DNA of 64,000 bases from a virus. Shown in pieces: positions 1 to 64,000 of the stretch. Positions within the stretch are counted from its first letter, which is position 1; every line of letters begins with the position of its first letter. The notes under the pieces are model-generated. The model was not told where the DNA came from. It was given only the letters and a program-made list of their open reading frames with translations, and made no database searches. The DNA lies in IMG/VR virus record IMGVR_UViG_3300025764_000004, positions 1 to 64,000 of that record, one strand, 5' to 3'. Both the position numbers and the translations under genes were made by a program.

Positions 1-492
1 TTTACGTTTACAGCTAGTTTTTTACATTTAAGCTATGCAATAGCACGCTTTAAAAATGTACGCTTAAACAAGCTTAAACAGCGTACAAATTATGTTAATA
101 TAAAATGCAGTATAGTACAGCACAATGTTATTTAACAAACTGCATTATTGCATTATGCAAAATACGCGCAAAGCAGCACACAAATACAAATACACTATTT
201 AATCCACTGTCAGTTTTTCTAATCTATCTAAAATTCTAATCTATCTGTAATTTTTTTTATTTTTAGTTTGCCAACAATCTTTCCTAAATTCAAAATACCA
301 AACCAAATAAAAAATTTATCATCAAAACTATTTTAACGTCAAGCATATAATACCTATAAATTTTACATTTTTACCTTTAATAGTTATGCAATACCGCAAC
401 ATTGCACTATTTCCATACGTTTAACAAGTATAAGCATTGCACAATTATGCAACAGCTAAAAATATTATTGTTAAATTAAAAAATTATACAGT

Positions 493-786
493 ATGCAAAC
501 TTTAACAACAGCACAAACAACAGTAACAAGCTATAATAAATTAGCTTATATTAATATGTTGATAAGCAAAAGTATTATGGAACAAAAAATTTGCATTGCA
601 AACATTACAAACGCATACGCAAAAATAAATAAAGGTAATGTAATTGCAAACAGTAATATAATGGATAAAGTTTGCAGTACTGGGCAATGGGAAAATAAAT
701 GTGTTAAATGTATTGCAAACAGCACATGTTACAGCACAAATAATAAAAATAGGTTAATTAGTTTAGGTATTAGTAACAAACTTTAA
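493..786 (+). CDS. Early hypothetical protein; only 3 Asp/Glu in 97 aa
   Basis: ORF track; A-rich leader; lies in the GA/TC-depleted zone. Confidence 0.6.
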   Translation: MQTLTTAQTTVTSYNKLAYINMLISKSIMEQKICIANITNAYAKINKGNVIANSNIMDKVCSTGQWENKCVKCIANSTCYSTNNKNRLISLGISNKL

Positions 787-797
787 AAACAAACAAA

Positions 798-1247
798 ATG
801 AAAACTAAAAAGGACATCGAAGACGTATTAAACATGACTTATTTAGCTGAGGACATGTTAAAAAGACATTTAGGCAATGTGCAAATGTACGTTGACATAA
901 ATGCAGGAATTGACTGTGACAAAAGAGCACTTGTATTAGAAAGTGCAATTGTTGATATTGACAAACAAACTGCTGAAGCTAAGGAAAGAGAAAGTTTTAC
1001 AATTAGTTTAGAACCAATGGGAATTGATGAAGACTATGTAATGACATGCAGTATTTGGTTGTGTAAATGCAACAACGAAAACAAAACAAAACAAAAAGAA
1101 TTACTAAAAGAGTTGCTAGAAGAGTTTCCAAGATTGAATGTATTTATGGACGATGAAAGTTGTAATTGGAATCCAGAAGGAGATATGGTTGGAGATGACG
1201 AATACGGCTATAAATTTGGAACTTTAAAACATGTTTTTAACGCTTAA
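798..1247 (+). CDS. Early hypothetical protein
   Basis: 149 aa ORF, A-rich leader. Confidence 0.75.
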   Translation: MKTKKDIEDVLNMTYLAEDMLKRHLGNVQMYVDINAGIDCDKRALVLESAIVDIDKQTAEAKERESFTISLEPMGIDEDYVMTCSIWLCKCNNENKTKQKELLKELLEEFPRLNVFMDDESCNWNPEGDMVGDDEYGYKFGTLKHVFNA

Positions 1248-1259
1248 AACTTACAAACA

Positions 1260-1352
1260 ATGAAAACTGAATTAGAATTACAAAAAGAGAAATTGCTTCT
1301 GATTATACAAATTGCAATACGCGAAGATGAATCTATTCTGTACACAAATTGA
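1260..1352 (+). CDS. Small early ORF (MKTELELQKEKLLLIIQIAIREDESILYTN)
   Basis: Manual translation; preceded by AAAACTTACA motif. Confidence 0.45.
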   Translation: MKTELELQKEKLLLIIQIAIREDESILYTN

Positions 1353-1428
1353 CAATGTCGCTCAGAAAAGAATTTATCTATGCTGTCAAAGGTATTTTTA
1401 TGTGAAGGTAAAAATAAAGCTGATACCA

Positions 1429-1460
1429 TTTGCATATTAAATTTCGTCAGCTTACATTTG
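1429..1460 (+). promoter_or_regulatory. Bacteroidota primary-sigma promoter (-33 TTTG, -7 TACATTTG)
   Basis: TTTG 1429-1432, 20-nt spacer, TAnnTTTG 1453-1460, upstream of ATG 1500. Confidence 0.65.
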
Positions 1461-1499
1461 TACATTACTTTAACACACATACACGAATATCAATATATC

Positions 1500-1664
1500 A
1501 TGAAAAACGAACCAGAAAAGGAAATGACATTAGATGAGCAGACAACTGCAATAATTAGATTATTACATGCTGCTGAAGAGAAAAGAGAATTGCTAGATGA
1601 ATCTAAAAGAATTACAAAAGGTTTGTCTGAAAAGGTTATTGCAAAAAGTAAAAACGAAAATTAA
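1500..1664 (+). CDS. Small early hypothetical protein (MKNEPEKE...)
   Basis: Internal ATG of track ORF 1380..1664, downstream of the promoter. Confidence 0.6.
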   Translation: MKNEPEKEMTLDEQTTAIIRLLHAAEEKRELLDESKRITKGLSEKVIAKSKNEN

Positions 1665-1665
1665 C

Positions 1666-1730
1666 TCTAGAACGGTTCTACTTAGTGCAGGTTCGATTCT
1701 TGCATCTAGAACAATGGAAATGTTTCCATT
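1666..1730 (+). ncRNA. tRNA-like mini-element (T-arm closed by TCTAGA/TCTAGA stem) plus a second hairpin
   Basis: GCAGG-TTCGATT-CTTGC T-arm; TCTAGA at 1666 and 1705; AATGGAAA/TTTCCATT at 1713-1730. Confidence 0.35.
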
Positions 1731-1746
1731 ATAAAAACTTACTAAA

Positions 1747-2385
1747 ATGTCAAAAAGTAAAAGAACTCAGAAAAAAGTAGCTGCAATGGCTGCTAATGTT
1801 AGTGAAGAACAAAGAGAAATCGAAGCTGCTGTTGAACAAGAAATTGCTGCTGCTCCTGTGAAAAGAACAATTGTGCTTCCAGAAGGTGTTACAGGTGCTC
1901 AACGCAGAGTTGTACTTCCACAGACTTCAGAGAAAGCTGCTAAATTGATTCCAGCTTTACAAACAAAAGTGGATGAGGCTAAAGAAGCTGCCAAGAAGGA
2001 CATTAAAGAGGCAAGCGGTATAGTTGCAAAGGCTAAAGCTGCAAAGGCTGAGAAAACTGGTAAAGTTGCAAAGACAGCAACGACAAAATCTGTAAAGGGT
2101 GTAGGCAAATACGAAAACAACATCACAAGTATGGAAAAACTTGGAGACTGGTGTTTGACACAGAAGTTTACTCCAGAAGAAGTTGAAAAAGTGTTTGTTG
2201 CAGGTTATGCTTTGAAGGGTGTTACAGACATGAATTTTATTAAACCACGTATTGCAATTTACATGAACATTGCACGGAAACGCAATTTAAAACTGAACCC
2301 TGCTGCTGAGGTTGCAGAAGCAAAGAAAGAAGAAGTTGCTGCTCCTGAAAAGACTGTAAGGAAAGTGATTGTTGCTAAGAAGTAA
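1747..2385 (+). CDS. Lys/Ala-rich protein with a C-terminal domain paralogous to 15324..16058
   Basis: Composition; FIKPRIAIYMNIARK motif. Confidence 0.8.
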   Translation: MSKSKRTQKKVAAMAANVSEEQREIEAAVEQEIAAAPVKRTIVLPEGVTGAQRRVVLPQTSEKAAKLIPALQTKVDEAKEAAKKDIKEASGIVAKAKAAKAEKTGKVAKTATTKSVKGVGKYENNITSMEKLGDWCLTQKFTPEEVEKVFVAGYALKGVTDMNFIKPRIAIYMNIARKRNLKLNPAAEVAEAKKEEVAAPEKTVRKVIVAKK

Positions 2386-2407
2386 TTGATCCTGTTGATT
2401 GATATAA

Positions 2408-2436
2408 GCCTCGTACTGGAAACGGTACGGGGTTTT
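2408..2436 (+). terminator. Intrinsic terminator-like hairpin
   Basis: GCCTCGTACTG-GAAA-CGGTACGGGGT-TTT. Confidence 0.7.
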
Positions 2437-2474
2437 GTCGGTATAAAAATGAACATAAAAAAAACTTACAAATT

Positions 2475-2639
2475 ATGAAAACCTCTATTGCTGACAAAAT
2501 TGCAAAGAAAATTTGCATTTACAACCTACAAGAAGGTACTCAAAAAGAAATTGATCAGGTTAAGAAAGAGTTCTTAAGAAATATTGAATTAATGAAACAC
2601 TATTGTAAATCAATGAACATAAAACTTACAGAATTATGA
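2475..2639 (+). CDS. Small early hypothetical protein (54 aa)
   Basis: Manual translation; AAAACTTACA leader; ATGA overlap with next gene. Confidence 0.6.
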   Translation: MKTSIADKIAKKICIYNLQEGTQKEIDQVKKEFLRNIELMKHYCKSMNIKLTEL

Positions 2640-2836
2640 AAAAGAACAAAGATCAACTCACAATTGACATGCCTAAACGATCTTTATTATCTGATGAGGA
2701 ACGTGCGGCAGTGATTAATGTACTGAACCGAGAAGTAGAAAAAATTACATCAATGAATCAATTTTACGATCATTTGCACCCGTCGTTTCTAGAAAGAAAA
2801 GAAATCTATCTGAAAATTCTATCTAAATTAAATTGA
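2636..2836 (+). CDS. Hypothetical protein
   Basis: ORF track; AAAACTTACA leader. Confidence 0.7.
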   Translation: MKKNKDQLTIDMPKRSLLSDEERAAVINVLNREVEKITSMNQFYDHLHPSFLERKEIYLKILSKLN

Positions 2837-2935
2837 TATGAAAATTCCTACAAATCACCTGACTCCATCAAGACTTAGATGTCTTTTGTTTTTATTTGTT
2901 GTTTTATTTTGGACAATGATTTATATTACGATATC

Positions 2936-3319
2936 ATGAAAAAACAAACATTTTATGGAACGGATGTTTCTTTAGAAATTAGTTTGTTAGAATACGGACT
3001 GATTGTAAGCAACGAAGAACACGAAGACGGTTCTGGCACACACTTTTGTATTTATAGACAAAATGATTTATTTGGATGCGGTCATATGAGTGAAGAAGTT
3101 GTTAATGGATTTATAGAAGGAAGAGAATTTCCTGACGCTAAAGACATTGTTAGTTTTCTAAACTGGTGTGGAACAACTGCTTCTATATGGCTAGAATGTA
3201 ATATGGCTATAAAACTGCAAGACTTACTCAACTATTGGGGTTCCGAAAACATATTCGGAACTGACTACTCTCCAATGACGGAAGAAGAAGTTAAAGAACG
3301 TTGGTTAAACAATAATTAA
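2936..3319 (+). CDS. Hypothetical protein (likely start MKKQTF)
   Basis: Track ORF 2879..3319, internal ATG. Confidence 0.7.
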   Translation: MKKQTFYGTDVSLEISLLEYGLIVSNEEHEDGSGTHFCIYRQNDLFGCGHMSEEVVNGFIEGREFPDAKDIVSFLNWCGTTASIWLECNMAIKLQDLLNYWGSENIFGTDYSPMTEEEVKERWLNNN

Positions 3320-3495
3320 TCATGAAAGGAAAATATTTTATTGTGGAATTTATAACAGGAAAGCCTCGTATTATGAGATTGCCTGGTGAAGGAATTACTT
3401 GGTTCGAAACTAAAGAAGATGCAAAATTAACAGGATGTGATCTCTGCGGTACTCTGAACGAGGATTATATAATCTGTCAAAAACCTTAAACTATT

Positions 3496-3756
3496 ATGGC
3501 AAACATCGACCCTATAAGAAAACAAATCGAATTGATTCTTGAACAATCGTTCGGAACACAATACGTAGAAAAATGTGCAACAAAAGAATACCCCGAAAGG
3601 TATAAGGTTATACTGACTCCTCTTTTAGAAGATCTAAACAGAACACAAATGAGAATGATTAAAGACCTACCTCACGTACTGAATATAAGATCTCTTCCAA
3701 ATAAAACTGATACGACCATTTACTTTGATTGTAACCCTAAATTGATACAAATATGA
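3496..3756 (+). CDS. Hypothetical protein
   Basis: ORF track; overlaps next gene. Confidence 0.65.
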   Translation: MANIDPIRKQIELILEQSFGTQYVEKCATKEYPERYKVILTPLLEDLNRTQMRMIKDLPHVLNIRSLPNKTDTTIYFDCNPKLIQI

Positions 3757-3971
3757 AATCATTTATTGTAATAATTGAGTCTGAAGGAAGAATGGGATAT
3801 TGCAGAGACGATTCTTTCTTAATGACAGACAAAGAAGGAAATACAAGAATATTTTCTTCAGAAGAATCTGCATATAATGAAGCAGAAAAAAGATATCCTG
3901 AACGAGGCTTGCCTTTAGAACTGAAATTAGATCCTACAAAATATCAGAAAATTAGAAAATCTAAATCATGA
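3753..3971 (+). CDS. Hypothetical protein
   Basis: ORF track; ATGA overlaps. Confidence 0.65.
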   Translation: MKSFIVIIESEGRMGYCRDDSFLMTDKEGNTRIFSSEESAYNEAEKRYPERGLPLELKLDPTKYQKIRKSKS

Positions 3972-4318
3972 ACAGAAAAACAAATGTAGAACGACCTGAA
4001 CACTTTACCCAGGTATGTGTCTGGGAAAACTGTGAAATAGGCAAAGGTAGTATTCAAGACTTTGAAGATCAGATTGCTCAAACATTCAAAGATGTCAGAG
4101 TCAAATTCTTAGAAGAAATTATTACTCTACCTGGACACAACGGTAAAGGAGGAAGAACAGATTTATTCTTTTGTGTACATGAAGACGATATCGGAAAATT
4201 TGCAGTTCCCCGCTTAATGGCAGGAATACGCTGGATAGAGGATGTTATTGACAATGCAGACAGACGATACGGGTGTTTAATTCATCCAGAACGAATACGA
4301 GAATATAGAACCTGGTAG
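3968..4318 (+). CDS. Hypothetical phage protein
   Basis: ORF track. Confidence 0.75.
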   Translation: MNRKTNVERPEHFTQVCVWENCEIGKGSIQDFEDQIAQTFKDVRVKFLEEIITLPGHNGKGGRTDLFFCVHEDDIGKFAVPRLMAGIRWIEDVIDNADRRYGCLIHPERIREYRTW

Positions 4319-4346
4319 TTTTCCTGTAAGTTTTCTGTTAGGTACG

Positions 4347-4381
4347 GCCTCCTACTGCTATTTACTGCGGTAGGGGGTTTT
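4347..4381 (+). terminator. Terminator-like hairpin
   Basis: GCCTCCTACTGC...GCGGTAGGGGGT-TTT. Confidence 0.6.
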
Positions 4382-4421
4382 CCTGTCGAGAAACGAATAT
4401 AAATTTAAAACTTACAAAAAA

Positions 4422-4739
4422 ATGGAAACAACGAAAAAATTTAAATCAACAGGCTTAGTTTACGGTAGGTATTGGGGTGGAGGGGAAGGGAGTTACCCGG
4501 CAAGAAAGATATCTGCCGACACTAAAGAAGACCTAATTAAACAAGCAATTGAAGGATTAAATGGTTCTTTAGATTCTGGAATGGGTTATGAATGTCTGTT
4601 AGGTGCTTCGCTTAATATTACAGAAATTACAACTGTAGAAATTGAAGGGAAATTATTTACTAATGAAGAAACAGAAATGGAATTTATTGGTGATCTTACA
4701 GAGGAGCAACAAGAATTTCTAATTGATAATAACTTCTAA
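4422..4739 (+). CDS. Hypothetical protein
   Basis: ORF track; AAAACTTACA leader. Confidence 0.75.
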   Translation: METTKKFKSTGLVYGRYWGGGEGSYPARKISADTKEDLIKQAIEGLNGSLDSGMGYECLLGASLNITEITTVEIEGKLFTNEETEMEFIGDLTEEQQEFLIDNNF

Positions 4740-4954
4740 TATGAAAGCAGAATCTAAATTAGCACTAAAATACATCGGAATATTTATTCTGGCTGTATTT
4801 GTACTCTTCTTTATTATGGCAGGGGAATCTATTATTGATTTTTTAATTAGATTTTACTTTGGTTAAAAACCATTAACTGAAAACCTGTTGTTAAATATCT
4901 TGCATAGTAATTTTATTCTATGCTTATTTACAGCACTACAAAAACTTACAAAAA

Positions 4955-5158
4955 ATGAAAATCTCAGAAATTAAAAACAAACTAGACAAAGGCAAAACCC
5001 TGTTGTCTGAGTATTCGATGTTGGATGCAATGGTTAAAAGTATGTTAAGGACAAAAAAAGAACATCCTGAAGAATTAAACTTTGAAGAATGGTACTTTCA
5101 AAATGTCACAAGCCGTATGATATTTATCAAAAATGAACTGAATAAGTTATTCAGATAA
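4955..5158 (+). CDS. Hypothetical protein
   Basis: ORF track; AAAACTTACA leader. Confidence 0.7.
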   Translation: MKISEIKNKLDKGKTLLSEYSMLDAMVKSMLRTKKEHPEELNFEEWYFQNVTSRMIFIKNELNKLFR

Positions 5159-5178
5159 ATATAAAAGTATTCCTAATC

Positions 5179-7146
5179 ATGGAAAAAGAAACACATCAAT
5201 ACATTATTAGTGAGTCATTTGCAAGTAAAATGAAAATACCTGCAATGTTCACTGCCGTGATTTTGCGGGAATCTCGTCTTGCTGTTTATATCTACGGTCA
5301 CGGATTGATGTTACATTCAGATGTTCAAATAGATTCGTGGATGCCTAAAGCTGTTATCAAACAAACATTAATGACATCAGAACAAATTGTAGTTCCTGAA
5401 TCTCATAAAATGTTACAGCAAAGTACAGATGCTTTAGATGCTTTTAAATCAGCAATGAATACCAACGAAAATCAAACAAATACTTTAAATACAACTGTTA
5501 GTATGCCTCAAAAAGTTAAGGCTGAAAAAACAGTGATTCTTGCTGAAACAAAAGACAGTACTCCTGTATGCTTGATTAAGTTTCCATATAACATGGAGGA
5601 CTTAGATAGGATTCGTAGTCTAAAAGACAGAAAATTTAATCCTGATGGCAAATGGTGGACTTCACCTGTTACAGTAGATAATCTACAACATCTGTCAGAT
5701 TGGGGGTTTATCCTAGACAACGAACTCAAATCTATCTTAAACAGATCAAAAGTAACGGTTGAACAATTATCTGTTTTACCAGAAGAGTTAAATATTCCTG
5801 GATTAAAAATGGAATTATTTCCATTCCAGAAAATAGGTGTTCGTTTTATTGAAGCAAAAGGAGGAAGAGCTTTAATTGCAGATGAGATGGGACTCGGAAA
5901 AACGATTCAGGCATTAGCCTATTTACAATTACACCCAGAACTTCGTCCTGCTGTTATTGTGGTTCCAGCATCATTAAAACTAAATTGGTTGAAAGAAGCA
6001 AATATGTGGATGCCTAATCCGAATGCAGATGTTGTGTCTTCAACCACACCTTATGTTGTTGACGGAGATATTGTTATTATTAATTATGATGTACTTTCCT
6101 ATTGGGTTCCGACTTTAATCTCTTGGAAACCTCAAGTGCTTATAATGGATGAAATACACTCTATCAAGAACAATGCTGCAAAAAGAACAAAAGCTGTCAA
6201 ATCACTTGCAAAAACTATATCACACATTATCGGACTATCTGGCACACCTATTATCAACCGTCCAGTAGAAGCTTACAATGCAATATCACTGATAGATCCT
6301 ACTATATTTGGTTCTTATTGGAGTTATGTTCACAGATATTGTGGAGCAAAGAGAGGACGTTTCGGTATGGAAGTCAATGGTGCAACAAATCTACCAGAAT
6401 TACATCAAAAGCTGACAGATAGTATTATGCTTAGACGTCTAAAGAAAGATGTTCTAAAAGATCTGCCAGACAAGATGTACTCATATGTTCCAATCGAATT
6501 AGACAATCGTCAAGAATATCTATCTGCCCAACGAGATTTCATTCAATTTGTTTTATCTACAAAAGGACAGGCTGCTGCGGTAAAAGCATCAAATGCCCGA
6601 GTACTTGCAGAAATAGAAGGTCTCAAACAATTGTCTGTAAAAGGGAAAATGGCAGAAGTGCTTACATGGATTGAAGACTTTTTAGAAGCAGATGGTAAAT
6701 TGGTTGTGTTTGCCGTTCATAAATTTGTGATAGAAGCATTAACAGAACGATTTAGAACCATTTGTGTTAAGATTGACGGTAGTGTATCGCAGCAAGACAG
6801 ACAATTAGCTGTTGATAGATTTCAAGAAGACAAGAACATTAGATTGTTTATAGGTAATATACAAGCGGCTGGAGTTGGTTTGACTCTAACGGCAGCGAGT
6901 TCTGTTGCATTTATTGAATTGCCTTGGACACCGGGTCAACTGGCTCAAGCTGCGGACAGAGTACATAGAATAGGTCAAAAAAATGCCGTGACAGTTTATT
7001 ACCTATTAGGCACAAATACAATTGAAGAAAAGATTGCCAAATTACTTGACAGCAAACAGATTGTTCTAGATGCTGTCTTAGATGGACAAGAAACAGCACC
7101 TAGCTCATTGCTTAGTGCTTTAATTAGTGAATATACAGAAACTTAA
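5179..7146 (+). CDS. SNF2-family helicase with HARP-like domain (SMARCAL1-like)
   Basis: ADEMGLGKT, DEIH, SGTP, QAADRVHRIGQ; KFPYN...RKFNPDGKWW HARP-like segment. Confidence 0.9.
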   Translation: MEKETHQYIISESFASKMKIPAMFTAVILRESRLAVYIYGHGLMLHSDVQIDSWMPKAVIKQTLMTSEQIVVPESHKMLQQSTDALDAFKSAMNTNENQTNTLNTTVSMPQKVKAEKTVILAETKDSTPVCLIKFPYNMEDLDRIRSLKDRKFNPDGKWWTSPVTVDNLQHLSDWGFILDNELKSILNRSKVTVEQLSVLPEELNIPGLKMELFPFQKIGVRFIEAKGGRALIADEMGLGKTIQALAYLQLHPELRPAVIVVPASLKLNWLKEANMWMPNPNADVVSSTTPYVVDGDIVIINYDVLSYWVPTLISWKPQVLIMDEIHSIKNNAAKRTKAVKSLAKTISHIIGLSGTPIINRPVEAYNAISLIDPTIFGSYWSYVHRYCGAKRGRFGMEVNGATNLPELHQKLTDSIMLRRLKKDVLKDLPDKMYSYVPIELDNRQEYLSAQRDFIQFVLSTKGQAAAVKASNARVLAEIEGLKQLSVKGKMAEVLTWIEDFLEADGKLVVFAVHKFVIEALTERFRTICVKIDGSVSQQDRQLAVDRFQEDKNIRLFIGNIQAAGVGLTLTAASSVAFIELPWTPGQLAQAADRVHRIGQKNAVTVYYLLGTNTIEEKIAKLLDSKQIVLDAVLDGQETAPSSLLSALISEYTET

Positions 7147-7159
7147 AAACTTGCAAATC

Positions 7160-7369
7160 ATGGAAAAAGAAAAAGAATTGTACCCAGTAAGAAAAGAAAT
7201 CATTAATCATGTCCACAGTATTAATGGTCCTTTGAGTATTGAATATTTGAACACACAACCACACAACATCTTGTTGGCAAATTGTCATCCTTCAGAACGT
7301 AAGGATTATATTTACAGATTAGGGAAGGAAATAGATCCTATCCTTTTAAAAACAGAAACAGATGACTAA
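7160..7369 (+). CDS. Hypothetical protein (start MEKEKE)
   Basis: Track ORF internal ATG; AAAACTTGCA leader. Confidence 0.65.
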   Translation: MEKEKELYPVRKEIINHVHSINGPLSIEYLNTQPHNILLANCHPSERKDYIYRLGKEIDPILLKTETDD

Positions 7370-7715
7370 AGCAAATGATAGACTCTTTGAAGCATTAATG
7401 ATTCGTAAGGCTGCTGAAAAAGATAAAATCAGAAAGGCAAAACTGATCATTAAACACAAAGAAAAGAAGCACATGGTGAGGCCTCGTGTTGCTTTGACAA
7501 AAGGTGTAGCTCACGGAGAGAAAATAATCATTGATCTTAGCGGACCTGATAGTGATGCATTCTACCTTCTTAAATTTGCTAAGAAGTATGCTCTGCAATT
7601 CCAGTTAAATTGGAATGCTATTCATGATGAAATGACATCAGGAGATTATGATAACCTTGTAAAGGTATTTGAAAAACATTTCGGGGAATTTGTTACACTT
7701 ATAAAATTCAAATAA
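7362..7715 (+). CDS. Hypothetical phage protein
   Basis: ORF track. Confidence 0.7.
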   Translation: MTKANDRLFEALMIRKAAEKDKIRKAKLIIKHKEKKHMVRPRVALTKGVAHGEKIIIDLSGPDSDAFYLLKFAKKYALQFQLNWNAIHDEMTSGDYDNLVKVFEKHFGEFVTLIKFK

Positions 7716-7717
7716 TC

Positions 7718-7888
7718 ATGGACGATCTTAAAACTGTTATGATGAGACGAGACGGATTAACTTCCGAGGAAGTCGATAAAATGATTGAAATAGCCAGAGA
7801 ACGAATTCTTAATGATGGGGATAATCTTGAAGATGTTCTCATGGAGGAATTTGGACTAGAACCTGATTACATTTTTGACATACTTTAA
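7718..7888 (+). CDS. Small acidic phage protein (MDDLKTVMMRRDG...FGLEPDYIFDIL)
   Basis: Manual translation, 56 aa, fills the gap before the sigma gene. Confidence 0.7.
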   Translation: MDDLKTVMMRRDGLTSEEVDKMIEIARERILNDGDNLEDVLMEEFGLEPDYIFDIL

Positions 7889-7890
7889 AG

Positions 7891-8361
7891 ATGGAAAAAA
7901 GACAATTATCCATTTCAGACATAGGATTGATTCGAAAGATTGCCTGGGGATTTTGCAAGACTTCAAGATTAGATTTTAATGATCTATTTCAAGAAGCTTG
8001 TCTTGCATACCTCAAATCGTTAGAATCATATAATCCTGAAAAAGGAGCATTGAGTACCTATATGTGGAGATGTATCTCTAATCATTTGACAAATTATCTC
8101 AAATTAGAACAGAAACAACCTTTTGGAACTCCAATTGAGGAATTTACAGAAGAGTTGACATCTTCCTCTTCTAATTATTTTGAAAAGCTTCCAGAGGATG
8201 CTCTTGCAATTGCTAAAGTGGTAATTCGTACACCTAAGATTTTTGCAACTCGTACTCATAACGATGTTGTTTCTTTATTGAAAAATGTCATGGAACAACA
8301 AGGATGGCCTAGGTCTAAGACCGTTGCTGCTATTAATGTTCTACATGCAATTTACTCTTAA
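7891..8361 (+). CDS. Phage RNA polymerase sigma factor (region 2-like)
   Basis: DLFQEACLAYLKSLESYNPEKGALSTYMWRCISN. Confidence 0.8.
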   Translation: MEKRQLSISDIGLIRKIAWGFCKTSRLDFNDLFQEACLAYLKSLESYNPEKGALSTYMWRCISNHLTNYLKLEQKQPFGTPIEEFTEELTSSSSNYFEKLPEDALAIAKVVIRTPKIFATRTHNDVVSLLKNVMEQQGWPRSKTVAAINVLHAIYS

Positions 8362-8370
8362 AACAAAATC

Positions 8371-8441
8371 GCTTGAATTCAGTACTGTATTTTACAGGCA
8401 TAGCTTTGTATTACTTTTGCAAAATAACGCTGAATTCAAGC
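8371..8441. repeat. 12-bp perfect inverted repeat / long hairpin
   Basis: GCTTGAATTCAG (8371) and CTGAATTCAAGC (8430). Confidence 0.6.
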
Positions 8442-8655
8442 TAATTTTACGCTAAATTTTTAGACAAACTTAAAACAATAACAATGAAAAAGCATAAGCC
8501 TAAAATGCCAATAAAGATTCCTAATCAAGAGTTTTATAATCAACAGTCTGGATGGAGAGCTAATGATACTACTGCTCAAAGAAAAGAAGAAGACAAAGAA
8601 CACCATAATCAGAAAATGTTATCATTAAAACCAAATTTAAAACCAAAAAAGTAAA

Positions 8656-9018
8656 ATGGAAACACCAAATGTGAATTTATTAGAAGATGCAAGATTTGTA
8701 TCATTTTGCCGTACCGTAATTGCAGAAATTGTAGAAAGTAGAAGAGGAAAAAAGAATCTTCTTCGCACTCCTCTTGAAACTTTAAATGACGAAGGAAAAC
8801 TAACTCCTGATTGGCTAAGAAATGAATACAGATTGCTCTCATTGAAGCAGTCTACAGAACCAAAGTCGGTTCGAGATTATATCAAAGCTGTTGTTGAAAC
8901 TGCAATGTACAATTTGGCAAAGTTTGATCAGCAACAGGCAGATAAACTTGCAAATCAAGCAAAGGCTGACGGAAATAACAAACTAACACGTAAACCTCGT
9001 CAAAAGAAAATATCATGA
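8656..9018 (+). CDS. Hypothetical protein
   Basis: ORF track. Confidence 0.7.
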   Translation: METPNVNLLEDARFVSFCRTVIAEIVESRRGKKNLLRTPLETLNDEGKLTPDWLRNEYRLLSLKQSTEPKSVRDYIKAVVETAMYNLAKFDQQQADKLANQAKADGNNKLTRKPRQKKIS

Positions 9019-9203
9019 AAAAATCATTATTTGTATTGTTAATCTGTTTATTCAGTTTAACTGGATGTCAAGGCTTGAAGTATCAGGTAAGAGAAACTAC
9101 AATTTCCATTCAAAGGAAAATAGTACATCACCAACGATCTGTTGCACAACATAAAAGAGAACGTGCTATGGAAAAACAAAAAAGAAATGAGCTTAGACAT
9201 TGA
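9015..9203 (+). CDS. Small putative lipoprotein
   Basis: MKK-hydrophobic-LTGC lipobox. Confidence 0.6.
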   Translation: MKKSLFVLLICLFSLTGCQGLKYQVRETTISIQRKIVHHQRSVAQHKRERAMEKQKRNELRH

Positions 9204-10113
9204 GCAACTTTATCGTGATCGTAATGTAGATTACCGTACTGAAGGGCATAAACACACAAGGCCTGGATGGGTGAATACAGAATGCCCTTGGTGCACAACA
9301 GACAATCCAGGATATCATTTAGGCTTTAACATTGACGGTAATTTCTACGTGTGCTGGAAATGCGGTTGGCACCCGATCGGACCTACAATTGCCAGATTGT
9401 TACATTTGCCTGAATCTGAAGTAAGAGGTATCATAAAGCAATATGGCATCTTAATCCCATCGCTCAAAAAAGAATCTATCAAGGTAGGAAGAAAACCAAT
9501 GCACCTTCCTTCGGAAACAGGCCCTTTAGGAATGAACCACAAAAAATATCTAATTAAACGAGGATTTGATCCTGAACAATTAGAGCATGACTGGGGTATT
9601 GTAGGAACTGGACCGTACAGTAAACTTGACAATATGGATTATAAACACAGAATTGTCATTCCTTTTATTTGGGATACGGTACAAGTTTCTTTCGATAGCC
9701 GAGACATTACAGGAAAGCATCCTTACAAGTACATGGCTTGCCCTGCTGAGCGAGAAAGGATCTCTCACAAAGACATTTTATATGGCAGACAATCAGAATG
9801 GATTGATACAGGTATTTGTGTGGAAGGTCCTACAGACGTTTGGCGATTTGGTGTTCATGCCTTTGCAACATCTGGTATCAAATATACACCAAAGCAGGTT
9901 CGAGTCATTGCTAAGAACTTTAAGAAAGTCTGGGTCGTGTTTGATAGTAATGAAAGCCAGGCTTTAATACAAGCAAAACAACTGGTTGCAGATTTGAAAT
10001 TTAGAGGGGTTAAAGCTGCTGCTTCATTTGTTTCTTATGGGGATCCTGGAAATTGTCCACAGGATTATGCTGACGGATTTGTCAGAGGTTTATTAACATC
10101 TAATTGGTTGTAA
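9187..10113 (+). CDS. DNA primase (Zn finger + TOPRIM)
   Basis: CPWC...CWKC; VEGPTD; VFDS, GDPG. Confidence 0.85.
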   Translation: MSLDIEQLYRDRNVDYRTEGHKHTRPGWVNTECPWCTTDNPGYHLGFNIDGNFYVCWKCGWHPIGPTIARLLHLPESEVRGIIKQYGILIPSLKKESIKVGRKPMHLPSETGPLGMNHKKYLIKRGFDPEQLEHDWGIVGTGPYSKLDNMDYKHRIVIPFIWDTVQVSFDSRDITGKHPYKYMACPAERERISHKDILYGRQSEWIDTGICVEGPTDVWRFGVHAFATSGIKYTPKQVRVIAKNFKKVWVVFDSNESQALIQAKQLVADLKFRGVKAAASFVSYGDPGNCPQDYADGFVRGLLTSNWL

Positions 10114-10115
10114 TT

Positions 10116-10322
10116 ATGAAAAAGTACATAGGCAAGAAAATTCTTATTGTAGGAAAATCTCATCCTCATTTCGGAGAAAAAGCTTTCGGCATTGAAACTG
10201 TAATGTATAATGAAAATGAAGAAGCTTTGATCTGTAAAAATCACCTAAACAAGACTTTTTATGTCTTTGATGAAGATGACTTAACCGATATCTTTGGGGA
10301 AAACAAGTTACATAATATCTAA
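10116..10322 (+). CDS. Hypothetical protein
   Basis: Track ORF 10104..10322, internal ATG. Confidence 0.55.
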   Translation: MKKYIGKKILIVGKSHPHFGEKAFGIETVMYNENEEALICKNHLNKTFYVFDEDDLTDIFGENKLHNI

Positions 10323-10334
10323 AACCTATTCAAA

Positions 10335-10544
10335 ATGATAAATCTATCAATTATCTGGTGGTTAAAAGTCAGTGTCGTATTAGTACTTGCTGGAGTTGCA
10401 CTTCTAACTATTTTCGTAATTTTCATTATTATTCTTTGTATTTTATTTCCGCCTAAAACCTGGGACGGTTCTGATCCTATTGTAAATCCTTATGATATAG
10501 AAGAGGAAGAAGATGAATCAGAGTACTGGAGTAATTTACAATGA
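10335..10544 (+). CDS. Small membrane protein with acidic tail
   Basis: Long hydrophobic stretch. Confidence 0.6.
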   Translation: MINLSIIWWLKVSVVLVLAGVALLTIFVIFIIILCILFPPKTWDGSDPIVNPYDIEEEEDESEYWSNLQ

Positions 10545-10782
10545 AAAATAATTAATTGTGATTATGTTGTTAAACATTTAATCAGGCATTGCAAATCTAA
10601 TTTATATTTTATTACTTTGTACTCAATGTTGTTTTAAATAGCCATCACAATGAAAACTGAATTAAACATTCTGATTTTAAAATATTGCCTCAATTGGCAT
10701 AAATTATACTCCTTAGGTTTTCGTGATGGCTTTCCTATAGGAGTATTTTTATGACTGGTTGGGGCATTTTAACTTTTTAGCT

Positions 10783-11586
10783 ATGGGACGAAATGATCAA
10801 CTCAAAACACTTTCTAGAAGAGCATATTCTGGAAATGGATTTTTAATGGTTAGTAAAGTTTTGATAAAATCATTAGGCTTGGTAGAAGCTGCTGTTTTGG
10901 CAAATTATATAGATAAAGATTCTTACTGGGCACAAAAAGATGAAAAATATAATGATTGGTTTTATTTAAAGAATGCTGATCAAATAAATGCTTTAAACCT
11001 TAGTGAAAATTCCATTAAATTGACAAAAAGAAAATTAATGGAATTAAATATTTTAGCATCAAAAATGAATGGAATTCCTGCTTTAGAGTATTTTAATATT
11101 GATTATGACCAATTAAATACACTATTAGAAAATAATCTCCCAGGCAACGAGGTTCTTAGTCGGCTAGGAAACGAGATTCTTAGTCACCTAAATATAAATA
11201 ACAAAGTAAAAAAATTAATAAAAAAAGATTTTCCATTCATAGATATGTTTCCCAAGGAATGGCAAAACAACCTAACTTTCCAAAATACAGTAGAGGATTT
11301 CCTTCAACATAGAAAAGAAATACACAAACGTCCAACTCAACTAGCCATGGAAAAGTTAGCTATGAAATTAAAAGTACACCAAATGCAAACGGTCATTGAA
11401 GCATTTAATACTTCCATAGAAAGTGGATGGGCTGGTGTTTTTCCAGAAGCAATAAAAAACAATAATGAGGAATTCAAAGTAAGTAAATACCGGCCTGAGT
11501 TCAAATATGATGGAAGTATCAAATATACACTTAATCCTAAAAACGGGGAATACTACCATGCAAATGGTAATAAATACATAGATTAA
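10783..11586 (+). CDS. Phage replication initiator-like protein (wHTH N-term, DnaD/O-like C-term)
   Basis: LIKSLGLVEAAVLA N-term; FLQHRKEIHK...SIESGWAGVF C-term; internal tandem repeat; precedes the helicase. Confidence 0.65.
   Translation: MGRNDQLKTLSRRAYSGNGFLMVSKVLIKSLGLVEAAVLANYIDKDSYWAQKDEKYNDWFYLKNADQINALNLSENSIKLTKRKLMELNILASKMNGIPALEYFNIDYDQLNTLLENNLPGNEVLSRLGNEILSHLNINNKVKKLIKKDFPFIDMFPKEWQNNLTFQNTVEDFLQHRKEIHKRPTQLAMEKLAMKLKVHQMQTVIEAFNTSIESGWAGVFPEAIKNNNEEFKVSKYRPEFKYDGSIKYTLNPKNGEYYHANGNKYID
11142..11185 (+). repeat. Iteron-like tandem repeat inside the initiator gene (candidate origin)
   Basis: AGGCAACGAGGTTCTTAGTC and AGGAAACGAGATTCTTAGTC at 24-bp period, followed by an A/T tract. 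Confidence 0.5.
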
Positions 11587-11587
11587 A

Positions 11588-12829
11588 ATGATTGAGCGTA
11601 AAATATTGATTGGTATTGTTACCAGTACAGAGTACTGCAACCAGATTAAAGACATATTTGATTTAACCTTAATTGAGTCTGCGGCTGCGAAAAGAATGAT
11701 GTCGTGGATGTGGGATTTTTATAAAGAGAACAATGAAGCACCTAAACACGATGCAGTATTCTTATTCTGGAAACATGCAAAGCAATTGCCAAAAGATGTT
11801 GCTGAGGAGATTGAAGAAGAAATATTACCGTCTTTAGAAACAGAAAACGAAGCAGAGCCGTTCAATGTGTCTGCAATGGTTAAAGAAACCGAGAAATATT
11901 TCCAACAAAGAAAATTATCAGTATTAAGTGATAACATAAAAATATTAATTGAAAAAGATCAAGTAGAAGAAGCAGAAAAATTAGCCACAACATACAAGCC
12001 TTTTGAAACTGTTTCAAATAAAATAGATATTCACATTTTAAGTGCAACAGAGATAAGAGAACAAGAAATTGTAAAACCAATAACATTAATGTCACCGTGG
12101 TTGAAAGAAGGTCAAATGACAATCATTTATGGAAACTTTGGTAGTGGAAAATCATTATTGACAATTTTAGTTGCATACGTGTTAGGCTTAAGGGAGTATG
12201 ATGGAAAAGATTGTGAGATCAATAAATGGCAAGTGAAAACTCCAACAGGAACGCTTTACATTGATGGTGAAATAGGACAGCAAGAAATGGAAGAACGTAT
12301 AAAACAATTTGAATGGTTAGGCAGACAGTCTGTCAAACATCAAATGAAAGTTCTATCTATACCAGAATACCAATTAGAGACACAAGACACGTTTAATATG
12401 GTACTAAGAATAAATCAACTTAAAATAATTCAATGGCTAAAATCGCATCAGGAATACAAATTAGTTGTATTAGATTCTGTTAGTACGTTGTTTGGATTAG
12501 TTGAGGAGAATGATAACAGCGAATGGAACAACAAAATCAATCCATTCTTAAAGGATTTAAGAGCGTTAGGTGTAGCCTGCTTACTTTTACATCATGCCGG
12601 TAAGGATGGGAAACGTGGCTTGAGAGGAGCGAGTGCAATGGGAGCAATGGCACACAACATCTTTAGATTATCGGATCATAGTAAAAAAGAAAAAGACGAT
12701 GGCGAAGCTTGGTTCATTTTAAGCAAAGATAAACAGAGGCAAGCTGGATTTGGTTTTCGTTCTTTTGGAATTCATTATATGCAGAATAAAGATAAAACAA
12801 AAACGTTCTGGGAAATAACAGATTATTAA
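11588..12829 (+). CDS. Replicative helicase (RecA/DnaB/RepA AAA_25-like)
   Basis: GNFGSGKS, YIDGE, VVLDS, LHHAGK, RGAS. Confidence 0.85.
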   Translation: MIERKILIGIVTSTEYCNQIKDIFDLTLIESAAAKRMMSWMWDFYKENNEAPKHDAVFLFWKHAKQLPKDVAEEIEEEILPSLETENEAEPFNVSAMVKETEKYFQQRKLSVLSDNIKILIEKDQVEEAEKLATTYKPFETVSNKIDIHILSATEIREQEIVKPITLMSPWLKEGQMTIIYGNFGSGKSLLTILVAYVLGLREYDGKDCEINKWQVKTPTGTLYIDGEIGQQEMEERIKQFEWLGRQSVKHQMKVLSIPEYQLETQDTFNMVLRINQLKIIQWLKSHQEYKLVVLDSVSTLFGLVEENDNSEWNNKINPFLKDLRALGVACLLLHHAGKDGKRGLRGASAMGAMAHNIFRLSDHSKKEKDDGEAWFILSKDKQRQAGFGFRSFGIHYMQNKDKTKTFWEITDY

Positions 12830-12833
12830 AAAT

Positions 12834-12924
12834 GCTGAGTTATCCTTATGTGGTAGAGGAATAGATCGTTGGAGTGTTTTCCCAAAGTGATCGAATGGGA
12901 TGGGTTCGAACCCCATACTCAGCT
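12834..12924 (+). tRNA. tRNA-like RNA / pseudo-tRNA with no assignable anticodon
   Basis: Acceptor GCTGAGT/ACTCAGC, D-stem TCCT/AGGA with GG, T-arm ATGGG-TTCGAAC-CCCAT; elongated irregular middle arm. Confidence 0.6.
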
Positions 12925-12930
12925 CAAGTT

Positions 12931-12986
12931 CATTCTAATTACGGAGTCTATTGTTTGGACAGGGGTTCGATTCCCCTCAGCTCCAC
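12931..12986 (+). ncRNA. ssrA: tmRNA acceptor piece (3' half, encoded first)
   Basis: GGAC-AGGGG-TTCGATT-CCCCT-CAGCTCC-AC; CTAATTAC and TATTGTT pair with the coding piece. Confidence 0.88.
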
Positions 12987-13116
12987 TCTTTCGCCAAGGA
13001 AGATGCTGTTGGATAGCTCCCAACTGATTTTAGGAGATTACGGGGTAGCCTAAAAAAGAATGACAAAAGTATTTGCAGGAGTTGCATTGACGTTTGTACT
13101 GCATTTGCCCGTCCAC

Positions 13117-13244
13117 GGGGCTGACTGGTTTTGACAACAATAAGGTGAGTAATTAGTGATTTAATTCACAAAGAATGTTCTGCCTACAACAGGCAATGAT
13201 TATCAAATGAAAATGGCTGCCTAAGAGGTTGTCAAATTCGAGCG
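13117..13244 (+). ncRNA. ssrA: tmRNA coding piece (5' half, encoded second); tag GNDYQMKMAA at 13192-13224
   Basis: GGGGCTGACTGGTTTTGAC 5' end; G3.U70 acceptor pairing; tag frame ending GCT GCC TAA. Confidence 0.88.
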
Positions 13245-13269
13245 TGGGCTGCTTTAAAAGCCCATTTTT
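13245..13269 (+). terminator. Terminator after the tmRNA coding piece
   Basis: TGGGCT/AGCCCA stem + T tract. Confidence 0.6.
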
Positions 13270-13467
13270 AAAAAGTATGCAAAAGAAAAATCAATATACT
13301 GATCTAGAAATACAATATGAATTATATCCATGTTTGTATTATTATTTCAACTTCACTACTAACTGGTTAATGAGTTATAGAGTTGCCATGAAGATTGAAT
13401 TAAACACAAACTTGATTTACTTGAATTAATGTTACACAACAGGAACCAAAAGGATTAAAAAGTAAAA

Positions 13468-13477
13468 TTGTATAATA
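13468..13477 (+). promoter_or_regulatory. TTGTATAATA motif (also at 15255 and 27523); candidate middle promoter
   Basis: Identical 10-mer upstream of three operon starts. Confidence 0.5.
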
Positions 13478-13493
13478 ACTAAAAAGCAAAATT

Positions 13494-13883
13494 ATGTATG
13501 TCATAAGGAAAGAATTTCAAGCTAGTTGTATGCACCATTTATTAGGATTGCCTGAGGATCACCCGTGCGGACGAGTTCATGGGCATAACTATGTTATAGT
13601 GGTTGAGTTAAGATCAGAGACTTTAAACAAAATTGGATTTGTCAAAGATTATGGGGAACTTAACGTTATCAAAGAGTGGATTGACAAAACAATGGATCAT
13701 AGAGCTTTAAATGATGTATTCTCATTCAATCCAACAGCGGAAAATCTTGCAAAGCATTTATATGAAAGATTTGTAATGTTACTCGGGACTGATGGTATGT
13801 TTTTAAATGCTGTTGAAGTATCAGAGACACCCAAAACAAATTCACGTTTTTATAAAACATATAATGAGCACACAACTGATTAA
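13494..13883 (+). CDS. queD: 6-carboxy-5,6,7,8-tetrahydropterin synthase
   Basis: CGRVHGHNY, DHRALN, NPTAENLA, VSET. Confidence 0.93.
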   Translation: MYVIRKEFQASCMHHLLGLPEDHPCGRVHGHNYVIVVELRSETLNKIGFVKDYGELNVIKEWIDKTMDHRALNDVFSFNPTAENLAKHLYERFVMLLGTDGMFLNAVEVSETPKTNSRFYKTYNEHTTD

Positions 13884-14619
13884 AGCATTTCCTGACTTTG
13901 TAAAAGAGGAGCCTTCAGATAGCTTTTTAAGAGTGTCTGAGTTCTTTTGCGACACAATTCAAGGGGAAGGAATACATATAGGACACCCGGCTACTTTCCT
14001 ACGTTTTCAGGGCTGTGAATTATATTGTATCTATTGTGACACTAAAGAAGTTTGGAGGCAAGGCAACCCGTATTCATTCGATGAATTGTACACAATTATG
14101 TCTTCTGAAGGGTTGCCTAATAAATTACTTCATGGACAACATTTAGTCATAACAGGAGGGAGTCCTTTGTTGCAACAAAATAGTCTGTATTGGTTCTTGA
14201 CAGGATTTATAGCAAAGTTTGGATTTAAACCTTATATTGAAGTAGAAAACGAATGTGTAATCCCACCTAATTTAGGCCTGCAAGGTTTAGTAGATTGCTG
14301 GAACAACTCTCCAAAATTAGCATCAAGCGGTGTTTCCTCTTTTATCAGAATTAAAAATGAAGTTCTGTATAAAATGTCAAATCTGCAAAATAGTTGGTTC
14401 AAGTTTGTTATAGGAAAAGATGACTGTTGGTGTGAGATAAACGATTTAATTGAAGCTGGATTGATTCGTAAAGAACAGGTTATACTTATGCCGGAAGGAG
14501 CTACTCGAGAAGAAATTGCAGAGCATAAAGAAGCGGTGTTAAATATGGCTATACAACATGGTGTAAGATATTCGGATCGTTTACATATTCAATTTTGGAA
14601 CAGAGAAATAGGTGTTTGA
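13864..14619 (+). CDS. queE: 7-carboxy-7-deazaguanine synthase (radical SAM)
   Basis: TIQGEG, FLRFQGCELYCIYCDT, ITGGSP, SPKL, RLH. Confidence 0.92.
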   Translation: MSTQLIKAFPDFVKEEPSDSFLRVSEFFCDTIQGEGIHIGHPATFLRFQGCELYCIYCDTKEVWRQGNPYSFDELYTIMSSEGLPNKLLHGQHLVITGGSPLLQQNSLYWFLTGFIAKFGFKPYIEVENECVIPPNLGLQGLVDCWNNSPKLASSGVSSFIRIKNEVLYKMSNLQNSWFKFVIGKDDCWCEINDLIEAGLIRKEQVILMPEGATREEIAEHKEAVLNMAIQHGVRYSDRLHIQFWNREIGV

Positions 14620-14690
14620 AAAAGATGTGTATTAGTTGGTTTAGTTAGATCAAGAAACCTGGAAGTTTCTTGTGAGTTCTTTCAGGCTTA

Positions 14691-14717
14691 CCTCCTGTCC
14701 TTCGGGCAGGGGGTTTT
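14691..14717 (+). terminator. Terminator-like hairpin
   Basis: CCTCCTGTC...GGCAGGGGG-TTTT. Confidence 0.6.
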
Positions 14718-14815
14718 GGCATCAAAAGAGATAGGTTATGAAAGATATAGATTTTGAACCATTTGATCTTATATGTTATCCCGAAGTAGTACCAGAATCA
14801 GAAAGAGAATAAGTT

Positions 14816-15022
14816 ATGAAAAAACAAAAAAGATTTGAAATTGGGGATTTTTTAAAAACAAGAATAACCGGCATGCACCCTGAAATTATAATTTCAGATG
14901 CACCTCCAACTAAATGGCAGATATTTTTCTACAAAGTAAATCCATTTAAAAGATTTTTCAATAATAAAGAACGAGAAAGAGTTTATAAATGGTATTTATC
15001 ATCAAAAGAAGGTCGTTTATGA
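14816..15022 (+). CDS. Hypothetical protein
   Basis: ORF track. Confidence 0.55.
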   Translation: MKKQKRFEIGDFLKTRITGMHPEIIISDAPPTKWQIFFYKVNPFKRFFNNKERERVYKWYLSSKEGRL

Positions 15023-15291
15023 ATCAAAAACAAAAAGATCAGTTAAGACTGGCAGCTTTACTCATACACGAAGCTGAAAGTATTATAAAAGATGTTAAAT
15101 CAGAAGAACAAAAATCTATTAACGATCTAAAAATAAATAAGGCTGTTGATTTAAACAGAACATCTGAAGAGGTAATAGCTGCTCTAGAAGATGCGGAATA
15201 CTCATTAAAAGATGTAACTTCCAACCTTTCTACGACACTTGTAGAAGATTTTATTTGTATAATAGGTGTAAGAAATGTTTTTTACAATTAA
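15019..15291 (+). CDS. Hypothetical coiled-coil protein (start MNQKQK)
   Basis: Track ORF 14989..15291, internal ATG. Confidence 0.6.
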   Translation: MNQKQKDQLRLAALLIHEAESIIKDVKSEEQKSINDLKINKAVDLNRTSEEVIAALEDAEYSLKDVTSNLSTTLVEDFICIIGVRNVFYN

Positions 15292-15323
15292 GAATTAATT
15301 CATTAATCATTAAAATTGTTATT

Positions 15324-16058
15324 ATGAAAGCAAAATTGAAAGACTTGCAAGTCGCTGCACAAGAATTGAATGCAATCGGGATCGACCCGGAAATTGATGC
15401 TGCATCTACGGATGTAGAAGTATTGTTTGCTGGAATCAAAGATTCTTTGAGTGTTATTGAAGACACAGACGAGTTCACAACAAAGACTCAATCTGTTATT
15501 GACGAGGTTACAGAAATTGTTGAAGCCGACAAAGTTCCTGAAGAAAAACCAAAACGTCAGGTGAAACCTGTTGCTGCTCCGGTTGTTGCTAAAAAAGAAG
15601 TGGTAGAAGAGGATGCAGAAACAACTCTTTATGACAAAGTAAAAGCTACCGCAAAGGTTGCTGATTTGAAAGCTATTGTTGAAGAAGAAGATGACTTCAA
15701 AAAGATCCGGAAAGCAATCGACACGTTCAAAAATCCATTTATCCTGAAACGTGCAATGTTGGACATTCTGGAAGAATCTGATCCGAAACTTGCTACAGGT
15801 GCTGCTGAAAAGAAAGCTGCAAAAACAGCAAAGAAAGAAGTAGATCCAAACGCTCCAAAGAAAAAGAATCCTTTTGTAAAGGTTGCCGGACAATTGTCTA
15901 ATCTGGAAGTTGCTGAGAAGCTGTTATCAGAAAAAGCTGATCCGAAAACCATCTATGCTACATTTACCAAAGTGTATGAAGGCAAAGCTGGAGCAGACGA
16001 AAAGTACATTAAAGGCCGAGCAGACATTTACATGAAAATTGCTGCAAAAGGTAAGTAA
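15324..16058 (+). CDS. Charged Lys/Ala/Glu-rich protein, C-terminus paralogous to 1747..2385
   Basis: YIKGRADIYMKIAAK; TTGTATAATA motif upstream and terminator downstream. Confidence 0.8.
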   Translation: MKAKLKDLQVAAQELNAIGIDPEIDAASTDVEVLFAGIKDSLSVIEDTDEFTTKTQSVIDEVTEIVEADKVPEEKPKRQVKPVAAPVVAKKEVVEEDAETTLYDKVKATAKVADLKAIVEEEDDFKKIRKAIDTFKNPFILKRAMLDILEESDPKLATGAAEKKAAKTAKKEVDPNAPKKKNPFVKVAGQLSNLEVAEKLLSEKADPKTIYATFTKVYEGKAGADEKYIKGRADIYMKIAAKGK

Positions 16059-16082
16059 CTAAGTATTGATTTAAGTATTTAT

Positions 16083-16120
16083 GAAGCCCAGAGTTTAATT
16101 GATTACTCTGGGCTTCTTTT
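16083..16120 (+). terminator. Intrinsic terminator
   Basis: GAAGCCCAGAGT/ACTCTGGGCTTC + TTTT. Confidence 0.8.
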
Positions 16121-16132
16121 AAACTTTTTATA

Positions 16133-16675
16133 ATGACACCAGAAGTACTAATTTATAAAATGCTCTTAGAAATTGGAGAGGATCCTGACAGAGAAGGATT
16201 GCTAGAAACTCCAAAACGAATTGTAAAATCCTGGAAAGAACTTTACGCAGGGTATAATCAAAATCCTGCAGACTTGTTTACTGTATTTGAAGCAGGAACA
16301 TACAATCAGATTGTACTTCTTAAGGATATTGAAGTTTATAGTCTTTGTGAACACCACGGTCTGCCGTTCTTTGGAAAAGCTCATGTTGCATACATACCAA
16401 ATGAAAAAGTTATAGGTATTTCCAAATTAGCACGTCTAGTAGATGTGTTTGCAAGGAGAATGCAAATTCAAGAACGAATCGGAGAACAAGTTACTTCTGC
16501 ATTAATGGAATATCTCCAACCAAAAGGTGCCGCTTGTATTATCCAAGCCTGTCATATGTGTATGAGAATGCGAGGAGTCAACAAACAACAATCTACAATG
16601 ATCACCTCTTCGATGAAAGGGGAATTTTTGACAAATTTATCAGCTAAACAAGAATTAATGTCAATAATAAAATGA
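16133..16675 (+). CDS. folE: GTP cyclohydrolase I
   Basis: REGLLETPKR, SLCEHH, GISKLAR, QIQER, HMCMRMRG. Confidence 0.96.
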   Translation: MTPEVLIYKMLLEIGEDPDREGLLETPKRIVKSWKELYAGYNQNPADLFTVFEAGTYNQIVLLKDIEVYSLCEHHGLPFFGKAHVAYIPNEKVIGISKLARLVDVFARRMQIQERIGEQVTSALMEYLQPKGAACIIQACHMCMRMRGVNKQQSTMITSSMKGEFLTNLSAKQELMSIIK

Positions 16676-17001
16676 AAAAATTTGTAACTATACGAACACA
16701 GTTTCCGGCCGTACATTGTTGGCCTGATTGTAATATCCCATCAGTAGGGTATCTTGTATTTCCACATCGTCATTTATTTGTTATAAAAATGAGTTGGGAA
16801 GTGTCAGATAATAATCGCCAAATAGAATTTATTTCTAAAAAACAAGATGTGAACAAATACATTGCAAAACATTTTTATGATAAAGATTTGCGTTCTATGT
16901 CTTGCGAAGACATTGCAGAAAAACTGCTAAACAGATTCAATGCTGACTCTATATCTGTATTTGAGGACGGGGAGAATGGTTGTGAGATATTTAAAGACTA
17001 A
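16672..17001 (+). CDS. dpdL: T-fold QueD paralog, DpdL-like (putative CDG decarboxylase)
   Basis: LxxxHRHxF (LVFPHRHLF), SCE and EDGENG motifs; context. Confidence 0.7.
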   Translation: MKKFVTIRTQFPAVHCWPDCNIPSVGYLVFPHRHLFVIKMSWEVSDNNRQIEFISKKQDVNKYIAKHFYDKDLRSMSCEDIAEKLLNRFNADSISVFEDGENGCEIFKD

Positions 17002-17003
17002 GA

Positions 17004-18353
17004 ATGAAAAAATCAATCAATATTATCGACCCGTGCTCCACTGAGCAAAATCGAGGTAGTTTCTGTTATTCACCATATTTGTGTTATAATGGAATGGCTT
17101 TCACTCTTGATGCTAATTTAATCGAATCATTCCAACCAGAAGATTTAGACAGTATTCCTGATGCGGACATACAACTTGTTTGTCTGTGGTCCTATCCTCA
17201 AATAGAATCTTCGATGATGTTAGCTATGTCACTTCCGTTTATGTACGGTAAAGACAATGTCTATTTTGTTGGGTATTCACCATTAATCAAACAATTAGGT
17301 TTACATCATATTGAAGAAAAGTTAGGATTTGATCCATTACAAGATGAAGCATTCCTTGTTCATGCAATGAGTCGATACCCTGTAAATTATCACAAGTTTA
17401 AACGTTTGTTATTATCCGATTGTGATATGCATCTACGTCATTTAGATGCAGGAGAAAAGGTTTATCCACTGTTCACTTCATACGGTTGTGACCAAGGATG
17501 TTCATTTTGCCCAAGTACAACTAATTGCGGACGTAGGAGAATTGAAGTTCCTTTGTCTAAAGTTTGTACAATGTTAGATCAGTGTATCAAACAAGGCATA
17601 AAATCTATTCATTTTACAGATGAAGATTTCTTTTACGACATCAACCGGGCATTTAAAATCTTGTTAATGTTACAAGGAAAAGGAATGCATCTGATTGCAT
17701 TAGGATCTGCTGAAGCTGTTTCTTACTTTATTGCTAAATATGGTGTTGACCCAATTAAAAATGCAGGTTTAGAAGTGATTGAGATTGGATTTGAATCAGG
17801 GGATGCAGAAGTGTCTAAGAAAATGGGACATGGTAAAAGTTTGTCTGCTTGCGAAGAACTTGCACAGATGCAAGATTGGATTCCATTTCGTATATTCTGG
17901 TTAGTACTTACCTTCTTTCCAGGTGAGACAATTCATAGTTTAAATGAGACAGGACGCTTCATGTTAAAGTACGGATTTGAACAAGAAGAGGTGATGGGGA
18001 GGCTTCGTACAAATGGAACAAAGATTGGCCTTGGGCAATTTATGCAATGGTATGATGGTATAGCTATGGCTAAATCTTTAGAAAAAAATGGAATAAAATT
18101 AACGCAAAGGCCTGTAAGATTGATTCCTTCGTATGTTCCAAATTCGTTTTTGGAAAGTATAATTACTGAAATACACGAAGAAGCTATTGAAAAAACAATA
18201 CCTTATTTAGAGCTATACAATACTGCTTTGCCTAATAAACCTCTTGAAATCGGCAGAAAAATAAGCTATTATTTAGAAGATATGCCTATATACGGTTACA
18301 TACGCACATTAACTGCCTTAGCAATATTAGCCAGAGGAGGAGTCATACGATGA
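17004..18353 (+). CDS. Radical SAM enzyme, B12-binding/class-B-methylase-like architecture
   Basis: TSYGCDQGCSFC, FTDEDF, IGFESG after a ~150-aa N-terminal domain. Confidence 0.8.
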   Translation: MKKSINIIDPCSTEQNRGSFCYSPYLCYNGMAFTLDANLIESFQPEDLDSIPDADIQLVCLWSYPQIESSMMLAMSLPFMYGKDNVYFVGYSPLIKQLGLHHIEEKLGFDPLQDEAFLVHAMSRYPVNYHKFKRLLLSDCDMHLRHLDAGEKVYPLFTSYGCDQGCSFCPSTTNCGRRRIEVPLSKVCTMLDQCIKQGIKSIHFTDEDFFYDINRAFKILLMLQGKGMHLIALGSAEAVSYFIAKYGVDPIKNAGLEVIEIGFESGDAEVSKKMGHGKSLSACEELAQMQDWIPFRIFWLVLTFFPGETIHSLNETGRFMLKYGFEQEEVMGRLRTNGTKIGLGQFMQWYDGIAMAKSLEKNGIKLTQRPVRLIPSYVPNSFLESIITEIHEEAIEKTIPYLELYNTALPNKPLEIGRKISYYLEDMPIYGYIRTLTALAILARGGVIR

Positions 18354-18655
18354 ACGCTAAACTCAAATCTTTTGCATCGAATCTGATGCTAATAACAGGT
18401 ATCATTACAAGTATTGCCGGGGTTATTGAAACTATCGGTAAACTGGTATTGTCTTTCCGCACCAAGAATATCCCAGAGGTTAAATCAATCAGTAAGTCAA
18501 TAATCCCGGAGTATGGCGACTTGCCCTCGGCTCCTCCTACTATTGAACAGGTAAGTTTCTTTGCTGAGTATCGAGGAATAATATTGATAGTTACCGGAAT
18601 ATTGGTTATTGCATTTTCATTGTGGATTATCAAACGGTTAAAAACTAGAATATGA
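18350..18655 (+). CDS. Two-TM membrane protein
   Basis: Two hydrophobic segments; ATGA overlaps. Confidence 0.6.
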   Translation: MNAKLKSFASNLMLITGIITSIAGVIETIGKLVLSFRTKNIPEVKSISKSIIPEYGDLPSAPPTIEQVSFFAEYRGIILIVTGILVIAFSLWIIKRLKTRI

Positions 18656-19677
18656 GAACAGTAATATTAAACATTCCAATAGAACCTATTGAAGATAGAT
18701 ATAGTGTACAATGGGATAAATGGTTTCAGAGTGCTTTTCATGAGAATCCTGATTTAGAACTTATTAGTGTGCATGGAGGAGTTACTTCAGGAAGTATCAG
18801 ACAAGGTAGTTTTTTAGATGTCATAGAAACGAATCTATATAAAAATAAACAGTTAGACAAGATTCTGCATTATCTAAACACTTATAAAGATGATCATAAA
18901 CTCATTTTATTTTTCCATGATTTGTGGAATCCTGCACTTACATCAATAGCGTACGTTCGGGATGGGATGGGTTGGAAAAATCTACGTATATGCGGATGTC
19001 TTCATTCAGGAAGTTATGACAAGTTTGATTTTTTAAACAAACAAGGAATGACTAAGTGGGCAGCTAGAATAGAAGAAGGATGGTGTAAGATTGTAGATAA
19101 AATATTTGTAGCTACTCATTATCATGATATTTTACTACGCTCAAAAAGAGTATTATTAGATGATTGGGATAAAATTGTTGTAACAGGATTCCCTCTTTAT
19201 GACGATTTTCAACAACCTCATAATATAATGGATGACGAAAGTATTCCTATTATAGTATTTCCTCATCGTTTAGACAGTGAAAAGAATCCTCAAATGTTTG
19301 ATGAATTAAAAAGCAGACTACCAAGTTATAGATTCATCAAAACAAAAGAAAACTGCAAGACTAAAGAATCATATTATCGTTTATTAAAATCTTCTGATGT
19401 TGCTGTTAGTTTTGCAGATCAAGAAACCTGGGGTATAGCAATGCAAGAAGCAGTTATTTGCGGAGCTCTTCCGATGTGTCCTAATCGTTTGTCTTATACT
19501 GAAATGTACCCATCTGCTTTTTTATTTGAGAATTTTGAAGAGTGTGTCAACAAAATAAAATGGTTATTAGCACATGAGAATCAAGCTAATGAATTTCTAC
19601 AAAATACCAAAAATACAATTCTCCGTAAAGGCAGAGAAGCAATTCCAAATATGATTAAAGAAATTGAAAAACTATGA
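18652..19677 (+). CDS. GT-B (GT4-like) glycosyltransferase
   Basis: HSGSYD, FPHRLDSEKNP, QETWGIAMQEAV, RLSYTEM. Confidence 0.85.
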   Translation: MRTVILNIPIEPIEDRYSVQWDKWFQSAFHENPDLELISVHGGVTSGSIRQGSFLDVIETNLYKNKQLDKILHYLNTYKDDHKLILFFHDLWNPALTSIAYVRDGMGWKNLRICGCLHSGSYDKFDFLNKQGMTKWAARIEEGWCKIVDKIFVATHYHDILLRSKRVLLDDWDKIVVTGFPLYDDFQQPHNIMDDESIPIIVFPHRLDSEKNPQMFDELKSRLPSYRFIKTKENCKTKESYYRLLKSSDVAVSFADQETWGIAMQEAVICGALPMCPNRLSYTEMYPSAFLFENFEECVNKIKWLLAHENQANEFLQNTKNTILRKGREAIPNMIKEIEKL

Positions 19678-19811
19678 AAACAGACATATATCCAGATGAT
19701 GAAGATTATGAAGAAATAATCAAAGATGATTATGAAGATGATAGTGAATGGGAGGAAGAAGATGAAGATAAAGAAGATGGCTATGGTATAACTTCAGATG
19801 ATGAATTATGA
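19674..19811 (+). CDS. 45-aa hyperacidic peptide
   Basis: Manual translation; 24/45 D/E; ATGA overlaps at both ends. Confidence 0.65.
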   Translation: MKTDIYPDDEDYEEIIKDDYEDDSEWEEEDEDKEDGYGITSDDEL

Positions 19812-20887
19812 AAAAGAATATTTTTGATTTCAAAGTGTTTATAGATTGTGGGGCTCCTTCGCTCTACAATAAACTGTCTCGAAATGATTTATCTGGTGGG
19901 CGAGGAGTGATGGGCACAAAGATGTCGGAACGTAAATTTGATGATTACTCCTATGTAGACAAACCAGAATATGCTACTTATCGAGAAGCTTATATTGAAT
20001 TTATGTTAAAGCATAAGGATGAAGTTGATGTTTATTCAAACTTAGATGTTATCAACAATCCTAAACTGACATACAGAAATCAAAAGATAATCGAAGAAGC
20101 AGGGTTACATCCAATTCCAGTTTGGCACTTAGGCAATGATCCGAAATGGTTAGAAAGGTATGTTAAAGAATACGATTATATTGCTATCGGAGGACTTGTA
20201 CCTAACCCGACATCTGTACTGATTCCTTTATTAGATGCCTTATTTAAAGAACACTTGCTAGACAGCAAAGGGTACCCGAAAGTTAAGCTTCACGGCTTTG
20301 CCTGCACTTCATTGCCACTGATGGAACGCTTCCCATGGTTTTCAGTCGACTCGGCTACTTGTAGAAAACTTGCAAACTTCGGAAGTATTGTTTTGCCAGA
20401 TTACGGTAAACAGAATCCTGTTAGTACATTTCAAGTGTCTTCTCGTACAAAAAGAATACCAGAAGAAAAAGTAGGAATGTTTAATCTTGAGGATGCTCCT
20501 GCATCAGACTGGTTAACAGATATGTCAAGTCAAGTTAGGAAAGCATTTGATTTAAGATTAGATAAATACGGAATGACTATACAACAATTAGGGGACAGTA
20601 TTATTCACAGAGTTGTCTGGAATTATTTAATCTTCTCTGAAGTAATACAAAAGACTGTTCCTGCATGGCCGTGGAGTATGCAGACTAGACAATGTAAATA
20701 TGAGTCTGCATATTGTGAGGAAGATCTCGGTTACATGACTTTCTATTTTGCCGGAATACTTAGCAAAAGTGAAGAGAATACATTCTGGAAAGGTGTATCC
20801 CATCCTATTACTGAACGATTAAAAGGTTCACTTCGATCCTTTTTCTATGCACAGAACGCTGAATATGTACTTAGTTTAAAAAAGTAA
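19808..20887 (+). CDS. dpdA: TGT-fold DNA base-exchange enzyme, DpdA-like
   Basis: IDCGA, NLDVI, PIPVWH, IAIGG, LHGFA, FSVDSA; deazaguanine gene context. Confidence 0.72.
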   Translation: MKKNIFDFKVFIDCGAPSLYNKLSRNDLSGGRGVMGTKMSERKFDDYSYVDKPEYATYREAYIEFMLKHKDEVDVYSNLDVINNPKLTYRNQKIIEEAGLHPIPVWHLGNDPKWLERYVKEYDYIAIGGLVPNPTSVLIPLLDALFKEHLLDSKGYPKVKLHGFACTSLPLMERFPWFSVDSATCRKLANFGSIVLPDYGKQNPVSTFQVSSRTKRIPEEKVGMFNLEDAPASDWLTDMSSQVRKAFDLRLDKYGMTIQQLGDSIIHRVVWNYLIFSEVIQKTVPAWPWSMQTRQCKYESAYCEEDLGYMTFYFAGILSKSEENTFWKGVSHPITERLKGSLRSFFYAQNAEYVLSLKK

Positions 20888-20893
20888 AAGATT

Positions 20894-21436
20894 ATGTTTT
20901 TTAACGAAGAACCAAAAGATCAGAAAGGGTACAAAGGAGGCTCAGATAAGAATCTGTCTGATATAGATCGTTATGTCAAGCCTTTATTAAATTCCCTTGG
21001 ATTTGATTGTAAGAAAGCTAAAGAAGATAATACTAGCAATAAACAGGTTCTGTATAAAAAAGGGGAGTTTGATCCAAAAGATGATTCCACCTATGTACTT
21101 GCCCAGATTATTATTGTTGAAGATTTGCATAGTATTGACACACGTGCAAACAGTAATATTCCTGAAGAAGTAGTTAATAATACAACAGAAGAAAATAGAG
21201 TAAAAACTTGGTGGAATTTCTTAGGATTACACAATACTTATTTGTTTTTGTATGTCAAGCGTGGTAATTGGTTTATACTTGTGCCTTATGCAGACATTCC
21301 CGAAGATCATTATCAATTGACTTATCGCGGACGTCCTGATAGGAAAAACCGTATGTGGGTGCCTACAGAATACCTACCAAAGTTTAAAAAGAGTTCCCAC
21401 TTAGAAGAAGATCTAAAATCAATATTAAATTGTTAA
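20894..21436 (+). CDS. Hypothetical protein
   Basis: ORF track. Confidence 0.7.
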   Translation: MFFNEEPKDQKGYKGGSDKNLSDIDRYVKPLLNSLGFDCKKAKEDNTSNKQVLYKKGEFDPKDDSTYVLAQIIIVEDLHSIDTRANSNIPEEVVNNTTEENRVKTWWNFLGLHNTYLFLYVKRGNWFILVPYADIPEDHYQLTYRGRPDRKNRMWVPTEYLPKFKKSSHLEEDLKSILNC

Positions 21437-21439
21437 GAT

Positions 21440-21664
21440 ATGGATACAAATAAATTAGGACAAGAACCGGCATTTCCAATTGACAATACAGCAAATTATG
21501 GCAACAACGAACCGGGAATATCAAAGCGTTTTTACGCTGCCTGTGCTGCAATGCAAGGACTATTATCTAATAGCAACGAAAACATGGTTACATTAAACGC
21601 TGAACAGCTTGTGTTTATAGCTTTTGAACATGCAGACGAACTTTTAAGACAAAAAAATATATAA
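21440..21664 (+). CDS. Conserved small phage protein (PAFP...AMQGLL...ADELL)
   Basis: Motif recognition. Confidence 0.7.
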   Translation: MDTNKLGQEPAFPIDNTANYGNNEPGISKRFYAACAAMQGLLSNSNENMVTLNAEQLVFIAFEHADELLRQKNI

Positions 21665-21667
21665 AAA

Positions 21668-22681
21668 ATGGAAATCAGTAAATCACAACTACTAGCTGCC
21701 TTAGAAATTGTAAAACCAGGCTTGGCAAACAAAGAACTCATTGAACAATCAACCTCATTTGCATTTATGGGGGATAGAGTTGTCACCTACAATGATGACA
21801 TATCAATGTCTCATCCTATTACAGGACTTGAGTTGACAGGTGCAGTAACCGCAGAATTACTTTATAAGCTTCTCGGAAAGTTAAAAGACGATGCAATCAA
21901 TATCGAGTTAAAAGAAGGTGAAATCTTGTTTAAATCAGGACGTGCAAAAGCCGGATTAAACATTCAACAAGAAATCAAACTTCCACTTGACGAGGAAATT
22001 GCATATAAAGAGAAGTGGAAAGCATTACCTGACACATTTATAGCAGGTGTTGATTTCAGTGTAGGTAGTTGCAGTAGAGATATGTCTAGGCCTGTTCTTA
22101 CCTGTGTTCATGTTATACAAGAAGGGTTTGTCGAAGCGTCAGACTCCCATCGTATTATGAGATATACTTTAGCAGGAGAGATGCCTATTGAGGATTTTTT
22201 ATTGCCTTCATCTGCTGCCATGACTATGTGCAAACTTAAACCAACACATATTGCAAAGGGACGAGGATGGGTTCACTTTAAAAATGCAAAAGAAACAATT
22301 TTGTCTTGTCGTATATTTGAAGATAAGTTTCCTGACACATCTGTTATTTTAGATGTAAAAGGTAAGCCTATTGAATTGCCTAAAGAAATTTCTGTAATTC
22401 TGGATCGTGCTGCGGTGTTTGCAAAGCGAGATCACCAAATGGATGAAAGTGTTCAAATTACATTAGAGCCTGGACGTCTAAAAATAAGAGGACAGGCAGA
22501 AAGCGGATGGTTTGAAGAATCCTGTCGTATGACTTATGAAGGAGAAAATTTAACATTCAATGTTACTCCTTATTTGTTAAAAGGAATATTGACACAGACT
22601 TCTTCTGGCATATTAGGCGAGCATCTTTTAAAGTTTGAAGGTGCAAATTGGATTTATGTAACAGCATTAAGAGAGGTATAA
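21668..22681 (+). CDS. dnaN: DNA sliding clamp (Pol III beta-like)
   Basis: SRPVLTCVH, ASDSHRI, KFPD; three-domain length. Confidence 0.8.
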   Translation: MEISKSQLLAALEIVKPGLANKELIEQSTSFAFMGDRVVTYNDDISMSHPITGLELTGAVTAELLYKLLGKLKDDAINIELKEGEILFKSGRAKAGLNIQQEIKLPLDEEIAYKEKWKALPDTFIAGVDFSVGSCSRDMSRPVLTCVHVIQEGFVEASDSHRIMRYTLAGEMPIEDFLLPSSAAMTMCKLKPTHIAKGRGWVHFKNAKETILSCRIFEDKFPDTSVILDVKGKPIELPKEISVILDRAAVFAKRDHQMDESVQITLEPGRLKIRGQAESGWFEESCRMTYEGENLTFNVTPYLLKGILTQTSSGILGEHLLKFEGANWIYVTALREV

Positions 22682-22684
22682 ATT

Positions 22685-23002
22685 ATGAAAAAAGTACCAC
22701 AATTTAACGAAGTAACATTCAATCTCTATAAAGATTTTGAAATATGGCTAAATAAAAATACATGTAAGAAAATTCTTTTAGATGATCGTGGCCAAGATAT
22801 ACAAATGATTTGGGTTCATGAAACAGGAGAGATTTTAAATTGTGATTTTCATGCAAGTATGTACAATGGTAGATTTGTCGGTTTAAATCATTTAAAATGC
22901 GGATTACCAATTTATTTATTTAATCCTGAAACAGAAACGTTTCAACCACTTAATGGATTAATTGTTAATGAAATTATAGAATGCGACGAACAATCACATT
23001 AG
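22685..23002 (+). CDS. Hypothetical protein
   Basis: ORF track. Confidence 0.6.
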   Translation: MKKVPQFNEVTFNLYKDFEIWLNKNTCKKILLDDRGQDIQMIWVHETGEILNCDFHASMYNGRFVGLNHLKCGLPIYLFNPETETFQPLNGLIVNEIIECDEQSH

Positions 23003-23304
23003 ATGATAAAATCAACATGGTACTTCGTTACCTTGTTGCAAAAATAGACCCTACCACAAACGGTTCACATTTAGTGTATTATGAAGAAGCATATGGCAAG
23101 AAACGGACTCCGCATCCTGTCACTTATCTTGATTGCAAAGGAAATACAGATGCCGTGCCAGAGGAATTACCGTTGCCTTTTGATGACATTGTAGTTTACG
23201 TAGACAAGAAACGGATCATTATTTGTGGAAATGATTTCTATTACAAATTTTCACCACATTTTATATTAACATTACAAGAACGATTTAAAACTTTTACAAA
23301 GTAA
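22981..23304 (+). CDS. Hypothetical protein
   Basis: ORF track. Confidence 0.6.
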   Translation: MRRTITLDDKINMVLRYLVAKIDPTTNGSHLVYYEEAYGKKRTPHPVTYLDCKGNTDAVPEELPLPFDDIVVYVDKKRIIICGNDFYYKFSPHFILTLQERFKTFTK

Positions 23305-23513
23305 TGACAAAGAAACAATTCGACATACAACAATGGGAATATACCTCAGCCTACTATGGGGTGCATGAAATAGCTGTACGGAATTTTCCTGATTACTTAA
23401 ATCAACAAGGCCAATTAGGATGGGAACTAATTCAAATAATTATTGAGAGAATGAGAAATGATCCTAATGAACATGCAAACTATACATTTCTATTTAAAAG
23501 AAAAATAAACTAA
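23304..23513 (+). CDS. DUF4177-like protein
   Basis: WEY...LNQQGQLGWELI...FKRK. Confidence 0.65.
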   Translation: MTKKQFDIQQWEYTSAYYGVHEIAVRNFPDYLNQQGQLGWELIQIIIERMRNDPNEHANYTFLFKRKIN

Positions 23514-24733
23514 TGTCTGGATTTTTCACTATAAAAGAAACAGAATCAAAAGATCGTCCAGGAGGCAAGAAATTCACTTGCATAGCCTGTGGAGCTTATC
23601 GAAACTGCACATCACCTAGAATGGAACCATACGGCGAGTTTCGTAAAAAGATTCTCATTATAGGTAGTGGTTTAGAAAAAGTGGATGATTCAGCAGGTGT
23701 TCCTTTTCAAAGTAGATACGGTAAATTCTTAGAAAAAACATTGCAAAGTTTAGGTATTGATTTATTTGAGGATTGCTTGACAATGAATTCAGTCCATTGC
23801 TGTATAAAAGATGAGGATGAGGATTTAATAGCACCAACTTCGTACAACATAGAATGCTGCCGAAAATCAACACTTCAAACAATAGAGCAGTACAAGCCTC
23901 ACTTAATAATCCTCCTCGGGAATTCAGCGTTATTCAGCCTCATAGGACACCGTTGGAAAAAAGATCTAGGAACCATAGATAAGTGGAGAGGATGGGCAAT
24001 CCCAGACCAAGACTTTAAATCGTGGATATGCCCGACATACGATCCTAAGCAAGTGATGAACAGCAAAGGAGACATTATGTTTACGATATGGAAACTTGAC
24101 TTAGAACTAGCCTTATCTAAGCTTCAAGAATCTATCTATCTGAATGCGGAGCCTAACATTATGACACTTGAGGAAAAGGACTTGCCTGTACTTAGTACAA
24201 TCAAAAACGGAAATATTGCGTTTGACTATGAGACTACTGGCCTAAAATGTCATGCTGCTGGACACCGAATTGTTTCTTGTTCCGTAGCATACGATGAAAA
24301 TAATGTCTATGTCTTTATGATGCCTGAAACAAACAAAGGAAGACGTCCATTTTTAGAGTTGCTTGCGGATCCTATGGTTGGTAAAATAGCTCAAAATATG
24401 AAGTTTGAACATACCTGGTCTTGTGTTCGTTTAAGACAGCCTGTCGTTAATTGGGTTCATGACACTATGTTAATGACACATTTATTTGATAATCGTCCAG
24501 GTGTATCTGGTTTAAAATTTCAAACTTATGTGCAATTTGGTGTCGTAGATTATGACAGTGAAGTCTCTCCTTATTTAAAATCTGTAGAAGAAAAGAATGC
24601 TAATGCTTTAAATCGAATCATGGAATTAGTTGCAAAGCCTGGAGGAAAAGAATTGTTACTGAAATATAACGCTTATGATTCGATTTACGAATACCGTTTA
24701 TCTGAAATACAAAATAAAATTATAGAACAATGA
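23513..24733 (+). CDS. DNA polymerase N-terminal subunit: UDG family-4-like domain + 3'-5' exonuclease
   Basis: Fe-S Cys pattern CIAC...C; FDYETTG, QNMKFE, DTM, YNAYD. Confidence 0.85.
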   Translation: MSGFFTIKETESKDRPGGKKFTCIACGAYRNCTSPRMEPYGEFRKKILIIGSGLEKVDDSAGVPFQSRYGKFLEKTLQSLGIDLFEDCLTMNSVHCCIKDEDEDLIAPTSYNIECCRKSTLQTIEQYKPHLIILLGNSALFSLIGHRWKKDLGTIDKWRGWAIPDQDFKSWICPTYDPKQVMNSKGDIMFTIWKLDLELALSKLQESIYLNAEPNIMTLEEKDLPVLSTIKNGNIAFDYETTGLKCHAAGHRIVSCSVAYDENNVYVFMMPETNKGRRPFLELLADPMVGKIAQNMKFEHTWSCVRLRQPVVNWVHDTMLMTHLFDNRPGVSGLKFQTYVQFGVVDYDSEVSPYLKSVEEKNANALNRIMELVAKPGGKELLLKYNAYDSIYEYRLSEIQNKIIEQ

Positions 24734-24993
24734 CAGCAAAAATTTGGTTGACTGAATGGGATGTAACTCATTTAAAATTTCGTTGGTTTTTCTTAGAATA
24801 TGGTTTTACTAAAGAGTGGTTTAAATTACTGACTACTCGTAAAAATGAAAAAGATGCTTTTTCTGAAACACAACAGGCATACATAATGAAAGAAATTCTA
24901 AATGATGTGTGGTTTAAACTTCCAAGTAATGTGTTTAATATTAAAGTAAATCCAAAAGGTTGGAACGAGTTTTTATTTTTAGTTGAAGAATAA
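24730..24993 (+). CDS. Hypothetical protein between the polymerase halves
   Basis: ORF track; overlaps both neighbours. Confidence 0.6.
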   Translation: MTAKIWLTEWDVTHLKFRWFFLEYGFTKEWFKLLTTRKNEKDAFSETQQAYIMKEILNDVWFKLPSNVFNIKVNPKGWNEFLFLVEE

Positions 24994-26378
24994 TGAATAT
25001 AAATCCTAAAACACCAGAAGCTTATCAGTTATTGCATAATGGGACTTTGGCTTTATCCCGAGCAGAACAGCAAGGATTGAGAATTGATATGGATTACATA
25101 GAGGAGCAGAAAGAATTTGTTACTAAGAAAATTGCACAAATAGAACAAGAATTTAAAGAGACTGAGTTTTATGCAAACTGGGAAAAGTCTTCTAAAAATC
25201 CTGTTAATATTAATTCCAGTACTCAATTAGAGAAGTATTTGTACGAAGTTCTAGGTCTACGGATTGATAAAGAAACAAAAACAGGCAAAGGCTCCACTGA
25301 TGATGAAGCATTAAAACAATTAAATATACCTGAGTTAAATGATCTTTTAAAAGCTAAAAAATTAAAGAAAGTCAGGGATACTTATTTAGATGGGATAGGA
25401 AGAGAAACTGTCAACGGTGTATTACATCCATTTTTTGACTTAGGACAGGCCGTAACCTACAGATCTTCAAGTAATTCTCCGAATTTCCAGAACATGCCTA
25501 TCAGGGATGAGGAATCTATGACAATTGTTCGAGGTGCAATCAAGCCTCGTCCAGGGCACATGTTAATGGAGGCTGACTTTAGCGGAATTGAAGTACGAGT
25601 AAACGCTTGTATAAATAAAGACAAAAACTTAATAAAGTACATTAAAGATCCTACAAGCGACATGCACGCAGACATGGCGACTCAGCTATTTTCTCTAAGT
25701 AAGTTTAACAAAGCTATTGCAGGACACGGAACTTTAAGACAGGCTGCGAAAAACGCTTTCGTGTTTCCAGAGTTTTACGGAAGTTATTATAAAAATTGTG
25801 TCAAAGGATTAGTTTGTTCTTGGGGAAAGTTATCAAAAGGAACTTGGAAGCCTGGGCAAGGTATTGCTCTTGGGAATAAATATTTATCTGATCATTTAAT
25901 TTCTCAAGGCATTAAATCATTTGATGCAATGACAGAGCATGTAAGATTGATTGAGGAAGATTTCTGGGGCAATAGATTTAAAGAGTATGCAAGATGGAAA
26001 GACTTATGGTGGGATCAATATCAGAAAACAGGATATATTGACATGCCTACAGGGTTTCGCTGTAATGGCTTAATGGACAAGAAACAAGTTTGTAACTACC
26101 CTGGACAAGGCTCTGCTTTCCATTGCCTACTTTGGTCCCTTATAAATGTAGATAAGGTAATGGTAGAAGAAGAATGGGATACACGTATTGTAGGACAGAT
26201 ACACGATTCTATCTTATTTGATACTTTACCAGAAGAAAAGGAATATGTGAAAGAAGTTGTTAATGATATTTTGACACAGCAATTGCCAAAAGCGTTTTCT
26301 TTCATTTGTGTCCCAATGGAAATCGAAATAGAAGAGTATGAAGTAGACGGACCCTGGGTCAAAACTAAAAATAATTGA
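24993..26378 (+). CDS. polA: Family A DNA polymerase, polymerase domain
   Basis: RSSSNSPNFQN, ADFSGIEVR, RQAAKNAFVFPEFYG, QIHDS. Confidence 0.93.
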   Translation: MNINPKTPEAYQLLHNGTLALSRAEQQGLRIDMDYIEEQKEFVTKKIAQIEQEFKETEFYANWEKSSKNPVNINSSTQLEKYLYEVLGLRIDKETKTGKGSTDDEALKQLNIPELNDLLKAKKLKKVRDTYLDGIGRETVNGVLHPFFDLGQAVTYRSSSNSPNFQNMPIRDEESMTIVRGAIKPRPGHMLMEADFSGIEVRVNACINKDKNLIKYIKDPTSDMHADMATQLFSLSKFNKAIAGHGTLRQAAKNAFVFPEFYGSYYKNCVKGLVCSWGKLSKGTWKPGQGIALGNKYLSDHLISQGIKSFDAMTEHVRLIEEDFWGNRFKEYARWKDLWWDQYQKTGYIDMPTGFRCNGLMDKKQVCNYPGQGSAFHCLLWSLINVDKVMVEEEWDTRIVGQIHDSILFDTLPEEKEYVKEVVNDILTQQLPKAFSFICVPMEIEIEEYEVDGPWVKTKNN

Positions 26379-26602
26379 TTATGACACCTGCTAAAAAAAC
26401 ACCAGATGGCAGAGAAATTCTTGTACTTTATATGCACGGATATGAATATCATATCGTAGAATCTTTACCTAGGAACCTAGGCGGTAATAAAGAATTAAAC
26501 ATGCCTCAGCCTTGTTTTATGGGGCATCATAACTTCGGATTAAGATACTGTAAAAAGATAAGTAAATATAAAAAATCACTTTTAAATTTTCAAATAACAT
26601 GA
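26375..26602 (+). CDS. Hypothetical protein
   Basis: ORF track. Confidence 0.5.
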   Translation: MIMTPAKKTPDGREILVLYMHGYEYHIVESLPRNLGGNKELNMPQPCFMGHHNFGLRYCKKISKYKKSLLNFQIT

Positions 26603-27513
26603 GTCTATATCAAACACATCGTCCAAATGATTTTTCCTCAGTAAAAGGAAATGCAGATGTAATAAGTATCCTTGAAGGAATGTTATCCAATTTAGAGACA
26701 TTTCCACATGCCTTATTATTTTTCGGTGAAACCGGCTGTGGGAAAACAACTCTTGCTCGTATAATTGCAGCAAAATTAGGTTGTAAAGGTAGTGATCTAA
26801 AGGAAATTGATAATGCTGATTTCCGAGGAATTGATTCTGTACGAGATATAAAAATCAGTGCTCAATATGCTCCTATGGAGGGTCGTTGCAAGGTGTATAT
26901 ACTCGATGAAATCCACAAAATGACAGGGGATGCTCAGAACAGTCTGTTAAAAGAACTAGAAGAAATTCGTCCTCATGTGTATTATATCCTTTGTACGACA
27001 GAACCTCAAAAACTGTTAGCAACGATAAAAGGACGTTGCAGTCAATTCCAAGTCAAACCATTGACAGACAGTCAAATGAAAGGATTGCTTCGTGGGATTG
27101 TACGTTCAGAAAAACAAACATTAGATGATGAAGTCTATGATCAAATCATACAAGACAGTTTAGGTCATCCAAGGAATGCAATTACAATTTTAGAACAAGT
27201 ATTAAATGCAGATCCAGAACGTAGATTAGCTATTGCTCAACAAACCGCAGCACAACAATCACAAGGGATAGAATTGTGCCGTTTATTAATGAGCAAATCA
27301 ACCAAATGGGCTTCTATTGCTTCAATATTAACAGGATTAAAAGATCAAGAACCAGAAAGTATTCGTCGTATTGTATTAGGATATGCTCAAGCTGTTTTGT
27401 TAAAATCTGATAATCCTAGATGTGGGTTAATCCTTGAGTGCTTCATGGATCCTAATTTCACTAACGGCGGACCACAGCTCGTTCAAAGCTGTTATATGGT
27501 TTACAAAGGTTAA
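26599..27513 (+). CDS. dnaX: Clamp loader (Pol III gamma/tau-like AAA+)
   Basis: LYQTHRP, GETGCGKTT, ILDEIH, GRC. Confidence 0.9.
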   Translation: MSLYQTHRPNDFSSVKGNADVISILEGMLSNLETFPHALLFFGETGCGKTTLARIIAAKLGCKGSDLKEIDNADFRGIDSVRDIKISAQYAPMEGRCKVYILDEIHKMTGDAQNSLLKELEEIRPHVYYILCTTEPQKLLATIKGRCSQFQVKPLTDSQMKGLLRGIVRSEKQTLDDEVYDQIIQDSLGHPRNAITILEQVLNADPERRLAIAQQTAAQQSQGIELCRLLMSKSTKWASIASILTGLKDQEPESIRRIVLGYAQAVLLKSDNPRCGLILECFMDPNFTNGGPQLVQSCYMVYKG

Positions 27514-27552
27514 CTTTGCTTTTTGTATAATAACAATAAAAACTATAAAATT

Positions 27553-28059
27553 ATGGCAATAAATTACGAAAAAGACATCGAGATTGATGGAGAAGCATTA
27601 GATCAAGAATGGCTCAGACAAGCTTCATTAATGATGAAGTACTGTCATATTTCTGCACAAACACAAATGGAATTAGATTCCGCAAAAGAAATGTTAGATG
27701 TTGTTAAAGCAGGATTAGACAAAGCTATTCGAGAAAATCCTGAACAATATGACATTGTTAAGGTGACAGAAGTAGTAATTTCAAATACAATAATTGTCCA
27801 AGGAAGTTATACAGAAGCCTACGGTCATTATCTTCAAGTAAAATATGAAGCAGATATGGCAAAAGGAGCTGTTCGTGCTATTGAACAACGTAAAGATGCC
27901 TTAGAAAATTTAGTTCGTTTATATAACGGGCAGTATTTTGCAGGACCTAAAGTCCCTTTAAATATCAACAGAGAATGGGTTGAAAAAGAAAAAGAAACTC
28001 GTGTTAATGCAGGTGTTGCACAAGGATTAAGAAGAAGGAGAATTGTAGATGAAGAATAA
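27553..28059 (+). CDS. UvsY-like helical recombination mediator
   Basis: Helical profile, LDQEWLRQ, position before SSB/RecA. Confidence 0.55.
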   Translation: MAINYEKDIEIDGEALDQEWLRQASLMMKYCHISAQTQMELDSAKEMLDVVKAGLDKAIRENPEQYDIVKVTEVVISNTIIVQGSYTEAYGHYLQVKYEADMAKGAVRAIEQRKDALENLVRLYNGQYFAGPKVPLNINREWVEKEKETRVNAGVAQGLRRRRIVDEE

Positions 28060-28351
28060 CGAAGATCAAGTCTGGGTTACCATTAGTAGAACTATTAATT
28101 TAGGAAACTATAATAGTGTTAAAATTGAAGCAGGCTTATCTCAAACTATAGGCGAAAACGACCCTAAAGATTTATTAGATGCAATTTGTGACAATGTATT
28201 TGAGCTTATCAAAGTAAAAAGCAAAAAGTACAAAAAAGAATTGAAAGAAAAGCCTGATACAACTTCAAAAAGAATCAAGAAACCTTGGGTGAAAAATAAA
28301 TTCCCAGACGAAGAGTACGGTCCAGATGCTGGTGATAATCCTAACGACTAA
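28049..28351 (+). CDS. Conserved phage protein (RTINLGNYNSVKIE)
   Basis: Motif recognition. Confidence 0.7.
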   Translation: MKNNEDQVWVTISRTINLGNYNSVKIEAGLSQTIGENDPKDLLDAICDNVFELIKVKSKKYKKELKEKPDTTSKRIKKPWVKNKFPDEEYGPDAGDNPND

Positions 28352-28355
28352 AATT

Positions 28356-28529
28356 ATGGAAGCACTTCAAATTATAGGTAGCATATTAGTCTTTCTTTGT
28401 GCTTTTATATTTCTATTCTACTTGCTAAGTAGAATGCAAATGAAAGCCTGGTTACAAGAAATAGATAGTTTTTTCGAAGATAAATTAAATACACTTAAAA
28501 AAGAAGAACATGGCAAAGAAGAAAAGTAG
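28356..28529 (+). CDS. Small membrane protein
   Basis: Single TM; internal ATG of track ORF. Confidence 0.55.
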   Translation: MEALQIIGSILVFLCAFIFLFYLLSRMQMKAWLQEIDSFFEDKLNTLKKEEHGKEEK

Positions 28530-29814
28530 TTTTCGAGGCAAAGTACATTCTGACGCACAACGTCAAGAATCCTCGAAGTTCGGGTACTTAAATGTATCTA
28601 AAGATCAGCAATTTTCCCCGGAAGTAGACACTAAAGTAATGCTTGATTTTATGCCTTACGAAGTGACAGACATACATCATTCTGATAGAAACGAAAAAGA
28701 TGAAGTTGCTCTTGTTGGAGATCTTTGGTACAAACGTTCATTTAAAGTTCATAGAAATGTAGGTTCATCAAATGATGCTGTTGTTTGTTTAACCTCATTT
28801 GGTAAGAAATGTCCAATTTGCGAGTACCGTGCAAAACGAGTAAAAGAAGGTGCAGACAAAGATGAGTTAGATGCATTAAAAACATCAGACAGGAACTTGT
28901 ATGTTGTTATACCGCTTGATTCTAAAAAGCATAAAGTTCAGCCTTATGTGATGGACATTAGTCAGGCAATGTTTGGCAAACTGTTGAAAAAAGAATTAGA
29001 TGATAATCCTGACTGCGAAGTATTTCCAGATCTTGAAGAAGGGATGACTTTAAAAGTTCGTTTTGACGGAAAGACAATGGGCACCAGTAAGCCTTTTCCT
29101 GAAGCAACTCGTATTGATTTTTATGATCGTAAAAAACCGTATCCAGAATCAATATTGGAAGAAATTCCAAACTTAGACAAGGTTTTGCGTCAATTAACCT
29201 ATGCAGAATTGGAAGCTAAGTTCTTCGAAATTGATAATGAGGATGCTGCTGAAGATTTAAAAGAATCAAAAGGTAAAAAAGAGGAAGAGGAAGCTCCTCG
29301 GAAACGCAAGACTGTTAAAGAGGAAGAAGAGGAACCTCCTGTTCGTAAACGTAAAACAGTAGAACCTGAACCAGAAGAAGCTCCTCGTAAACGTCGTGCG
29401 GTAAAAGAAGAACCGGAACCTGAACCTGAGCCAGAAGAAGTGGAAATTACTTGGGAAGATTTGCAAGCAATGAAACCTTCTGTACTGAAACAACTTTGTG
29501 AAGAAAATGGGTTAGAAACAAATCCAAATGACTTCGATGATGATCCGAGTGCTTTCCGTCGGGCTATTGCAAAAGAAATAGGGATTGAGTATCCAAAGAA
29601 AGCTCTTGCTCGTCCTTCTACAAAAGAGGAAGAAGAAGATGAGGAACCTGCGCCGAAGATGACCTCCCGTTCTAAACCTGTAAAAGAAGAAGAGCCTACA
29701 GGCACGTGTCCATTTAAACACAAATTTGGTGTTGATGGAAACAAATTTGATGACTGTGACGATTGTAAAGTTTGGGATGATTGCTTAGATGCAAAAGAAA
29801 AGAAAACCAAATGA
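28510..29814 (+). CDS. gp32-like single-stranded DNA-binding protein with long charged tail
   Basis: VHRNVG, VVCL...KCPICE Zn site; acidic linker. Confidence 0.7.
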   Translation: MAKKKSSFRGKVHSDAQRQESSKFGYLNVSKDQQFSPEVDTKVMLDFMPYEVTDIHHSDRNEKDEVALVGDLWYKRSFKVHRNVGSSNDAVVCLTSFGKKCPICEYRAKRVKEGADKDELDALKTSDRNLYVVIPLDSKKHKVQPYVMDISQAMFGKLLKKELDDNPDCEVFPDLEEGMTLKVRFDGKTMGTSKPFPEATRIDFYDRKKPYPESILEEIPNLDKVLRQLTYAELEAKFFEIDNEDAAEDLKESKGKKEEEEAPRKRKTVKEEEEEPPVRKRKTVEPEPEEAPRKRRAVKEEPEPEPEPEEVEITWEDLQAMKPSVLKQLCEENGLETNPNDFDDDPSAFRRAIAKEIGIEYPKKALARPSTKEEEEDEEPAPKMTSRSKPVKEEEPTGTCPFKHKFGVDGNKFDDCDDCKVWDDCLDAKEKKTK

Positions 29815-30185
29815 CACTCCTAAAAATTAAAAATGAAAAGCATTTAGAAGATCAGAGTGAAGATAGGCACGTTGGGATAATTCTGCCCCAACGTGTTCAT
29901 TCTTATCTAACTTTATACACGTATGCAAATTCTGTGGCAAAAACAATAGTTATAAAAGAGCTGTTACAGAATTGGATGGACTCTGAAGGAAATACATCAG
30001 AAGAAGAGCTCATTAAAAAAATTGTAGTCAGAACAATTACTATTTGGAAACGTAAACGTGCAAAAGATGAAACCTGTTCTCTCAATCAATTTAAAAAACA
30101 ATTAATAGCAGAATTTCAATGGAGAGGATTACCCATAGAAATAATCAAAAAAATCTTAACTGGATTTAACGATGGAACGAACTAG
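29811..30185 (+). CDS. Putative ribbon-helix-helix DNA-binding protein
   Basis: HVGIILPQRVHSYL...KTIVIKELLQNWM. Confidence 0.5.
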   Translation: MTLLKIKNEKHLEDQSEDRHVGIILPQRVHSYLTLYTYANSVAKTIVIKELLQNWMDSEGNTSEEELIKKIVVRTITIWKRKRAKDETCSLNQFKKQLIAEFQWRGLPIEIIKKILTGFNDGTN

Positions 30186-31233
30186 AAGAAAGCCAGATGA
30201 ATCTCTAAGCACTCAAATGGTTAGACGAACAAACAAGCCTGCAATCGAAAAGAAAGAATATGACGGGGATTTTGGGACTGTAATTAGCACAGGCAGCACC
30301 TTGCTTGATTTAGCCATATCAGGCGGAAGAATACACGGCGGAGGCTTGCCCGGAGGTATATTAGTAGAGTGCTTTGGGCCTAGCGGATCGGGCAAGACAG
30401 TGCTACTGTCAGAGATTGCCGGTTGTGTACAACGTAAAGGTGGAGATATAATGTTTGCTGATCCAGAAGCTCGCCTTAACAAACAATTTGCAGCAATGTT
30501 TGGTCTTGACTTACCTGAAGATAGTTATACACGTCCAGACACGGTTATTGAATTATTTAAATCTGCAAACGACTGGGAGCCTACAACATTCAAACGTAAA
30601 ACCATAAATGGTATATTTGCTGACTCACTTGCTGCCCTTTCTACTGACATGGAAATGACAAAAGAGGAAGGCGATAAGATGGGAATGAAACGTGCAAAAG
30701 ACTTTTCAGAACAACTTAGGAAATTCTGTCGCGTTATTGCAGAAAAGAATTATTTGATGGTCTGCTCTAATCAGGTTCGTGTAAATGCAGATGCAGGACT
30801 TTACGGAGAGAAATATACCACTCCAGGAGGAGTTTCTATTGGCTTTTATAGTAGCCTGAGATTAAAATTTACTAAGCCTGCAAAGATTAAAGACAAACAA
30901 AAAGTCGTTGGTAAGGATGTTACACGTGTTATAGGTGTAGAAGTAGAAATCGAAGTGTACAAATCGTCTATCTGGAAGCCTTATCATACTGCCCCTGTTT
31001 ACATTCTATTTGATTATGGGGTAGATGACATTCGTGCGAATCTGCAATATGTCAAAGACTTTACCAAAAATACAGCATACACCTGTGGTGGTGAGAAACT
31101 TGATACCAGTTTAGAAGGGTCCATTAAAGCTATAGAATCTGCTGGACTAGAGGAAGATCTTCGTGAAGAAGTTATTGCATTGTGGGAACAAATTGAACGT
31201 AAATTCGAAAATGAAAGAAAACCAAAACGATGA
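30172..31233 (+). CDS. recA: RecA/UvsX recombinase
   Basis: ISTGSTLLD, GPSGSGKT, DSLAAL, NQVR, TPGG. Confidence 0.95.
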   Translation: MERTRRKPDESLSTQMVRRTNKPAIEKKEYDGDFGTVISTGSTLLDLAISGGRIHGGGLPGGILVECFGPSGSGKTVLLSEIAGCVQRKGGDIMFADPEARLNKQFAAMFGLDLPEDSYTRPDTVIELFKSANDWEPTTFKRKTINGIFADSLAALSTDMEMTKEEGDKMGMKRAKDFSEQLRKFCRVIAEKNYLMVCSNQVRVNADAGLYGEKYTTPGGVSIGFYSSLRLKFTKPAKIKDKQKVVGKDVTRVIGVEVEIEVYKSSIWKPYHTAPVYILFDYGVDDIRANLQYVKDFTKNTAYTCGGEKLDTSLEGSIKAIESAGLEEDLREEVIALWEQIERKFENERKPKR

Positions 31234-31421
31234 TAACTGATGAATCATTAATGCCGTGGGGCAAGTACAAAGGGGATAAAATGATTAATGTCCCTGCTTC
31301 TTATTTACTTTGGTTATATGACATGGAGAAAGTTTACGGTGAGGTAAAAGAATACATCAAAGATAATTTAGAGGTATTGCAATTTCAAGTTAAACAAAAT
31401 CAAAATGATTACAAGGGATAA
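31230..31421 (+). CDS. DUF3820-like small protein
   Basis: MPWGKYKG...VPASYLLWL. Confidence 0.75.
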   Translation: MITDESLMPWGKYKGDKMINVPASYLLWLYDMEKVYGEVKEYIKDNLEVLQFQVKQNQNDYKG

Positions 31422-31671
31422 TTATAGTTGGTTTGTTGGTTATTTAATTCAATTTAATGATCCTGTAATAAGATACGGTCCTTTTGAGACTTTAGAAAGC
31501 ATTTTAATGGACAGTTCATTAACTCCTCAATCCGATGATTATATTATCAGAGTATCTAGAACCGGTCGTTTCTTTCTTAGATTTTTATATTCTAAATATC
31601 GTTGGAGAGACATGGATACAATAGAATACATTCCGTCAGAGTCAAATATAAAATTAATATATCTAAAATGA
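31405..31671 (+). CDS. Hypothetical protein
   Basis: ORF track. Confidence 0.5.
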   Translation: MITRDNYSWFVGYLIQFNDPVIRYGPFETLESILMDSSLTPQSDDYIIRVSRTGRFFLRFLYSKYRWRDMDTIEYIPSESNIKLIYLK

Positions 31672-32159
31672 TAAGAATAAAAAAACCTATTGCAAAAGCA
31701 CCAGAACAATCGCTTAAAATCCTAGCTTTAGATGTAGCAACACATTGTGGTTGGGCAATTTCCCATTCTGTGTACGGTGTGTGGGACCTGACTCCTAAAC
31801 GAGACGAGTCCATCGGGATGAGACTTATTCGTTTACGTTCAAAATTAAACGACATTATTGATTGTGAGCACATCAATCTTGTTGTATTTGAGCGTCCGGG
31901 AGGTGCTTTTAAAGGTGCTATTATTGTTCAATCAGAATTACAAGGACAAATTAAGGTTGTGTGTGAAGACAAATCTATTCCTTACCGTGCTTATAGTTCT
32001 CAAGAAATCAAAAAGTTTGCAACAGGTAAAGGTAATGCTGGAAAACCTGCTATGATTGCTGCTGCAAAACTTAAATTAGATTATCCTGAGGAACGTAATA
32101 ATGATGATGAATGCGATGCTTTGTGGATGTTGGAACTTGCTAATTCTGAATACAAATGA
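31668..32159 (+). CDS. ruvC: RuvC-like Holliday junction resolvase
   Basis: ILALD, VFE, IKKFATGKGNAGK, DDECDA. Confidence 0.85.
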   Translation: MIRIKKPIAKAPEQSLKILALDVATHCGWAISHSVYGVWDLTPKRDESIGMRLIRLRSKLNDIIDCEHINLVVFERPGGAFKGAIIVQSELQGQIKVVCEDKSIPYRAYSSQEIKKFATGKGNAGKPAMIAAAKLKLDYPEERNNDDECDALWMLELANSEYK

Positions 32160-33256
32160 TCAACTCGCTACAAATCAAAAACTTTCAATCACATAAAAAT
32201 ACCAAATTAGAATTTTCTGAAGGTGTTAATGTGATTCTAGGCCCGTCAGATAGTGGAAAATCCGCTGTTATGAAAGCCTTAAAATGGGCTATAAATAACA
32301 GACCTTCAGGGGATAAAATATGTTCTTGGTGGGGCGGAGAAACTGAAGTTAAAATTTTGACAGATGAAGGAATAATTACTAGAAAAAAAGACAAATCTGA
32401 TGAATATCGTTTAGGGGATCCTCTCGGAGAATATAAAGACCTGATTTTTAAAGCATTTGGCTTAACTGTCCCAGAAGAAATTAGTTCTACTTTGAACATA
32501 TCTGAAGTAAACATTCAAAATCAAGCAGATGCTCATTTCCTAATAAGTAAAACTCCCGGAGAGGTTGCAGCTCATTTCAATAAAGTTGCACGTTTAGATA
32601 AAATTGATATTGCTACCAATAATGTAAACAGTTGGCTGAGTCATTTAAGAAATGATATCGGTTCTGTTGCTGTCAAAGGAAGAGCTTCGTTTGGTTTAGT
32701 CAAGCAATTAGCTGATGCTAAAGAAGGTTTAGAAAAGTTTGCATACTTGCAAAAGATGGAAATAGATCTTGAGGTATTAGAAGAATTAGCTAATCAATTA
32801 AAAAGTATTGGATTAAAAGTTCCTATACTTACCAGCTTATTAAAAAACATTGCAGCAACAGGGGAAAGCATTAAAGAAAAATCAACATTATTAAAACTTG
32901 AACAACCATTAACAGACGTTTTATCCAAAATCATATTAAGAAGAGAATTAGGGGATAATGGAAATAAATTGTTTAAATTAATCAAGGAAATAAAAAGTAC
33001 CAAGCAAGATTTAGATGATGCTGAAAGTATATTAATATTAGAAGCCCCTGTTGCCGTTTTGTTGCAATTGTATAAAAGTAAAGAAGTATTGAATCAGCAA
33101 CTAAATCAGCTAAATCGTGCCGTTTTAAATGCTCGTAATACAAACACACAACTAAAACAAAAAGAGGCAGAATTCGAGAGAATTCAAAAGACTTTTTCAG
33201 ATAACTTCCCAGAAGTTTGTCCCCTCTGCGGTATGCAACAAATTCATAAACATTAA
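32156..33256 (+). CDS. sbcC: SbcC/Rad50 N-terminal half (Walker A to zinc hook)
   Basis: NFQSH, GPSDSGKS, Q-loop, C-terminal CPLCG. Confidence 0.88.
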   Translation: MINSLQIKNFQSHKNTKLEFSEGVNVILGPSDSGKSAVMKALKWAINNRPSGDKICSWWGGETEVKILTDEGIITRKKDKSDEYRLGDPLGEYKDLIFKAFGLTVPEEISSTLNISEVNIQNQADAHFLISKTPGEVAAHFNKVARLDKIDIATNNVNSWLSHLRNDIGSVAVKGRASFGLVKQLADAKEGLEKFAYLQKMEIDLEVLEELANQLKSIGLKVPILTSLLKNIAATGESIKEKSTLLKLEQPLTDVLSKIILRRELGDNGNKLFKLIKEIKSTKQDLDDAESILILEAPVAVLLQLYKSKEVLNQQLNQLNRAVLNARNTNTQLKQKEAEFERIQKTFSDNFPEVCPLCGMQQIHKH

Positions 33257-33422
33257 AATAAAAATGAGTAATCTAATAGTGAACATTAGGTTTTTTTATT
33301 GGCATTTACAAATAGGCAAAGGACTTAGAACCTTTAAAATATTAAGGAATGAATCAATTACCAGCTTAAAAGGAATGCCAAAAATTAAAGTATTTGAGTT
33401 TTTTAATCTCATAAACTGAAAA

Positions 33423-33689
33423 ATGGATAAAAGTATTATTGTAAAAGGGAAAGAGAACGACGTTGTTTTTAGATTATTCGAAAACAACAATTCTATTAAT
33501 GAAATTCACATTCAAATAGAAGGTGAAAAGTCATGGATTGTTATTGGATACGGAGACCTGAAAATGGCTATTGAAAAGGCAGAAAATGAATTTAATATCA
33601 AAAAATTAGAAGATAGTGAATTGATAAAAATTGCCGATATAACTTACAACATGGAAGAAAGAACAGAAACAATTAAAAGACTGATTTAA
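33423..33689 (+). CDS. Hypothetical protein
   Basis: ORF track. Confidence 0.6.
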   Translation: MDKSIIVKGKENDVVFRLFENNNSINEIHIQIEGEKSWIVIGYGDLKMAIEKAENEFNIKKLEDSELIKIADITYNMEERTETIKRLI

Positions 33690-34030
33690 TGAAAAATTTA
33701 CTATTAATTATCACAGTTTTTTTATCGGTTAACTGCCTCGCTCAAAACCGATTTGAAAAAGTATTTGCAAGGGCCGATAGTGCTTTTTCTCAACTGGTTG
33801 ATTCTGTAAAGTTCAATCAAGTTATCAAAGAAATTGAAGCTGACACGGATAAAATAACCTTGACAACCGAACAATGTTTGCTTCTGTATTTTAACGGATA
33901 TATTAATGGATCGTTGAGATTTAAGCAAAAGGGAAGTTTTGATTTTGATGGCCTACTTAGAGAAATCAAGGAAAATAAACAATCAATTATCAGTTACAGA
34001 AGGTGTTACCGTCTGATTTTACATCACTAG
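33689..34030 (+). CDS. Secreted hypothetical protein (signal peptide, Gln+1)
   Basis: MKNLLLIITVFLSVNCLA|Q. Confidence 0.6.
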   Translation: MKNLLLIITVFLSVNCLAQNRFEKVFARADSAFSQLVDSVKFNQVIKEIEADTDKITLTTEQCLLLYFNGYINGSLRFKQKGSFDFDGLLREIKENKQSIISYRRCYRLILHH

Positions 34031-34049
34031 ATAAAAATAAAGAAATAAT

Positions 34050-34238
34050 ATGCCTTTAATAATAGATAATAATGAAGGTGAAAGTTATTGTTATGATGAA
34101 ACACACCCTATGATATTCGAAGATGAAGCGTCTGCAATACATTATCTTCAAGAACACGAAAACCTTTTTAAAAATAAACCAGAGTGGTTCGTAAAAGAAC
34201 AAATAAATTTAAACCAATCGGGGACTCAAAATAATTAA
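34050..34238 (+). CDS. Hypothetical protein
   Basis: ORF track. Confidence 0.5.
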   Translation: MPLIIDNNEGESYCYDETHPMIFEDEASAIHYLQEHENLFKNKPEWFVKEQINLNQSGTQNN

Positions 34239-34242
34239 CATC

Positions 34243-35172
34243 ATGATAAGGAAAGAACCAAGATACACAAACAGAATGCCAGATCGTATTCCTGATGCAA
34301 TTCTTTGTGCCGATATACATTTGGTAGAACGGGATTACCAGGCTCCATGTCGTACAGATTCTCTTTGGGAAAAGCAATGGATTAAAATGGACTTTATTTC
34401 TGCGTTACAAAAGAAATTTAGCTGTCCGGTTTTGTGTGCAGGTGATTTATTTGACTTTTGGAAACCTAGCCCAGATTTGCTTTCTGAGACAGCACGACAT
34501 ATCCCTAAAGAATTTTATACCATATATGGACAGCATGATGTTCCTCAGCATAGTTTAGATTTGTCTTACAAAAGTGGAATTCATAACTTGATTGTTAATG
34601 GTAAAGTAGATATATTAGACGACAAACATAACCCATCTGACATAGCTGAAGGGTGCTCATGGGGAATGAAGCCTACTGGGGAAACCGTAGGTAATCCGTT
34701 TAAAATACTTGTTTGGCATACAACCACCTATCAAGGAAAAGAACTTTGGCCTGGAGCAGAAATTCCAATGGCTGCAACATTATTAAGAAAATATCCACAA
34801 TATAATTTGATTGTGACAGGAGATAATCACAAACCTTTTACAGAATCATATCAAGGACGTTGGTTAGTTAATCCAGGTTCTATGATGCGATTAACTGCTG
34901 ATCAAGCAGATCACAAACCAAGAGTATATCTTTGGTATGCAGAAGATAATTCTATCAATATGGTTTATCTTCCTATTGAGTTAAATGTAATTACACGAGA
35001 ACATTTAGATATCAAAGAACAAAGAGATGCTCGTATAGATGCTTTTATTACACGTTTAAACGGGGAATATGAAGCAGGTCTGTCTTTTGAAGAGAACTTA
35101 GAACGGTTTTATGCAACAAACCAAATTCGCGAAAGTGTCAAAAATATAGTATATAAATCTTTAGAATCATGA
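34243..35172 (+). CDS. sbcD: SbcD/Mre11 metallophosphoesterase nuclease
   Basis: ADIH, AGDLFD, GQHD, GDNH, NPGS. Confidence 0.9.
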   Translation: MIRKEPRYTNRMPDRIPDAILCADIHLVERDYQAPCRTDSLWEKQWIKMDFISALQKKFSCPVLCAGDLFDFWKPSPDLLSETARHIPKEFYTIYGQHDVPQHSLDLSYKSGIHNLIVNGKVDILDDKHNPSDIAEGCSWGMKPTGETVGNPFKILVWHTTTYQGKELWPGAEIPMAATLLRKYPQYNLIVTGDNHKPFTESYQGRWLVNPGSMMRLTADQADHKPRVYLWYAEDNSINMVYLPIELNVITREHLDIKEQRDARIDAFITRLNGEYEAGLSFEENLERFYATNQIRESVKNIVYKSLES

Positions 35173-35450
35173 AAAAGAAAGAATTAAAATCTACAGTCAT
35201 TGCATTGAATAATAGGGTCCATGATTTAGAGGATCAAAAAGAAAGTAATGAATGGAAAGTAAAACTATATCAAGATTTGGCCGACTCAAATTTACAACTT
35301 TTAGGTTATGAGTTTGAGGCAGAACCGCCAATCGACGTAACTTGTAATATTGATCCATATACTCAATATTATCAGACAGGTAATTTTACAGTTACTCTGC
35401 ATCTTCATAGACCTATTAAAAAAGAAAGTCATGATACCAACTCCGCTTGA
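35169..35450 (+). CDS. Hypothetical protein
   Basis: ORF track. Confidence 0.55.
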   Translation: MKKKELKSTVIALNNRVHDLEDQKESNEWKVKLYQDLADSNLQLLGYEFEAEPPIDVTCNIDPYTQYYQTGNFTVTLHLHRPIKKESHDTNSA

Positions 35451-35655
35451 ATTACTTCAAAAACAATTAACAGATTTAGAACGTAATTTAGAGAAATCAG
35501 AAGAAATGCACCTAAATGATGAAATTGATTTTTATCTCAGACAAACACATGTAAGAAATCTAGCACCTAAAATTAGAAAATATCAACAAGCCATAAAAAT
35601 ATTAACTAATCATGATGAACGAAACACAATTACTCAAGCTAAAGAAAGAAGTTGA
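35431..35655 (+). CDS. Hypothetical protein (start MIPTPLE)
   Basis: Track ORF internal ATG. Confidence 0.5.
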   Translation: MIPTPLELLQKQLTDLERNLEKSEEMHLNDEIDFYLRQTHVRNLAPKIRKYQQAIKILTNHDERNTITQAKERS

Positions 35656-35848
35656 AGAAGCAAAACAAGAAGTGTCTGAACTTAAAGGACATTTGACTGC
35701 TCAAACAAAACAACTCAAAGAAGAATGGAAATGTACTTCTGTTGAAGAAGGTGAAGCCAAAATTGCTAATATGAAAAAAGAAATTAGCAAAATAGATGAA
35801 CAAATTGAAGAAGGGTCAAACAAAATAGAGGAAATGTACAATGCTTAA
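35612..35848 (+). CDS. Coiled-coil protein, possible Rad50/Mre11-associated segment
   Basis: Heptad pattern; position. Confidence 0.6.
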   Translation: MMNETQLLKLKKEVEEAKQEVSELKGHLTAQTKQLKEEWKCTSVEEGEAKIANMKKEISKIDEQIEEGSNKIEEMYNA

Positions 35849-36056
35849 AAAAGGTGATAGAATTATATTTTTAAAGGATATTACAGAAAATGCCACTGGG
35901 GATCATCCAGAATATCAACTAGCCATAAAAGGGCAAAAAGGTACTATTAATGAAAAATTAATACCTGAAGAAAGTGATTGGTTTAGTGTTTATTGGGACG
36001 GTTGGACTTCTGCTTCTTTTTCCGCAGAATTGAATGTAGATTTTAAAATTATTTAA
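35841..36056 (+). CDS. Small SH3-like hypothetical protein
   Basis: KKGDRI...KGQKGTI...VYWD. Confidence 0.55.
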   Translation: MLKKGDRIIFLKDITENATGDHPEYQLAIKGQKGTINEKLIPEESDWFSVYWDGWTSASFSAELNVDFKII

Positions 36057-36058
36057 TT

Positions 36059-36685
36059 ATGTATGATCTGAAACAAATACGGTCAAGATTGGAGCAGCAA
36101 AAAGGAAGAAAATTCCAGTTAGAGCAAACTGTTATACTTTTGACTGAAGAAATAAAAGAGAAGAACAGGGATTTGCAACGTCATGAAGAAGCAAAAGAAA
36201 TTATACGAACTGTCGGATTAACTACTCAACAACAATTGCAATATAATATCAGCAATATAACTTCGCTTGCTATGGAAGCTGTTTTTACTGATCCTTATGA
36301 ATTGAAAGTAGAATTCATTCAACGTAGAAATAAAACAGAGTGTGATTTGTTATTTGTAAGAGATGAACAAGAAGTGAACCCTCTAGATGCTTCTGGCCTA
36401 GGTGCTGTAGATGTTGCTTCATTTGCTTTGAGAATTGCATCGTGGTCGATGTCCCAGCCTCATACAAGAAATGTGTTATTATTAGACGAGCCGTTTAAAC
36501 ATCTACGAGGAGAAGAAGAGAATGCAAGAGTGCTGCAAATGTTAAAAACAATCTCAAAGACATTACACGTTCAGATTATAATGATAGGGGATGTCAAAGT
36601 GCCTAAAGAAGTAATTGCAGAATATGCGGACCGTGTATTTGAAACAAGAATTAAAGGACGTGTTACAAAAATCTTACAATCATGA
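36059..36685 (+). CDS. sbcC: SbcC/Rad50 C-terminal half (signature + Walker B)
   Basis: ASGLG, FALRI, LLLDEPFKHL. Confidence 0.85.
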   Translation: MYDLKQIRSRLEQQKGRKFQLEQTVILLTEEIKEKNRDLQRHEEAKEIIRTVGLTTQQQLQYNISNITSLAMEAVFTDPYELKVEFIQRRNKTECDLLFVRDEQEVNPLDASGLGAVDVASFALRIASWSMSQPHTRNVLLLDEPFKHLRGEEENARVLQMLKTISKTLHVQIIMIGDVKVPKEVIAEYADRVFETRIKGRVTKILQS

Positions 36686-36851
36686 CTGTCCTTTATTTAA
36701 TTATAGACATTTTTTGTATTTCTATTTTTGTTTGGGTTTTGTGGCCTAACAAAAGAGATTTTCGTATATTTAAGATTTGGTATAAAAGAAACTTTAAATA
36801 AACCTGATTTAAGCTATTTACTCAGCCTACAAACAATTGAATTACAAAAAT

Positions 36852-36884
36852 AAGCCCCTTATATGCTTTAAATATAAGGGGCTT
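36852..36884. terminator. Bidirectional terminator where the two genome arms converge
   Basis: AAGCCCCTTATAT/ATATAAGGGGCTT. Confidence 0.8.
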
Positions 36885-36914
36885 TAAAATGCCTGAAAAT
36901 AGGCTTATTTAAAA

Positions 36915-37430
36915 CTATGCTATTCGAACCGGATTTACAAACCCTGTCAAATTTAGACCATTTGGATTAAACGGCAAATTTAACTTCCTGTATTTTTCAA
37001 GAACCGTAGTCCCCTCCCTACTTCCTGCCTTAGATGTATTCCCAGAAACAAAGTTAAATCCAACATCATCAAAAGTAGTAACAATTCCTTCATGCCCAGA
37101 TGATGAGTTCCCTTCTCTGAAGATAACTAATGCACCGACTACCGGATTTGTTTGTACATGAAACTCTTTGCTTTTCTGAAAATTAAAATAGGTATTTAAA
37201 GAACTTCCGTTTGCATATTTAAGAATCAATTTTGCTCCAACAGGATCACTACTTAAAAAAGCATCGTACCAAACAGCCTTTGCGAAGTATGCACACCAAG
37301 ATTGATTCTTTAGCCATCCTATTTTGATCATCCAGTTTTGAAACCAAGAATTTCGGAACCCTGAATTATTTGGTAATTCTTCTTGCCCTATATATTTTCT
37401 TGCAACTTCTACAATCAATTCACCTTTCAT
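36915..37430 (-). CDS. Endolysin, CHAP family
   Basis: SWCAYF, GHEGIV, SGNT. Confidence 0.8.
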   Translation of the reverse strand: MKGELIVEVARKYIGQEELPNNSGFRNSWFQNWMIKIGWLKNQSWCAYFAKAVWYDAFLSSDPVGAKLILKYANGSSLNTYFNFQKSKEFHVQTNPVVGALVIFREGNSSSGHEGIVTTFDDVGFNFVSGNTSKAGSREGTTVLEKYRKLNLPFNPNGLNLTGFVNPVRIA

Positions 37431-37444
37431 AACTTCTGATTATT

Positions 37445-37474
37445 AAAATCCGGCCATATTTCAGACCGGATTTT
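37445..37474 (-). terminator. Terminator-like hairpin
   Basis: AAAATCCGG/CCGGATTTT. Confidence 0.55.
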
Positions 37475-37479
37475 TGTTT

Positions 37480-37710
37480 TTAGGCTTTTGCTTCTGCAAC
37501 AGCAACAAGCGAATTGAATATTTCATCAATCACTTCGTAAACTACTGGCAAAGTTTCAGCCGGAATTTTTGCTTTCAATTTTTCCAGTAATAAGTTATCA
37601 ACTAACCTGATTGCCGGTCCGTCCAATGCTTCTGAAATACCTTTCAAGACGATTAAATCGTCAACCTTTTTCTCTTGTTCCTCGGTGAGGAATCCTTTAC
37701 GATCATCCAT
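37480..37710 (-). CDS. Hypothetical protein
   Basis: ORF track. Confidence 0.7.
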   Translation of the reverse strand: MDDRKGFLTEEQEKKVDDLIVLKGISEALDGPAIRLVDNLLLEKLKAKIPAETLPVVYEVIDEIFNSLVAVAEAKA

Positions 37711-37740
37711 GATTTTAATTTTAAATTGTTAAGAAACTAT

Positions 37741-38091
37741 TTATTTTTGCACAACCTCATTTGACGGTCGTGCTAGGATTTCTTTATTTGCTGTGGTCAT
37801 ATTTGCCACTTTCGCAGCACCGACACCAACACCTGCACCTAACACACCAAGTCCTGATAGAACACTCATTCCAATAGTTACCCAAAGCGGAACAGCTATG
37901 CCGCCAGATGCAATACTCGTTACCACAACCACTCCGACGCTACCAATGCCCCCGCAAATCCATGCTGCCACTTTTGCCCAGCCTTTGATACGTTCAAAGA
38001 ATGGCGGAGTTGTGGTTTGACCTCTATCCTTTGCATCATTAATAACCTCTTTTACGGTTACTATGTTCCCCTCAATTGTTTCTGTTGCCAT
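37741..38091 (-). CDS. Holin-like two-TM protein
   Basis: TPPFFERIK followed by two TM helices; near endolysin. Confidence 0.6.
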   Translation of the reverse strand: MATETIEGNIVTVKEVINDAKDRGQTTTPPFFERIKGWAKVAAWICGGIGSVGVVVVTSIASGGIAVPLWVTIGMSVLSGLGVLGAGVGVGAAKVANMTTANKEILARPSNEVVQK

Positions 38092-38231
38092 GATTTATAA
38101 TTTTAAAAATTTACGAATTTTTTGATATTGTTCAAATAATTTATATCTGCCTTTCATTGTTGTTAGTTTCAGCAAAAAAGGAGCTATGTTTAATTTCAAT
38201 GTGTATTTAGATAGATTCATTTTTTAATGTG

Positions 38232-38417
38232 CTATGCTTCAAAAAATACCGGCTCTGAATGTTGGTGCAAATCCCTGCCTATCAGTAATTTTATCATTCC
38301 TTTTTTCAGGGGAATGAAATTATATTTTACAGAACAGGCATGAGGACAATGAACCCGGCCAACATCCTGTTCGTAAATCCATTCATTGCCTTTTTTATCA
38401 ATTGCTAGATATGGCAT
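38232..38417 (-). CDS. Small phage protein (AIDKKGNEWIY...LIGR)
   Basis: ORF track. Confidence 0.55.
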   Translation of the reverse strand: MPYLAIDKKGNEWIYEQDVGRVHCPHACSVKYNFIPLKKGMIKLLIGRDLHQHSEPVFFEA

Positions 38418-38802
38418 TTTGTATCTTTCCGGTTTTCCAATTTGAGTAAAAATCAGGGATTGAAGGATACCTTCTCCATGCCTGTATTTTCAGTTCAACG
38501 GATACACATTTTTCATTCGGTTCAACTGTAATACTGTTCTTTCCTTCAGGTGTAGTTGTGCCTCCCGACCATGTTATTTTAATTGGATTTACTGCCACAT
38601 AATTACCAAGCGAATCGGTATATTGACCATTTATCTTCATCACCTTGTACTTTCCGTGCTGATACACTGTTTTCATAGTTTTCACTTTACACCAAGTTTC
38701 ATATTTGGCATATTCAGCCTTATCGGCCACTTTAAGGTAGCTTTGTGCTGAAGATGAACATACTAACAACAAGTAGAAAAAAATCAGAATTAGTGCTTTC
38801 AT
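38398..38802 (-). CDS. Secreted protein (signal peptide, Gln+1)
   Basis: MKALILIFFYLLLVCSSSA|Q. Confidence 0.7.
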   Translation of the reverse strand: MKALILIFFYLLLVCSSSAQSYLKVADKAEYAKYETWCKVKTMKTVYQHGKYKVMKINGQYTDSLGNYVAVNPIKITWSGGTTTPEGKNSITVEPNEKCVSVELKIQAWRRYPSIPDFYSNWKTGKIQNAISSN

Positions 38803-39194
38803 TTTGTTTCTTTTTTAATAAATACCATTGTCTCTTCGCCTAGCTTGTAAGCATTTTCAAAATACAATCGAACAGTATCAGTTTTCCAGATACATCGAAC
38901 TTCATGTTCATTGATAATTTTCAATATATATGGCCTGTCGAATGTTTGATCTGTAACAGGTAAGATGTAATCGGCTACAGAATTAAAATCCTTATCCGGA
39001 AGAAACCACGTACTGTAAATATTTGGAGCTGACCGTATATATTTATCATTGTACACCACAGAATATGAAACTCCATTGGAATAAACTGCACCGACAAGTT
39101 TATACCCAACCAGAACGCTATCTCTATCAGCTGTTTGATAAGTTGTCTTACAACCAAAAACCAAAATACATAATATAAACACTAATATTTTCAT
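38799..39194 (-). CDS. Lipoprotein
   Basis: MKILVFILCILVFG|C lipobox. Confidence 0.7.
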   Translation of the reverse strand: MKILVFILCILVFGCKTTYQTADRDSVLVGYKLVGAVYSNGVSYSVVYNDKYIRSAPNIYSTWFLPDKDFNSVADYILPVTDQTFDRPYILKIINEHEVRCIWKTDTVRLYFENAYKLGEETMVFIKKETK

Positions 39195-39201
39195 AATCTA
39201 T

Positions 39202-39612
39202 TTATTTTCCTAAAATATGAAATAACATAATCGAAATGAGTATTGCTATCAAACTTGAACCAATTGTTATCAATACTGTTTGACCATTCTTTGTTTTTTC
39301 AATAGAACTTATTCGTTTTTCGTGATCTTCAAGTCTAATAGATACGTTGTCTCGCAAATCCTTAATATCATCTTTTAAACCTTCCATTCGAGTTTTAAGT
39401 TCAATAAGAAGATCGTGATCGTCGGCATTTTTAATACTTAAAACCTTAACGGATACCGCAGCCGCTTCTGCAACTACTTTTGATGCCTGAGCAGCCGCTT
39501 CTGCAATAAGTTTGACAGCATCTGCCGCGGACTCTTTTATATCTTCTTTATGCTTCCCAAAACGGGCTAGTTCTTCTTCCCGTATCGCTTGTTGAGCTGT
39601 TTTTACTGCCAT
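39202..39612 (-). CDS. Coiled-coil protein with C-terminal TM (XhlA/lysis-associated-like)
   Basis: RLEDHEKRISSIE + TM. Confidence 0.6.
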   Translation of the reverse strand: MAVKTAQQAIREEELARFGKHKEDIKESAADAVKLIAEAAAQASKVVAEAAAVSVKVLSIKNADDHDLLIELKTRMEGLKDDIKDLRDNVSIRLEDHEKRISSIEKTKNGQTVLITIGSSLIAILISIMLFHILGK

Positions 39613-39651
39613 AATTTTAAAGAGTTAAGTTCCTGTTCTTATGCAGGATAG

Positions 39652-40407
39652 TTAATTTTCATAAACTTTTACAGACTTGATAATGAACTCTGTATTTTTA
39701 CTATTCTCTGGATGTGCTGCATTATTCAATAATAAATAATTTGGATATGTTGTAACAAATTCTGGATCTTTAGAAATAAAGTTTGCTGTTTTGATGTCAT
39801 CTACATAAAAGTTGTACCCGTTTGGAAGTAACTCGACGGCAAATTCATGCCAGTCATTATCACATTTGAAAATGTTCTTACCTATGCCAAACTTCCGGTA
39901 TATTAATTCTGCATAACCGTAATGAACTGTATGTCGGACTACATTTTTATTTCCCAGCAACATTACTTCCATAATATCAATCTCAGGAGTAATTTGCCCG
40001 CGAGTGTAACCCGGTTCATTCCGATCCTTTTTCAATAACCATATAGCAGGCCACGAATCACATATTTTTGCCGTGATTACCCAGATACCCATCGGATATA
40101 AAAATTTATCATAACTGTTAATCATACCCGTAGTCCAGTTGGTTGTACGTTTGCCTTGATAGGTTTCTCTTGTAGCAATATCTTTATAGCACACAATTTT
40201 GACACCTTCAGATGTAAGAGAGACAGCATCTTTGGAAAAATACACATCATTGTCATTATAAAATTCACCATCCTTAACATTGAAATTGTCAAGAGTTTTA
40301 AAATCATCTGAAAACACCAACTTGCGTGTACTGAAATCGACTCTTTTACAGTACTTTTTAAACAGCCAAAACCTGACTGAATAAAAAAGGTTTTGAATAA
40401 TTTCCAT
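39652..40407 (-). CDS. Glycoside hydrolase family 16
   Basis: VFSDDF, WPAIWL, catalytic EIDIME, WHEFAV. Confidence 0.85.
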   Translation of the reverse strand: MEIIQNLFYSVRFWLFKKYCKRVDFSTRKLVFSDDFKTLDNFNVKDGEFYNDNDVYFSKDAVSLTSEGVKIVCYKDIATRETYQGKRTTNWTTGMINSYDKFLYPMGIWVITAKICDSWPAIWLLKKDRNEPGYTRGQITPEIDIMEVMLLGNKNVVRHTVHYGYAELIYRKFGIGKNIFKCDNDWHEFAVELLPNGYNFYVDDIKTANFISKDPEFVTTYPNYLLLNNAAHPENSKNTEFIIKSVKVYEN

Positions 40408-40411
40408 CTTG

Positions 40412-41131
40412 TTAAGGAATTAATGATGTAGTTAAAAATGACGGTATCTGTGATGCACCGTTGATTGAATGTGATGCCATGTTTATTAATGTTAGATTGT
40501 AAGGGGAATGAATGTCAATATTATAAATTGATCCATCTGGTTGTGCTATAAATATTTGATCGTTGTATTGATATATTCCGTATGGCGAAGGACATTGTGC
40601 TGTAATATCAATATCAAGTTCCAAAGCACCGTCTGGATAACTGAATTGACTTATCCAACTTTGTGTGTAATCATCTTTCGTAAATGTTACAATAACTTTG
40701 TTGTTTGTAGTTAATATTATATCCCCGGCAATATGTCTTCCTGCCATTCCAGAACTAAAAGTTGCGGATATGGTTGCCAAAATTGTGGTTATGTCGTATT
40801 CAAGATAAGCCCCGCTAATAATTTTAGTGTCATTTTTTGCACCTAACCCAGCCGTAGGATAAACACCAGTTATTGATCTATTAAAAACAGCAGTAAATGG
40901 GTTGAATGTAATATTCCACTCACCTATACCTCCAGATGTATATAACCATAATTTATTGGCTGTGTGAGCAATATCAGAACTCAACCCAGTTATGCCTGGA
41001 ATTGATAAAAGTGTGGATATGTTAGTATCGTGATCATACAAATACACTTTGGCCGGATTTGAAGCATCGACAAGCAAAATACTTGATGCAGAAAGCATTG
41101 TCTGTTTTTTTGGTATAAATAGTATTTTCAT
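40412..41131 (-). CDS. Beta-propeller-like tail-associated protein
   Basis: Beta-rich repeats (SDIA, GDI, PYGI); position. Confidence 0.55.
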   Translation of the reverse strand: MKILFIPKKQTMLSASSILLVDASNPAKVYLYDHDTNISTLLSIPGITGLSSDIAHTANKLWLYTSGGIGEWNITFNPFTAVFNRSITGVYPTAGLGAKNDTKIISGAYLEYDITTILATISATFSSGMAGRHIAGDIILTTNNKVIVTFTKDDYTQSWISQFSYPDGALELDIDITAQCPSPYGIYQYNDQIFIAQPDGSIYNIDIHSPYNLTLINMASHSINGASQIPSFLTTSLIP

Positions 41132-42099
41132 GTCCGTTGTATTCTTAATTTACCTCTAATCAATGTTGGTGCACCTGAAGAACCCGTAGTCACACAAAGC
41201 CAAACACGGTCGTCGGCAACTACCGTATTGGCTCCCGTGGCTGTATTTGTTGTATTGGTTGTGTCAACTGTTACTGATGAAACAGAAGTCAAGGCAGTTG
41301 AACCAATCTTGATAGCTACTCCCGTTAATGTGCCCGTATCAGTTTCTAATATTGCTGAAATAATAGTATAAGGGAATGTTGCTTTTGGGTCAAGCAGATA
41401 GTCTTTTGCCGTTCCTGCAACCACGTCCTGATAATCAAAAGTTATGTCTTCTGTCCAGTCGCCAATAGCTAGGCCAGCACTACCACCGCGCCACAACCCT
41501 GCAAAATCAGAAGCAATAGGTGTATCTATCTTTGTAGGGGATTTCAAAATAGCCATAAAAGCTAAATCCTCGTCATTAGTCGTTGTGAAATCTGTTCCTG
41601 TGTCGTCTGAGGCATAGGCGATGTAAATGTAAGGGGCTTGTTTTACTTCAATGTATTGTATGAAATTAGGCTCTCTATTTACTGCATTTCCACTATACTG
41701 CATGGTTCCTGTCAACAATATACAACCAAGTGTGGCAGGCGATATGGTAATTTCATCCCATTGTGATAAAAAGTCACCTAATACATATTCATCTACCCCA
41801 ACAAACAAAACAGCATCTACATCAAATTCAGACAACTGTTCATATATGGTTAAATTATCAGGACATTTATATGCAAATGGAATAAGATCAATAAAATTTA
41901 AAAAAATAGCAAAAGGCACATGATAAGTAATAAGAGCATCACTTGCAGGAATGTTATTTATTATTGTAGTATTTTTTATTACATTTGTAGCATTGTCAAC
42001 ATTAGAGATAGTACTCCCTCTTTGATAGTTATATGAAGATACAATATTCCCTTTTGGATCCTTCTTACCTTTATATTGCCTAGTTACTGTTACATTCAT
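41128..42099 (-). CDS. Tail fibre/baseplate-associated protein
   Basis: YIYIAYASDDTGTDF motif; Thr-rich C-terminal domain. Confidence 0.65.
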   Translation of the reverse strand: MNVTVTRQYKGKKDPKGNIVSSYNYQRGSTISNVDNATNVIKNTTIINNIPASDALITYHVPFAIFLNFIDLIPFAYKCPDNLTIYEQLSEFDVDAVLFVGVDEYVLGDFLSQWDEITISPATLGCILLTGTMQYSGNAVNREPNFIQYIEVKQAPYIYIAYASDDTGTDFTTTNDEDLAFMAILKSPTKIDTPIASDFAGLWRGGSAGLAIGDWTEDITFDYQDVVAGTAKDYLLDPKATFPYTIISAILETDTGTLTGVAIKIGSTALTSVSSVTVDTTNTTNTATGANTVVADDRVWLCVTTGSSGAPTLIRGKLRIQRT

Positions 42100-42103
42100 T
42101 TTA

Positions 42104-42445
42104 TTAACTTTCTACTAAGGTGATATCTGTTACATTATCATATTCACTCAATTTAACTGTATATAAATCATTACAAACGTCCCAACTATACCCAACTGAA
42201 TAAAAAGGTTTATCTGACTGTTTGTCATTTGTAAACATGGCAAACGGTTTTAATGGTATTATACGTTTCACATCTGCCACAAGCTGTTGCCTTGTTTGAT
42301 TATATAATTGGAACTTCTGTTTCATCAAATGATCTACAATAGGGATGTAATCTCCTACTCCATCTTCTTCCTCTTTAGTGACTTCCCCGCCTGTAATAGC
42401 TGAGTTAAGTCTTATGCTTGTCGCCGTTGTTGTTGTTACTATCAT
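42104..42445 (-). CDS. Tail protein C-terminal fragment carrying the first strands of an FN3-like domain
   Basis: N-term VTTTTATSIRLNSAITGGEVT; see findings. Confidence 0.65.
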   Translation of the reverse strand: MIVTTTTATSIRLNSAITGGEVTKEEEDGVGDYIPIVDHLMKQKFQLYNQTRQQLVADVKRIIPLKPFAMFTNDKQSDKPFYSVGYSWDVCNDLYTVKLSEYDNVTDITLVES

Positions 42446-42457
42446 AGTTCCTAAAGT

Positions 42458-44917
42458 TTAAAAGTATCTACAAGCCCGAACACTCATATAGTTATTTATT
42501 CCCCAACGATCCACAAATTTACGATCTGTTGTCATGTCTGTTCTCCAATCAACAACCACCTCATGTTGAAAATTTACAGCCCAAGCCGTACCTACAACAT
42601 ATTCGGAAGAGGACCAGTACCAAAATTCACCTAAATCACGGAAATACAACACATATTTGTTATCATGAAAACTAGCTAATTCATCCCTACTAGGTAAAAA
42701 CCAATCGTGGTATTCTGTGTTTTCATTTGTAGGATCATTTAAAGCCATGATTGCACTTATGGCAAATTGGTTTTGATAGGTATTTGCAATCATAAGGGCT
42801 GTATTAGCTGCACCATCCCCAATGCCTTCCCCTCTACCTGTTGTACCTATTGGTGAACCTCCTGTTTTCCTGCCCCAAACAACTCCGGCCATTTCATCTC
42901 TATCTCGTACTATAATACCATGTATTTCACCAGAAACATACCCATCATCCCCTGATTCAAATATATACCCGATAAGACCTCCTTGCCAGTATGTTCCTAC
43001 TGTTAAATCAATTGTAGTTAAGGTTTTTACATCTCCATACACGGTTGTTCCTAAAGCATCCGTTGCATAAGCCCGATAATAATAAGAAGTTCCTTTTGTT
43101 AAATTTATCATTTGACTTGTAAACACACCATAGCCTGTGCCGTCTTCTGTGTATGAATCTGACAAAGTTGGTGTAGAAGAACTAGGACTCCAACAAATCC
43201 CCTTTGCAACTATTTCAGTTGCTCCTCCTGTTGTTCCCCAGCGTTCTGTTCTTTTTTGCATAACAGAACCCCGTAAAATGGCATTTTTATAATCTAATGT
43301 TTCTACATCATATAAGTCTAAACTAATATCAAGTTTATCCAAATATTTTGTATTTGTTACACCAGTTATTACATTTGGTTGATCTGTTCCTGTTACAGTA
43401 ACTACTATATCTCCAAACCAAGCATCATTAAAATGATCACCAACACCAATAGCATATCCTGTTTCATGGCCTATAAACAACACAAAAGACTGGTCGCCAA
43501 ATAAACCTTCTTTTACATCAGCTGTTCTCATATCTATCAAAACACCTATTGGTATGTCTATACTAACTTCGACTGATTTTGTAGCTTTGTCAAATGAAGA
43601 TCCGCTTATTTTAGTTGACTGATATCTTACACCGCTTATTGAACAATCATTAAGACTTGTAACATCTGTTCCTTGTTGTATGAAATCTTCATTTGGTAAT
43701 ACTTGTAAATACCATGTAAAATAAACATCAATGTCTTTTAAACCTGTGTACCCCGCACCACCATAACAGCATTTGAATTTAATATTTATCTGATCTTCTG
43801 CCGATATTATTGTTGTTTTAAATGAAAAATATAAACCACATTCAATAGGAACTTCTGCTCCGGTTTCTCTATTCCTGTGTATTGAATTTACAATATCACT
43901 TTTAGGCTTTCCTGCACTTATCCATGTTATAAAACTTGTTTGCAGAAACAGTATGTCCCTAAAATTAGGTACAGGAAATGTTGTGCCAGTATAATGTGAC
44001 ATTTCTAATGCACCATTAATTAAATTTAAAAACCTTTGATCATTTAACGTTATCTTAACAGTATTCATCCCCGGTTCAGCCCTCAACGTTTGTGTGCGTT
44101 CAGTAAATGCCGAATCATTAAGGTCTTCTACTGTGAATGTTTTATTTATAACTGTGCCTGCATCACTGGGGGTATATGTTGTGGCTGAATTGTACTCCAC
44201 ATAATCAATAGATTCGTTCCAAAGATCTTCATACCGTTCAATATACCAATAGCCTTGCCACCAATATATGTAACAGTTAAAAGTTTTCAGTATGCTGGTA
44301 AGTATTTCTAAACTTGTATTACGTTCAACATTGTCTGTCCAAAAGACTTCCGTAAAAAAGCCGTTCATGTTAAACAATGTCTGGTCAGCATCAGGTGTAT
44401 CCCCTTCAGCATGGATTACACAATTAACACGTATGTTGAACGTACTACCTGTTGAAAGTAGTATTTCATTTATAACGTTTATGAATGTACGGTTTTGTAA
44501 CGTGTCTATGCTTACAGGATGAATATTGTCAAGTTTCATCAAAAAATTACTTGCAACAAAATTAATGATTTGTCGGTGCAAATATTTCTGTGAAACAGGT
44601 TCACAATTCAAATACCCCTCAAAAGCTGTATAAGCAATAGGTGAGGAAAGTACAACCCTGATTTTATATTCGCGTTCCTCTGCCATCATTAAAGGCAGTA
44701 GTTCAAAGTAATCGGTTTTTTCATTAACCAATGAAAATTCACATTGCAAAGGTATAATAGGGTTTTCCCAACTGTCAAATTTATAGGAGATCTTCAAACT
44801 ATCCTTTATCATCTTCAGTTTAGAAGCTGATCCTGAATAATCTAATTTGTCAATGTATAGTGTACCTTTAACACCTAATGATTGAAACCCTAAATAATAT
44901 ATATTACCGTATGCCAT
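42458..44917 (-). CDS. Tail tip/hub protein fused to a partial FN3 domain and DUF1566 (CLec-like)
   Basis: Follows the tape measure gene; KGICWS...YYYRAYAT; WFLPSRDEL, YWSSSE, VRACRYF. Confidence 0.75.
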   Translation of the reverse strand: MAYGNIYYLGFQSLGVKGTLYIDKLDYSGSASKLKMIKDSLKISYKFDSWENPIIPLQCEFSLVNEKTDYFELLPLMMAEEREYKIRVVLSSPIAYTAFEGYLNCEPVSQKYLHRQIINFVASNFLMKLDNIHPVSIDTLQNRTFINVINEILLSTGSTFNIRVNCVIHAEGDTPDADQTLFNMNGFFTEVFWTDNVERNTSLEILTSILKTFNCYIYWWQGYWYIERYEDLWNESIDYVEYNSATTYTPSDAGTVINKTFTVEDLNDSAFTERTQTLRAEPGMNTVKITLNDQRFLNLINGALEMSHYTGTTFPVPNFRDILFLQTSFITWISAGKPKSDIVNSIHRNRETGAEVPIECGLYFSFKTTIISAEDQINIKFKCCYGGAGYTGLKDIDVYFTWYLQVLPNEDFIQQGTDVTSLNDCSISGVRYQSTKISGSSFDKATKSVEVSIDIPIGVLIDMRTADVKEGLFGDQSFVLFIGHETGYAIGVGDHFNDAWFGDIVVTVTGTDQPNVITGVTNTKYLDKLDISLDLYDVETLDYKNAILRGSVMQKRTERWGTTGGATEIVAKGICWSPSSSTPTLSDSYTEDGTGYGVFTSQMINLTKGTSYYYRAYATDALGTTVYGDVKTLTTIDLTVGTYWQGGLIGYIFESGDDGYVSGEIHGIIVRDRDEMAGVVWGRKTGGSPIGTTGRGEGIGDGAANTALMIANTYQNQFAISAIMALNDPTNENTEYHDWFLPSRDELASFHDNKYVLYFRDLGEFWYWSSSEYVVGTAWAVNFQHEVVVDWRTDMTTDRKFVDRWGINNYMSVRACRYF

Positions 44918-44920
44918 AAT

Positions 44921-47900
44921 TTAATATGATTGTTGTAATTTGCCCATGCTTTGTAATATACCTACTAACTCACGTCCTTCTATGCGGAATTTCACTGTTG
45001 TCGTGCCGGATGTATTACTAAGCATACTAAAGGACTTCCCAGCCGGGATCACCGTTTCTCCAGAGGATAATAAAGCTGGATAAGTATCATTTGGGTAACC
45101 ACCTGGAACAACTCCTCCTTTTGCCAATAACAAAGGTAAGACAGTTGTAACTATTGGAATAATTGAAGCAAGCCAATCACCACTACCTCCGCTGCTGGAT
45201 GATTTTTTACCATTTCCACTAACAGCATTTGTGATATCTCCAATATCTTTGATTATTGCTAAAACTTGTGTTATTCCTGTAATGATTTCACTAATTATAG
45301 AAAATACTCTTTGAAAAGAATCCCCCATATATTTTCCAATTGTATTACCTAATCTGCCTATGTCATTAAGTAAATTCCTCCATGCTCGCAATTCTCTTGT
45401 ATTAACTTTTGTTATTTCTTCTATCTGAGACAAACTGGCTATTAATTTTGTATGAGCATCAATCCATTTAGGGGAATTTTCTTCTGTTTGATTCATTACC
45501 TGTAAATACCCATCTGCCGCAGTTTTCAATGCACTTGTTTTTTCCTCAGTTCCTTTAAAAGAATCTCCTACATACTTCTGTTTTAAGGCTATAAATGTAA
45601 GAGTATTTGTAAGTTCTTTTCCTATTGCATCAATATCATCAAAACCCTTTTTATAAATGCCATTTAAACCTATTTGTTTATTTAAATCACCTGAATTAAT
45701 TAATTTATTCAACTCCTCTTGATCTTTTTTAATTTCATCAGCTGTTTTGAATGTTTGAAAAGCAGTTCTTCCTTCCGTAATCATATTATTATTAAACCAA
45801 GAAGATGTTACATTTTGAGCTTTTCCTGGAAGTGGTTTAATTGGGGTGGTATCAAATTGAGCTTTAGTCATATTTATTAATTCTTCTTGTGTCTTTTTAA
45901 TCTTCTCTAAAGCAACCCATTCTTTCATTAATTGATCAAGACGTTTCCCAGAAGCAGTCTGAGCAAGTTCCATCAACTCCTTCATACGATCTTTCTCTTT
46001 TTCAGGTAAATAAGATTCAGGAGTAGTTATTTCTGTATTATTTTTAAGAACATGACCAAGAGCTTCCTCACCTTTTATTCTTAATTTTGTAGTGTCAATA
46101 AGATTTTCTAAAAAAGACTTTTGTTTACTATATTGTATTTCTGCATTATTGGCATTAGTCATTTGATAATAGCCTACAGATTTAAGATCATCAAAATATG
46201 CCCCAAATGGAGACACACCTAATGCTCGCATAATACCTTGACTATTAACAGACTGTCCAAAAGTCATTTTTTTGTCCGCTCCTGACATAACATCAGAAAG
46301 ACGTTTCTTTTCTACATCAACAAGTAAATCACTGGCAGCTTGTAATGTAGCTTTTTCTTTTAATTTTGATATATACTCATTTATTGCTGTTGTTGCTCTT
46401 CCTGTCTTAATAGCTTCCTCATCTATACCTCCAAGGTATGCAGGTAAAATCCCATTGATTTCTGCAATAGCACTTGCCTTCATTTCTTTTGAGGCATACT
46501 CACTTTTAGCAAGTCTCAATAACGACTCTAAACGAACACTTTCTTGAACTACAGATTGTTGTGCAATTGTGTTTAAGTCATTTAATGTTCTTTGGGCTAC
46601 CGATAACTGATTTGCTGCCTGAGCTGCCTGAATAAAATAAGTAGCTAATAAAGCAACACCTACGGCTGCAGCCATCCAAGGATTAGCCATAATTGCCAAT
46701 GTAACGGTCCTTATAGCTCCTCCTACCCAAACTAAGGCTACATATAATCCTGAAAATATCTTTATATAAGCTGCCACAGCAAGTCCAACAGGACCTAAAA
46801 TAGCTAAAAATCCTCCTAATTCTATAATCATTGTTTGTACGGAAGGAGACAGCCTACTAAACCATGAAGCAAGTGAATTTAATGTTTCACTAAGTGATTT
46901 TAATATTGGTATTAAAGACCTCTGTATAGCCGCTCCTAAAGCAAGTAAATTATTTTGAAATGATATTTTTACCAATTTTAATTGCTGTTCCGTTGTCAAT
47001 GACATTACTGCAAAGGCGTCATTCATTGCACCTATACTGTTTGTAACCCTATTTTGAATACCAATATTGTTTTCTAAATTTTTCCCCATTAAGGACAATA
47101 CACCAGTCAATGCTCTAACATTTGGGAATACCTTTGCTACAATATCTTCTCCAAATCGTTTTGTCATTGTATCAACCTTCATTAAAGCACCTAATAATCC
47201 ATCCTCTCGGAGGGTTTTACGAAGTCCTTCAATAGTATAACTAGTATCCCCCATTTTTACAGCCATAGCAGCCAATGCTTCTCGTGCCTCATGTGTAGGC
47301 TTCAACATACTAGCTAATATCTGCCTTAAACTTGTTGCAGCCATAGAAGCATTGAATCCTGTACGTGTCATGGCTGCCAATGCTCCTCCTATTTGCTCGA
47401 ATGGAACACCCATTGCTGATGCAACTGGCAAAACCATACCAAATGCTGAAGCAAGTGTTTCAGCAGCGACCTTACCTTCTCGTACAGAAGCAACTAAAAT
47501 ATCTGTCGCTCTAGCGGCTGTTATATTTGCCTTACCATAATTGTTTAAAGCATAACCTACCAAGCGTGCAATAACATCAGTCTCTCCTAAACCAGAAGCA
47601 GCAGCTTTGGCTGAATATTCAACAACATCTAAAGCTTCTTTGCCTCTGATACCTGACGAAGCTACATAGTATAAAGCATCCGCAAGTTCTTTAGAAGATC
47701 TGGCTGTCACATTACTAATTCTAGCAATACCTACTTTCCAAGCATCCACTTGACTTTGAGAAACTCCGGCCAATGCTACAATCTTTTGAGAAGCATATTC
47801 AAAATCAGCAGCCATTTTCACAGCACCTCCTCCTATGAGTAATAAAGGCATGGTTAGATAACGACTGGCAGCACTACCAAATCTTTGAAATTGATTAGAC

Positions 47901-48034
47901 GTTCTTTCTAATGAAGCAGAAATAGATTGCATACTTGTTTCGGCCTTTGTCTGAAAGCTTTTTAATCCATCTTCCCCTTGCTTCAATCCAGAAGCATCGA
48001 CACCTAACGTTACCCAAAGTTCCCCTATATTCAT
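44921..48034 (-). CDS. Tail tape measure protein (TP901-like)
   Basis: 1037 aa, Ala-rich helical, IGELWVTLGVD start. Confidence 0.92.
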   Translation of the reverse strand: MNIGELWVTLGVDASGLKQGEDGLKSFQTKAETSMQSISASLERTSNQFQRFGSAASRYLTMPLLLIGGGAVKMAADFEYASQKIVALAGVSQSQVDAWKVGIARISNVTARSSKELADALYYVASSGIRGKEALDVVEYSAKAAASGLGETDVIARLVGYALNNYGKANITAARATDILVASVREGKVAAETLASAFGMVLPVASAMGVPFEQIGGALAAMTRTGFNASMAATSLRQILASMLKPTHEAREALAAMAVKMGDTSYTIEGLRKTLREDGLLGALMKVDTMTKRFGEDIVAKVFPNVRALTGVLSLMGKNLENNIGIQNRVTNSIGAMNDAFAVMSLTTEQQLKLVKISFQNNLLALGAAIQRSLIPILKSLSETLNSLASWFSRLSPSVQTMIIELGGFLAILGPVGLAVAAYIKIFSGLYVALVWVGGAIRTVTLAIMANPWMAAAVGVALLATYFIQAAQAANQLSVAQRTLNDLNTIAQQSVVQESVRLESLLRLAKSEYASKEMKASAIAEINGILPAYLGGIDEEAIKTGRATTAINEYISKLKEKATLQAASDLLVDVEKKRLSDVMSGADKKMTFGQSVNSQGIMRALGVSPFGAYFDDLKSVGYYQMTNANNAEIQYSKQKSFLENLIDTTKLRIKGEEALGHVLKNNTEITTPESYLPEKEKDRMKELMELAQTASGKRLDQLMKEWVALEKIKKTQEELINMTKAQFDTTPIKPLPGKAQNVTSSWFNNNMITEGRTAFQTFKTADEIKKDQEELNKLINSGDLNKQIGLNGIYKKGFDDIDAIGKELTNTLTFIALKQKYVGDSFKGTEEKTSALKTAADGYLQVMNQTEENSPKWIDAHTKLIASLSQIEEITKVNTRELRAWRNLLNDIGRLGNTIGKYMGDSFQRVFSIISEIITGITQVLAIIKDIGDITNAVSGNGKKSSSSGGSGDWLASIIPIVTTVLPLLLAKGGVVPGGYPNDTYPALLSSGETVIPAGKSFSMLSNTSGTTTVKFRIEGRELVGILQSMGKLQQSY

Positions 48035-48465
48035 TTCTTTTGTAGTTTTAATGGAGGACTGATTCTTGCTTTGTTACCACTCAATTGTTTGTTATGTATT
48101 TCTGCAAATGTTGATAATAATTGTTCCATCTCATCTGCTGATTGCTTTTCTATTACTTTATTCTTCCTTGCTTCTCGATCCCAAACAGGCATAAAGTCTG
48201 CTGGTGTTGATAAATCCGATTCTTGTATTTCTGGCTTTTGGGGATCATGATAAATAGATTTCACAAAATTACTAATCAAACTTGCTAAATGTGCTTCTCT
48301 AAAATCATCCCTCCAAGTGCCTATCGGGTCTAATCTATCGTACGCTTCCCATTCACTTAATTGAGTAGAGGTTAACTGATCCAGCAATTGATCTGGATGT
48401 GCAAACCCTAATTCTCTACAGAGTCTGAATTGGAACTGCCGTCCTGGACGGCTTCGGAGTTTTTT
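48031..48465 (-). CDS. Tail assembly chaperone extension (gpT-like), reached by -1 frameshift
   Basis: -1 frame is open from AAAAAAC into LDQLTSTQLSEWEAY. Confidence 0.75.
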   Translation of the reverse strand, partial: KKLRSRPGRQFQFRLCRELGFAHPDQLLDQLTSTQLSEWEAYDRLDPIGTWRDDFREAHLASLISNFVKSIYHDPQKPEIQESDLSTPADFMPVWDREARKNKVIEKQSADEMEQLLSTFAEIHNKQLSGNKARISPPLKLQKK

Positions 48466-48836
48466 ACTAAAGCCTCCTTATCCTCTTCAGTGATATTATT
48501 CAACTTTTGTGCAACATTGACAATCTTCTCCAACCGCTTTGCAGACATGTGTTGAGAAAGAATTGGGTAGTCCTCTGGTTTGAGTAAAGCTACTCCTTTG
48601 TCATCGCATACAGTAACAACTGCTAACTTTGCACGAAAGTCTTCAACAGAACGATCATACCCTGTTATTGCACCTAATTCATTTTTAGTTTCTTTAAGAA
48701 GAGATTGTTCAAATAAATCCCTTTCTCGTCCTGTCATTTGACGGACAAATACATACTCATCTTTACCAAGATCAACTCTTTTGACCTCTAGATTTTCTTT
48801 TTTCAATAATGAGTTTCGATTTAATAAAATAGACAT
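48408..48836 (-). CDS. Tail assembly chaperone (gpG-like)
   Basis: VRQMTGRERD; slippery site near the 3' end. Confidence 0.85.
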   Translation of the reverse strand: MSILLNRNSLLKKENLEVKRVDLGKDEYVFVRQMTGRERDLFEQSLLKETKNELGAITGYDRSVEDFRAKLAVVTVCDDKGVALLKPEDYPILSQHMSAKRLEKIVNVAQKLNNITEEDKEALVKNSEAVQDGSSNSDSVEN

Positions 48837-48871
48837 GATGAATGATTTTAAATGATTAGTATTACTTTGTA

Positions 48872-48890
48872 AAAAATGACATGATTAGTC
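48872..48890 (-). terminator. Short hairpin + U tract after the tail tube gene (identical core at 55607)
   Basis: GAC-TAATCAT-GTC-ATTTTTT on the - strand. Confidence 0.5.
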
Positions 48891-48899
48891 CTTTTTAAA

Positions 48900-49346
48900 T
48901 TAAAAATTAGACGATGGTGAACCACTATCTTCGCCGGTATGTTTTAAGACCTCACCTGTAACCTGAATGGTCACATCGAGTGTCACGGCATTTTTTGCAT
49001 CAATCGTAAGAGGAAGCTCAGTTACAAATCCTTCAAATTCGAATGAGGTATGCATAGCATTCCCCAATACAACTTGATAGTATTGATTTTCATAAGCTTC
49101 AAAATCAGCTTTGAGTGCATCGTATCCATCACTGGTAAAGTTCATAGTCAGAGAAATTGTCCCTGCCTCCTTAAACCCGGCGATGAATTCTTTGTACCCT
49201 CCAGTGCTATCCATAGAGGTGACTTCAATAATCTCCTTTTTGAACCCTGGTCCTTTGATGGAAGTTATTTCTGCAATGGCAACCCAATCTGAGTCATCCC
49301 ATTTATAGAACTTCGTTCCTACACCACTAAATGCCTTACTTGCCAT
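48900..49346 (-). CDS. Major tail tube protein
   Basis: IEVTSMDSTGGYKEFIAG.KEAG, FEGFV, VTG. Confidence 0.9.
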   Translation of the reverse strand: MASKAFSGVGTKFYKWDDSDWVAIAEITSIKGPGFKKEIIEVTSMDSTGGYKEFIAGFKEAGTISLTMNFTSDGYDALKADFEAYENQYYQVVLGNAMHTSFEFEGFVTELPLTIDAKNAVTLDVTIQVTGEVLKHTGEDSGSPSSNF

Positions 49347-49357
49347 AAAAATTTCTC

Positions 49358-49750
49358 CTATCTTCTTTGAATATTAAAATTGATAGTAAAGCGTGCCCGA
49401 CTATTCTCATCCCAATCAAGCAGAGCCGGTCCACTGATACAGTATATAACAGAATAATACGTAGAATTCCATGTCTCATTTGCCCGGCCATGTAATGCTG
49501 TCTTAATCTGTTCACATAGAGCACTTCCTGTCTGATAATCTCGAGCGCGAACTCGCATATTAACAGAAGGATATTCATATCCTTGATCTGTCAAATTCAA
49601 TTGAGGAGGCATCCCTGCATAATCAAATACAGTTACACAAACATCTGGTTTAGTAGGTTCACGACCTACAAACAAGTTTTCTGCAAAAGTCAGTCCTAGA
49701 CTACTTTCTGCCTCTAATATATCTACAATGTCGATTGACGAAGCGTTCAT
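49358..49750 (-). CDS. Tail terminator/completion protein
   Basis: YPSVNMRVR, DENSRARFTINF. Confidence 0.75.
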   Translation of the reverse strand: MNASSIDIVDILEAESSLGLTFAENLFVGREPTKPDVCVTVFDYAGMPPQLNLTDQGYEYPSVNMRVRARDYQTGSALCEQIKTALHGRANETWNSTYYSVIYCISGPALLDWDENSRARFTINFNIQRR

Positions 49751-49752
49751 TT

Positions 49753-50259
49753 TTATGCTTTTTTACTTGCACCATCTGCAATTATCTGCAATATGGTATC
49801 ATGATTTCTATTTATTGAAGATTCTAGCCACTTAGCCCCTGCACCTGCTCTAGGTATGTATTCTCGTCTTCTTCCCTTACCTGGACCATATCGTATTCTT
49901 GGAGAAGTGAAATCTGCATCGACCATTTCGTGAACCCAAAGAGCATAATTAACAGGATACCCAAATTGTATTCCGTAATTCTGATATCTGTTACCTGTTC
50001 TAGATCCTACATTAGCTTTTGCCTCTCCATGTGTATCTTTAACAGTGAATGAACTTCTTAATGTATTTGTATCGACAGGAGTTAATGGTGGAACTGATTC
50101 TACATCTCTTTGAATAAATCTTGCAGCTCTATTCATTCCTGCACGACTTCCATTGGAGATTAATAGTACCTCTTTATTCAGATTTGCAATCACTTGCTCC
50201 CATCCTCTGATGCTGCCGTAATCTATTCCTCCGTGTCCGCCTGTATGAGATATTGCCAT
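49753..50259 (-). CDS. HK97 gp10-like tail completion protein
   Basis: PVDTNTLRSS, YALWVHE, AKWLE. Confidence 0.8.
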   Translation of the reverse strand: MAISHTGGHGGIDYGSIRGWEQVIANLNKEVLLISNGSRAGMNRAARFIQRDVESVPPLTPVDTNTLRSSFTVKDTHGEAKANVGSRTGNRYQNYGIQFGYPVNYALWVHEMVDADFTSPRIRYGPGKGRRREYIPRAGAGAKWLESSINRNHDTILQIIADGASKKA

Positions 50260-50269
50260 TTCTTTACTT

Positions 50270-50662
50270 TTATACTGTTCCGAATCCTAGATACGCTGTA
50301 TGTACAAACTTTGTAGTAGAAAAGATTTCTGGTACTTTGTCAAATCCTATAATTTGATAAGCTCCATTCACTTCTTTAGGTGAAATAGGATCACCACTAC
50401 TTTCTCCAAAATCTAGAACATCATCTAAGGCTCCTAAATATAACCATCCTTGGACTTTTAAATCCTGAGTCACTAAGACTTCTGCTTTTTGATGAATTTC
50501 TATACCATCGTTACTTGTAAATATACGTTCTTTATCAGTCCAACGACAGGCTATTTCTATCGGATAATTAAACGTCATCCCTCCAAACCCATCATTTTGA
50601 GGATTCCCCCAATACACGGCTGTCTGTTTACAAACTCTTTTTATGAATCCTTGAATACTCAT
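50270..50662 (-). CDS. Head-tail adaptor/closure protein
   Basis: QTAVYW...DGFG...IACRW; position. Confidence 0.7.
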   Translation of the reverse strand: MSIQGFIKRVCKQTAVYWGNPQNDGFGGMTFNYPIEIACRWTDKERIFTSNDGIEIHQKAEVLVTQDLKVQGWLYLGALDDVLDFGESSGDPISPKEVNGAYQIIGFDKVPEIFSTTKFVHTAYLGFGTV

Positions 50663-51030
50663 TAGTCAAAAGATTTAATTGCATAAATTTTTACAGTTTT
50701 TCCTGATAATGAAGCCATTAAACCTGTTGCATCTAACGTTAGAACCATTTGTCCATATGGAGTAGAAGAAAGCCCTGCACCAAACACACCTTCATATTCT
50801 ATTTTAGCCCCTCCTGCTTCTTCTTTCTTAGCAATACGTTCCTGAGTACTTTTAATCATGTGTGCTGTGAGCCAACGTTCTATCTCTTTTAAAAGATCAG
50901 TTGTACCTGTGCCTAATACAGAATTTACCAATGTATTTGCTCCTGTAATATATGTTTCTACAACAAGGTCAGTTAATTCTGTATCCTCTAATATTGCTTT
51001 AACTTCCGCTGCCGTTACTCTTACTGCCAT
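50662..51030 (-). CDS. Head-tail connector protein
   Basis: WLTAH, STPYGQ. Confidence 0.75.
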   Translation of the reverse strand: MAVRVTAAEVKAILEDTELTDLVVETYITGANTLVNSVLGTGTTDLLKEIERWLTAHMIKSTQERIAKKEEAGGAKIEYEGVFGAGLSSTPYGQMVLTLDATGLMASLSGKTVKIYAIKSFD

Positions 51031-51031
51031 G

Positions 51032-51729
51032 CTATGTGCTCCTTTCTTTTTGTTTGCTATTCTTTAACAATCCTTGAACCATATTGGTAACTTTATCATT
51101 CCATTCTAAACCTAACCACTCTATAGTTTCTTTCATTTGCTCAAAATCACCCATTGCCATTCTTTCTGGCCAAAGTTCTTTATAATCTAACCCAGCTCCA
51201 ATCATCTCTACAAACCTCTTTTCATGCTCGTGTACCCACCAAAGCCATCCGTCAGCCTCATCTTTAACATTTATCTCTTGACGATTGCCTTCATTCTTAA
51301 AAGCAGTCATAAAGCCTGTTTTTAAACAACTTTGGATGATATCCCCTGTTCTGCGCCTAACTATAATCCACTTTGCATTTGGATAAAATGTGTCCCACAA
51401 AGTCCAGGTTTGTCCAATTCTTGCACTCTTATACATCCAAGGCTGATCTTCTTTATACCCACCGTTTGCTAAAATCAATTCAATCACTTATTCCAATGAT
51501 GAGGAGCATTTATCCGATCCAAATTAGGTAAAGGGTACTGCCCTCTTGCATCAGCACTATTTGATTCATATAATCCATTTACCAGTCGTTTTATAGCTAT
51601 ATTTTCAAGCATCTCAGTAGTTTGCCCAGTCCAAACACCACAAGATTGAATAATCTTTGCTACTATGGTGCTTCCTGAACGTTCTATTCCGGTTACAAAA
51701 ATTGGACTATATGATGTTTTTGATGCCAT
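51032..51729 (-). pseudogene. Sulfotransferase split into two frames (51484..51729 + 51032..51487)
   Basis: PAPS motif GIERSGST in piece 1; WMYK, IIVRR, WLGL in piece 2; junction AAGTGATT. Confidence 0.6.
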
Positions 51730-53120
51730 ACTCTGTATTTATTTGCAATTTTATTACTGGTTGCCTGTAATTGTGAATTCAATTTAAAAGATTGTTGTTC
51801 ATCATGCCTTCGATAAACTGCAAGAACCGAATCACAGTATGCTAATTTTAATCCTGCATGAAGGCATCTTAAATTAAATTCATATTCTTCACTATCTGGT
51901 AATGTTTCATCAAAACTACCTACTTTTTCAAATACTGATTTACGATACATTGTGGTAGCTGAATGAATGAAATTTGCTTTCAATAAATCAGATAAACTAC
52001 CATCTTTAACAATTGGTTTATATAAACAAATACTGTTATCTTTAACTTTTAATTCTGAAGCCATACCATGAATAAAATCAGCTCCTGTACTTTCTAACGT
52101 GCTAACAGAATCTTCAATACAATTTGGAGTCAACATATCATCGTCATGTAAATATTTGATGTATTCCCCTTCTGCTTGATCTAATACTTTATTGAAATTC
52201 TCAGCCCACATACCTGGTCCTTCTGATACCAATAATTGACAATTTTTAGGAACACTATTAATAGCATCTTGTAACCAAGTTCTTTTTGGATTTTCTTTGT
52301 ATGGTATAATCACTGTCACTAATGCTTTTTGTTTCGGAAAACACTCATTAATGTAATCGCATACCCAGTTCCTATATTGAGCAGCGGACCACATTTTTGG
52401 AAGTCCGTGTAAACAAATAATAGAAAAATGATCAGGTTCTCTTCTTATATACTCAAACCATCTCTGTTTTCCATCTTGCCCAGCAATACGTTCTCCTTCT
52501 TTTGGTTTGAAAGTTCCTACTTTATTGGTTATTTGCTGCCACCAAACATCTGGTCGTTTTACGGTGGTTTTAATAAATTCCTGATCCCCACTTTTACAAG
52601 AATTCATCCACTCCTCAGGATCGGTTAACCATTTTTCCCAGATTTGAGTTATTTTTTCATTATTTGCAGGGATCCACATGATACCCGAATATAAAGTAGC
52701 TTCAACACTATTTATTGAATGTACTTTTTTATCCTCAGTAAATGGACCTAAAGCAATGAATTTATTAATGTGCTCCTCTGCTGGAGGAAGAATTCCTGTT
52801 AAATTACCAACTACTAAAGTATCCAAATCAATGAATAAAAACGGTCTATATTGTTCCATTTCTGGAGAAAATATATTCATCTTTGCCCACCACTTCGACC
52901 AGTGAGTTTGCATTGGGATGACTTTCACATTCACTAAATCGAACGGTTGTGTTATCTTGTCCCACAAACAAATAACTTCTACATCAGAACATTGTTTGTG
53001 TAAATGATATGCTATCAATTCCACATCGGAGAAAGAATAAGAACCTCCTCCTTTGTGAGTAAAGGCTTCTTTTGGACTACTCCTCAAGACTAACACCACC
53101 CGATTAATCAACTTTTGCAT
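51693..53120 (-). CDS. Bifunctional glycosyltransferase (GT8-like + GT2)
   Basis: WWAK, FIDLD, GDQ, HGLPK; VIIPY, LHDDD, FDE. Confidence 0.85.
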   Translation of the reverse strand: MQKLINRVVLVLRSSPKEAFTHKGGGSYSFSDVELIAYHLHKQCSDVEVICLWDKITQPFDLVNVKVIPMQTHWSKWWAKMNIFSPEMEQYRPFLFIDLDTLVVGNLTGILPPAEEHINKFIALGPFTEDKKVHSINSVEATLYSGIMWIPANNEKITQIWEKWLTDPEEWMNSCKSGDQEFIKTTVKRPDVWWQQITNKVGTFKPKEGERIAGQDGKQRWFEYIRREPDHFSIICLHGLPKMWSAAQYRNWVCDYINECFPKQKALVTVIIPYKENPKRTWLQDAINSVPKNCQLLVSEGPGMWAENFNKVLDQAEGEYIKYLHDDDMLTPNCIEDSVSTLESTGADFIHGMASELKVKDNSICLYKPIVKDGSLSDLLKANFIHSATTMYRKSVFEKVGSFDETLPDSEEYEFNLRCLHAGLKLAYCDSVLAVYRRHDEQQSFKLNSQLQATSNKIANKYRVWHQKHHIVQFL

Positions 53121-53121
53121 A

Positions 53122-53754
53122 TCAACTATTTTTCAAATATAAAGCGTCACCCCAACTCTGACAAGCCATTTGAGTCAATACTCTTTTAAATCCAAATTGA
53201 CTTAAAAACAAGTCTAACTCCTCTACATGAACACATTTTTTGTACACATCTTCCGTATTGATTTCTGTGTATACAATATCAATTGATTTTAATGTTTGAA
53301 CACTTCCTTTTAATACTTCCAATTCAAATCCTTGAACATCCATGCAAATCATGTTATAACTAATTCTTGGAAATTTAATATTGTCAAGTTTCCTCACCTG
53401 AATTGTTTCTTTTGTAAGAAATTCTATGTTTGGGTATGTTTGTAAATGTGTTCCGGGTTCAAGTAGAGAACTACTCATTCCCTGATTAGCAGTTTCAATC
53501 CACATTTCTCTTTCCCCTGTTTCATTACCAAGAGCAACATTGTATGTTAATACTTTTGAAGCCTCACCGATTGTTTTTAATAGTTTTTGATATGTATCTT
53601 TTACTGGTTCAAAGAAAATCATATTTTTTATTCCCTGATGAACATAAGCTGGGTACTCTTGACCCACATGAGCTCCAACATGCAAAACTCCTTTAATCTG
53701 AAGTTTGTAATCTGCCGCTATTTTATTCAATGATATGATCATATCAGTATCCAA
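53122..53754 (-). CDS. FkbM-family O-methyltransferase
   Basis: HVGAHVG, FEP, MDVQGFELEVLKG. Confidence 0.9.
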   Translation of the reverse strand: MDTDMIISLNKIAADYKLQIKGVLHVGAHVGQEYPAYVHQGIKNMIFFEPVKDTYQKLLKTIGEASKVLTYNVALGNETGEREMWIETANQGMSSSLLEPGTHLQTYPNIEFLTKETIQVRKLDNIKFPRISYNMICMDVQGFELEVLKGSVQTLKSIDIVYTEINTEDVYKKCVHVEELDLFLSQFGFKRVLTQMACQSWGDALYLKNS

Positions 53755-54515
53755 TCTTTTGGTAAGTATTTCTTCTTTTCTCTTTCTTGTACAGACTCAA
53801 TACAAACATCTTTTGAACCTACTACAATTTTATTTTGAGTAGTACTCAAATATGCAGCAAGTGTAGAAAATGTACTGTTTGAAATAATAAAATTAGAACA
53901 TCGTGTCATTAAATCAAACGATAAATAATCTGGTAATTCTACAAATGTTAATTTTCTACTAAAAAACTCTTCTTTAAACTTTTCTTTACACCACTGAATA
54001 TCGTCGCTAAAAATAAAAAGATCCCCTTTAACTAAATGCAGAGCATGATAATAATAACTTAAAGAAAGTACCTTAAATCCTTTTGTTGTTACATAATCGC
54101 CTCGCCTAATGTGCATTGCTACGATTTCACTATTTTCAGCCTGTTTTCTCAGCATTTTATACTTCTGAGTATAATAGATATCCTTTACTTTTAATTCTGC
54201 TTGTAAATGGCTTAGAATGCCTTCATAATATCTTAAATACTGCCAATATCCCCAAAAATTACAATCTCGAAGATTTGTCAATGCTTCATCATACCCTGCT
54301 TCTTGAATGGTTAATTGATTTCCTATAAATGAATGAATTGGAATCTCTAATTTAAATTTATCAAGTAAATAAGGGCGAGGAGTGTCTTTATGATTTTTAT
54401 CAGAAAACCAAGAACTATCATAGGTAACTTTAATTCCATTAGCAGCCTGAACTTGTCCAAAAGCATACTGGAATATTTGATTTCCTAAACCTCCCATTAA
54501 CTTGATTACATTCAT
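53739..54515 (-). CDS. Alpha-1,2-fucosyltransferase (GT11)
   Basis: GGLGNQIFQY, GYWQ, HIRRGDY, FSDD, NSTFS. Confidence 0.92.
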   Translation of the reverse strand: MNVIKLMGGLGNQIFQYAFGQVQAANGIKVTYDSSWFSDKNHKDTPRPYLLDKFKLEIPIHSFIGNQLTIQEAGYDEALTNLRDCNFWGYWQYLRYYEGILSHLQAELKVKDIYYTQKYKMLRKQAENSEIVAMHIRRGDYVTTKGFKVLSLSYYYHALHLVKGDLFIFSDDIQWCKEKFKEEFFSRKLTFVELPDYLSFDLMTRCSNFIISNSTFSTLAAYLSTTQNKIVVGSKDVCIESVQEREKKKYLPKDWILI

Positions 54516-55207
54516 AATACAATGTCTTTAAAATTCATTCTTGGAAACTCTTCGATCTTTGAATCTGGATTTGCATTAATACATTCAATACCTAAACGTT
54601 TTAAATCTGCAGCCATGTCTAAAAATCCTTTCATGTGGTTCTTCATTGTACTTTTCACTGTTTGCAATGGACTGGTATAGTATTTATGCCAATGTTGATT
54701 ATTGCCTCCATCTAATGTCATATCAAAACCTAATAATATAATCCGCTTTGCACCTAAATGTACTGCAAAATTGATTGCAGCAGATCCTGAATTATTATTC
54801 CAACATACCATTGATTCTTTTGTACAAATGCCTTTTATGTGCTCCGGATTATTTGGAGTAATTTGTTTCACATACTTAATCCTCATGTCCTGATCATCCC
54901 CATTTGCACACGATACTCTTAATCCTTTGAACTGTAATAAATCTACTTTATGAGCTTTCCAAAAGCCTGTGTCCCCAAAAAATACAATATCAATCCAATC
55001 GCCTAATTTAAAAGCCATATTGACTGCAATGACATGCTGATTGTGAAGCGGTTTTAAATAGGGAGAATACACATTCGGCTGATCTCTACCTTTATACACC
55101 CTATTGACAAGTTCCTGAGGAATATCAAATTGTTTCAGTATAGAAGGCCCTCCTCCTATTATAATCACCGTTCCGCCATCCCAGACTTTTGGAATTTTCC
55201 ACATCAT
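54512..55207 (-). CDS. DUF115/MptE-like Rossmann transferase (sialyltransferase-like fold)
   Basis: IIGGGPS, IAVN, NSG, LGAKRIILLGFDM. Confidence 0.7.
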   Translation of the reverse strand: MMWKIPKVWDGGTVIIIGGGPSILKQFDIPQELVNRVYKGRDQPNVYSPYLKPLHNQHVIAVNMAFKLGDWIDIVFFGDTGFWKAHKVDLLQFKGLRVSCANGDDQDMRIKYVKQITPNNPEHIKGICTKESMVCWNNNSGSAAINFAVHLGAKRIILLGFDMTLDGGNNQHWHKYYTSPLQTVKSTMKNHMKGFLDMAADLKRLGIECINANPDSKIEEFPRMNFKDIVL

Positions 55208-55579
55208 TTAAGCTTCTAAGGCAGCCTTTAATTCATTTGCAGCATCCTCTGTCAATGGAACTTCATTAATGACTTTCCCACTTAAATTAGCAACATTGAA
55301 CAGCCCTTTCCCGGCTTTCTTTAATTTATACAAAACTTCCGGTGTTTGTGTTTCTTTTTTTACCTGAGTTTGAATAGCCTCTAACTTAGAATCTTCCAAA
55401 CAAATCAACCGATCCCGAAATGATTTTGGAATTTCTTCTAAAGTGGCCCAAAAAGTTTGATTAGGTTTAATAATCTGATTCTTTAATCTTAAAGAACCTC
55501 CCCCTATTTTTTTCCAATGAAGTTGAACTGAGTCGACAATAACAGGTTCTGGATTTGGTGATTTTCTTATACGTTCCAT
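55208..55579 (-). CDS. Hypothetical protein downstream of the capsid gene
   Basis: ORF track. Confidence 0.7.
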   Translation of the reverse strand: MERIRKSPNPEPVIVDSVQLHWKKIGGGSLRLKNQIIKPNQTFWATLEEIPKSFRDRLICLEDSKLEAIQTQVKKETQTPEVLYKLKKAGKGLFNVANLSGKVINEVPLTEDAANELKAALEA

Positions 55580-55600
55580 AATAAAATTTATTTAAATAAT

Positions 55601-55620
55601 AAAAAAGACATGATTAGTCT
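55601..55620 (-). terminator. Short hairpin + U tract after the major capsid gene
   Basis: AGAC-TAATCAT-GTCT-TTTTT on the - strand. Confidence 0.5.
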
Positions 55621-55628
55621 TGATTCAA

Positions 55629-56714
55629 TTAAGTGGTGAATGTTGCATGAACAATCCCACTATTTCCTTCTTGGTCTGCCCGTATTTGCGGAACCTGAAT
55701 AGTCAACACTTTAAATTTGGTTACAAAGTTACCTTCTTCACCCCATTGAATGTTCTGGATACCCATACCACGTACAAGACGAACAACATCAGAAGTCATT
55801 TGTACTAAAAGTACGGTGTTGGCAGCAAGTGTGTCAACAACTTTGATACCTTTAATACCTGCAATCTGAAGAATACGTTCGCGAACGGTGCTATTTCCTT
55901 TTGCAGAGGAATAATCTGCATCAAGCAAAATCTCATAGGTAGACGGAATGTACATCATCCAAGGTCCGTAATGCTTTGCAGCAATACTGGTTTGTTTCAG
56001 TATCATCACATCAGTTACAATTTGGGCACCGGTTGTTCCTGAATTAGTCCATTCAGAATCCAATACAACCTGATTTCTGTCAGATGCATTGACATAAGAC
56101 TGAATAGTTCCTCCGCCAAAACTGTAAGAAGTATCTGTAAACAGAAGTTTCTCAAGTTTTTCAGCAACTCTACGAGCAGCACTTTCTGCATCAGTAGTAT
56201 CAATTGGGTTCCCCATATTACGACTGATTGCTAACTCACGTGCTCCGATTTCGTAATCCACATGGATAATCGGAATTGGTAAATAGTGATGAGTATAGTT
56301 CGGACGATCCCCAGGGCTACGAGTGATTCCGTCCATTGTCATAATTGCTTCCAGTCCATCAGAAATATCATGGTACTCCAACACCGTTGTTCCCATTGCA
56401 TTTCCAAGGTTATAGACCAACCCATTGTCGATCAAATCCTGAACACCGATTAATCGGGTACGGGAAATCGGAAGTATTGCAGCATCTAATGCCACCCACT
56501 CATTATGTCTTAATGAGGCATTGGCCACAAACGTGGTTTTATAATTTTCTGGCTTTTTTGCATCACCACCTAAAAAATTGGTAACACAAGCCTGACCATT
56601 GGTATTAATCCAAGGCCTCATTTGACCTGGATCCAACTTACTTTTGGCTAAAAAATTAGCAACTTCGCCACTTCCACCAGAAATTCCCATTAAATCAACA
56701 TTAGCTTCATTCAT
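55629..56714 (-). CDS. Major capsid protein (HK97 fold, linocin/encapsulin-like branch)
   Basis: PIPIIHVDY, AARRVAEKLE, YGPW; operon position; strong SD. Confidence 0.85.
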   Translation of the reverse strand: MNEANVDLMGISGGSGEVANFLAKSKLDPGQMRPWINTNGQACVTNFLGGDAKKPENYKTTFVANASLRHNEWVALDAAILPISRTRLIGVQDLIDNGLVYNLGNAMGTTVLEYHDISDGLEAIMTMDGITRSPGDRPNYTHHYLPIPIIHVDYEIGARELAISRNMGNPIDTTDAESAARRVAEKLEKLLFTDTSYSFGGGTIQSYVNASDRNQVVLDSEWTNSGTTGAQIVTDVMILKQTSIAAKHYGPWMMYIPSTYEILLDADYSSAKGNSTVRERILQIAGIKGIKVVDTLAANTVLLVQMTSDVVRLVRGMGIQNIQWGEEGNFVTKFKVLTIQVPQIRADQEGNSGIVHATFTT

Positions 56715-56741
56715 ATCATTTCCTCCTTTCGTTTCTTTAAA

Positions 56742-57221
56742 TTAAACAACCATAATTTTAATACGTCCATTAGGATCTGCTCCAGAAGAACCAGACATGT
56801 CCACATTTTCCAATGCAACACCTACAATCTGCAACGGAAGAACCGTTCCAGTGTTATGAGAAGTCCAAGCATCATTTGCATGTTTCTGTAGTTCTCCACC
56901 TCCAGCAGATTCCAAAAGATCACCTTTGGCAATATTTTGACCATTAGCCAAAATTGCATACACTTCTTCGCCAGGTGCAGTCATCCAAACCATAACCGGA
57001 TCAGTAGCCTCATAAGCATCAGCGATGCCTTTTCCTTGAAGGACATCTTCCAATGCAAACCATTTATAGGCGTTTCCGCCAGCAACGGAATGTTCTTGGA
57101 CTGTTCCAGCAGCAATCAACTCCACCAGTGATCCTGGTACAATTGCAGATGCAGCAACAAATTCATTAAATACGTTAAGGTAGTTTTTCAACTTAACGGT
57201 TCTTTTAATCTCGTTTGCCAT
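56742..57221 (-). CDS. Capsid decoration/cement protein
   Basis: GDLLESAGGGEL, VGVALE; between protease and MCP. Confidence 0.7.
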   Translation of the reverse strand: MANEIKRTVKLKNYLNVFNEFVAASAIVPGSLVELIAAGTVQEHSVAGGNAYKWFALEDVLQGKGIADAYEATDPVMVWMTAPGEEVYAILANGQNIAKGDLLESAGGGELQKHANDAWTSHNTGTVLPLQIVGVALENVDMSGSSGADPNGRIKIMVV

Positions 57222-57251
57222 AATTATATTTCTCCTTTCTAAATTATTTTA

Positions 57252-58658
57252 TTATTCTACTCCCGGAGGTAAAAGTTTTTCTTCTGTATCAGAACGATTT
57301 GTCTGAAAAGAACGGTTGTTACCGTTTAAAGAATAATCCACCTCTTCTGGTTTCTCAACAGACTTAAATACTCTTTCAAGCATTTCTTCGTCCATAGCAT
57401 TTAGAACCTCAATAGACCAGATGTCTTTTGTGTTCTTTTGAATTGCTCCAGCCATGTCAGCTTTTTTCTTTGCTAACATTTTTTTGCCGAAATCTAATGC
57501 GGCTTGATCTTCTGGTGTGAGTTTATTTACCTCAACCATTTTTTCAACTTCAACGGTTGTTGGAACCATTTTATCAAGAATTACTTCTGATAATGTTTCC
57601 AACATTTCCCGATCAGTTTCTGCATAGCCTGCTGCCGTATTGGCAATCAAAGCATCTACTTTCTTTTTTACGCACGGAGTGCATACATCGGCCATAATGT
57701 TTATTTTTAAATTGTTATTAATGTTATTTACAATCACATAATTGACTTGTCTTTCGACTTCAACGGGATCCCCTACTAATTCAGCTTCACCAGAAGTTAC
57801 ATTGAATTGATAGTTCTGTTTATAATACTTACAACCGTCTTTTGATTCATTTTCATAAATCAAATAATTGTCATAAGCTTCTACCAGATAATTGTAATCA
57901 TTACTGATAGCAATACCTCCAGACAAATCTGGATTCTTAGTTCTTACAAGATCACGAAGTTCATTTAATTTCTCTTCTAATCCTGTCTCGGAATTGTCTA
58001 CAATGGTCAGAACTGAGAATCCTAATTCTTTCAGATCCTGGATTTGTTTAACAATGTCCACGGTTTGTTCCCCTTCCTTTTCTTTATTAACACCTAGTCC
58101 ACAACCGTCCTCCAAAGAACAAGCTCCAATGGCTCCGGGCAGGAGCGCCAAATGATCTGGTCTATGGTTTCTAGCTATTGCACTATATTTTACATCTTCA
58201 TATACACCTGGAGTTTCTTCCTCCTCTGTGAATACACCGATACTGACTTCTACTGGTTTTCTGGCGTTTACGGCACTTAAAACATCTGCGGATACTTTGC
58301 CCAGCTTTTCCTCTTCAAGCCAGACTTCAGCCATTAAACGCTTTGAATTAATGTGACTGTTATATACACGTCCTACTGTTATTGCATCAATCACTTCAGG
58401 ACTGTTTGCTGATATGGATAATCCATCTTTTGCTGGATGATTAATAACAACTGGTATCCCATTCCAGCTTTCAGGAAATTTACCAAACTCTTCAGCTAAA
58501 TGTAAAAGAGGTCCGTGGCTGCCATTTAATACACCTTCCACAATCATGACAACAGGTACAACTAAATGTTTTTTATCCTGATGAGTTTTAATCTGAACCT
58601 CATATTCAGTAATTTTTTGATTACTTTGTATTTCAAGATATTTTTTCCTTGTTTTCAT
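57252..58658 (-). CDS. Prohead protease/scaffold (DUF2213-like)
   Basis: PVVINHP, EVSIG, PDHLALLP, GACS. Confidence 0.8.
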   Translation of the reverse strand: MKTRKKYLEIQSNQKITEYEVQIKTHQDKKHLVVPVVMIVEGVLNGSHGPLLHLAEEFGKFPESWNGIPVVINHPAKDGLSISANSPEVIDAITVGRVYNSHINSKRLMAEVWLEEEKLGKVSADVLSAVNARKPVEVSIGVFTEEEETPGVYEDVKYSAIARNHRPDHLALLPGAIGACSLEDGCGLGVNKEKEGEQTVDIVKQIQDLKELGFSVLTIVDNSETGLEEKLNELRDLVRTKNPDLSGGIAISNDYNYLVEAYDNYLIYENESKDGCKYYKQNYQFNVTSGEAELVGDPVEVERQVNYVIVNNINNNLKINIMADVCTPCVKKKVDALIANTAAGYAETDREMLETLSEVILDKMVPTTVEVEKMVEVNKLTPEDQAALDFGKKMLAKKKADMAGAIQKNTKDIWSIEVLNAMDEEMLERVFKSVEKPEEVDYSLNGNNRSFQTNRSDTEEKLLPPGVE

Positions 58659-58661
58659 AAT

Positions 58662-59633
58662 CTATCTTTTTATTAATTTATCTACACCTACTTCAAATGG
58701 TAGAGCAATACATCTACATTGTGGATGTACAGGTATCAGATTTTCTGCCTCATCCAATGTATAAGGACTATTCCCTGCAATCCCGTCACAAACACCGCAA
58801 ACTCTATCGTCACCAGCTGTCACAACTTCTGCCTGTATAACAACACCTTCTAAAGCCCAATTCCTATATTCTTGAATCATTCCTTGGTGATGTGCTCTGA
58901 TGATTTCAGTACGAGCTAAAATTTCTGCTCGACGCATTGCTGGAATGAAACGGCCGAGTGTATCTTTTATTCCTAAATCACCTAACCCCGTTCCATTAAT
59001 TGCACTTACCATTTTCTTAGCAAGTAAAATAGGACCATCACCGTCAGCCATCCCTTGAGCAAGAATTCTGCTAATCTGAGCATCCATTGCCGTCGTTATT
59101 CCTTTTAAATCAGAATAAACTCTTGTATAAAGTAATCCCACACGGTCCATATGAAGAGGGACAAACATTGACATTCCGATACCTCCTGTAGCATCTATGC
59201 TCGGGACATTGTAGCCCGCTTTTTGAAGTTCGTATCGTGCCCGAATGACACCCCTCTTATATGAATCTGTGATATACATATTAGTCCAAGCAGACTCAAT
59301 AGCCGAGCCGAACTGATTGTATTCTTTTACCGTTAAAATTCCTTCATCTACCTGTGTTCTCAACCATTGCATAAAAGCATCCACTTTTTCTGCACTTCTT
59401 GGAAATGCAAATACAGCACGACTGACAGTATTGCTTGCAAAAGTATTTATACTTGCAAATGTCTTTATTTCTGAACCAAAACAATCTTCTGTAACAACTT
59501 TTTGATAAATTGCATGACACAAATTCACAAAACGGCTTCTTAGATCTTTCACAAACTGATTTCTTAAAGAAGTAGTTCTAGTCGGATCGTATGCCGAATA
59601 AACAGAAAAATTATATGTATTTGTTTCGTTCAT
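58662..59633 (-). CDS. Minor head morphogenesis protein (SPP1 gp7/Mu F-like)
   Basis: RAEILARTE, DDRVCGVC, PVHPQCRC. Confidence 0.88.
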   Translation of the reverse strand: MNETNTYNFSVYSAYDPTRTTSLRNQFVKDLRSRFVNLCHAIYQKVVTEDCFGSEIKTFASINTFASNTVSRAVFAFPRSAEKVDAFMQWLRTQVDEGILTVKEYNQFGSAIESAWTNMYITDSYKRGVIRARYELQKAGYNVPSIDATGGIGMSMFVPLHMDRVGLLYTRVYSDLKGITTAMDAQISRILAQGMADGDGPILLAKKMVSAINGTGLGDLGIKDTLGRFIPAMRRAEILARTEIIRAHHQGMIQEYRNWALEGVVIQAEVVTAGDDRVCGVCDGIAGNSPYTLDEAENLIPVHPQCRCIALPFEVGVDKLIKR

Positions 59634-61162
59634 TATTTTGCAATTGGCTTTCTTGTTCTGGTTACTGGCTGAACACCTATAGGCTGTACTTTTGGTTGTG
59701 TTTTAGCTTTAAGGTCCGCTGCGGCTGATTTCTCTGTTGGAAACAGCCCGATTAATTGTTGTTCTTTTAATATCTCAGAATTTGCAGCTTTTTTGATTAT
59801 TGCAATTTGATTATCGTCAAAACCCATACAATATTGTAAAAATCCTTCAGGGGACACAACTGCTTCAGCCATTGGTGAAGATGTATAGTTCTTCAATGCC
59901 GTTGAACGATCTAATCCAATTTTAACCGACTCCGCTTCTGACATTGCATACAAATCAGACCAGGAGACTTTATAGGAATCACCAATTAATGCTGGCAATA
60001 TACCTAATTCAATACAACGATCAACAAACGGTCTAACAATATGTGGTTCTGCATGATCCAATCTTCTTCCTCCTACATAAGATCTCCATTCTGAAGCATC
60101 CTGATTTGAACTCAATTCTCCTCGTTCAGTTCCTGTTAAAATACGTTTTGGAATGCCTGTGACTGTTGATATCATTTGTATTTGAATATCAACATGTTGT
60201 GTAGGATCTGCAATTTGTTGAGCTAAGGCTTCATAACTGACACCTTCGTTTACTAACATTCTCCGAAGATTATGCTCATATTCGTCTATCTGCTCTTTTA
60301 AATCAGATTTCATTTGATCCGTAAGCTGATATTCTTTATCAACTTTACCTTGGAATCCAGGACGGGCACCTCTCCAAAACATCTCAGCATCACCGCCAAC
60401 AATCTTCTCTAAATCCATCAAACGGTTAAATACAACCTCAAGTTTCGGGGAACCTACCACTTCATTTTCTAAAACATCATCAATAATGTGAATTACTCGT
60501 GTATAATGAACAAATGCCTTTTCTTGTGTTGGTTGGGAGTTCATAGAACTACCAGTTGTTCCACTTTTTGTATCTGTTACTGCAATTTGGTAAATAAGAG
60601 GAAGCCCGTATCTCGGGTTCTTCGTGTTCATTTCATATTCAACAATACTGCAAGAAGCCTCCCCATAAGGTTTGACATATAATAACTTTCTCTTTCCTAC
60701 TGCCACAGGGTTCTTAAAATCTTCAGCTTTTTTAGTGTCGTCTAATCCTAGCAATAAAATACCAAACCCACCAATTCCTGAAAGACGATCTACACGTTGA
60801 AAACGTGTTTTCAATCCTAATCTATTATCAAGTTCTTTCCAAGACTTTTCTAAAGCTGTTTCTTCAGCCTCACCACTTTCCTCAAGTAATAAAGGTCCTT
60901 GCCATGTAGCTTTTGCAGGACGGTCGATTATTGCTTTGGCTATATCTTGACGAAAATAACGATCCTCATAATCTTTATATAAAAGGTTTGTTTTATAACC
61001 TAGAGCTTGATAAATATCTCGATTACCTCCATAGGATTGAGATCCCATGCCTGCAGCCAATTGAGCTCGTGCAACGATGGCAGAACTTAATGTTCTGACT
61101 TGCCGATCTACTAACGATTTTTCATTAGTTGTTAAACGTCTTACTGGAATATTTTGTTCCAT
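59633..61162 (-). CDS. Portal protein (DUF1073-like)
   Basis: AIIDRPAKATW, PRYGLP, HYTRVIH, IPKRILTG. Confidence 0.85.
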   Translation of the reverse strand: MEQNIPVRRLTTNEKSLVDRQVRTLSSAIVARAQLAAGMGSQSYGGNRDIYQALGYKTNLLYKDYEDRYFRQDIAKAIIDRPAKATWQGPLLLEESGEAEETALEKSWKELDNRLGLKTRFQRVDRLSGIGGFGILLLGLDDTKKAEDFKNPVAVGKRKLLYVKPYGEASCSIVEYEMNTKNPRYGLPLIYQIAVTDTKSGTTGSSMNSQPTQEKAFVHYTRVIHIIDDVLENEVVGSPKLEVVFNRLMDLEKIVGGDAEMFWRGARPGFQGKVDKEYQLTDQMKSDLKEQIDEYEHNLRRMLVNEGVSYEALAQQIADPTQHVDIQIQMISTVTGIPKRILTGTERGELSSNQDASEWRSYVGGRRLDHAEPHIVRPFVDRCIELGILPALIGDSYKVSWSDLYAMSEAESVKIGLDRSTALKNYTSSPMAEAVVSPEGFLQYCMGFDDNQIAIIKKAANSEILKEQQLIGLFPTEKSAAADLKAKTQPKVQPIGVQPVTRTRKPIAK

Positions 61163-61199
61163 ATCTTAATCTTTAACAATTTTTCTAATTCTATGACCA

Positions 61200-62828
61200 C
61201 TAAAATCCATAAGGAACCTCATCTTTTCCCCAGCATTTCCCTCCACCTGCTGATATTCCTTTTTTAATATAAGTTCCATATTCATAGGTTCCTATATCAG
61301 AAACACCAACCAAATGATACCCTCGATAATCAGTAGTCAAACCAACATTTACACCTGCATTAATACAGGGTGATCCTGATTGTAAATGAAAATCAGATGT
61401 AGATACAAATAAAGGATCAGTCGTAATATTATTTTGATTAGTAACATTAGTTGGCGTAATGGTTGTAAAATTAGGTGTATCCCCGTATCCATTATAATCA
61501 TATCCATTACCATAAAAATCATTGTTCTCTATTGAAACTATATCTATTGTTGATCCTGCTTTTGCTAATTCTGATTGAATAGAAGCTCTGGGAAAACCAT
61601 AAATAATATTATTCTTTATCGAAAAGTTAGTTGTAGTCCCACAACCAGGTATTACTATACCGTCTCTGTTACTTGTTGCTGTAGATGAATAATAAAGCGT
61701 ATTGTTCCAAATATTCCAATTGCTGTATATTCCGCTATTGTCTGCTGATCCAAAATGAGTAAATCTAATTCCTTTAAGGATATTATTATAAATATTAATA
61801 TTATTAAACACCTTTCCACCTGCGTGTGCATAGGTATAAATTGCGAATACATTTTGGAAATAATTATTTCTAATGACAACATCATAGCAACCTGCTTCTA
61901 ATGCAATGCCATTTTCAAAATACGCCTGTTCTGTCACAGGGCCAATATTGTTATTATGGAAATCTACGCTGTAAGCGTAAGTACCCTTTGAAAGTATGTT
62001 TAAATCAGTGTTACCAATTATTGTATTGTTAAACATTTCAAGTCCCTGCACATTCCATAATTCCACTGCAAAATCGTATGTTACATTATCATAAGGTTCT
62101 TTTGTGATTGTATTGTTGTAAATTTTACATCCTTTTAAGTAACCATTCGACCAGTATTTTATAACGTATCCATTAGTCCCCGTCGTCCTTCCAACTTGAC
62201 CCATTATATTATCGTGAATAAGCATACTGTCCTGACCGCCTATTTGTAGTTCACCACGGCCATAAGTAGCATACTTGGAGCAATTAGTTACCGTATTATT
62301 ATAAAATTCATTACCCGTAGCATAGATTGTAGGTGCCGCATTGGTTTCATCAATCCTCCCATTAAATGTCACACCCCAATCTGAAAAATCAATAAATGTA
62401 CAACCATGAATTTTGACATTGCTTCTTGCAACTATATATATACAATTAAGTCCAGTCAAATTATCGCCGTCAAACTTAAGATTTGAAATAGTTTGATTGC
62501 CATTCGTACCCTCAGATCCGGAAGTTAAACTTAATAGTGGGGCAGCTGCGTAACCTGCTTTAATAATTGTAGTTATTCCTGCACCAATAATACTGACGCC
62601 CGCAGCAAGATTACTCACGGCTGTCTCCGTAAGTGTTCCCGCACCAACATTAATAGTATGACTTCCCGATGGAACCTGTGAACAGGCATAAGCCAGAGTT
62701 AACCATGATCCTCCTGACGTGTTGGCAAGTCCATTATGTGCATTACTCCCATCTGTGCGAACATAGTAATTTGTAGCACTTGCAATAAGCGAAACAAATA
62801 AGAATAGAATTGTAAGTAATTTTTTCAT
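61200..62828 (-). CDS. Signal-peptide-bearing right-handed beta-helix (pectin-lyase-like) protein
   Basis: MKKLLTILFLFVSLIASA; Asn-ladder repeats; DPLF...DFHLQSGSPCINAG...DIGTYE. Confidence 0.8.
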   Translation of the reverse strand: MKKLLTILFLFVSLIASATNYYVRTDGSNAHNGLANTSGGSWLTLAYACSQVPSGSHTINVGAGTLTETAVSNLAAGVSIIGAGITTIIKAGYAAAPLLSLTSGSEGTNGNQTISNLKFDGDNLTGLNCIYIVARSNVKIHGCTFIDFSDWGVTFNGRIDETNAAPTIYATGNEFYNNTVTNCSKYATYGRGELQIGGQDSMLIHDNIMGQVGRTTGTNGYVIKYWSNGYLKGCKIYNNTITKEPYDNVTYDFAVELWNVQGLEMFNNTIIGNTDLNILSKGTYAYSVDFHNNNIGPVTEQAYFENGIALEAGCYDVVIRNNYFQNVFAIYTYAHAGGKVFNNINIYNNILKGIRFTHFGSADNSGIYSNWNIWNNTLYYSSTATSNRDGIVIPGCGTTTNFSIKNNIIYGFPRASIQSELAKAGSTIDIVSIENNDFYGNGYDYNGYGDTPNFTTITPTNVTNQNNITTDPLFVSTSDFHLQSGSPCINAGVNVGLTTDYRGYHLVGVSDIGTYEYGTYIKKGISAGGGKCWGKDEVPYGF

Positions 62829-62829
62829 A

Positions 62830-63402
62830 TTAATAGATATTAGAACCTTTTGGATTAACTACAAACATATTACCAGCTGATGTTGCAATTTTTAAATATA
62901 ATGTTGCCGATGACGTTGTGGTAAATGCAGAAATAACTGTCCATACGCCTGCTCTATAATACTCCCCTGTAATTGTGGTTCCAGTTCTTTTTAATCTCAT
63001 TTTATCTCCTACCTGTGCTGTAATTCCACTCCACTCATAAGCACCAATATTTGTACCGGTATAAGTACCATAAATATACATAGTGTACTGCCAATCACGG
63101 CCATTGAGTGTGTTGTTAAGGGATAATCCAATTACAGAATATAGGTTAGCGATAGATGATACTTCTGCTTCAATCCACCCATCCCCAGATAGCGATTTTG
63201 TTGCAACTGCGTATCCACCATACGCTGCTGATCCCCATGTTCCTGTTGGGCTTTCAATAACCCCATAAGAAACATTTGTAAAATTCAATGCCTCTAAGAC
63301 AGGTGTAGATACAGTTGCATTTTTAGCAAGCATTCGCATTGGTGTTTGTCCCTGTGAGACAAACCCAGCAAACAATAATATGATTAGAAAGTATTTGCGC
63401 AT
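62830..63402 (-). CDS. Signal-peptide-bearing beta-sandwich protein
   Basis: MRKYFLIILLFAGFVSQG|Q. Confidence 0.65.
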   Translation of the reverse strand: MRKYFLIILLFAGFVSQGQTPMRMLAKNATVSTPVLEALNFTNVSYGVIESPTGTWGSAAYGGYAVATKSLSGDGWIEAEVSSIANLYSVIGLSLNNTLNGRDWQYTMYIYGTYTGTNIGAYEWSGITAQVGDKMRLKRTGTTITGEYYRAGVWTVISAFTTTSSATLYLKIATSAGNMFVVNPKGSNIY

Positions 63403-64000
63403 ATCCATTTATTATTACCGTAAGACGAAGTTGTAGAGTATTGAAATACAACACTTAATGTTGCCGTTGTGACCGTAGTTGTAGGTAAAGCAACAGTACT
63501 CGCCACAAAAGATGTTCCCCATGTAATTGCTCTTGCTGCCGTCCCGGTTATCTCTATCTTAATAATATCTCCATCGACAGGAGTTCCAGTTAAGTTGGTC
63601 GTAAAACTTGAAATGCCCCCTGCCTGAGCAGTCAATTTATAAATATCGTAGTTGTCTGTATTGATAGTAGGAGTTGCAGATGTTGTTGTATTTCCAACCC
63701 TTGCAGTCCATCGTTTGTTTGTGAAAGTTGTTGTGGCTGTTGGTAAGCCAATTGCCGCAAACGTTGCGTTTTCCTGGGCTTTTGTACGTCGTGCCAATAA
63801 ACTATCCGGTAATGCAGTAATTGTTGATTGTGCCTGATTGTGAGCCGAAGGCGTCCTTGCATCAGACAATCTTGAATCATTACCTTGTGTAAATGTATTT
63901 GCACCTGCTCCAAATGCTCCGGCTGCTAGTACTCCTCCGGTAGTTGTAATCAACGGTAGATTAGCAGTTGTTCCTATTGCCGGGGGTACAAGATCGGCTG
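63384..64000 (-). CDS. Tail-fibre-like protein, 5'-truncated by the window edge
   Basis: Frame open to the edge; GNDSRLSDARTP motif; Thr-rich RAITWG C-domain. Confidence 0.7.
   Translation of the reverse strand, partial: ADLVPPAIGTTANLPLITTTGGVLAAGAFGAGANTFTQGNDSRLSDARTPSAHNQAQSTITALPDSLLARRTKAQENATFAAIGLPTATTTFTNKRWTARVGNTTTSATPTINTDNYDIYKLTAQAGGISSFTTNLTGTPVDGDIIKIEITGTAARAITWGTSFVASTVALPTTTVTTATLSVVFQYSTTSSYGNNKWICANTF

Follow-up and report, generated by a model that had tools for sequence, protein, structure and literature searches.

The DNA analysed here, hereafter the window, comprises 64,000 nucleotides (positions 1 to 64,000) of the IMG/VR record IMGVR_UViG_3300025764_000004, which derives from an uncultured phage with a genome of 74 kb and a circular map. 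Directly upstream of terS and TerL, and divergent from both, lies an early-gene cassette of ~3.4 kb (genome position 71,555 to window position 1,247). The core of this cassette is a desert in which four dinucleotide steps, GA, GG, TC and CC, are absent from either strand over 2,451 bp, from genome position 71,634 to 74,009 (this left part being locus L003, 7634-10009) and on through window positions 1-202. Position 1 of the window is an assembly break; bases 1-120 recur at genome positions 73,883-74,002 and the map is circular through the junction, with no physical genome end visible in the assembly. An independent metagenome contig, L174, crosses this junction at 100% identity, which rules out an assembly artefact. 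Further into the window lie genes for a sigma factor, for 7-deazaguanine biosynthesis and for a DpdA-family DNA guanine transglycosylase (Table 1).

Table 1. Features of the cassette and the genes considered with it (window positions unless marked as genome positions)
Feature	Position	Strand	Remarks
160-aa desert protein	genome 72,807-73,289	+	recoded paralogue of gene 1747-2385
Right-hand end of core desert	1-202	both	zero GA/GG/TC/CC; log10 P = -8.1 and -9.8 alone
Island interrupting the desert	203-413	+	23-24 TC/CC, no GA/GG, G 5.2%
Second stretch free of the four steps	414-560	both	log10 P = -5.0 per strand
Transition-zone early gene, 97 aa	493-786	+	TC/CC 0, expected 13.3
Acidic early gene, 149 aa, outer edge of the ban	798-1247	+	TC/CC 6, minimum 5, expected 17.2
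Normal-alphabet early gene, 212 aa	1747-2385	+	C-terminal three-helix domain, paralogous to the 160-aa desert protein
Sigma factor, Sigma70 region 2	7891-8361	+	PF04542, E 1.1e-11
7-deazaguanine biosynthesis cluster	13494-19677	+	
QueD	13494-13883	+	PF01242, 2e-27
QueE-like	13807-14619	+	Fer4_12
Cluster ORF	15324-16058	+	C-terminus weakly like the desert-protein domain
FolE	16133-16675	+	PF01227, 3.8e-70
Small ORF	16672-17001	+	
Radical SAM	17004-18353	+	
Glycosyltransferase	18652-19677	+	
DpdA-family DNA guanine transglycosylase, candidate 5'-GR-3' reader	19808-20887	+	phrog_887, E 3.7e-41

The core contains 329 G and 411 C, none of which stands in a GA/GG or TC/CC step. Given the local base composition, these zeros have log10 P values of -111.6 and -109.3, one per strand (~1e-110). 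The ban spans promoter regions, 7-8 small genes, an intrinsic terminator at the end of the first early operon (genome 73,663-73,692) and intergenic DNA; it begins ~250 nt 5' of the first desert ORF and runs on for ~500 nt between the terminator and the next genes. A codon-matched null, in which each desert gene retains its own protein and the codon usage of the genome, predicts ~85 TC/CC and ~44 GA/GG where 0 are seen, and the codon boundaries follow the ban too. Among 50 unrelated viral loci rich in AT, no run lacking all four steps exceeds 173 nt, and in 77 of 80 TerL relatives none exceeds 104 nt, the exceptions being L115/G001 (926 nt), L111 (204 nt) and L120 (104 nt). Together, the analytic P values, the codon-matched null and these empirical control loci rule out chance or low complexity. 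The G+C content of the core is 30%, against 35% in the remaining genome, throughout which GR sites are abundant. Observed/expected ratios in the core are 0.66 for CT, 1.44 for TT, 1.18 for AG and 1.04 for AA, GC is enriched 3.6-fold, and its message contains more C (16.8%) than G (13.5%). No account of such a GA/GG/TC/CC desert came up in searches of the literature, and an Rfam search of the whole cassette gave no match.

To the right of the junction the ban fades in steps. Positions 1-202 are non-coding and lie beyond the first early operon and its terminator. The island that follows (203-413) is the most C-rich, G-poor sense-strand window of the whole genome and carries a tandem 17-nt repeat (TTCTAATCTATCT..) at ~217-250; its freedom from GA/GG is weak when taken alone (11 G, P ~0.003). 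It may be an insulator or terminator between two early operons, either rut-like or the sole patch with template-strand GR sites. The second stretch free of all four steps comprises the upstream region and first 22 codons of gene 493-786. In the codon-matched null this gene has 13 banned steps in total against a synonymous minimum of 12, and just 7 of its 97 residues are D/E/G/P/W, compared with a genome median of 25%. In the next gene, 798-1247, the only clearly strand-asymmetric one, GA/GG steps are not minimised (60; minimum 47; expected 63.8). The fade leads from amino-acid-forced sites only, through avoidance of TC/CC only, on the coding strand, to normal composition from position 1380.

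This fringe is what a preliminary description of the window had reported, as a strand-specific desert at positions 1-1260, and its counts proved exact in nearly every instance. GA makes its first appearance at 561 and GG at 579; the TC at 412 is followed by none until 817, and 781-1260 contains just three (817, 1127 and 1172); after the CC at 413 the next is at 1014; positions 1-202 and 415-560 lack all four steps on recounting, and ORF 493-786 does encode just three acidic residues (1 Asp and 2 Glu). The TC rate of 4-5 per 60 nt quoted for the SNF2 gene was an overestimate, the measured value being 3.0. The depletion lies beyond chance, with P(zero) of 10^-14.6 for GA/GG in 1-560 and 10^-10.3 for TC/CC in 414-816, and it holds under a codon-matched null (Table 1). 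However, positions 1-1260 are just the right-hand fringe of a core that lies to the left, across the junction, and the supposed early end at position 1 is the assembly break. The strand specificity is likewise real at the fringe but does not extend to the 2.45-kb core, where the steps are banned on both strands, and an argument built on the template strand or on RNA polymerase alone therefore does not account for it.

The core desert contains real genes. Its 7-8 small + strand genes contain zero banned steps and their proteins are written in a 15-letter alphabet that lacks Asp, Glu, Gly, Pro and Trp. The motif AAAACTTAC is common to nine early starts, in and outside the desert, at 4-14 nt 5' of the ATG. 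The 160-aa desert protein matches the product of the normal-alphabet early gene 1747-2385 (BLASTP E 6e-13, 41% over 69 aa; also tblastn), for which the predicted structure has a pLDDT of ~90 over residues 121-185. In the family alignment the conserved residues E, G, D, W, G, G, D and P are replaced in the desert protein by H, A, A, M, A, S/N, N and V, whilst the conserved K, Y, T, S, L, F, I and R are retained. A relative, P0002 (83-88% identical), contains no D, E, G, P or W either, despite ~20 substitutions and an insertion of 7 residues. The 160-aa gene is a duplicate of the normal early gene that was recoded into the restricted alphabet. The common start motif, together with the paralogy and the conservation in P0002, rules out non-coding filler. 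BLAST within the genome revealed no other recoded paralogues, and the function of the family was not indicated by any Pfam, PHROG or PDB sequence match or by a fold search, in which nothing scored above Z 4.9. A scan for sigma-70-type promoters showed no enrichment, although such a scan is uninformative for the probable Bacteroidota host.

The banned set equals its own reverse complement, not a single instance occurs in the core, and the ban persists between the terminator and the next genes; for these reasons the reader of these steps would recognise individual 5'-GR-3' sites in DNA, whichever strand they lie on. That the desert is a real, selected, DNA-level and site-by-site ban on real genes we regard as highly likely. 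The most likely reader would be the phage's own DpdA-type guanine transglycosylase, in which case the cassette would be the sole part of the virion DNA without the 7-deazaguanine base. In lambda and SPP1 the DNA immediately preceding terS is the last to be packaged and the first to be injected; by analogy, we infer from its position beside terS that the cassette enters the cell first. Its benefit would then be that the first genes are expressed from ordinary DNA. One possibility is that the modified base hinders an unmodified host RNA polymerase, as the preliminary description had proposed; this is weakened by the phage-encoded sigma factor, which implies that the host core enzyme also transcribes the GA/GG-rich later genes. 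The option we prefer is that host enzymes directed against 7-deazaguanine, such as Dag-type glycosylases and type IV restriction, would find no targets in the cassette before its products act. A DpdA-linked mechanism is, in our estimation, the leading but unproven explanation of the desert, held with somewhat less than even confidence. The GR specificity of this particular DpdA is a guess.

Several observations bear on this link from the side of the modification machinery. The desert genome encodes DpdA, FolE, QueD, QueE, a radical SAM protein and a glycosyltransferase. The DpdA-family protein, which has no Pfam match at 1e-3, is by tblastn 31% identical over 77% to the annotated DpdA of phage iggy and its relatives. 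The banned pair GA and GG resembles the published motifs, which are a strict GA for the iggy enzyme (PMC10484667) and GA and GGC for that of CAjan (PMC7544227). Host glycosylases that excise 7-deazaguanines are documented, Dag1 and Dag2 cutting DNA in proportion to its modification density (bioRxiv 10.1101/2025.10.29.685425), and the desert-protein domain is weakly echoed in the C-terminus of ORF 15324-16058 within the deazaguanine cluster (hhalign 81%, E 1.3e-5). Against the link, the 23 template-strand GR sites of the island lie in non-coding DNA, where they were avoidable at no coding cost. In the remaining genome GR-containing restriction palindromes enjoy no special protection, palindromes with and without GR being equally under-represented (0.77 vs 0.80), and genome-wide protection of such sites was consequently rejected. 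QueC had no match among the ORFs scanned, so the modified product is probably not preQ0; a QueC-less pathway of similar type in Cellulophaga phage phiST replaces all G (PMC10516641), and full replacement of that kind would leave no GR footprint.

The earlier suggestion that the phage modifies GA/GG is partly supported, by the DpdA family assignment, the FolE/QueD/QueE genes and the resemblance of the motifs. Among the relatives compared, the two complete ones without DpdA (G005 and G006) show no dinucleotide gap over background. However, a coding desert is also missing from six relatives that do have DpdA-like genes, including G004, in which the same rSAM-GT-DpdA module is present (50-58% identity). 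Nor does a desert occur in the phages for which GA modification was mapped: in iggy and CAjan no GA/TC-free early region was found, and their largest GA/TC gap x rate values, 16.6 and 8.7, fall inside the range of control steps. A second desert of ~3 kb occurs between terS and SNF2 in G001, the only relative that has one, with the same polarity. This relative (TerL 64% and SNF2 52% identical to this phage) is known as a 13.8-kb fragment, its desert ORFs are non-homologous to those described here, and its tail genes minimise GA/GG as well. Both desert-bearing phages have closer TerL relatives (70-73%) without a desert. Searches for further examples with the desert proteins, the G001 desert protein, the G001 TerL, the paralogue family and a DNA motif returned just this genome or desert-less relatives, and among cultured phages no relative exceeds 35% TerL identity and no DNA match was found. 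SNF2, which is present in 8 of 9 relatives, was ruled out as a desert-specific partner. Gaps upstream of terS in L092 (GC) and L101 (CA/TG) are non-coding repeat regions and not comparable cassettes.

This sporadic distribution would fit a reader unrelated to DpdA, namely a host or competitor enzyme acting at GR/YC, such as a nuclease, a DNA ADP-ribosyltransferase or a DNA-modifying toxin, from which the cassette escapes until its products neutralise it, DpdA being a bystander. A threat specific to particular host lineages would fit the deserts of this phage and G001 beside closer relatives without one, the desert is not predicted by the presence of DpdA, and the absolute zero and the symmetry of both strands favour any per-site reader of DNA. 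We consider this explanation unlikely. We know of no GR-specific enzyme that acts on unmodified DNA, a host nuclease with a 2-bp target must spare the host chromosome, and the GR-rich remainder of the phage genome would have to be protected in some other way, which again points to modification.

Avoidance at the level of RNA is less probable still. One form of it, which we judge improbable, holds that the early transcripts lack YC to evade Rho before any antiterminator exists, and that the core is transcribed both ways, rightward as early genes and leftward as the leader of a late operon to terS, giving an apparent symmetry; the C-rich, G-poor island would then be a deliberate rut site. Rho primary sites bind UC/CC, and Rho avoidance shapes coding-strand composition (PMC13323073). 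The set banned from the coding strand, TC plus CC, equals the YC specificity of Rho exactly, the TC/CC ban extends to 1247 on this strand whilst that on GA/GG reaches only 786, no other sense-strand window of the genome is as rut-like as the island, and the GA/GG-free zone of the + strand stops at 71,555, a short way into a small ORF that begins at 71,584 on the - strand. Yet Rho requires several YC per ~80 nt, such that selection on single sites should vanish and 2.45 kb at zero would be hard to hold, and leftward transcription through the core is only postulated. All hosts of the clade should have Rho, but nearly all relatives are desert-free, and GA/GG is minimised in the G001 tail genes too. 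Although the message strand here resembles the published Rho-avoiding transcripts in lacking UC/CC, and both concern transcripts exposed to host factors, those show a graded purine bias. Rho evasion predicts a purine- or G-rich message, whereas in the core the count is zero, GA/GG is banned and C exceeds G.

A per-site reader of RNA is very unlikely. Here the early mRNAs would avoid the dinucleotides of an RNA-acting defence, candidates being CmdTAC-type mRNA ADP-ribosyltransferases, which act at GA, and HEPN RNases, with preferences for e.g. UC or GA. The + strand message does lack all four words, and the ban follows the early operons and fades along them. However, this gives no reason for the closure of the banned set under reverse complement, nor does it suit a ban that persists ~500 nt past a terminator and begins ~250 nt before the first ORF, and we know of no single RNA enzyme that reads GA, GG, UC and CC together. 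Least probable of all is mutational erosion by a YC-preferring cytosine deaminase that edits both strands of the DNA which enters first or is most heavily transcribed, leaving only alphabet-tolerant genes, for although it would explain the absolute zero without per-site selection, the fade with distance and the persistence of amino-acid-forced sites alone in the transition genes, and the phage does encode a fusion of a UDG-family domain with a PolA exonuclease domain, the expected footprint (YC loss with a matching YT/AR excess and a fall in G+C) was not found in the core, where the product dinucleotide CT is depleted, G+C has dropped by only five points and GC is enriched, whilst substitutions at conserved positions (e.g. 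G to A, P to V) are not C-to-T/G-to-A deamination products, 23 YC remain in the island, and no anti-phage DNA deaminase of the YC-editing kind came up in a literature search.

Returning to the DpdA-linked reading, its fullest form would be a chemically blank first-entry cassette. A GR-reading guanine modifier would have caused ~3 kb of first-expressed genes to be rewritten target-free on both strands, including a duplicated gene in a 15-amino-acid alphabet, and so placed beyond the reach of defences against modified guanine; we put this forward tentatively and as somewhat doubtful. If the ban does mirror the way in which the phage modifies its guanines, genome sequence alone could reveal the motif that the enzyme targets, and a modification-free early cassette directed against defences that hunt modified DNA would be a counter-strategy not yet described. 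If the reader is another factor, the cassette, which is short and sharply bounded, would be the precise footprint of an early-acting, two-base-specific factor. In either case, these are natural proteins working without Asp, Glu, Gly, Pro or Trp, one of which has a normal-alphabet paralogue in the same genome, and they bear on how far coding sequence bends to a constraint at the level of nucleic acid.

In common with iggy and CAjan, this phage possesses a DpdA homologue with FolE, QueD and QueE, and its banned GA and GG overlap the published DpdA motifs. In contrast to those phages, which show no motif-free region, its pathway has no detectable QueC and an added radical SAM protein and glycosyltransferase, and its desert bans all GG and not only GGC. 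The Dag1/Dag2 setting is comparable in that a per-site reader of modified G with density-scaled damage would favour a modification-free early cassette; it was, however, shown in Vibrio and E. coli systems, whilst the probable host here belongs to the Bacteroidota, and the escape reported is loss of DpdA function and not site avoidance (bioRxiv 10.1101/2025.10.29.685425). The cassette also resembles regions of phage DNA that lead the way into the cell, in being a block of small early genes with a shared start motif, at the start of the early region, that is target-free and so would survive until its products disarm the host. The first-step-transfer region of T5 and the gene 0.3 region of T7 are such first-entering 'leading' DNA. 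Unlike these, the word avoided here is a degenerate dinucleotide and not a restriction site of 4-8 bp, the ban is total over 2.45 kb with its proteins rewritten, and staged entry would follow from position only. Finally, animal viruses avoid CpG against ZAP and TC against APOBEC3, and there too a two-letter word read by a factor of the infected cell is purged. Those are genome-wide statistical depletions, whereas the ban described here is local and absolute, applies to both strands and alters the amino-acid composition of the proteins encoded beneath it.

The avoidance of GA, GG, TC and CC at window 1-1260 is part of a much larger desert, that is, a stretch free of these four dinucleotide steps, which lies mostly outside the window. 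The core desert runs from genome position 71,634 to 74,009 and on to 202; across its 2,451 bp a purine follows none of 329 G and a pyrimidine precedes none of 411 C (log10 P = -111.6 and -109.3), whereas elsewhere in the genome such steps number about 14 + 25 per 200 nt, with observed/expected ratios near 1. The window covers bases 1-64,000 of a 74,009-bp record, bases 1-120 of which recur at 73,883-74,002; L174, a metagenome contig of independent origin, matches the record at 100% identity from 71,193 across the junction to 569 and carries the repeated 120-base stretch once. Hence the map runs on without interruption, and position 1, previously taken as the early end, is an assembly break. 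In an empirical control of 50 unrelated AT-rich viral loci, no run free of all four steps exceeds 173 nt, and literature searches for such deserts found no description.

Within the window, the counts of the preliminary description were reproduced: GA first appears at 561 and GG at 579, TC is absent between 412 and 817 and CC between 413 and 1014, 781-1260 holds three TC, 1-202 and 415-560 lack all four steps, and ORF 493-786 has only three D/E residues. Given local base composition, zero GA/GG in 1-560 has P = 10^-14.6 and zero TC/CC in 414-816 has P = 10^-10.3. The depletion also withstood a codon-matched null in which the desert protein sequences were fixed and synonymous codons drawn from genome usage; the desert genes would be expected to hold ~85 TC/CC and 44 GA/GG, the observed number is 0, and codon junctions comply too.

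The ORFs of the desert are genuine genes, recoded to obey a rule at the nucleotide level. The 160-aa desert protein (genome 72,807-73,289) matches a normal early protein, 1747-2385, over 69 residues (41% identity, E 6e-13), and the latter has family homologs in public data that are 51-71% identical. In a joint alignment, family-conserved E, G, D, W, G, G, D and P have become H, A, A, M, A, S/N, N and V in the desert copy, replacements that are not deamination products, while conserved K, Y, T, S, L, F, I and R are unchanged. P0002, a relative protein 83-88% identical to the desert protein, differs by ~20 substitutions and a 7-residue insertion, with D/E/G/P/W still absent. The domain common to both paralogs is confidently predicted to be a three-helix unit, for which structure and sequence searches gave no informative match; the C-terminal 47 residues of ORF 15324-16058 (244 aa, unannotated, in the deazaguanine cluster) match it weakly (hhalign 81%, E 1.3e-5), the closest paralog of the desert protein remaining 1747-2385. 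The motif AAAACTTAC precedes nine early start codons by 4-14 nt. Three of its copies are in the desert (genome 72022, 72342, 72785) and six accompany normal early genes as far as 4,955 (window 1247, 1735, 2462, 2622, 4408, 4942); it has no further occurrence on the same strand and, as the genome lacks Shine-Dalgarno sequences, is a possible early signal for translation or transcription.

Composition also points to selection as the origin of the desert, not to simple hypermutation: its G+C content of 30% compares with 35% elsewhere, with CT under-represented (0.66) and GC over-represented 3.6-fold. The 2.45-kb desert has 11 copies of GCGC and 5 of CGCG, versus 8 and 10 in the remaining 70 kb; CG is depleted (0.65) outside the desert, which does not share the CpG/GCGC avoidance of the genome.

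Features of the desert cassette and the genome (L003, locus of this genome; its 7634-10009 equal genome 71,634-74,009)
Feature	Coordinates	Strand	Remarks
TerL	genome 68,430-69,971	-	heads structural module with terS
terS	genome 70,477-71,127	-	heads structural module with TerL
Desert ORFs, 44-160 codons	L003 7888-9633	+	ORF calls
Terminator-like hairpin and T run	genome 73,663-73,692		after desert ORFs
Gene	window 493-786		TC/CC 0 (expected 13.3; minimum 0); GA/GG 13 (expected 17.7; minimum 10)
Gene	window 798-1247		TC/CC 6 (expected 17.2; minimum 5); GA/GG 60 (expected 63.8; minimum 47)
Later region	window 1380 onward		TC/CC and GA/GG normal; no ban
SNF2	window 5179-7146
Sigma factor	window 7891-8361
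7-Deazaguanine cluster	DpdA-family enzyme at 19808-20887		also QueD, QueE, FolE, radical SAM enzyme, glycosyltransferase
Primase, O-like initiator, helicase			encoded in genome
PolA with UDG-family domain, clamp loader, RecA, SbcCD-like proteins			encoded in genome

The desert starts ~500 nt upstream of terS, across a divergent intergenic region, and all four steps are still absent from the ~500 nt of intergenic DNA 3' of the hairpin. It is broken at window 203-413 by an island with 23-24 TC/CC, zero GA/GG and a G content of just 5.2%; no other sense-strand window of the genome is so rich in C and poor in G. The island contains a tandem repeat of 17 nt, TTCTAATCTATCT.., near 217-250 and is a possible terminator or insulator separating the two early operons. 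The ban returns from 414 and then weakens along the operon, the gene at 493-786 holding 13 banned steps in total against a minimum of 12, and that at 798-1247 minimising TC/CC only. It alone leaves avoidable GA/GG in place, which accords with the strand-specific ban proposed earlier; the core, which lacks all four steps, does not. On the coding strand a TC/CC ban costs only proline, a GA/GG ban Asp, Glu, Gly and Trp, so that coding cost, rather than a strand-specific reader, may account for much of the asymmetry between strands at the fringe. Elsewhere, ARAGORN places a permuted tmRNA gene at window 12894-13315 (+; tag peptide GNDYQMKMAA), and a single ORF at 23513-24733, adjoining the upstream side of the PolA polymerase gene, joins a uracil-DNA-glycosylase-superfamily domain to a PolA-type 3'-5' exonuclease domain.

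Among 80 loci taken as relatives (TerL 57-70% identical), the distribution of deserts is sporadic. The longest run free of the four steps is at most 104 nt in 77 of them, the exceptions being L115 (926 nt), L111 (204 nt) and L120 (104 nt). L115, from the 13.8-kb fragment G001 (TerL 64%, SNF2 52%), has a ~3 kb desert at the corresponding place, flanked by terS and SNF2 (the latter belongs to the core genes of the clade), with the same layers: a zero/minimal-step core, then genes with forced sites only, then normal genes. Its desert ORFs have no detectable homology to those studied here, and neither the closest relatives of the present genome (TerL 70%) nor those of G001 (73%) have a desert. Cultured relatives closer than 35% TerL identity were not found; the nearest are phages of Croceibacter and Riemerella, consistent with a Bacteroidota host. 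Other composition anomalies include an 885-936-nt GC-free stretch directly upstream of terS (L092 8618-9500, in G008; non-coding, GATC-rich, with many iteron-like repeats), 349 nt without CA or TG upstream of terS (L101 8094-8443; gap x rate 38; non-coding, of odd composition), and ~270-375 nt without AC/GT, AT, CA/TG and TA beside the deazaguanine genes of G004 (~26,600-26,970), which is probably a simple repeat.

Three features of the ban indicate a reader that acts on DNA, site by site, at 5'-GR-3' (GA/GG) in either strand: the four steps form a set that is its own reverse complement, they are absent and not just scarce, and they stay absent from DNA between the terminator and the next genes. 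The phage's own DpdA would be the prime candidate, given the motifs published for such enzymes: GA in phage iggy (PMC10484667) and GA plus GGC in CAjan (PMC7544227). This proposal, made in the preliminary description, keeps the support of the DpdA cluster and these motifs, but the link is circumstantial and somewhat more likely to be wrong than right. The two complete relatives without DpdA (G005, G006) show no dinucleotide gap above background, as a DpdA footprint would have it; however, the coding desert is also absent from six relatives bearing DpdA-like genes (G003, G004, G007-G010), including G004, which has the rSAM-GT-DpdA module at 50-58% identity. Furthermore, host polymerase with the phage sigma factor must also transcribe GA/GG-rich later genes, and palindromes in the genome body are equally depleted with or without GR.

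Alternatives include a reader unrelated to DpdA, and a per-site reader at the RNA level, against which the reverse-complement symmetry and the persistence of the ban beyond the terminator count. Evasion of Rho by a message free of TC/CC fits that set (PMC13323073), the further extension of the TC/CC ban on the coding strand and the rut-like island at 203-413, yet it explains neither the absolute zero nor the GA/GG ban in a message with C > G, and the hosts of the desert-free relatives should have Rho too. Erosion driven by a deaminase is unlikely in view of the CT depletion, the GC enrichment and the nature of the replacements.

In lambda and SPP1, the DNA next to terS on its upstream side is the last to be packaged and the first to be injected, and by analogy the desert would be too. 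Were DpdA the reader, a plausible pay-off would be that the unmodified cassette is spared by host glycosylases of the described kind that remove 7-deazaguanines and cleave DNA in proportion to how densely it is modified (bioRxiv 10.1101/2025.10.29.685425). No QueC was detected among the ORFs scanned, and a comparable pathway without QueC substitutes every G in the DNA of Cellulophaga phage phiST (PMC10516641), which counts against the DpdA link. So does the finding that iggy and CAjan, whose mapped motifs resemble the GA/GG banned here, have no GA/TC gap beyond control steps.

Follow-up and report, generated by a model that had tools for sequence, protein, structure and literature searches.

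A very small, circularly permuted tmRNA gene in a phage genome, with a tRNA-like domain resembling that of one-piece Bacteroidota tmRNAs

The stretch of DNA analysed here, called the window, comprises the first 64 kb of an IMG/VR virus record of 74,009 bp, which CheckV rates complete. The phage encodes a portal, a major head protein and a tape measure protein. Between a gene for a DnaB-like AAA_25 helicase (11588–12829) and the queD and queE genes (13494–14619) lies, on the coding strand, a gene for tmRNA, the RNA that frees stalled ribosomes. Its setting is a replication and deazaguanine-modification module. Downstream of the tmRNA gene (13494–20887, + strand), queD, queE and genes for a radical SAM enzyme, a glycosyltransferase and a tgt/DpdA-like protein together form a 7-deazaguanine DNA-modification cluster.

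The single RNA gene reported by ARAGORN in the window is a permuted tmRNA at 12894–13315 (+) with the tag GNDYQMKMAA; its 3' tRNA domain, 5' tRNA domain and tag are placed at 12948–12986, 13117–13143 and 13192–13224 respectively. The Rfam model RF04321 (tmRNA_permuted) aligns in full, without truncation, to 12937–13224 with 74.3 bits against a threshold of 47 (E = 2e-12). In the RF04321 alignment and in the ARAGORN call ('Permuted'), the 3' half of the tmRNA lies upstream of the 5' half. An initial annotation, made from the letters of the window, had claimed a phage-encoded, circularly permuted tmRNA and had proposed ARAGORN and Infernal with permuted-tmRNA models as checks. Both return a permuted tmRNA, and the locus is confirmed as a genuine, circularly permuted ('two-piece') and very small phage tmRNA gene. 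The features of the locus are as follows:

12834..12924, + strand: tRNA-like element directly upstream, ending six bases before the acceptor piece; 19 bits with the Rfam tRNA model (threshold 29), found by ARAGORN at a lowered threshold only
12931..12985, + strand: acceptor piece (ARAGORN 3' tRNA domain, RF04321 alignment, co-fold), made up of the 3' strands of P2c, P2b and P2a (12931–36, 12937–42 and 12950–55), T-arm (12961–77), acceptor 3' strand (12978–84) and discriminator A (12985)
12986..13116, + strand: 131-nt intervening segment, aligned by RF04321 as an insertion
13008–13024, + strand: hairpin inside the intervening segment (hairpin scan)
13060–13134, + strand: 24-codon ATG open reading frame with a hydrophobic product, beginning in the intervening segment and running into the 5' end of the coding piece
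13117..13191, + strand: 5' part of the coding piece (ARAGORN 5' tRNA domain, RF04321, co-fold), made up of acceptor 5' strand (13117–23), D-loop-like segment, P2a and P2b 5' strands (13136–41 and 13149–54), extra hairpin (13156–69), P2c strand (13172–77) and resume-context hairpin (13181–95)
13192..13224, + strand: tag reading frame, GGC to TAA (ARAGORN; gapless in-frame alignment with Bacteroidales tags of the GNDYNFAMAA type and with the tag GNSYQMKAAA of viral locus L237)
13245..13269, + strand: terminator-like 3' hairpin (13245–64; 6 bp, 8-nt loop) followed by a T run, read from the sequence

The tRNA-like domain, evident in the sequence, the ARAGORN call and the RF04321 alignment alike, has a 7-bp acceptor stem with G3.U70, a discriminator A and a T-arm with a TTCGA-type loop. 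In the acceptor stem 12978–84 forms seven pairs with 13117–23, G3 (13119) standing opposite a T (12982), and the T stem is formed by 12961–65 and 12973–77. Three long-range helices join the two pieces, namely 12950–55 with 13136–41, 12937–42 with 13149–54 and 12931–36 with 13172–77. The Ala-type acceptor stem with G3.U70 and the long-range helices named in the initial annotation can thus all be read in the sequence. It had also been stated that CCA is not fully encoded and that smpB is missing from the window; only the first C is present, and a SmpB gene was not found in the whole 74-kb record.

The tag frame contains no AUG. It runs from the GGC resume codon to GCT GCC TAA and gives GNDYQMKMAA, with a hydrophobic, degron-like end in AA before the stop. 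Both the tag and the terminator described after it were recovered, the former by ARAGORN; the hairpin at 13245–64 falls slightly under the criteria of the terminator scanner and is nevertheless plain in the sequence, as is its T run. This hairpin (13245–69) aligns to the terminal hairpin of the beta_tmRNA model, has counterparts 3' of the tag in the related phage genes described below, and is likely the end of the coding piece. The gene had been called very compact, and only 68 nt, filled by P2a–c and one hairpin, separate the acceptor strand from the resume codon. Pseudoknots PK1–PK4 were not found in the phage tmRNA, the folding tool being unable to predict pseudoknots, and the terminator hairpin is the only structure past the tag. 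PK1 matters in the tmRNA of Escherichia coli. The number of pseudoknots varies among known tmRNAs and is zero in the mitochondrial form, so their lack does not exclude the gene from the tmRNAs.

The segment between the two pieces (12986–13116) would be removed during maturation, and the 24-codon open reading frame that starts in it may have arisen by chance. In the tRNA-like element at 12834–12924 the 7-bp acceptor stem is perfect and both D and T arms are present, but an irregular 31-nt insert takes the place of the anticodon arm; true tRNAs lie at the corresponding flank in three related viral loci (L151, L154 and L239) and in the crAss-like phage cr7_1, and the element is possibly a processing handle or a decayed tRNA. 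A sigma-70 promoter scan recognized no promoter on the + strand. In the ViennaRNA minimum-energy fold of the whole pair, P2a gives way to a competing 9-bp pairing (13130–38 with 13228–36). The strands of this pairing, one in the D-loop-like/P2a region and the other immediately 3' of the tag stop codon, are perfectly complementary over 9 nt; the match is not seen in loci L151 and L153.

Two-piece tmRNAs are a textbook case of RNA gene permutation and are credited to three bacterial lineages plus mitochondria. The bacterial lineages are found in alphaproteobacteria, in one lineage of betaproteobacteria and in cyanobacteria; studies by Keiler in 2000 and by Sharkady and Williams in 2004 are said to be the sources for these three. 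Like them, the phage gene is circularly permuted, carries alanine identity elements and passes RF04321, and in all of them a single precursor is presumably processed into two base-paired RNAs. The phage linker, however, is one nucleotide shorter, and the phage gene has TTTTGAC and TTTGGAC where these lineages have TTTCGAC and T(C)CGGAC or TCTGGAC. Its resume codon encodes Gly instead of Ala, and the lineage-specific helices and pseudoknots are missing. Phage copies of the alpha, beta and cyano two-piece types are also on record, in pelagiphages, Melnitz and cyanophages (PMC9004378).

The subtype models RF01849, RF01850 and RF01851 all fail on the phage gene. The highest score, 38.7 bits, comes from the beta model, whose threshold is 84; the alpha and cyano scores lie below it and were suppressed by clan competition. 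A true permuted member usually gets a better score from its subtype model than from the merged RF04321 (PMC11915505), whereas for the phage gene RF04321 outscores every subtype model. BLAST of the locus against isolate phages matched the universal T-arm only.

To place the gene, the first 20 nt of the coding piece were used as a query against one genome per species from 185,579 species. At least 120 genomes matched. Bacteroidota groups are named in 78 of the 80 titles listed, and of the two exceptions one (L067) belongs to the same GTDB phylum as a Bacteroidales metagenome-assembled genome (MAG). This exception (genome G010) is a MAG titled 'Candidatus Competibacteraceae' with a Bacteroidota-type tmRNA, and it draws the same phylum sample as the Bacteroidales MAG; either its title or the binning of its contig is doubtful. 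ARAGORN finds a tmRNA at most of the matching loci, and every one that starts at the 20-mer is a standard one-piece gene of 363–402 nt with a Gly-starting tag, as the initial annotation had stated for Bacteroidota in general. Two 'permuted' calls, at 2611–3188 of L036 and 5147–5825 of L080, are spurious: they overlap the 3' end of a standard Bacteroidota tmRNA and have implausible tags, a reminder that ARAGORN tmRNA* calls need checking. Among 151 sampled genomes of the Bacteroidota phylum, none has a permuted tmRNA above threshold.

These one-piece Bacteroidota genes (RF00023), especially the Bacteroidales genes of ~370 nt, share with the phage gene the same 5' tRNA-like strand, nearly the same 3' strand and the same acceptor stem. 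The genomes in the 5'-strand comparison were chosen by the same 20-mer; two features that played no part in the selection agree with it. The 10 nt before the T-arm match Bacteroidota at 9–10 of 10 positions, against 7–9 of 10 in the cyanophage, beta-consensus and merged-consensus references (the two-piece references for this core comparison being Rfam consensus lines and two cyanophage genes). Similarly, a GCC...AAC-N-GGC hairpin around the Gly resume codon, likewise not used in selection, is common to the phage and Bacteroidota genes, as is the 10-residue tag length. A subset of Bacteroidales MAGs with genes of ~370 nt encode the 10-residue tags GNDYNYAIAA, GNDYNFAMAA and GNDYNYALAA (loci L051, L101 and L132), and the alignment of the phage tag region with these genes is in frame and gapless, with 32 of 45 nt shared. 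The host genes differ in being collinear, 363–402 nt long and equipped with PK1–PK4; the phage gene is permuted, has none of the four and carries P2 strands at its new ends. The agreement of 5' strand, 3' strand, resume hairpin and tag, together with the failure of the alpha, beta and cyano models, bears out the assignment to a Bacteroidota type, and the sequence comparisons support it for the tRNA-like domain, the resume context and the tag.

The same comparisons bear on where the gene came from. A permuted tmRNA could instead descend from a known two-piece lineage of the beta or cyano type, perhaps via other phages, its core and resume context having later converged on the needs of Bacteroidota SmpB, AlaRS and ribosomes. 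Beta is the best subtype model and its terminal hairpin is aligned, the 3' half of the phage tmRNA is 93% identical to that of cyanophage S-CAM1 over 45 nt, and the types differ in the tRNA-like core at only about three diagnostic positions. The tmRNA database also files all permuted genes as alpha, beta or cyano, including the few (48) from Bacteroidota-binned genomes (PMC11915505). Such convergence would have to account for four separate Bacteroidota features: the 5' core, the 3' segment before the T-arm, the GCC/GGC resume hairpin with its Gly codon, and the identity of the tag. The beta score is under half its threshold, RF04321 exceeds all subtype models, the reverse of what true members show (PMC11915505), and the phage gene has neither the extra helices specific to the lineage nor the PK1 stem that the beta model contains. 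Descent from a known two-piece lineage is considered unlikely. Descent from one-piece Bacteroidota tmRNA, separate from the alpha, beta and cyano lineages, is most likely on present comparisons. The tRNA-like domain cannot prove it, being short and, in its 3' half, similar to cyanophage genes as well.

The architecture recurs in other viruses. An exact 22-mer of the 5' strand of the window tmRNA had no match in viral contigs, and the 20-mer was present in 13 viral contigs, with eight permuted genes (RF04321 55–70 bits) and four standard host-type genes. In all eight permuted genes the P2 3' strands, T-arm and acceptor 3' strand come first, and an intervening segment of 41–194 nt separates them from the same 5' core; a short linker leads from this core to a GGC resume codon, and the tag, whose last residue is A, is followed by a terminator hairpin. 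A pattern of the core followed by AAC-N-GGCAA within 28–56 nt, which excludes genes with PK1, was found in at least 117 viral contigs, 81 of which have the complete permuted layout with intervening segments of 16–242 nt. RF04321 is passed by 17 of 20 sampled family contigs. Thus at least 81 other viral contigs carry a minimal permuted tmRNA with the architecture of the window gene, and no pseudoknot was found in the family. The Bacteroidota-phage minimal permuted family can be defined by the core ...TGGTTTTGACA... and ...TTTGGAC-T-arm, P2 3' strands at the 5' end of the acceptor piece, AAC-N-GGC within ~30–55 nt of the core, no PK1–4 and a terminator hairpin after the tag. The window tmRNA has all of these features.

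Within the family the paired elements vary together. Twelve acceptor-stem variants occur, all of them complementary and all keeping G1-C72, G2-C71, G3.U70 and discriminator A. Co-folds give locus-specific P2 helices in which the strands of each locus pair together, and cognate inter-piece co-folds are more stable than permuted pairings (p ~0.0003); a simple duplex-energy test of cognate against non-cognate strands was uninformative because P2a is shared, and full co-folds were used in its place.

These results also bear on whether the locus is non-functional, either as debris of integration into a host tmRNA gene, with an attP-type 3' fragment beside a captured 5' fragment, or as an assembly rearrangement. 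Genes for tmRNA are common integration sites and fragments of them occur in prophages (PMC9004378, PMC11590407). Moreover, a second T-arm-like element lies just upstream, and standard host-type genes are present in the four viral contigs mentioned above. The two halves are nevertheless mutually complementary, the locus-specific P2 strands pair with each other, and the same order and covariation are found in more than 80 contigs from many samples. The attP/integrase interpretation was rejected, since the tmRNA is flanked by the DnaB-like helicase and queD/queE with no integrase next to it. An assembly rearrangement, against which the initial annotation had advised a check, is excluded as an artefact, since more than 80 independent contigs show this gene order. 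As a whole, the non-functional reading is hardly credible.

The tags of the family differ from host tags; their frames remain open, with small hydrophobic residues before a final A. Nearest to the tag of the window are GNSYQMKAAA (L237) and GNNYEMRAAA (L239), and the L237 and window frames differ by synonymous and replacement changes in the same frame. This conservation is relevant to the possibility that the RNA interferes with the host, either as a decoy titrating SmpB or AlaRS or by re-tagging host proteins, which would be akin to the tmRNA of mycobacteriophage DS6A. The drastically reduced structure, the lack of a phage SmpB and the unlikeness of family tags to host tags would agree with interference, and a molecule consisting of the tRNA-like domain only strongly inhibits tmRNA (PMC4131195). 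Mycobacteriophage tmRNAs, one-piece in the Bxz1 group and limited to the tRNA-like domain in DS6A, are likewise phage-borne without a phage SmpB (PMC4131195). The DS6A RNA is also extremely reduced; both it and those of the Bxz1 group are collinear, unlike the gene described here, and DS6A has no tag frame whereas the window gene keeps one. A decoy needs no such frame, yet the frame, resume context, stop and degron-like C-terminus are conserved across the family, and synonymous changes separate the window and L237 frames. Because the tag frame is conserved, real tagging is preferred, and interference is regarded as very improbable.

Phage tmRNAs of this kind are already present in public records. 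RefSeq crAss-like phage cr7_1 (Suoliviridae; NC_055895, 20629–20985) carries a gene annotated as 'transfer-messenger RNA, SsrA' that is permuted according to both ARAGORN and RF04321 (66.4 bits). It has the same order of acceptor piece, intervening segment and coding piece, the same minimal size without an evident pseudoknot, the core ...TGGTTTTGACA... and flanking tRNA genes. Its acceptor stem and tag differ from those of the window (cr7_1: DNVNNIVDYTNVA), and its crAss-like genome contrasts with the siphovirus-like 74-kb genome studied here. Table S1 of a 2022 study gives the ARAGORN call 'Permuted' for crAss-like phages cr10_1, cr50_1, cr114_1, cr115_1 and cr273_1 and for Cellulophaga phage phi4:1 (PMC9004378); these genes are known here from the table alone, in which the calls stand uncommented, with no analysis of lineage or structure. 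By the count of the same study, isolate phages, most of them marine, have 53 unique permuted tmRNA genes, which it relates to the alpha, gamma (beta-type) and cyano lineages (PMC9004378). A paper on Maribacter phage Panino mentions phage tmRNA only in connection with integration. In the literature consulted, no paper was found that describes a Bacteroidota-derived or pseudoknot-free two-piece tmRNA lineage. The window gene is therefore a further representative of a widespread phage family for which public annotations and entries in a supplementary table already exist.

Two points of the initial annotation stand only in part. It had suggested an independent permutation event in a phage; independence from the three bacterial lineages is likely and unproven, and the event is not singular to the phage of the window, being shared with at least 81 further contigs and cr7_1. 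It had also advised asking whether the gene falls within a clade already described: the alpha, beta and cyano subtype models fail, but two-piece tmRNAs of phages, including the crAss-like and Cellulophaga calls, are on record (PMC9004378).

A close cultured relative of the phage was not found, and its terminase-like open reading frame had no match among isolate phages. Its nearest relatives by helicase are 13 IMG/VR loci with 51–61% identity, in none of which is a tmRNA present beside the helicase; it is also absent throughout the five whole records checked. In three of these loci queD follows the helicase directly, after 60–280 bp, and the 664-bp spacer between helicase and queD in the window is therefore an insertion relative to them. 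The gene is evidently dispensable, given that the 13 relatives lack it. A more distant relative (L153), with seven syntenic proteins at 32–46% identity, has a tmRNA with an identical T-arm. Bacteroidota make little use of Shine–Dalgarno pairing. In the phage, motifs of this kind precede 9 of 71 genes, which equals the background rate at random positions (with crude gene calls) and fits a Bacteroidota host; the Bacteroidota -7 motif TAnnTTTG was not found upstream of the phage genes. The type of the tmRNA and the gene starts poor in such motifs, as crudely called, give indirect support to Bacteroidota as the host.

The following mode of action is proposed. The locus would be transcribed from the + strand as one precursor, probably together with the replication genes, and cut by the tRNA-processing enzymes of the host, RNase P acting at the 5' end of the coding piece while 3' trimming and CCA addition act on the acceptor piece. 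The products would be an acceptor piece of ~55 nt and a coding piece of ~110–150 nt, held together by the acceptor stem and the three-part P2 helix. Because G3.U70 and discriminator A are kept, the rebuilt tRNA-like domain would be charged with alanine by host AlaRS, and host SmpB and EF-Tu would carry the charged RNA to stalled ribosomes; since the phage has no SmpB, function would depend wholly on host factors. Translation would restart at the GGC codon, append (A)GNDYQMKMAA and terminate at TAA, whereby the ribosome would be freed and the protein marked for proteolysis. For the phage, the conjectured gain is that ribosome rescue is kept up during infection. Host tmRNA is reported to rise late in a lytic infection of Bacteroides fragilis (PMC13139388). 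A phage copy could keep ribosome rescue going while host RNA is destroyed or defences cut mRNAs, although a role in counter-defence, which the initial annotation had entertained, is speculation.

The preferred explanation, held with good confidence, is that of a genuine two-piece tmRNA that would work in this manner, belongs to a family carried by Bacteroidota phages and most likely descends from one-piece Bacteroidota tmRNA. Counted against it are the lack of a recognized promoter, the absence of PK1, the competing 9-bp pairing and the nearest relatives without the gene. An origin independent of the known two-piece lineages, as judged from the sequence features, is likely, with chances rather better than even. 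The fuller proposal, of a fourth lineage independently permuted from a host one-piece gene, free of pseudoknots and fully active in tagging with host SmpB, is more tentative and falls a little short of an even chance. If true, this would be the smallest natural tag-encoding tmRNA, and it would provide direct evidence from nature that trans-translation can do without pseudoknots.

The value of the window gene itself is modest, as a further family member found by standard tools. A further lineage derived from Bacteroidota one-piece tmRNA and spread via many phages, including crAss-like gut phages, would be an independent replay of permutation. Also, a natural minimal tmRNA (~55 + 110–150 nt) of tRNA-like domain, P2 and tag would allow a test of what tmRNA needs, and one would have to ask what makes ribosome rescue worthwhile for so many Bacteroidota phages. 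In Bacteroidota-binned genomes, permuted tmRNAs listed under 'beta' or 'alpha' may be phage genes of the Bacteroidota-phage minimal family.

Other structured RNAs were seen near the family genes. RAGATH-9 RNA (Rfam, 146–154 bits) is present in 8 of 20 sampled family loci (L176, L222, L180, L227, L223, L191, L172 and L196), for example at 1090–1258 of L176 and 4581–4749 of L222, on viral contigs of 57–102 kb. It lies directly upstream of the permuted tmRNA in four of these (L176, L222, L191 and L172), and Hatchet ribozymes occur nearby in L172, L180 and L196.
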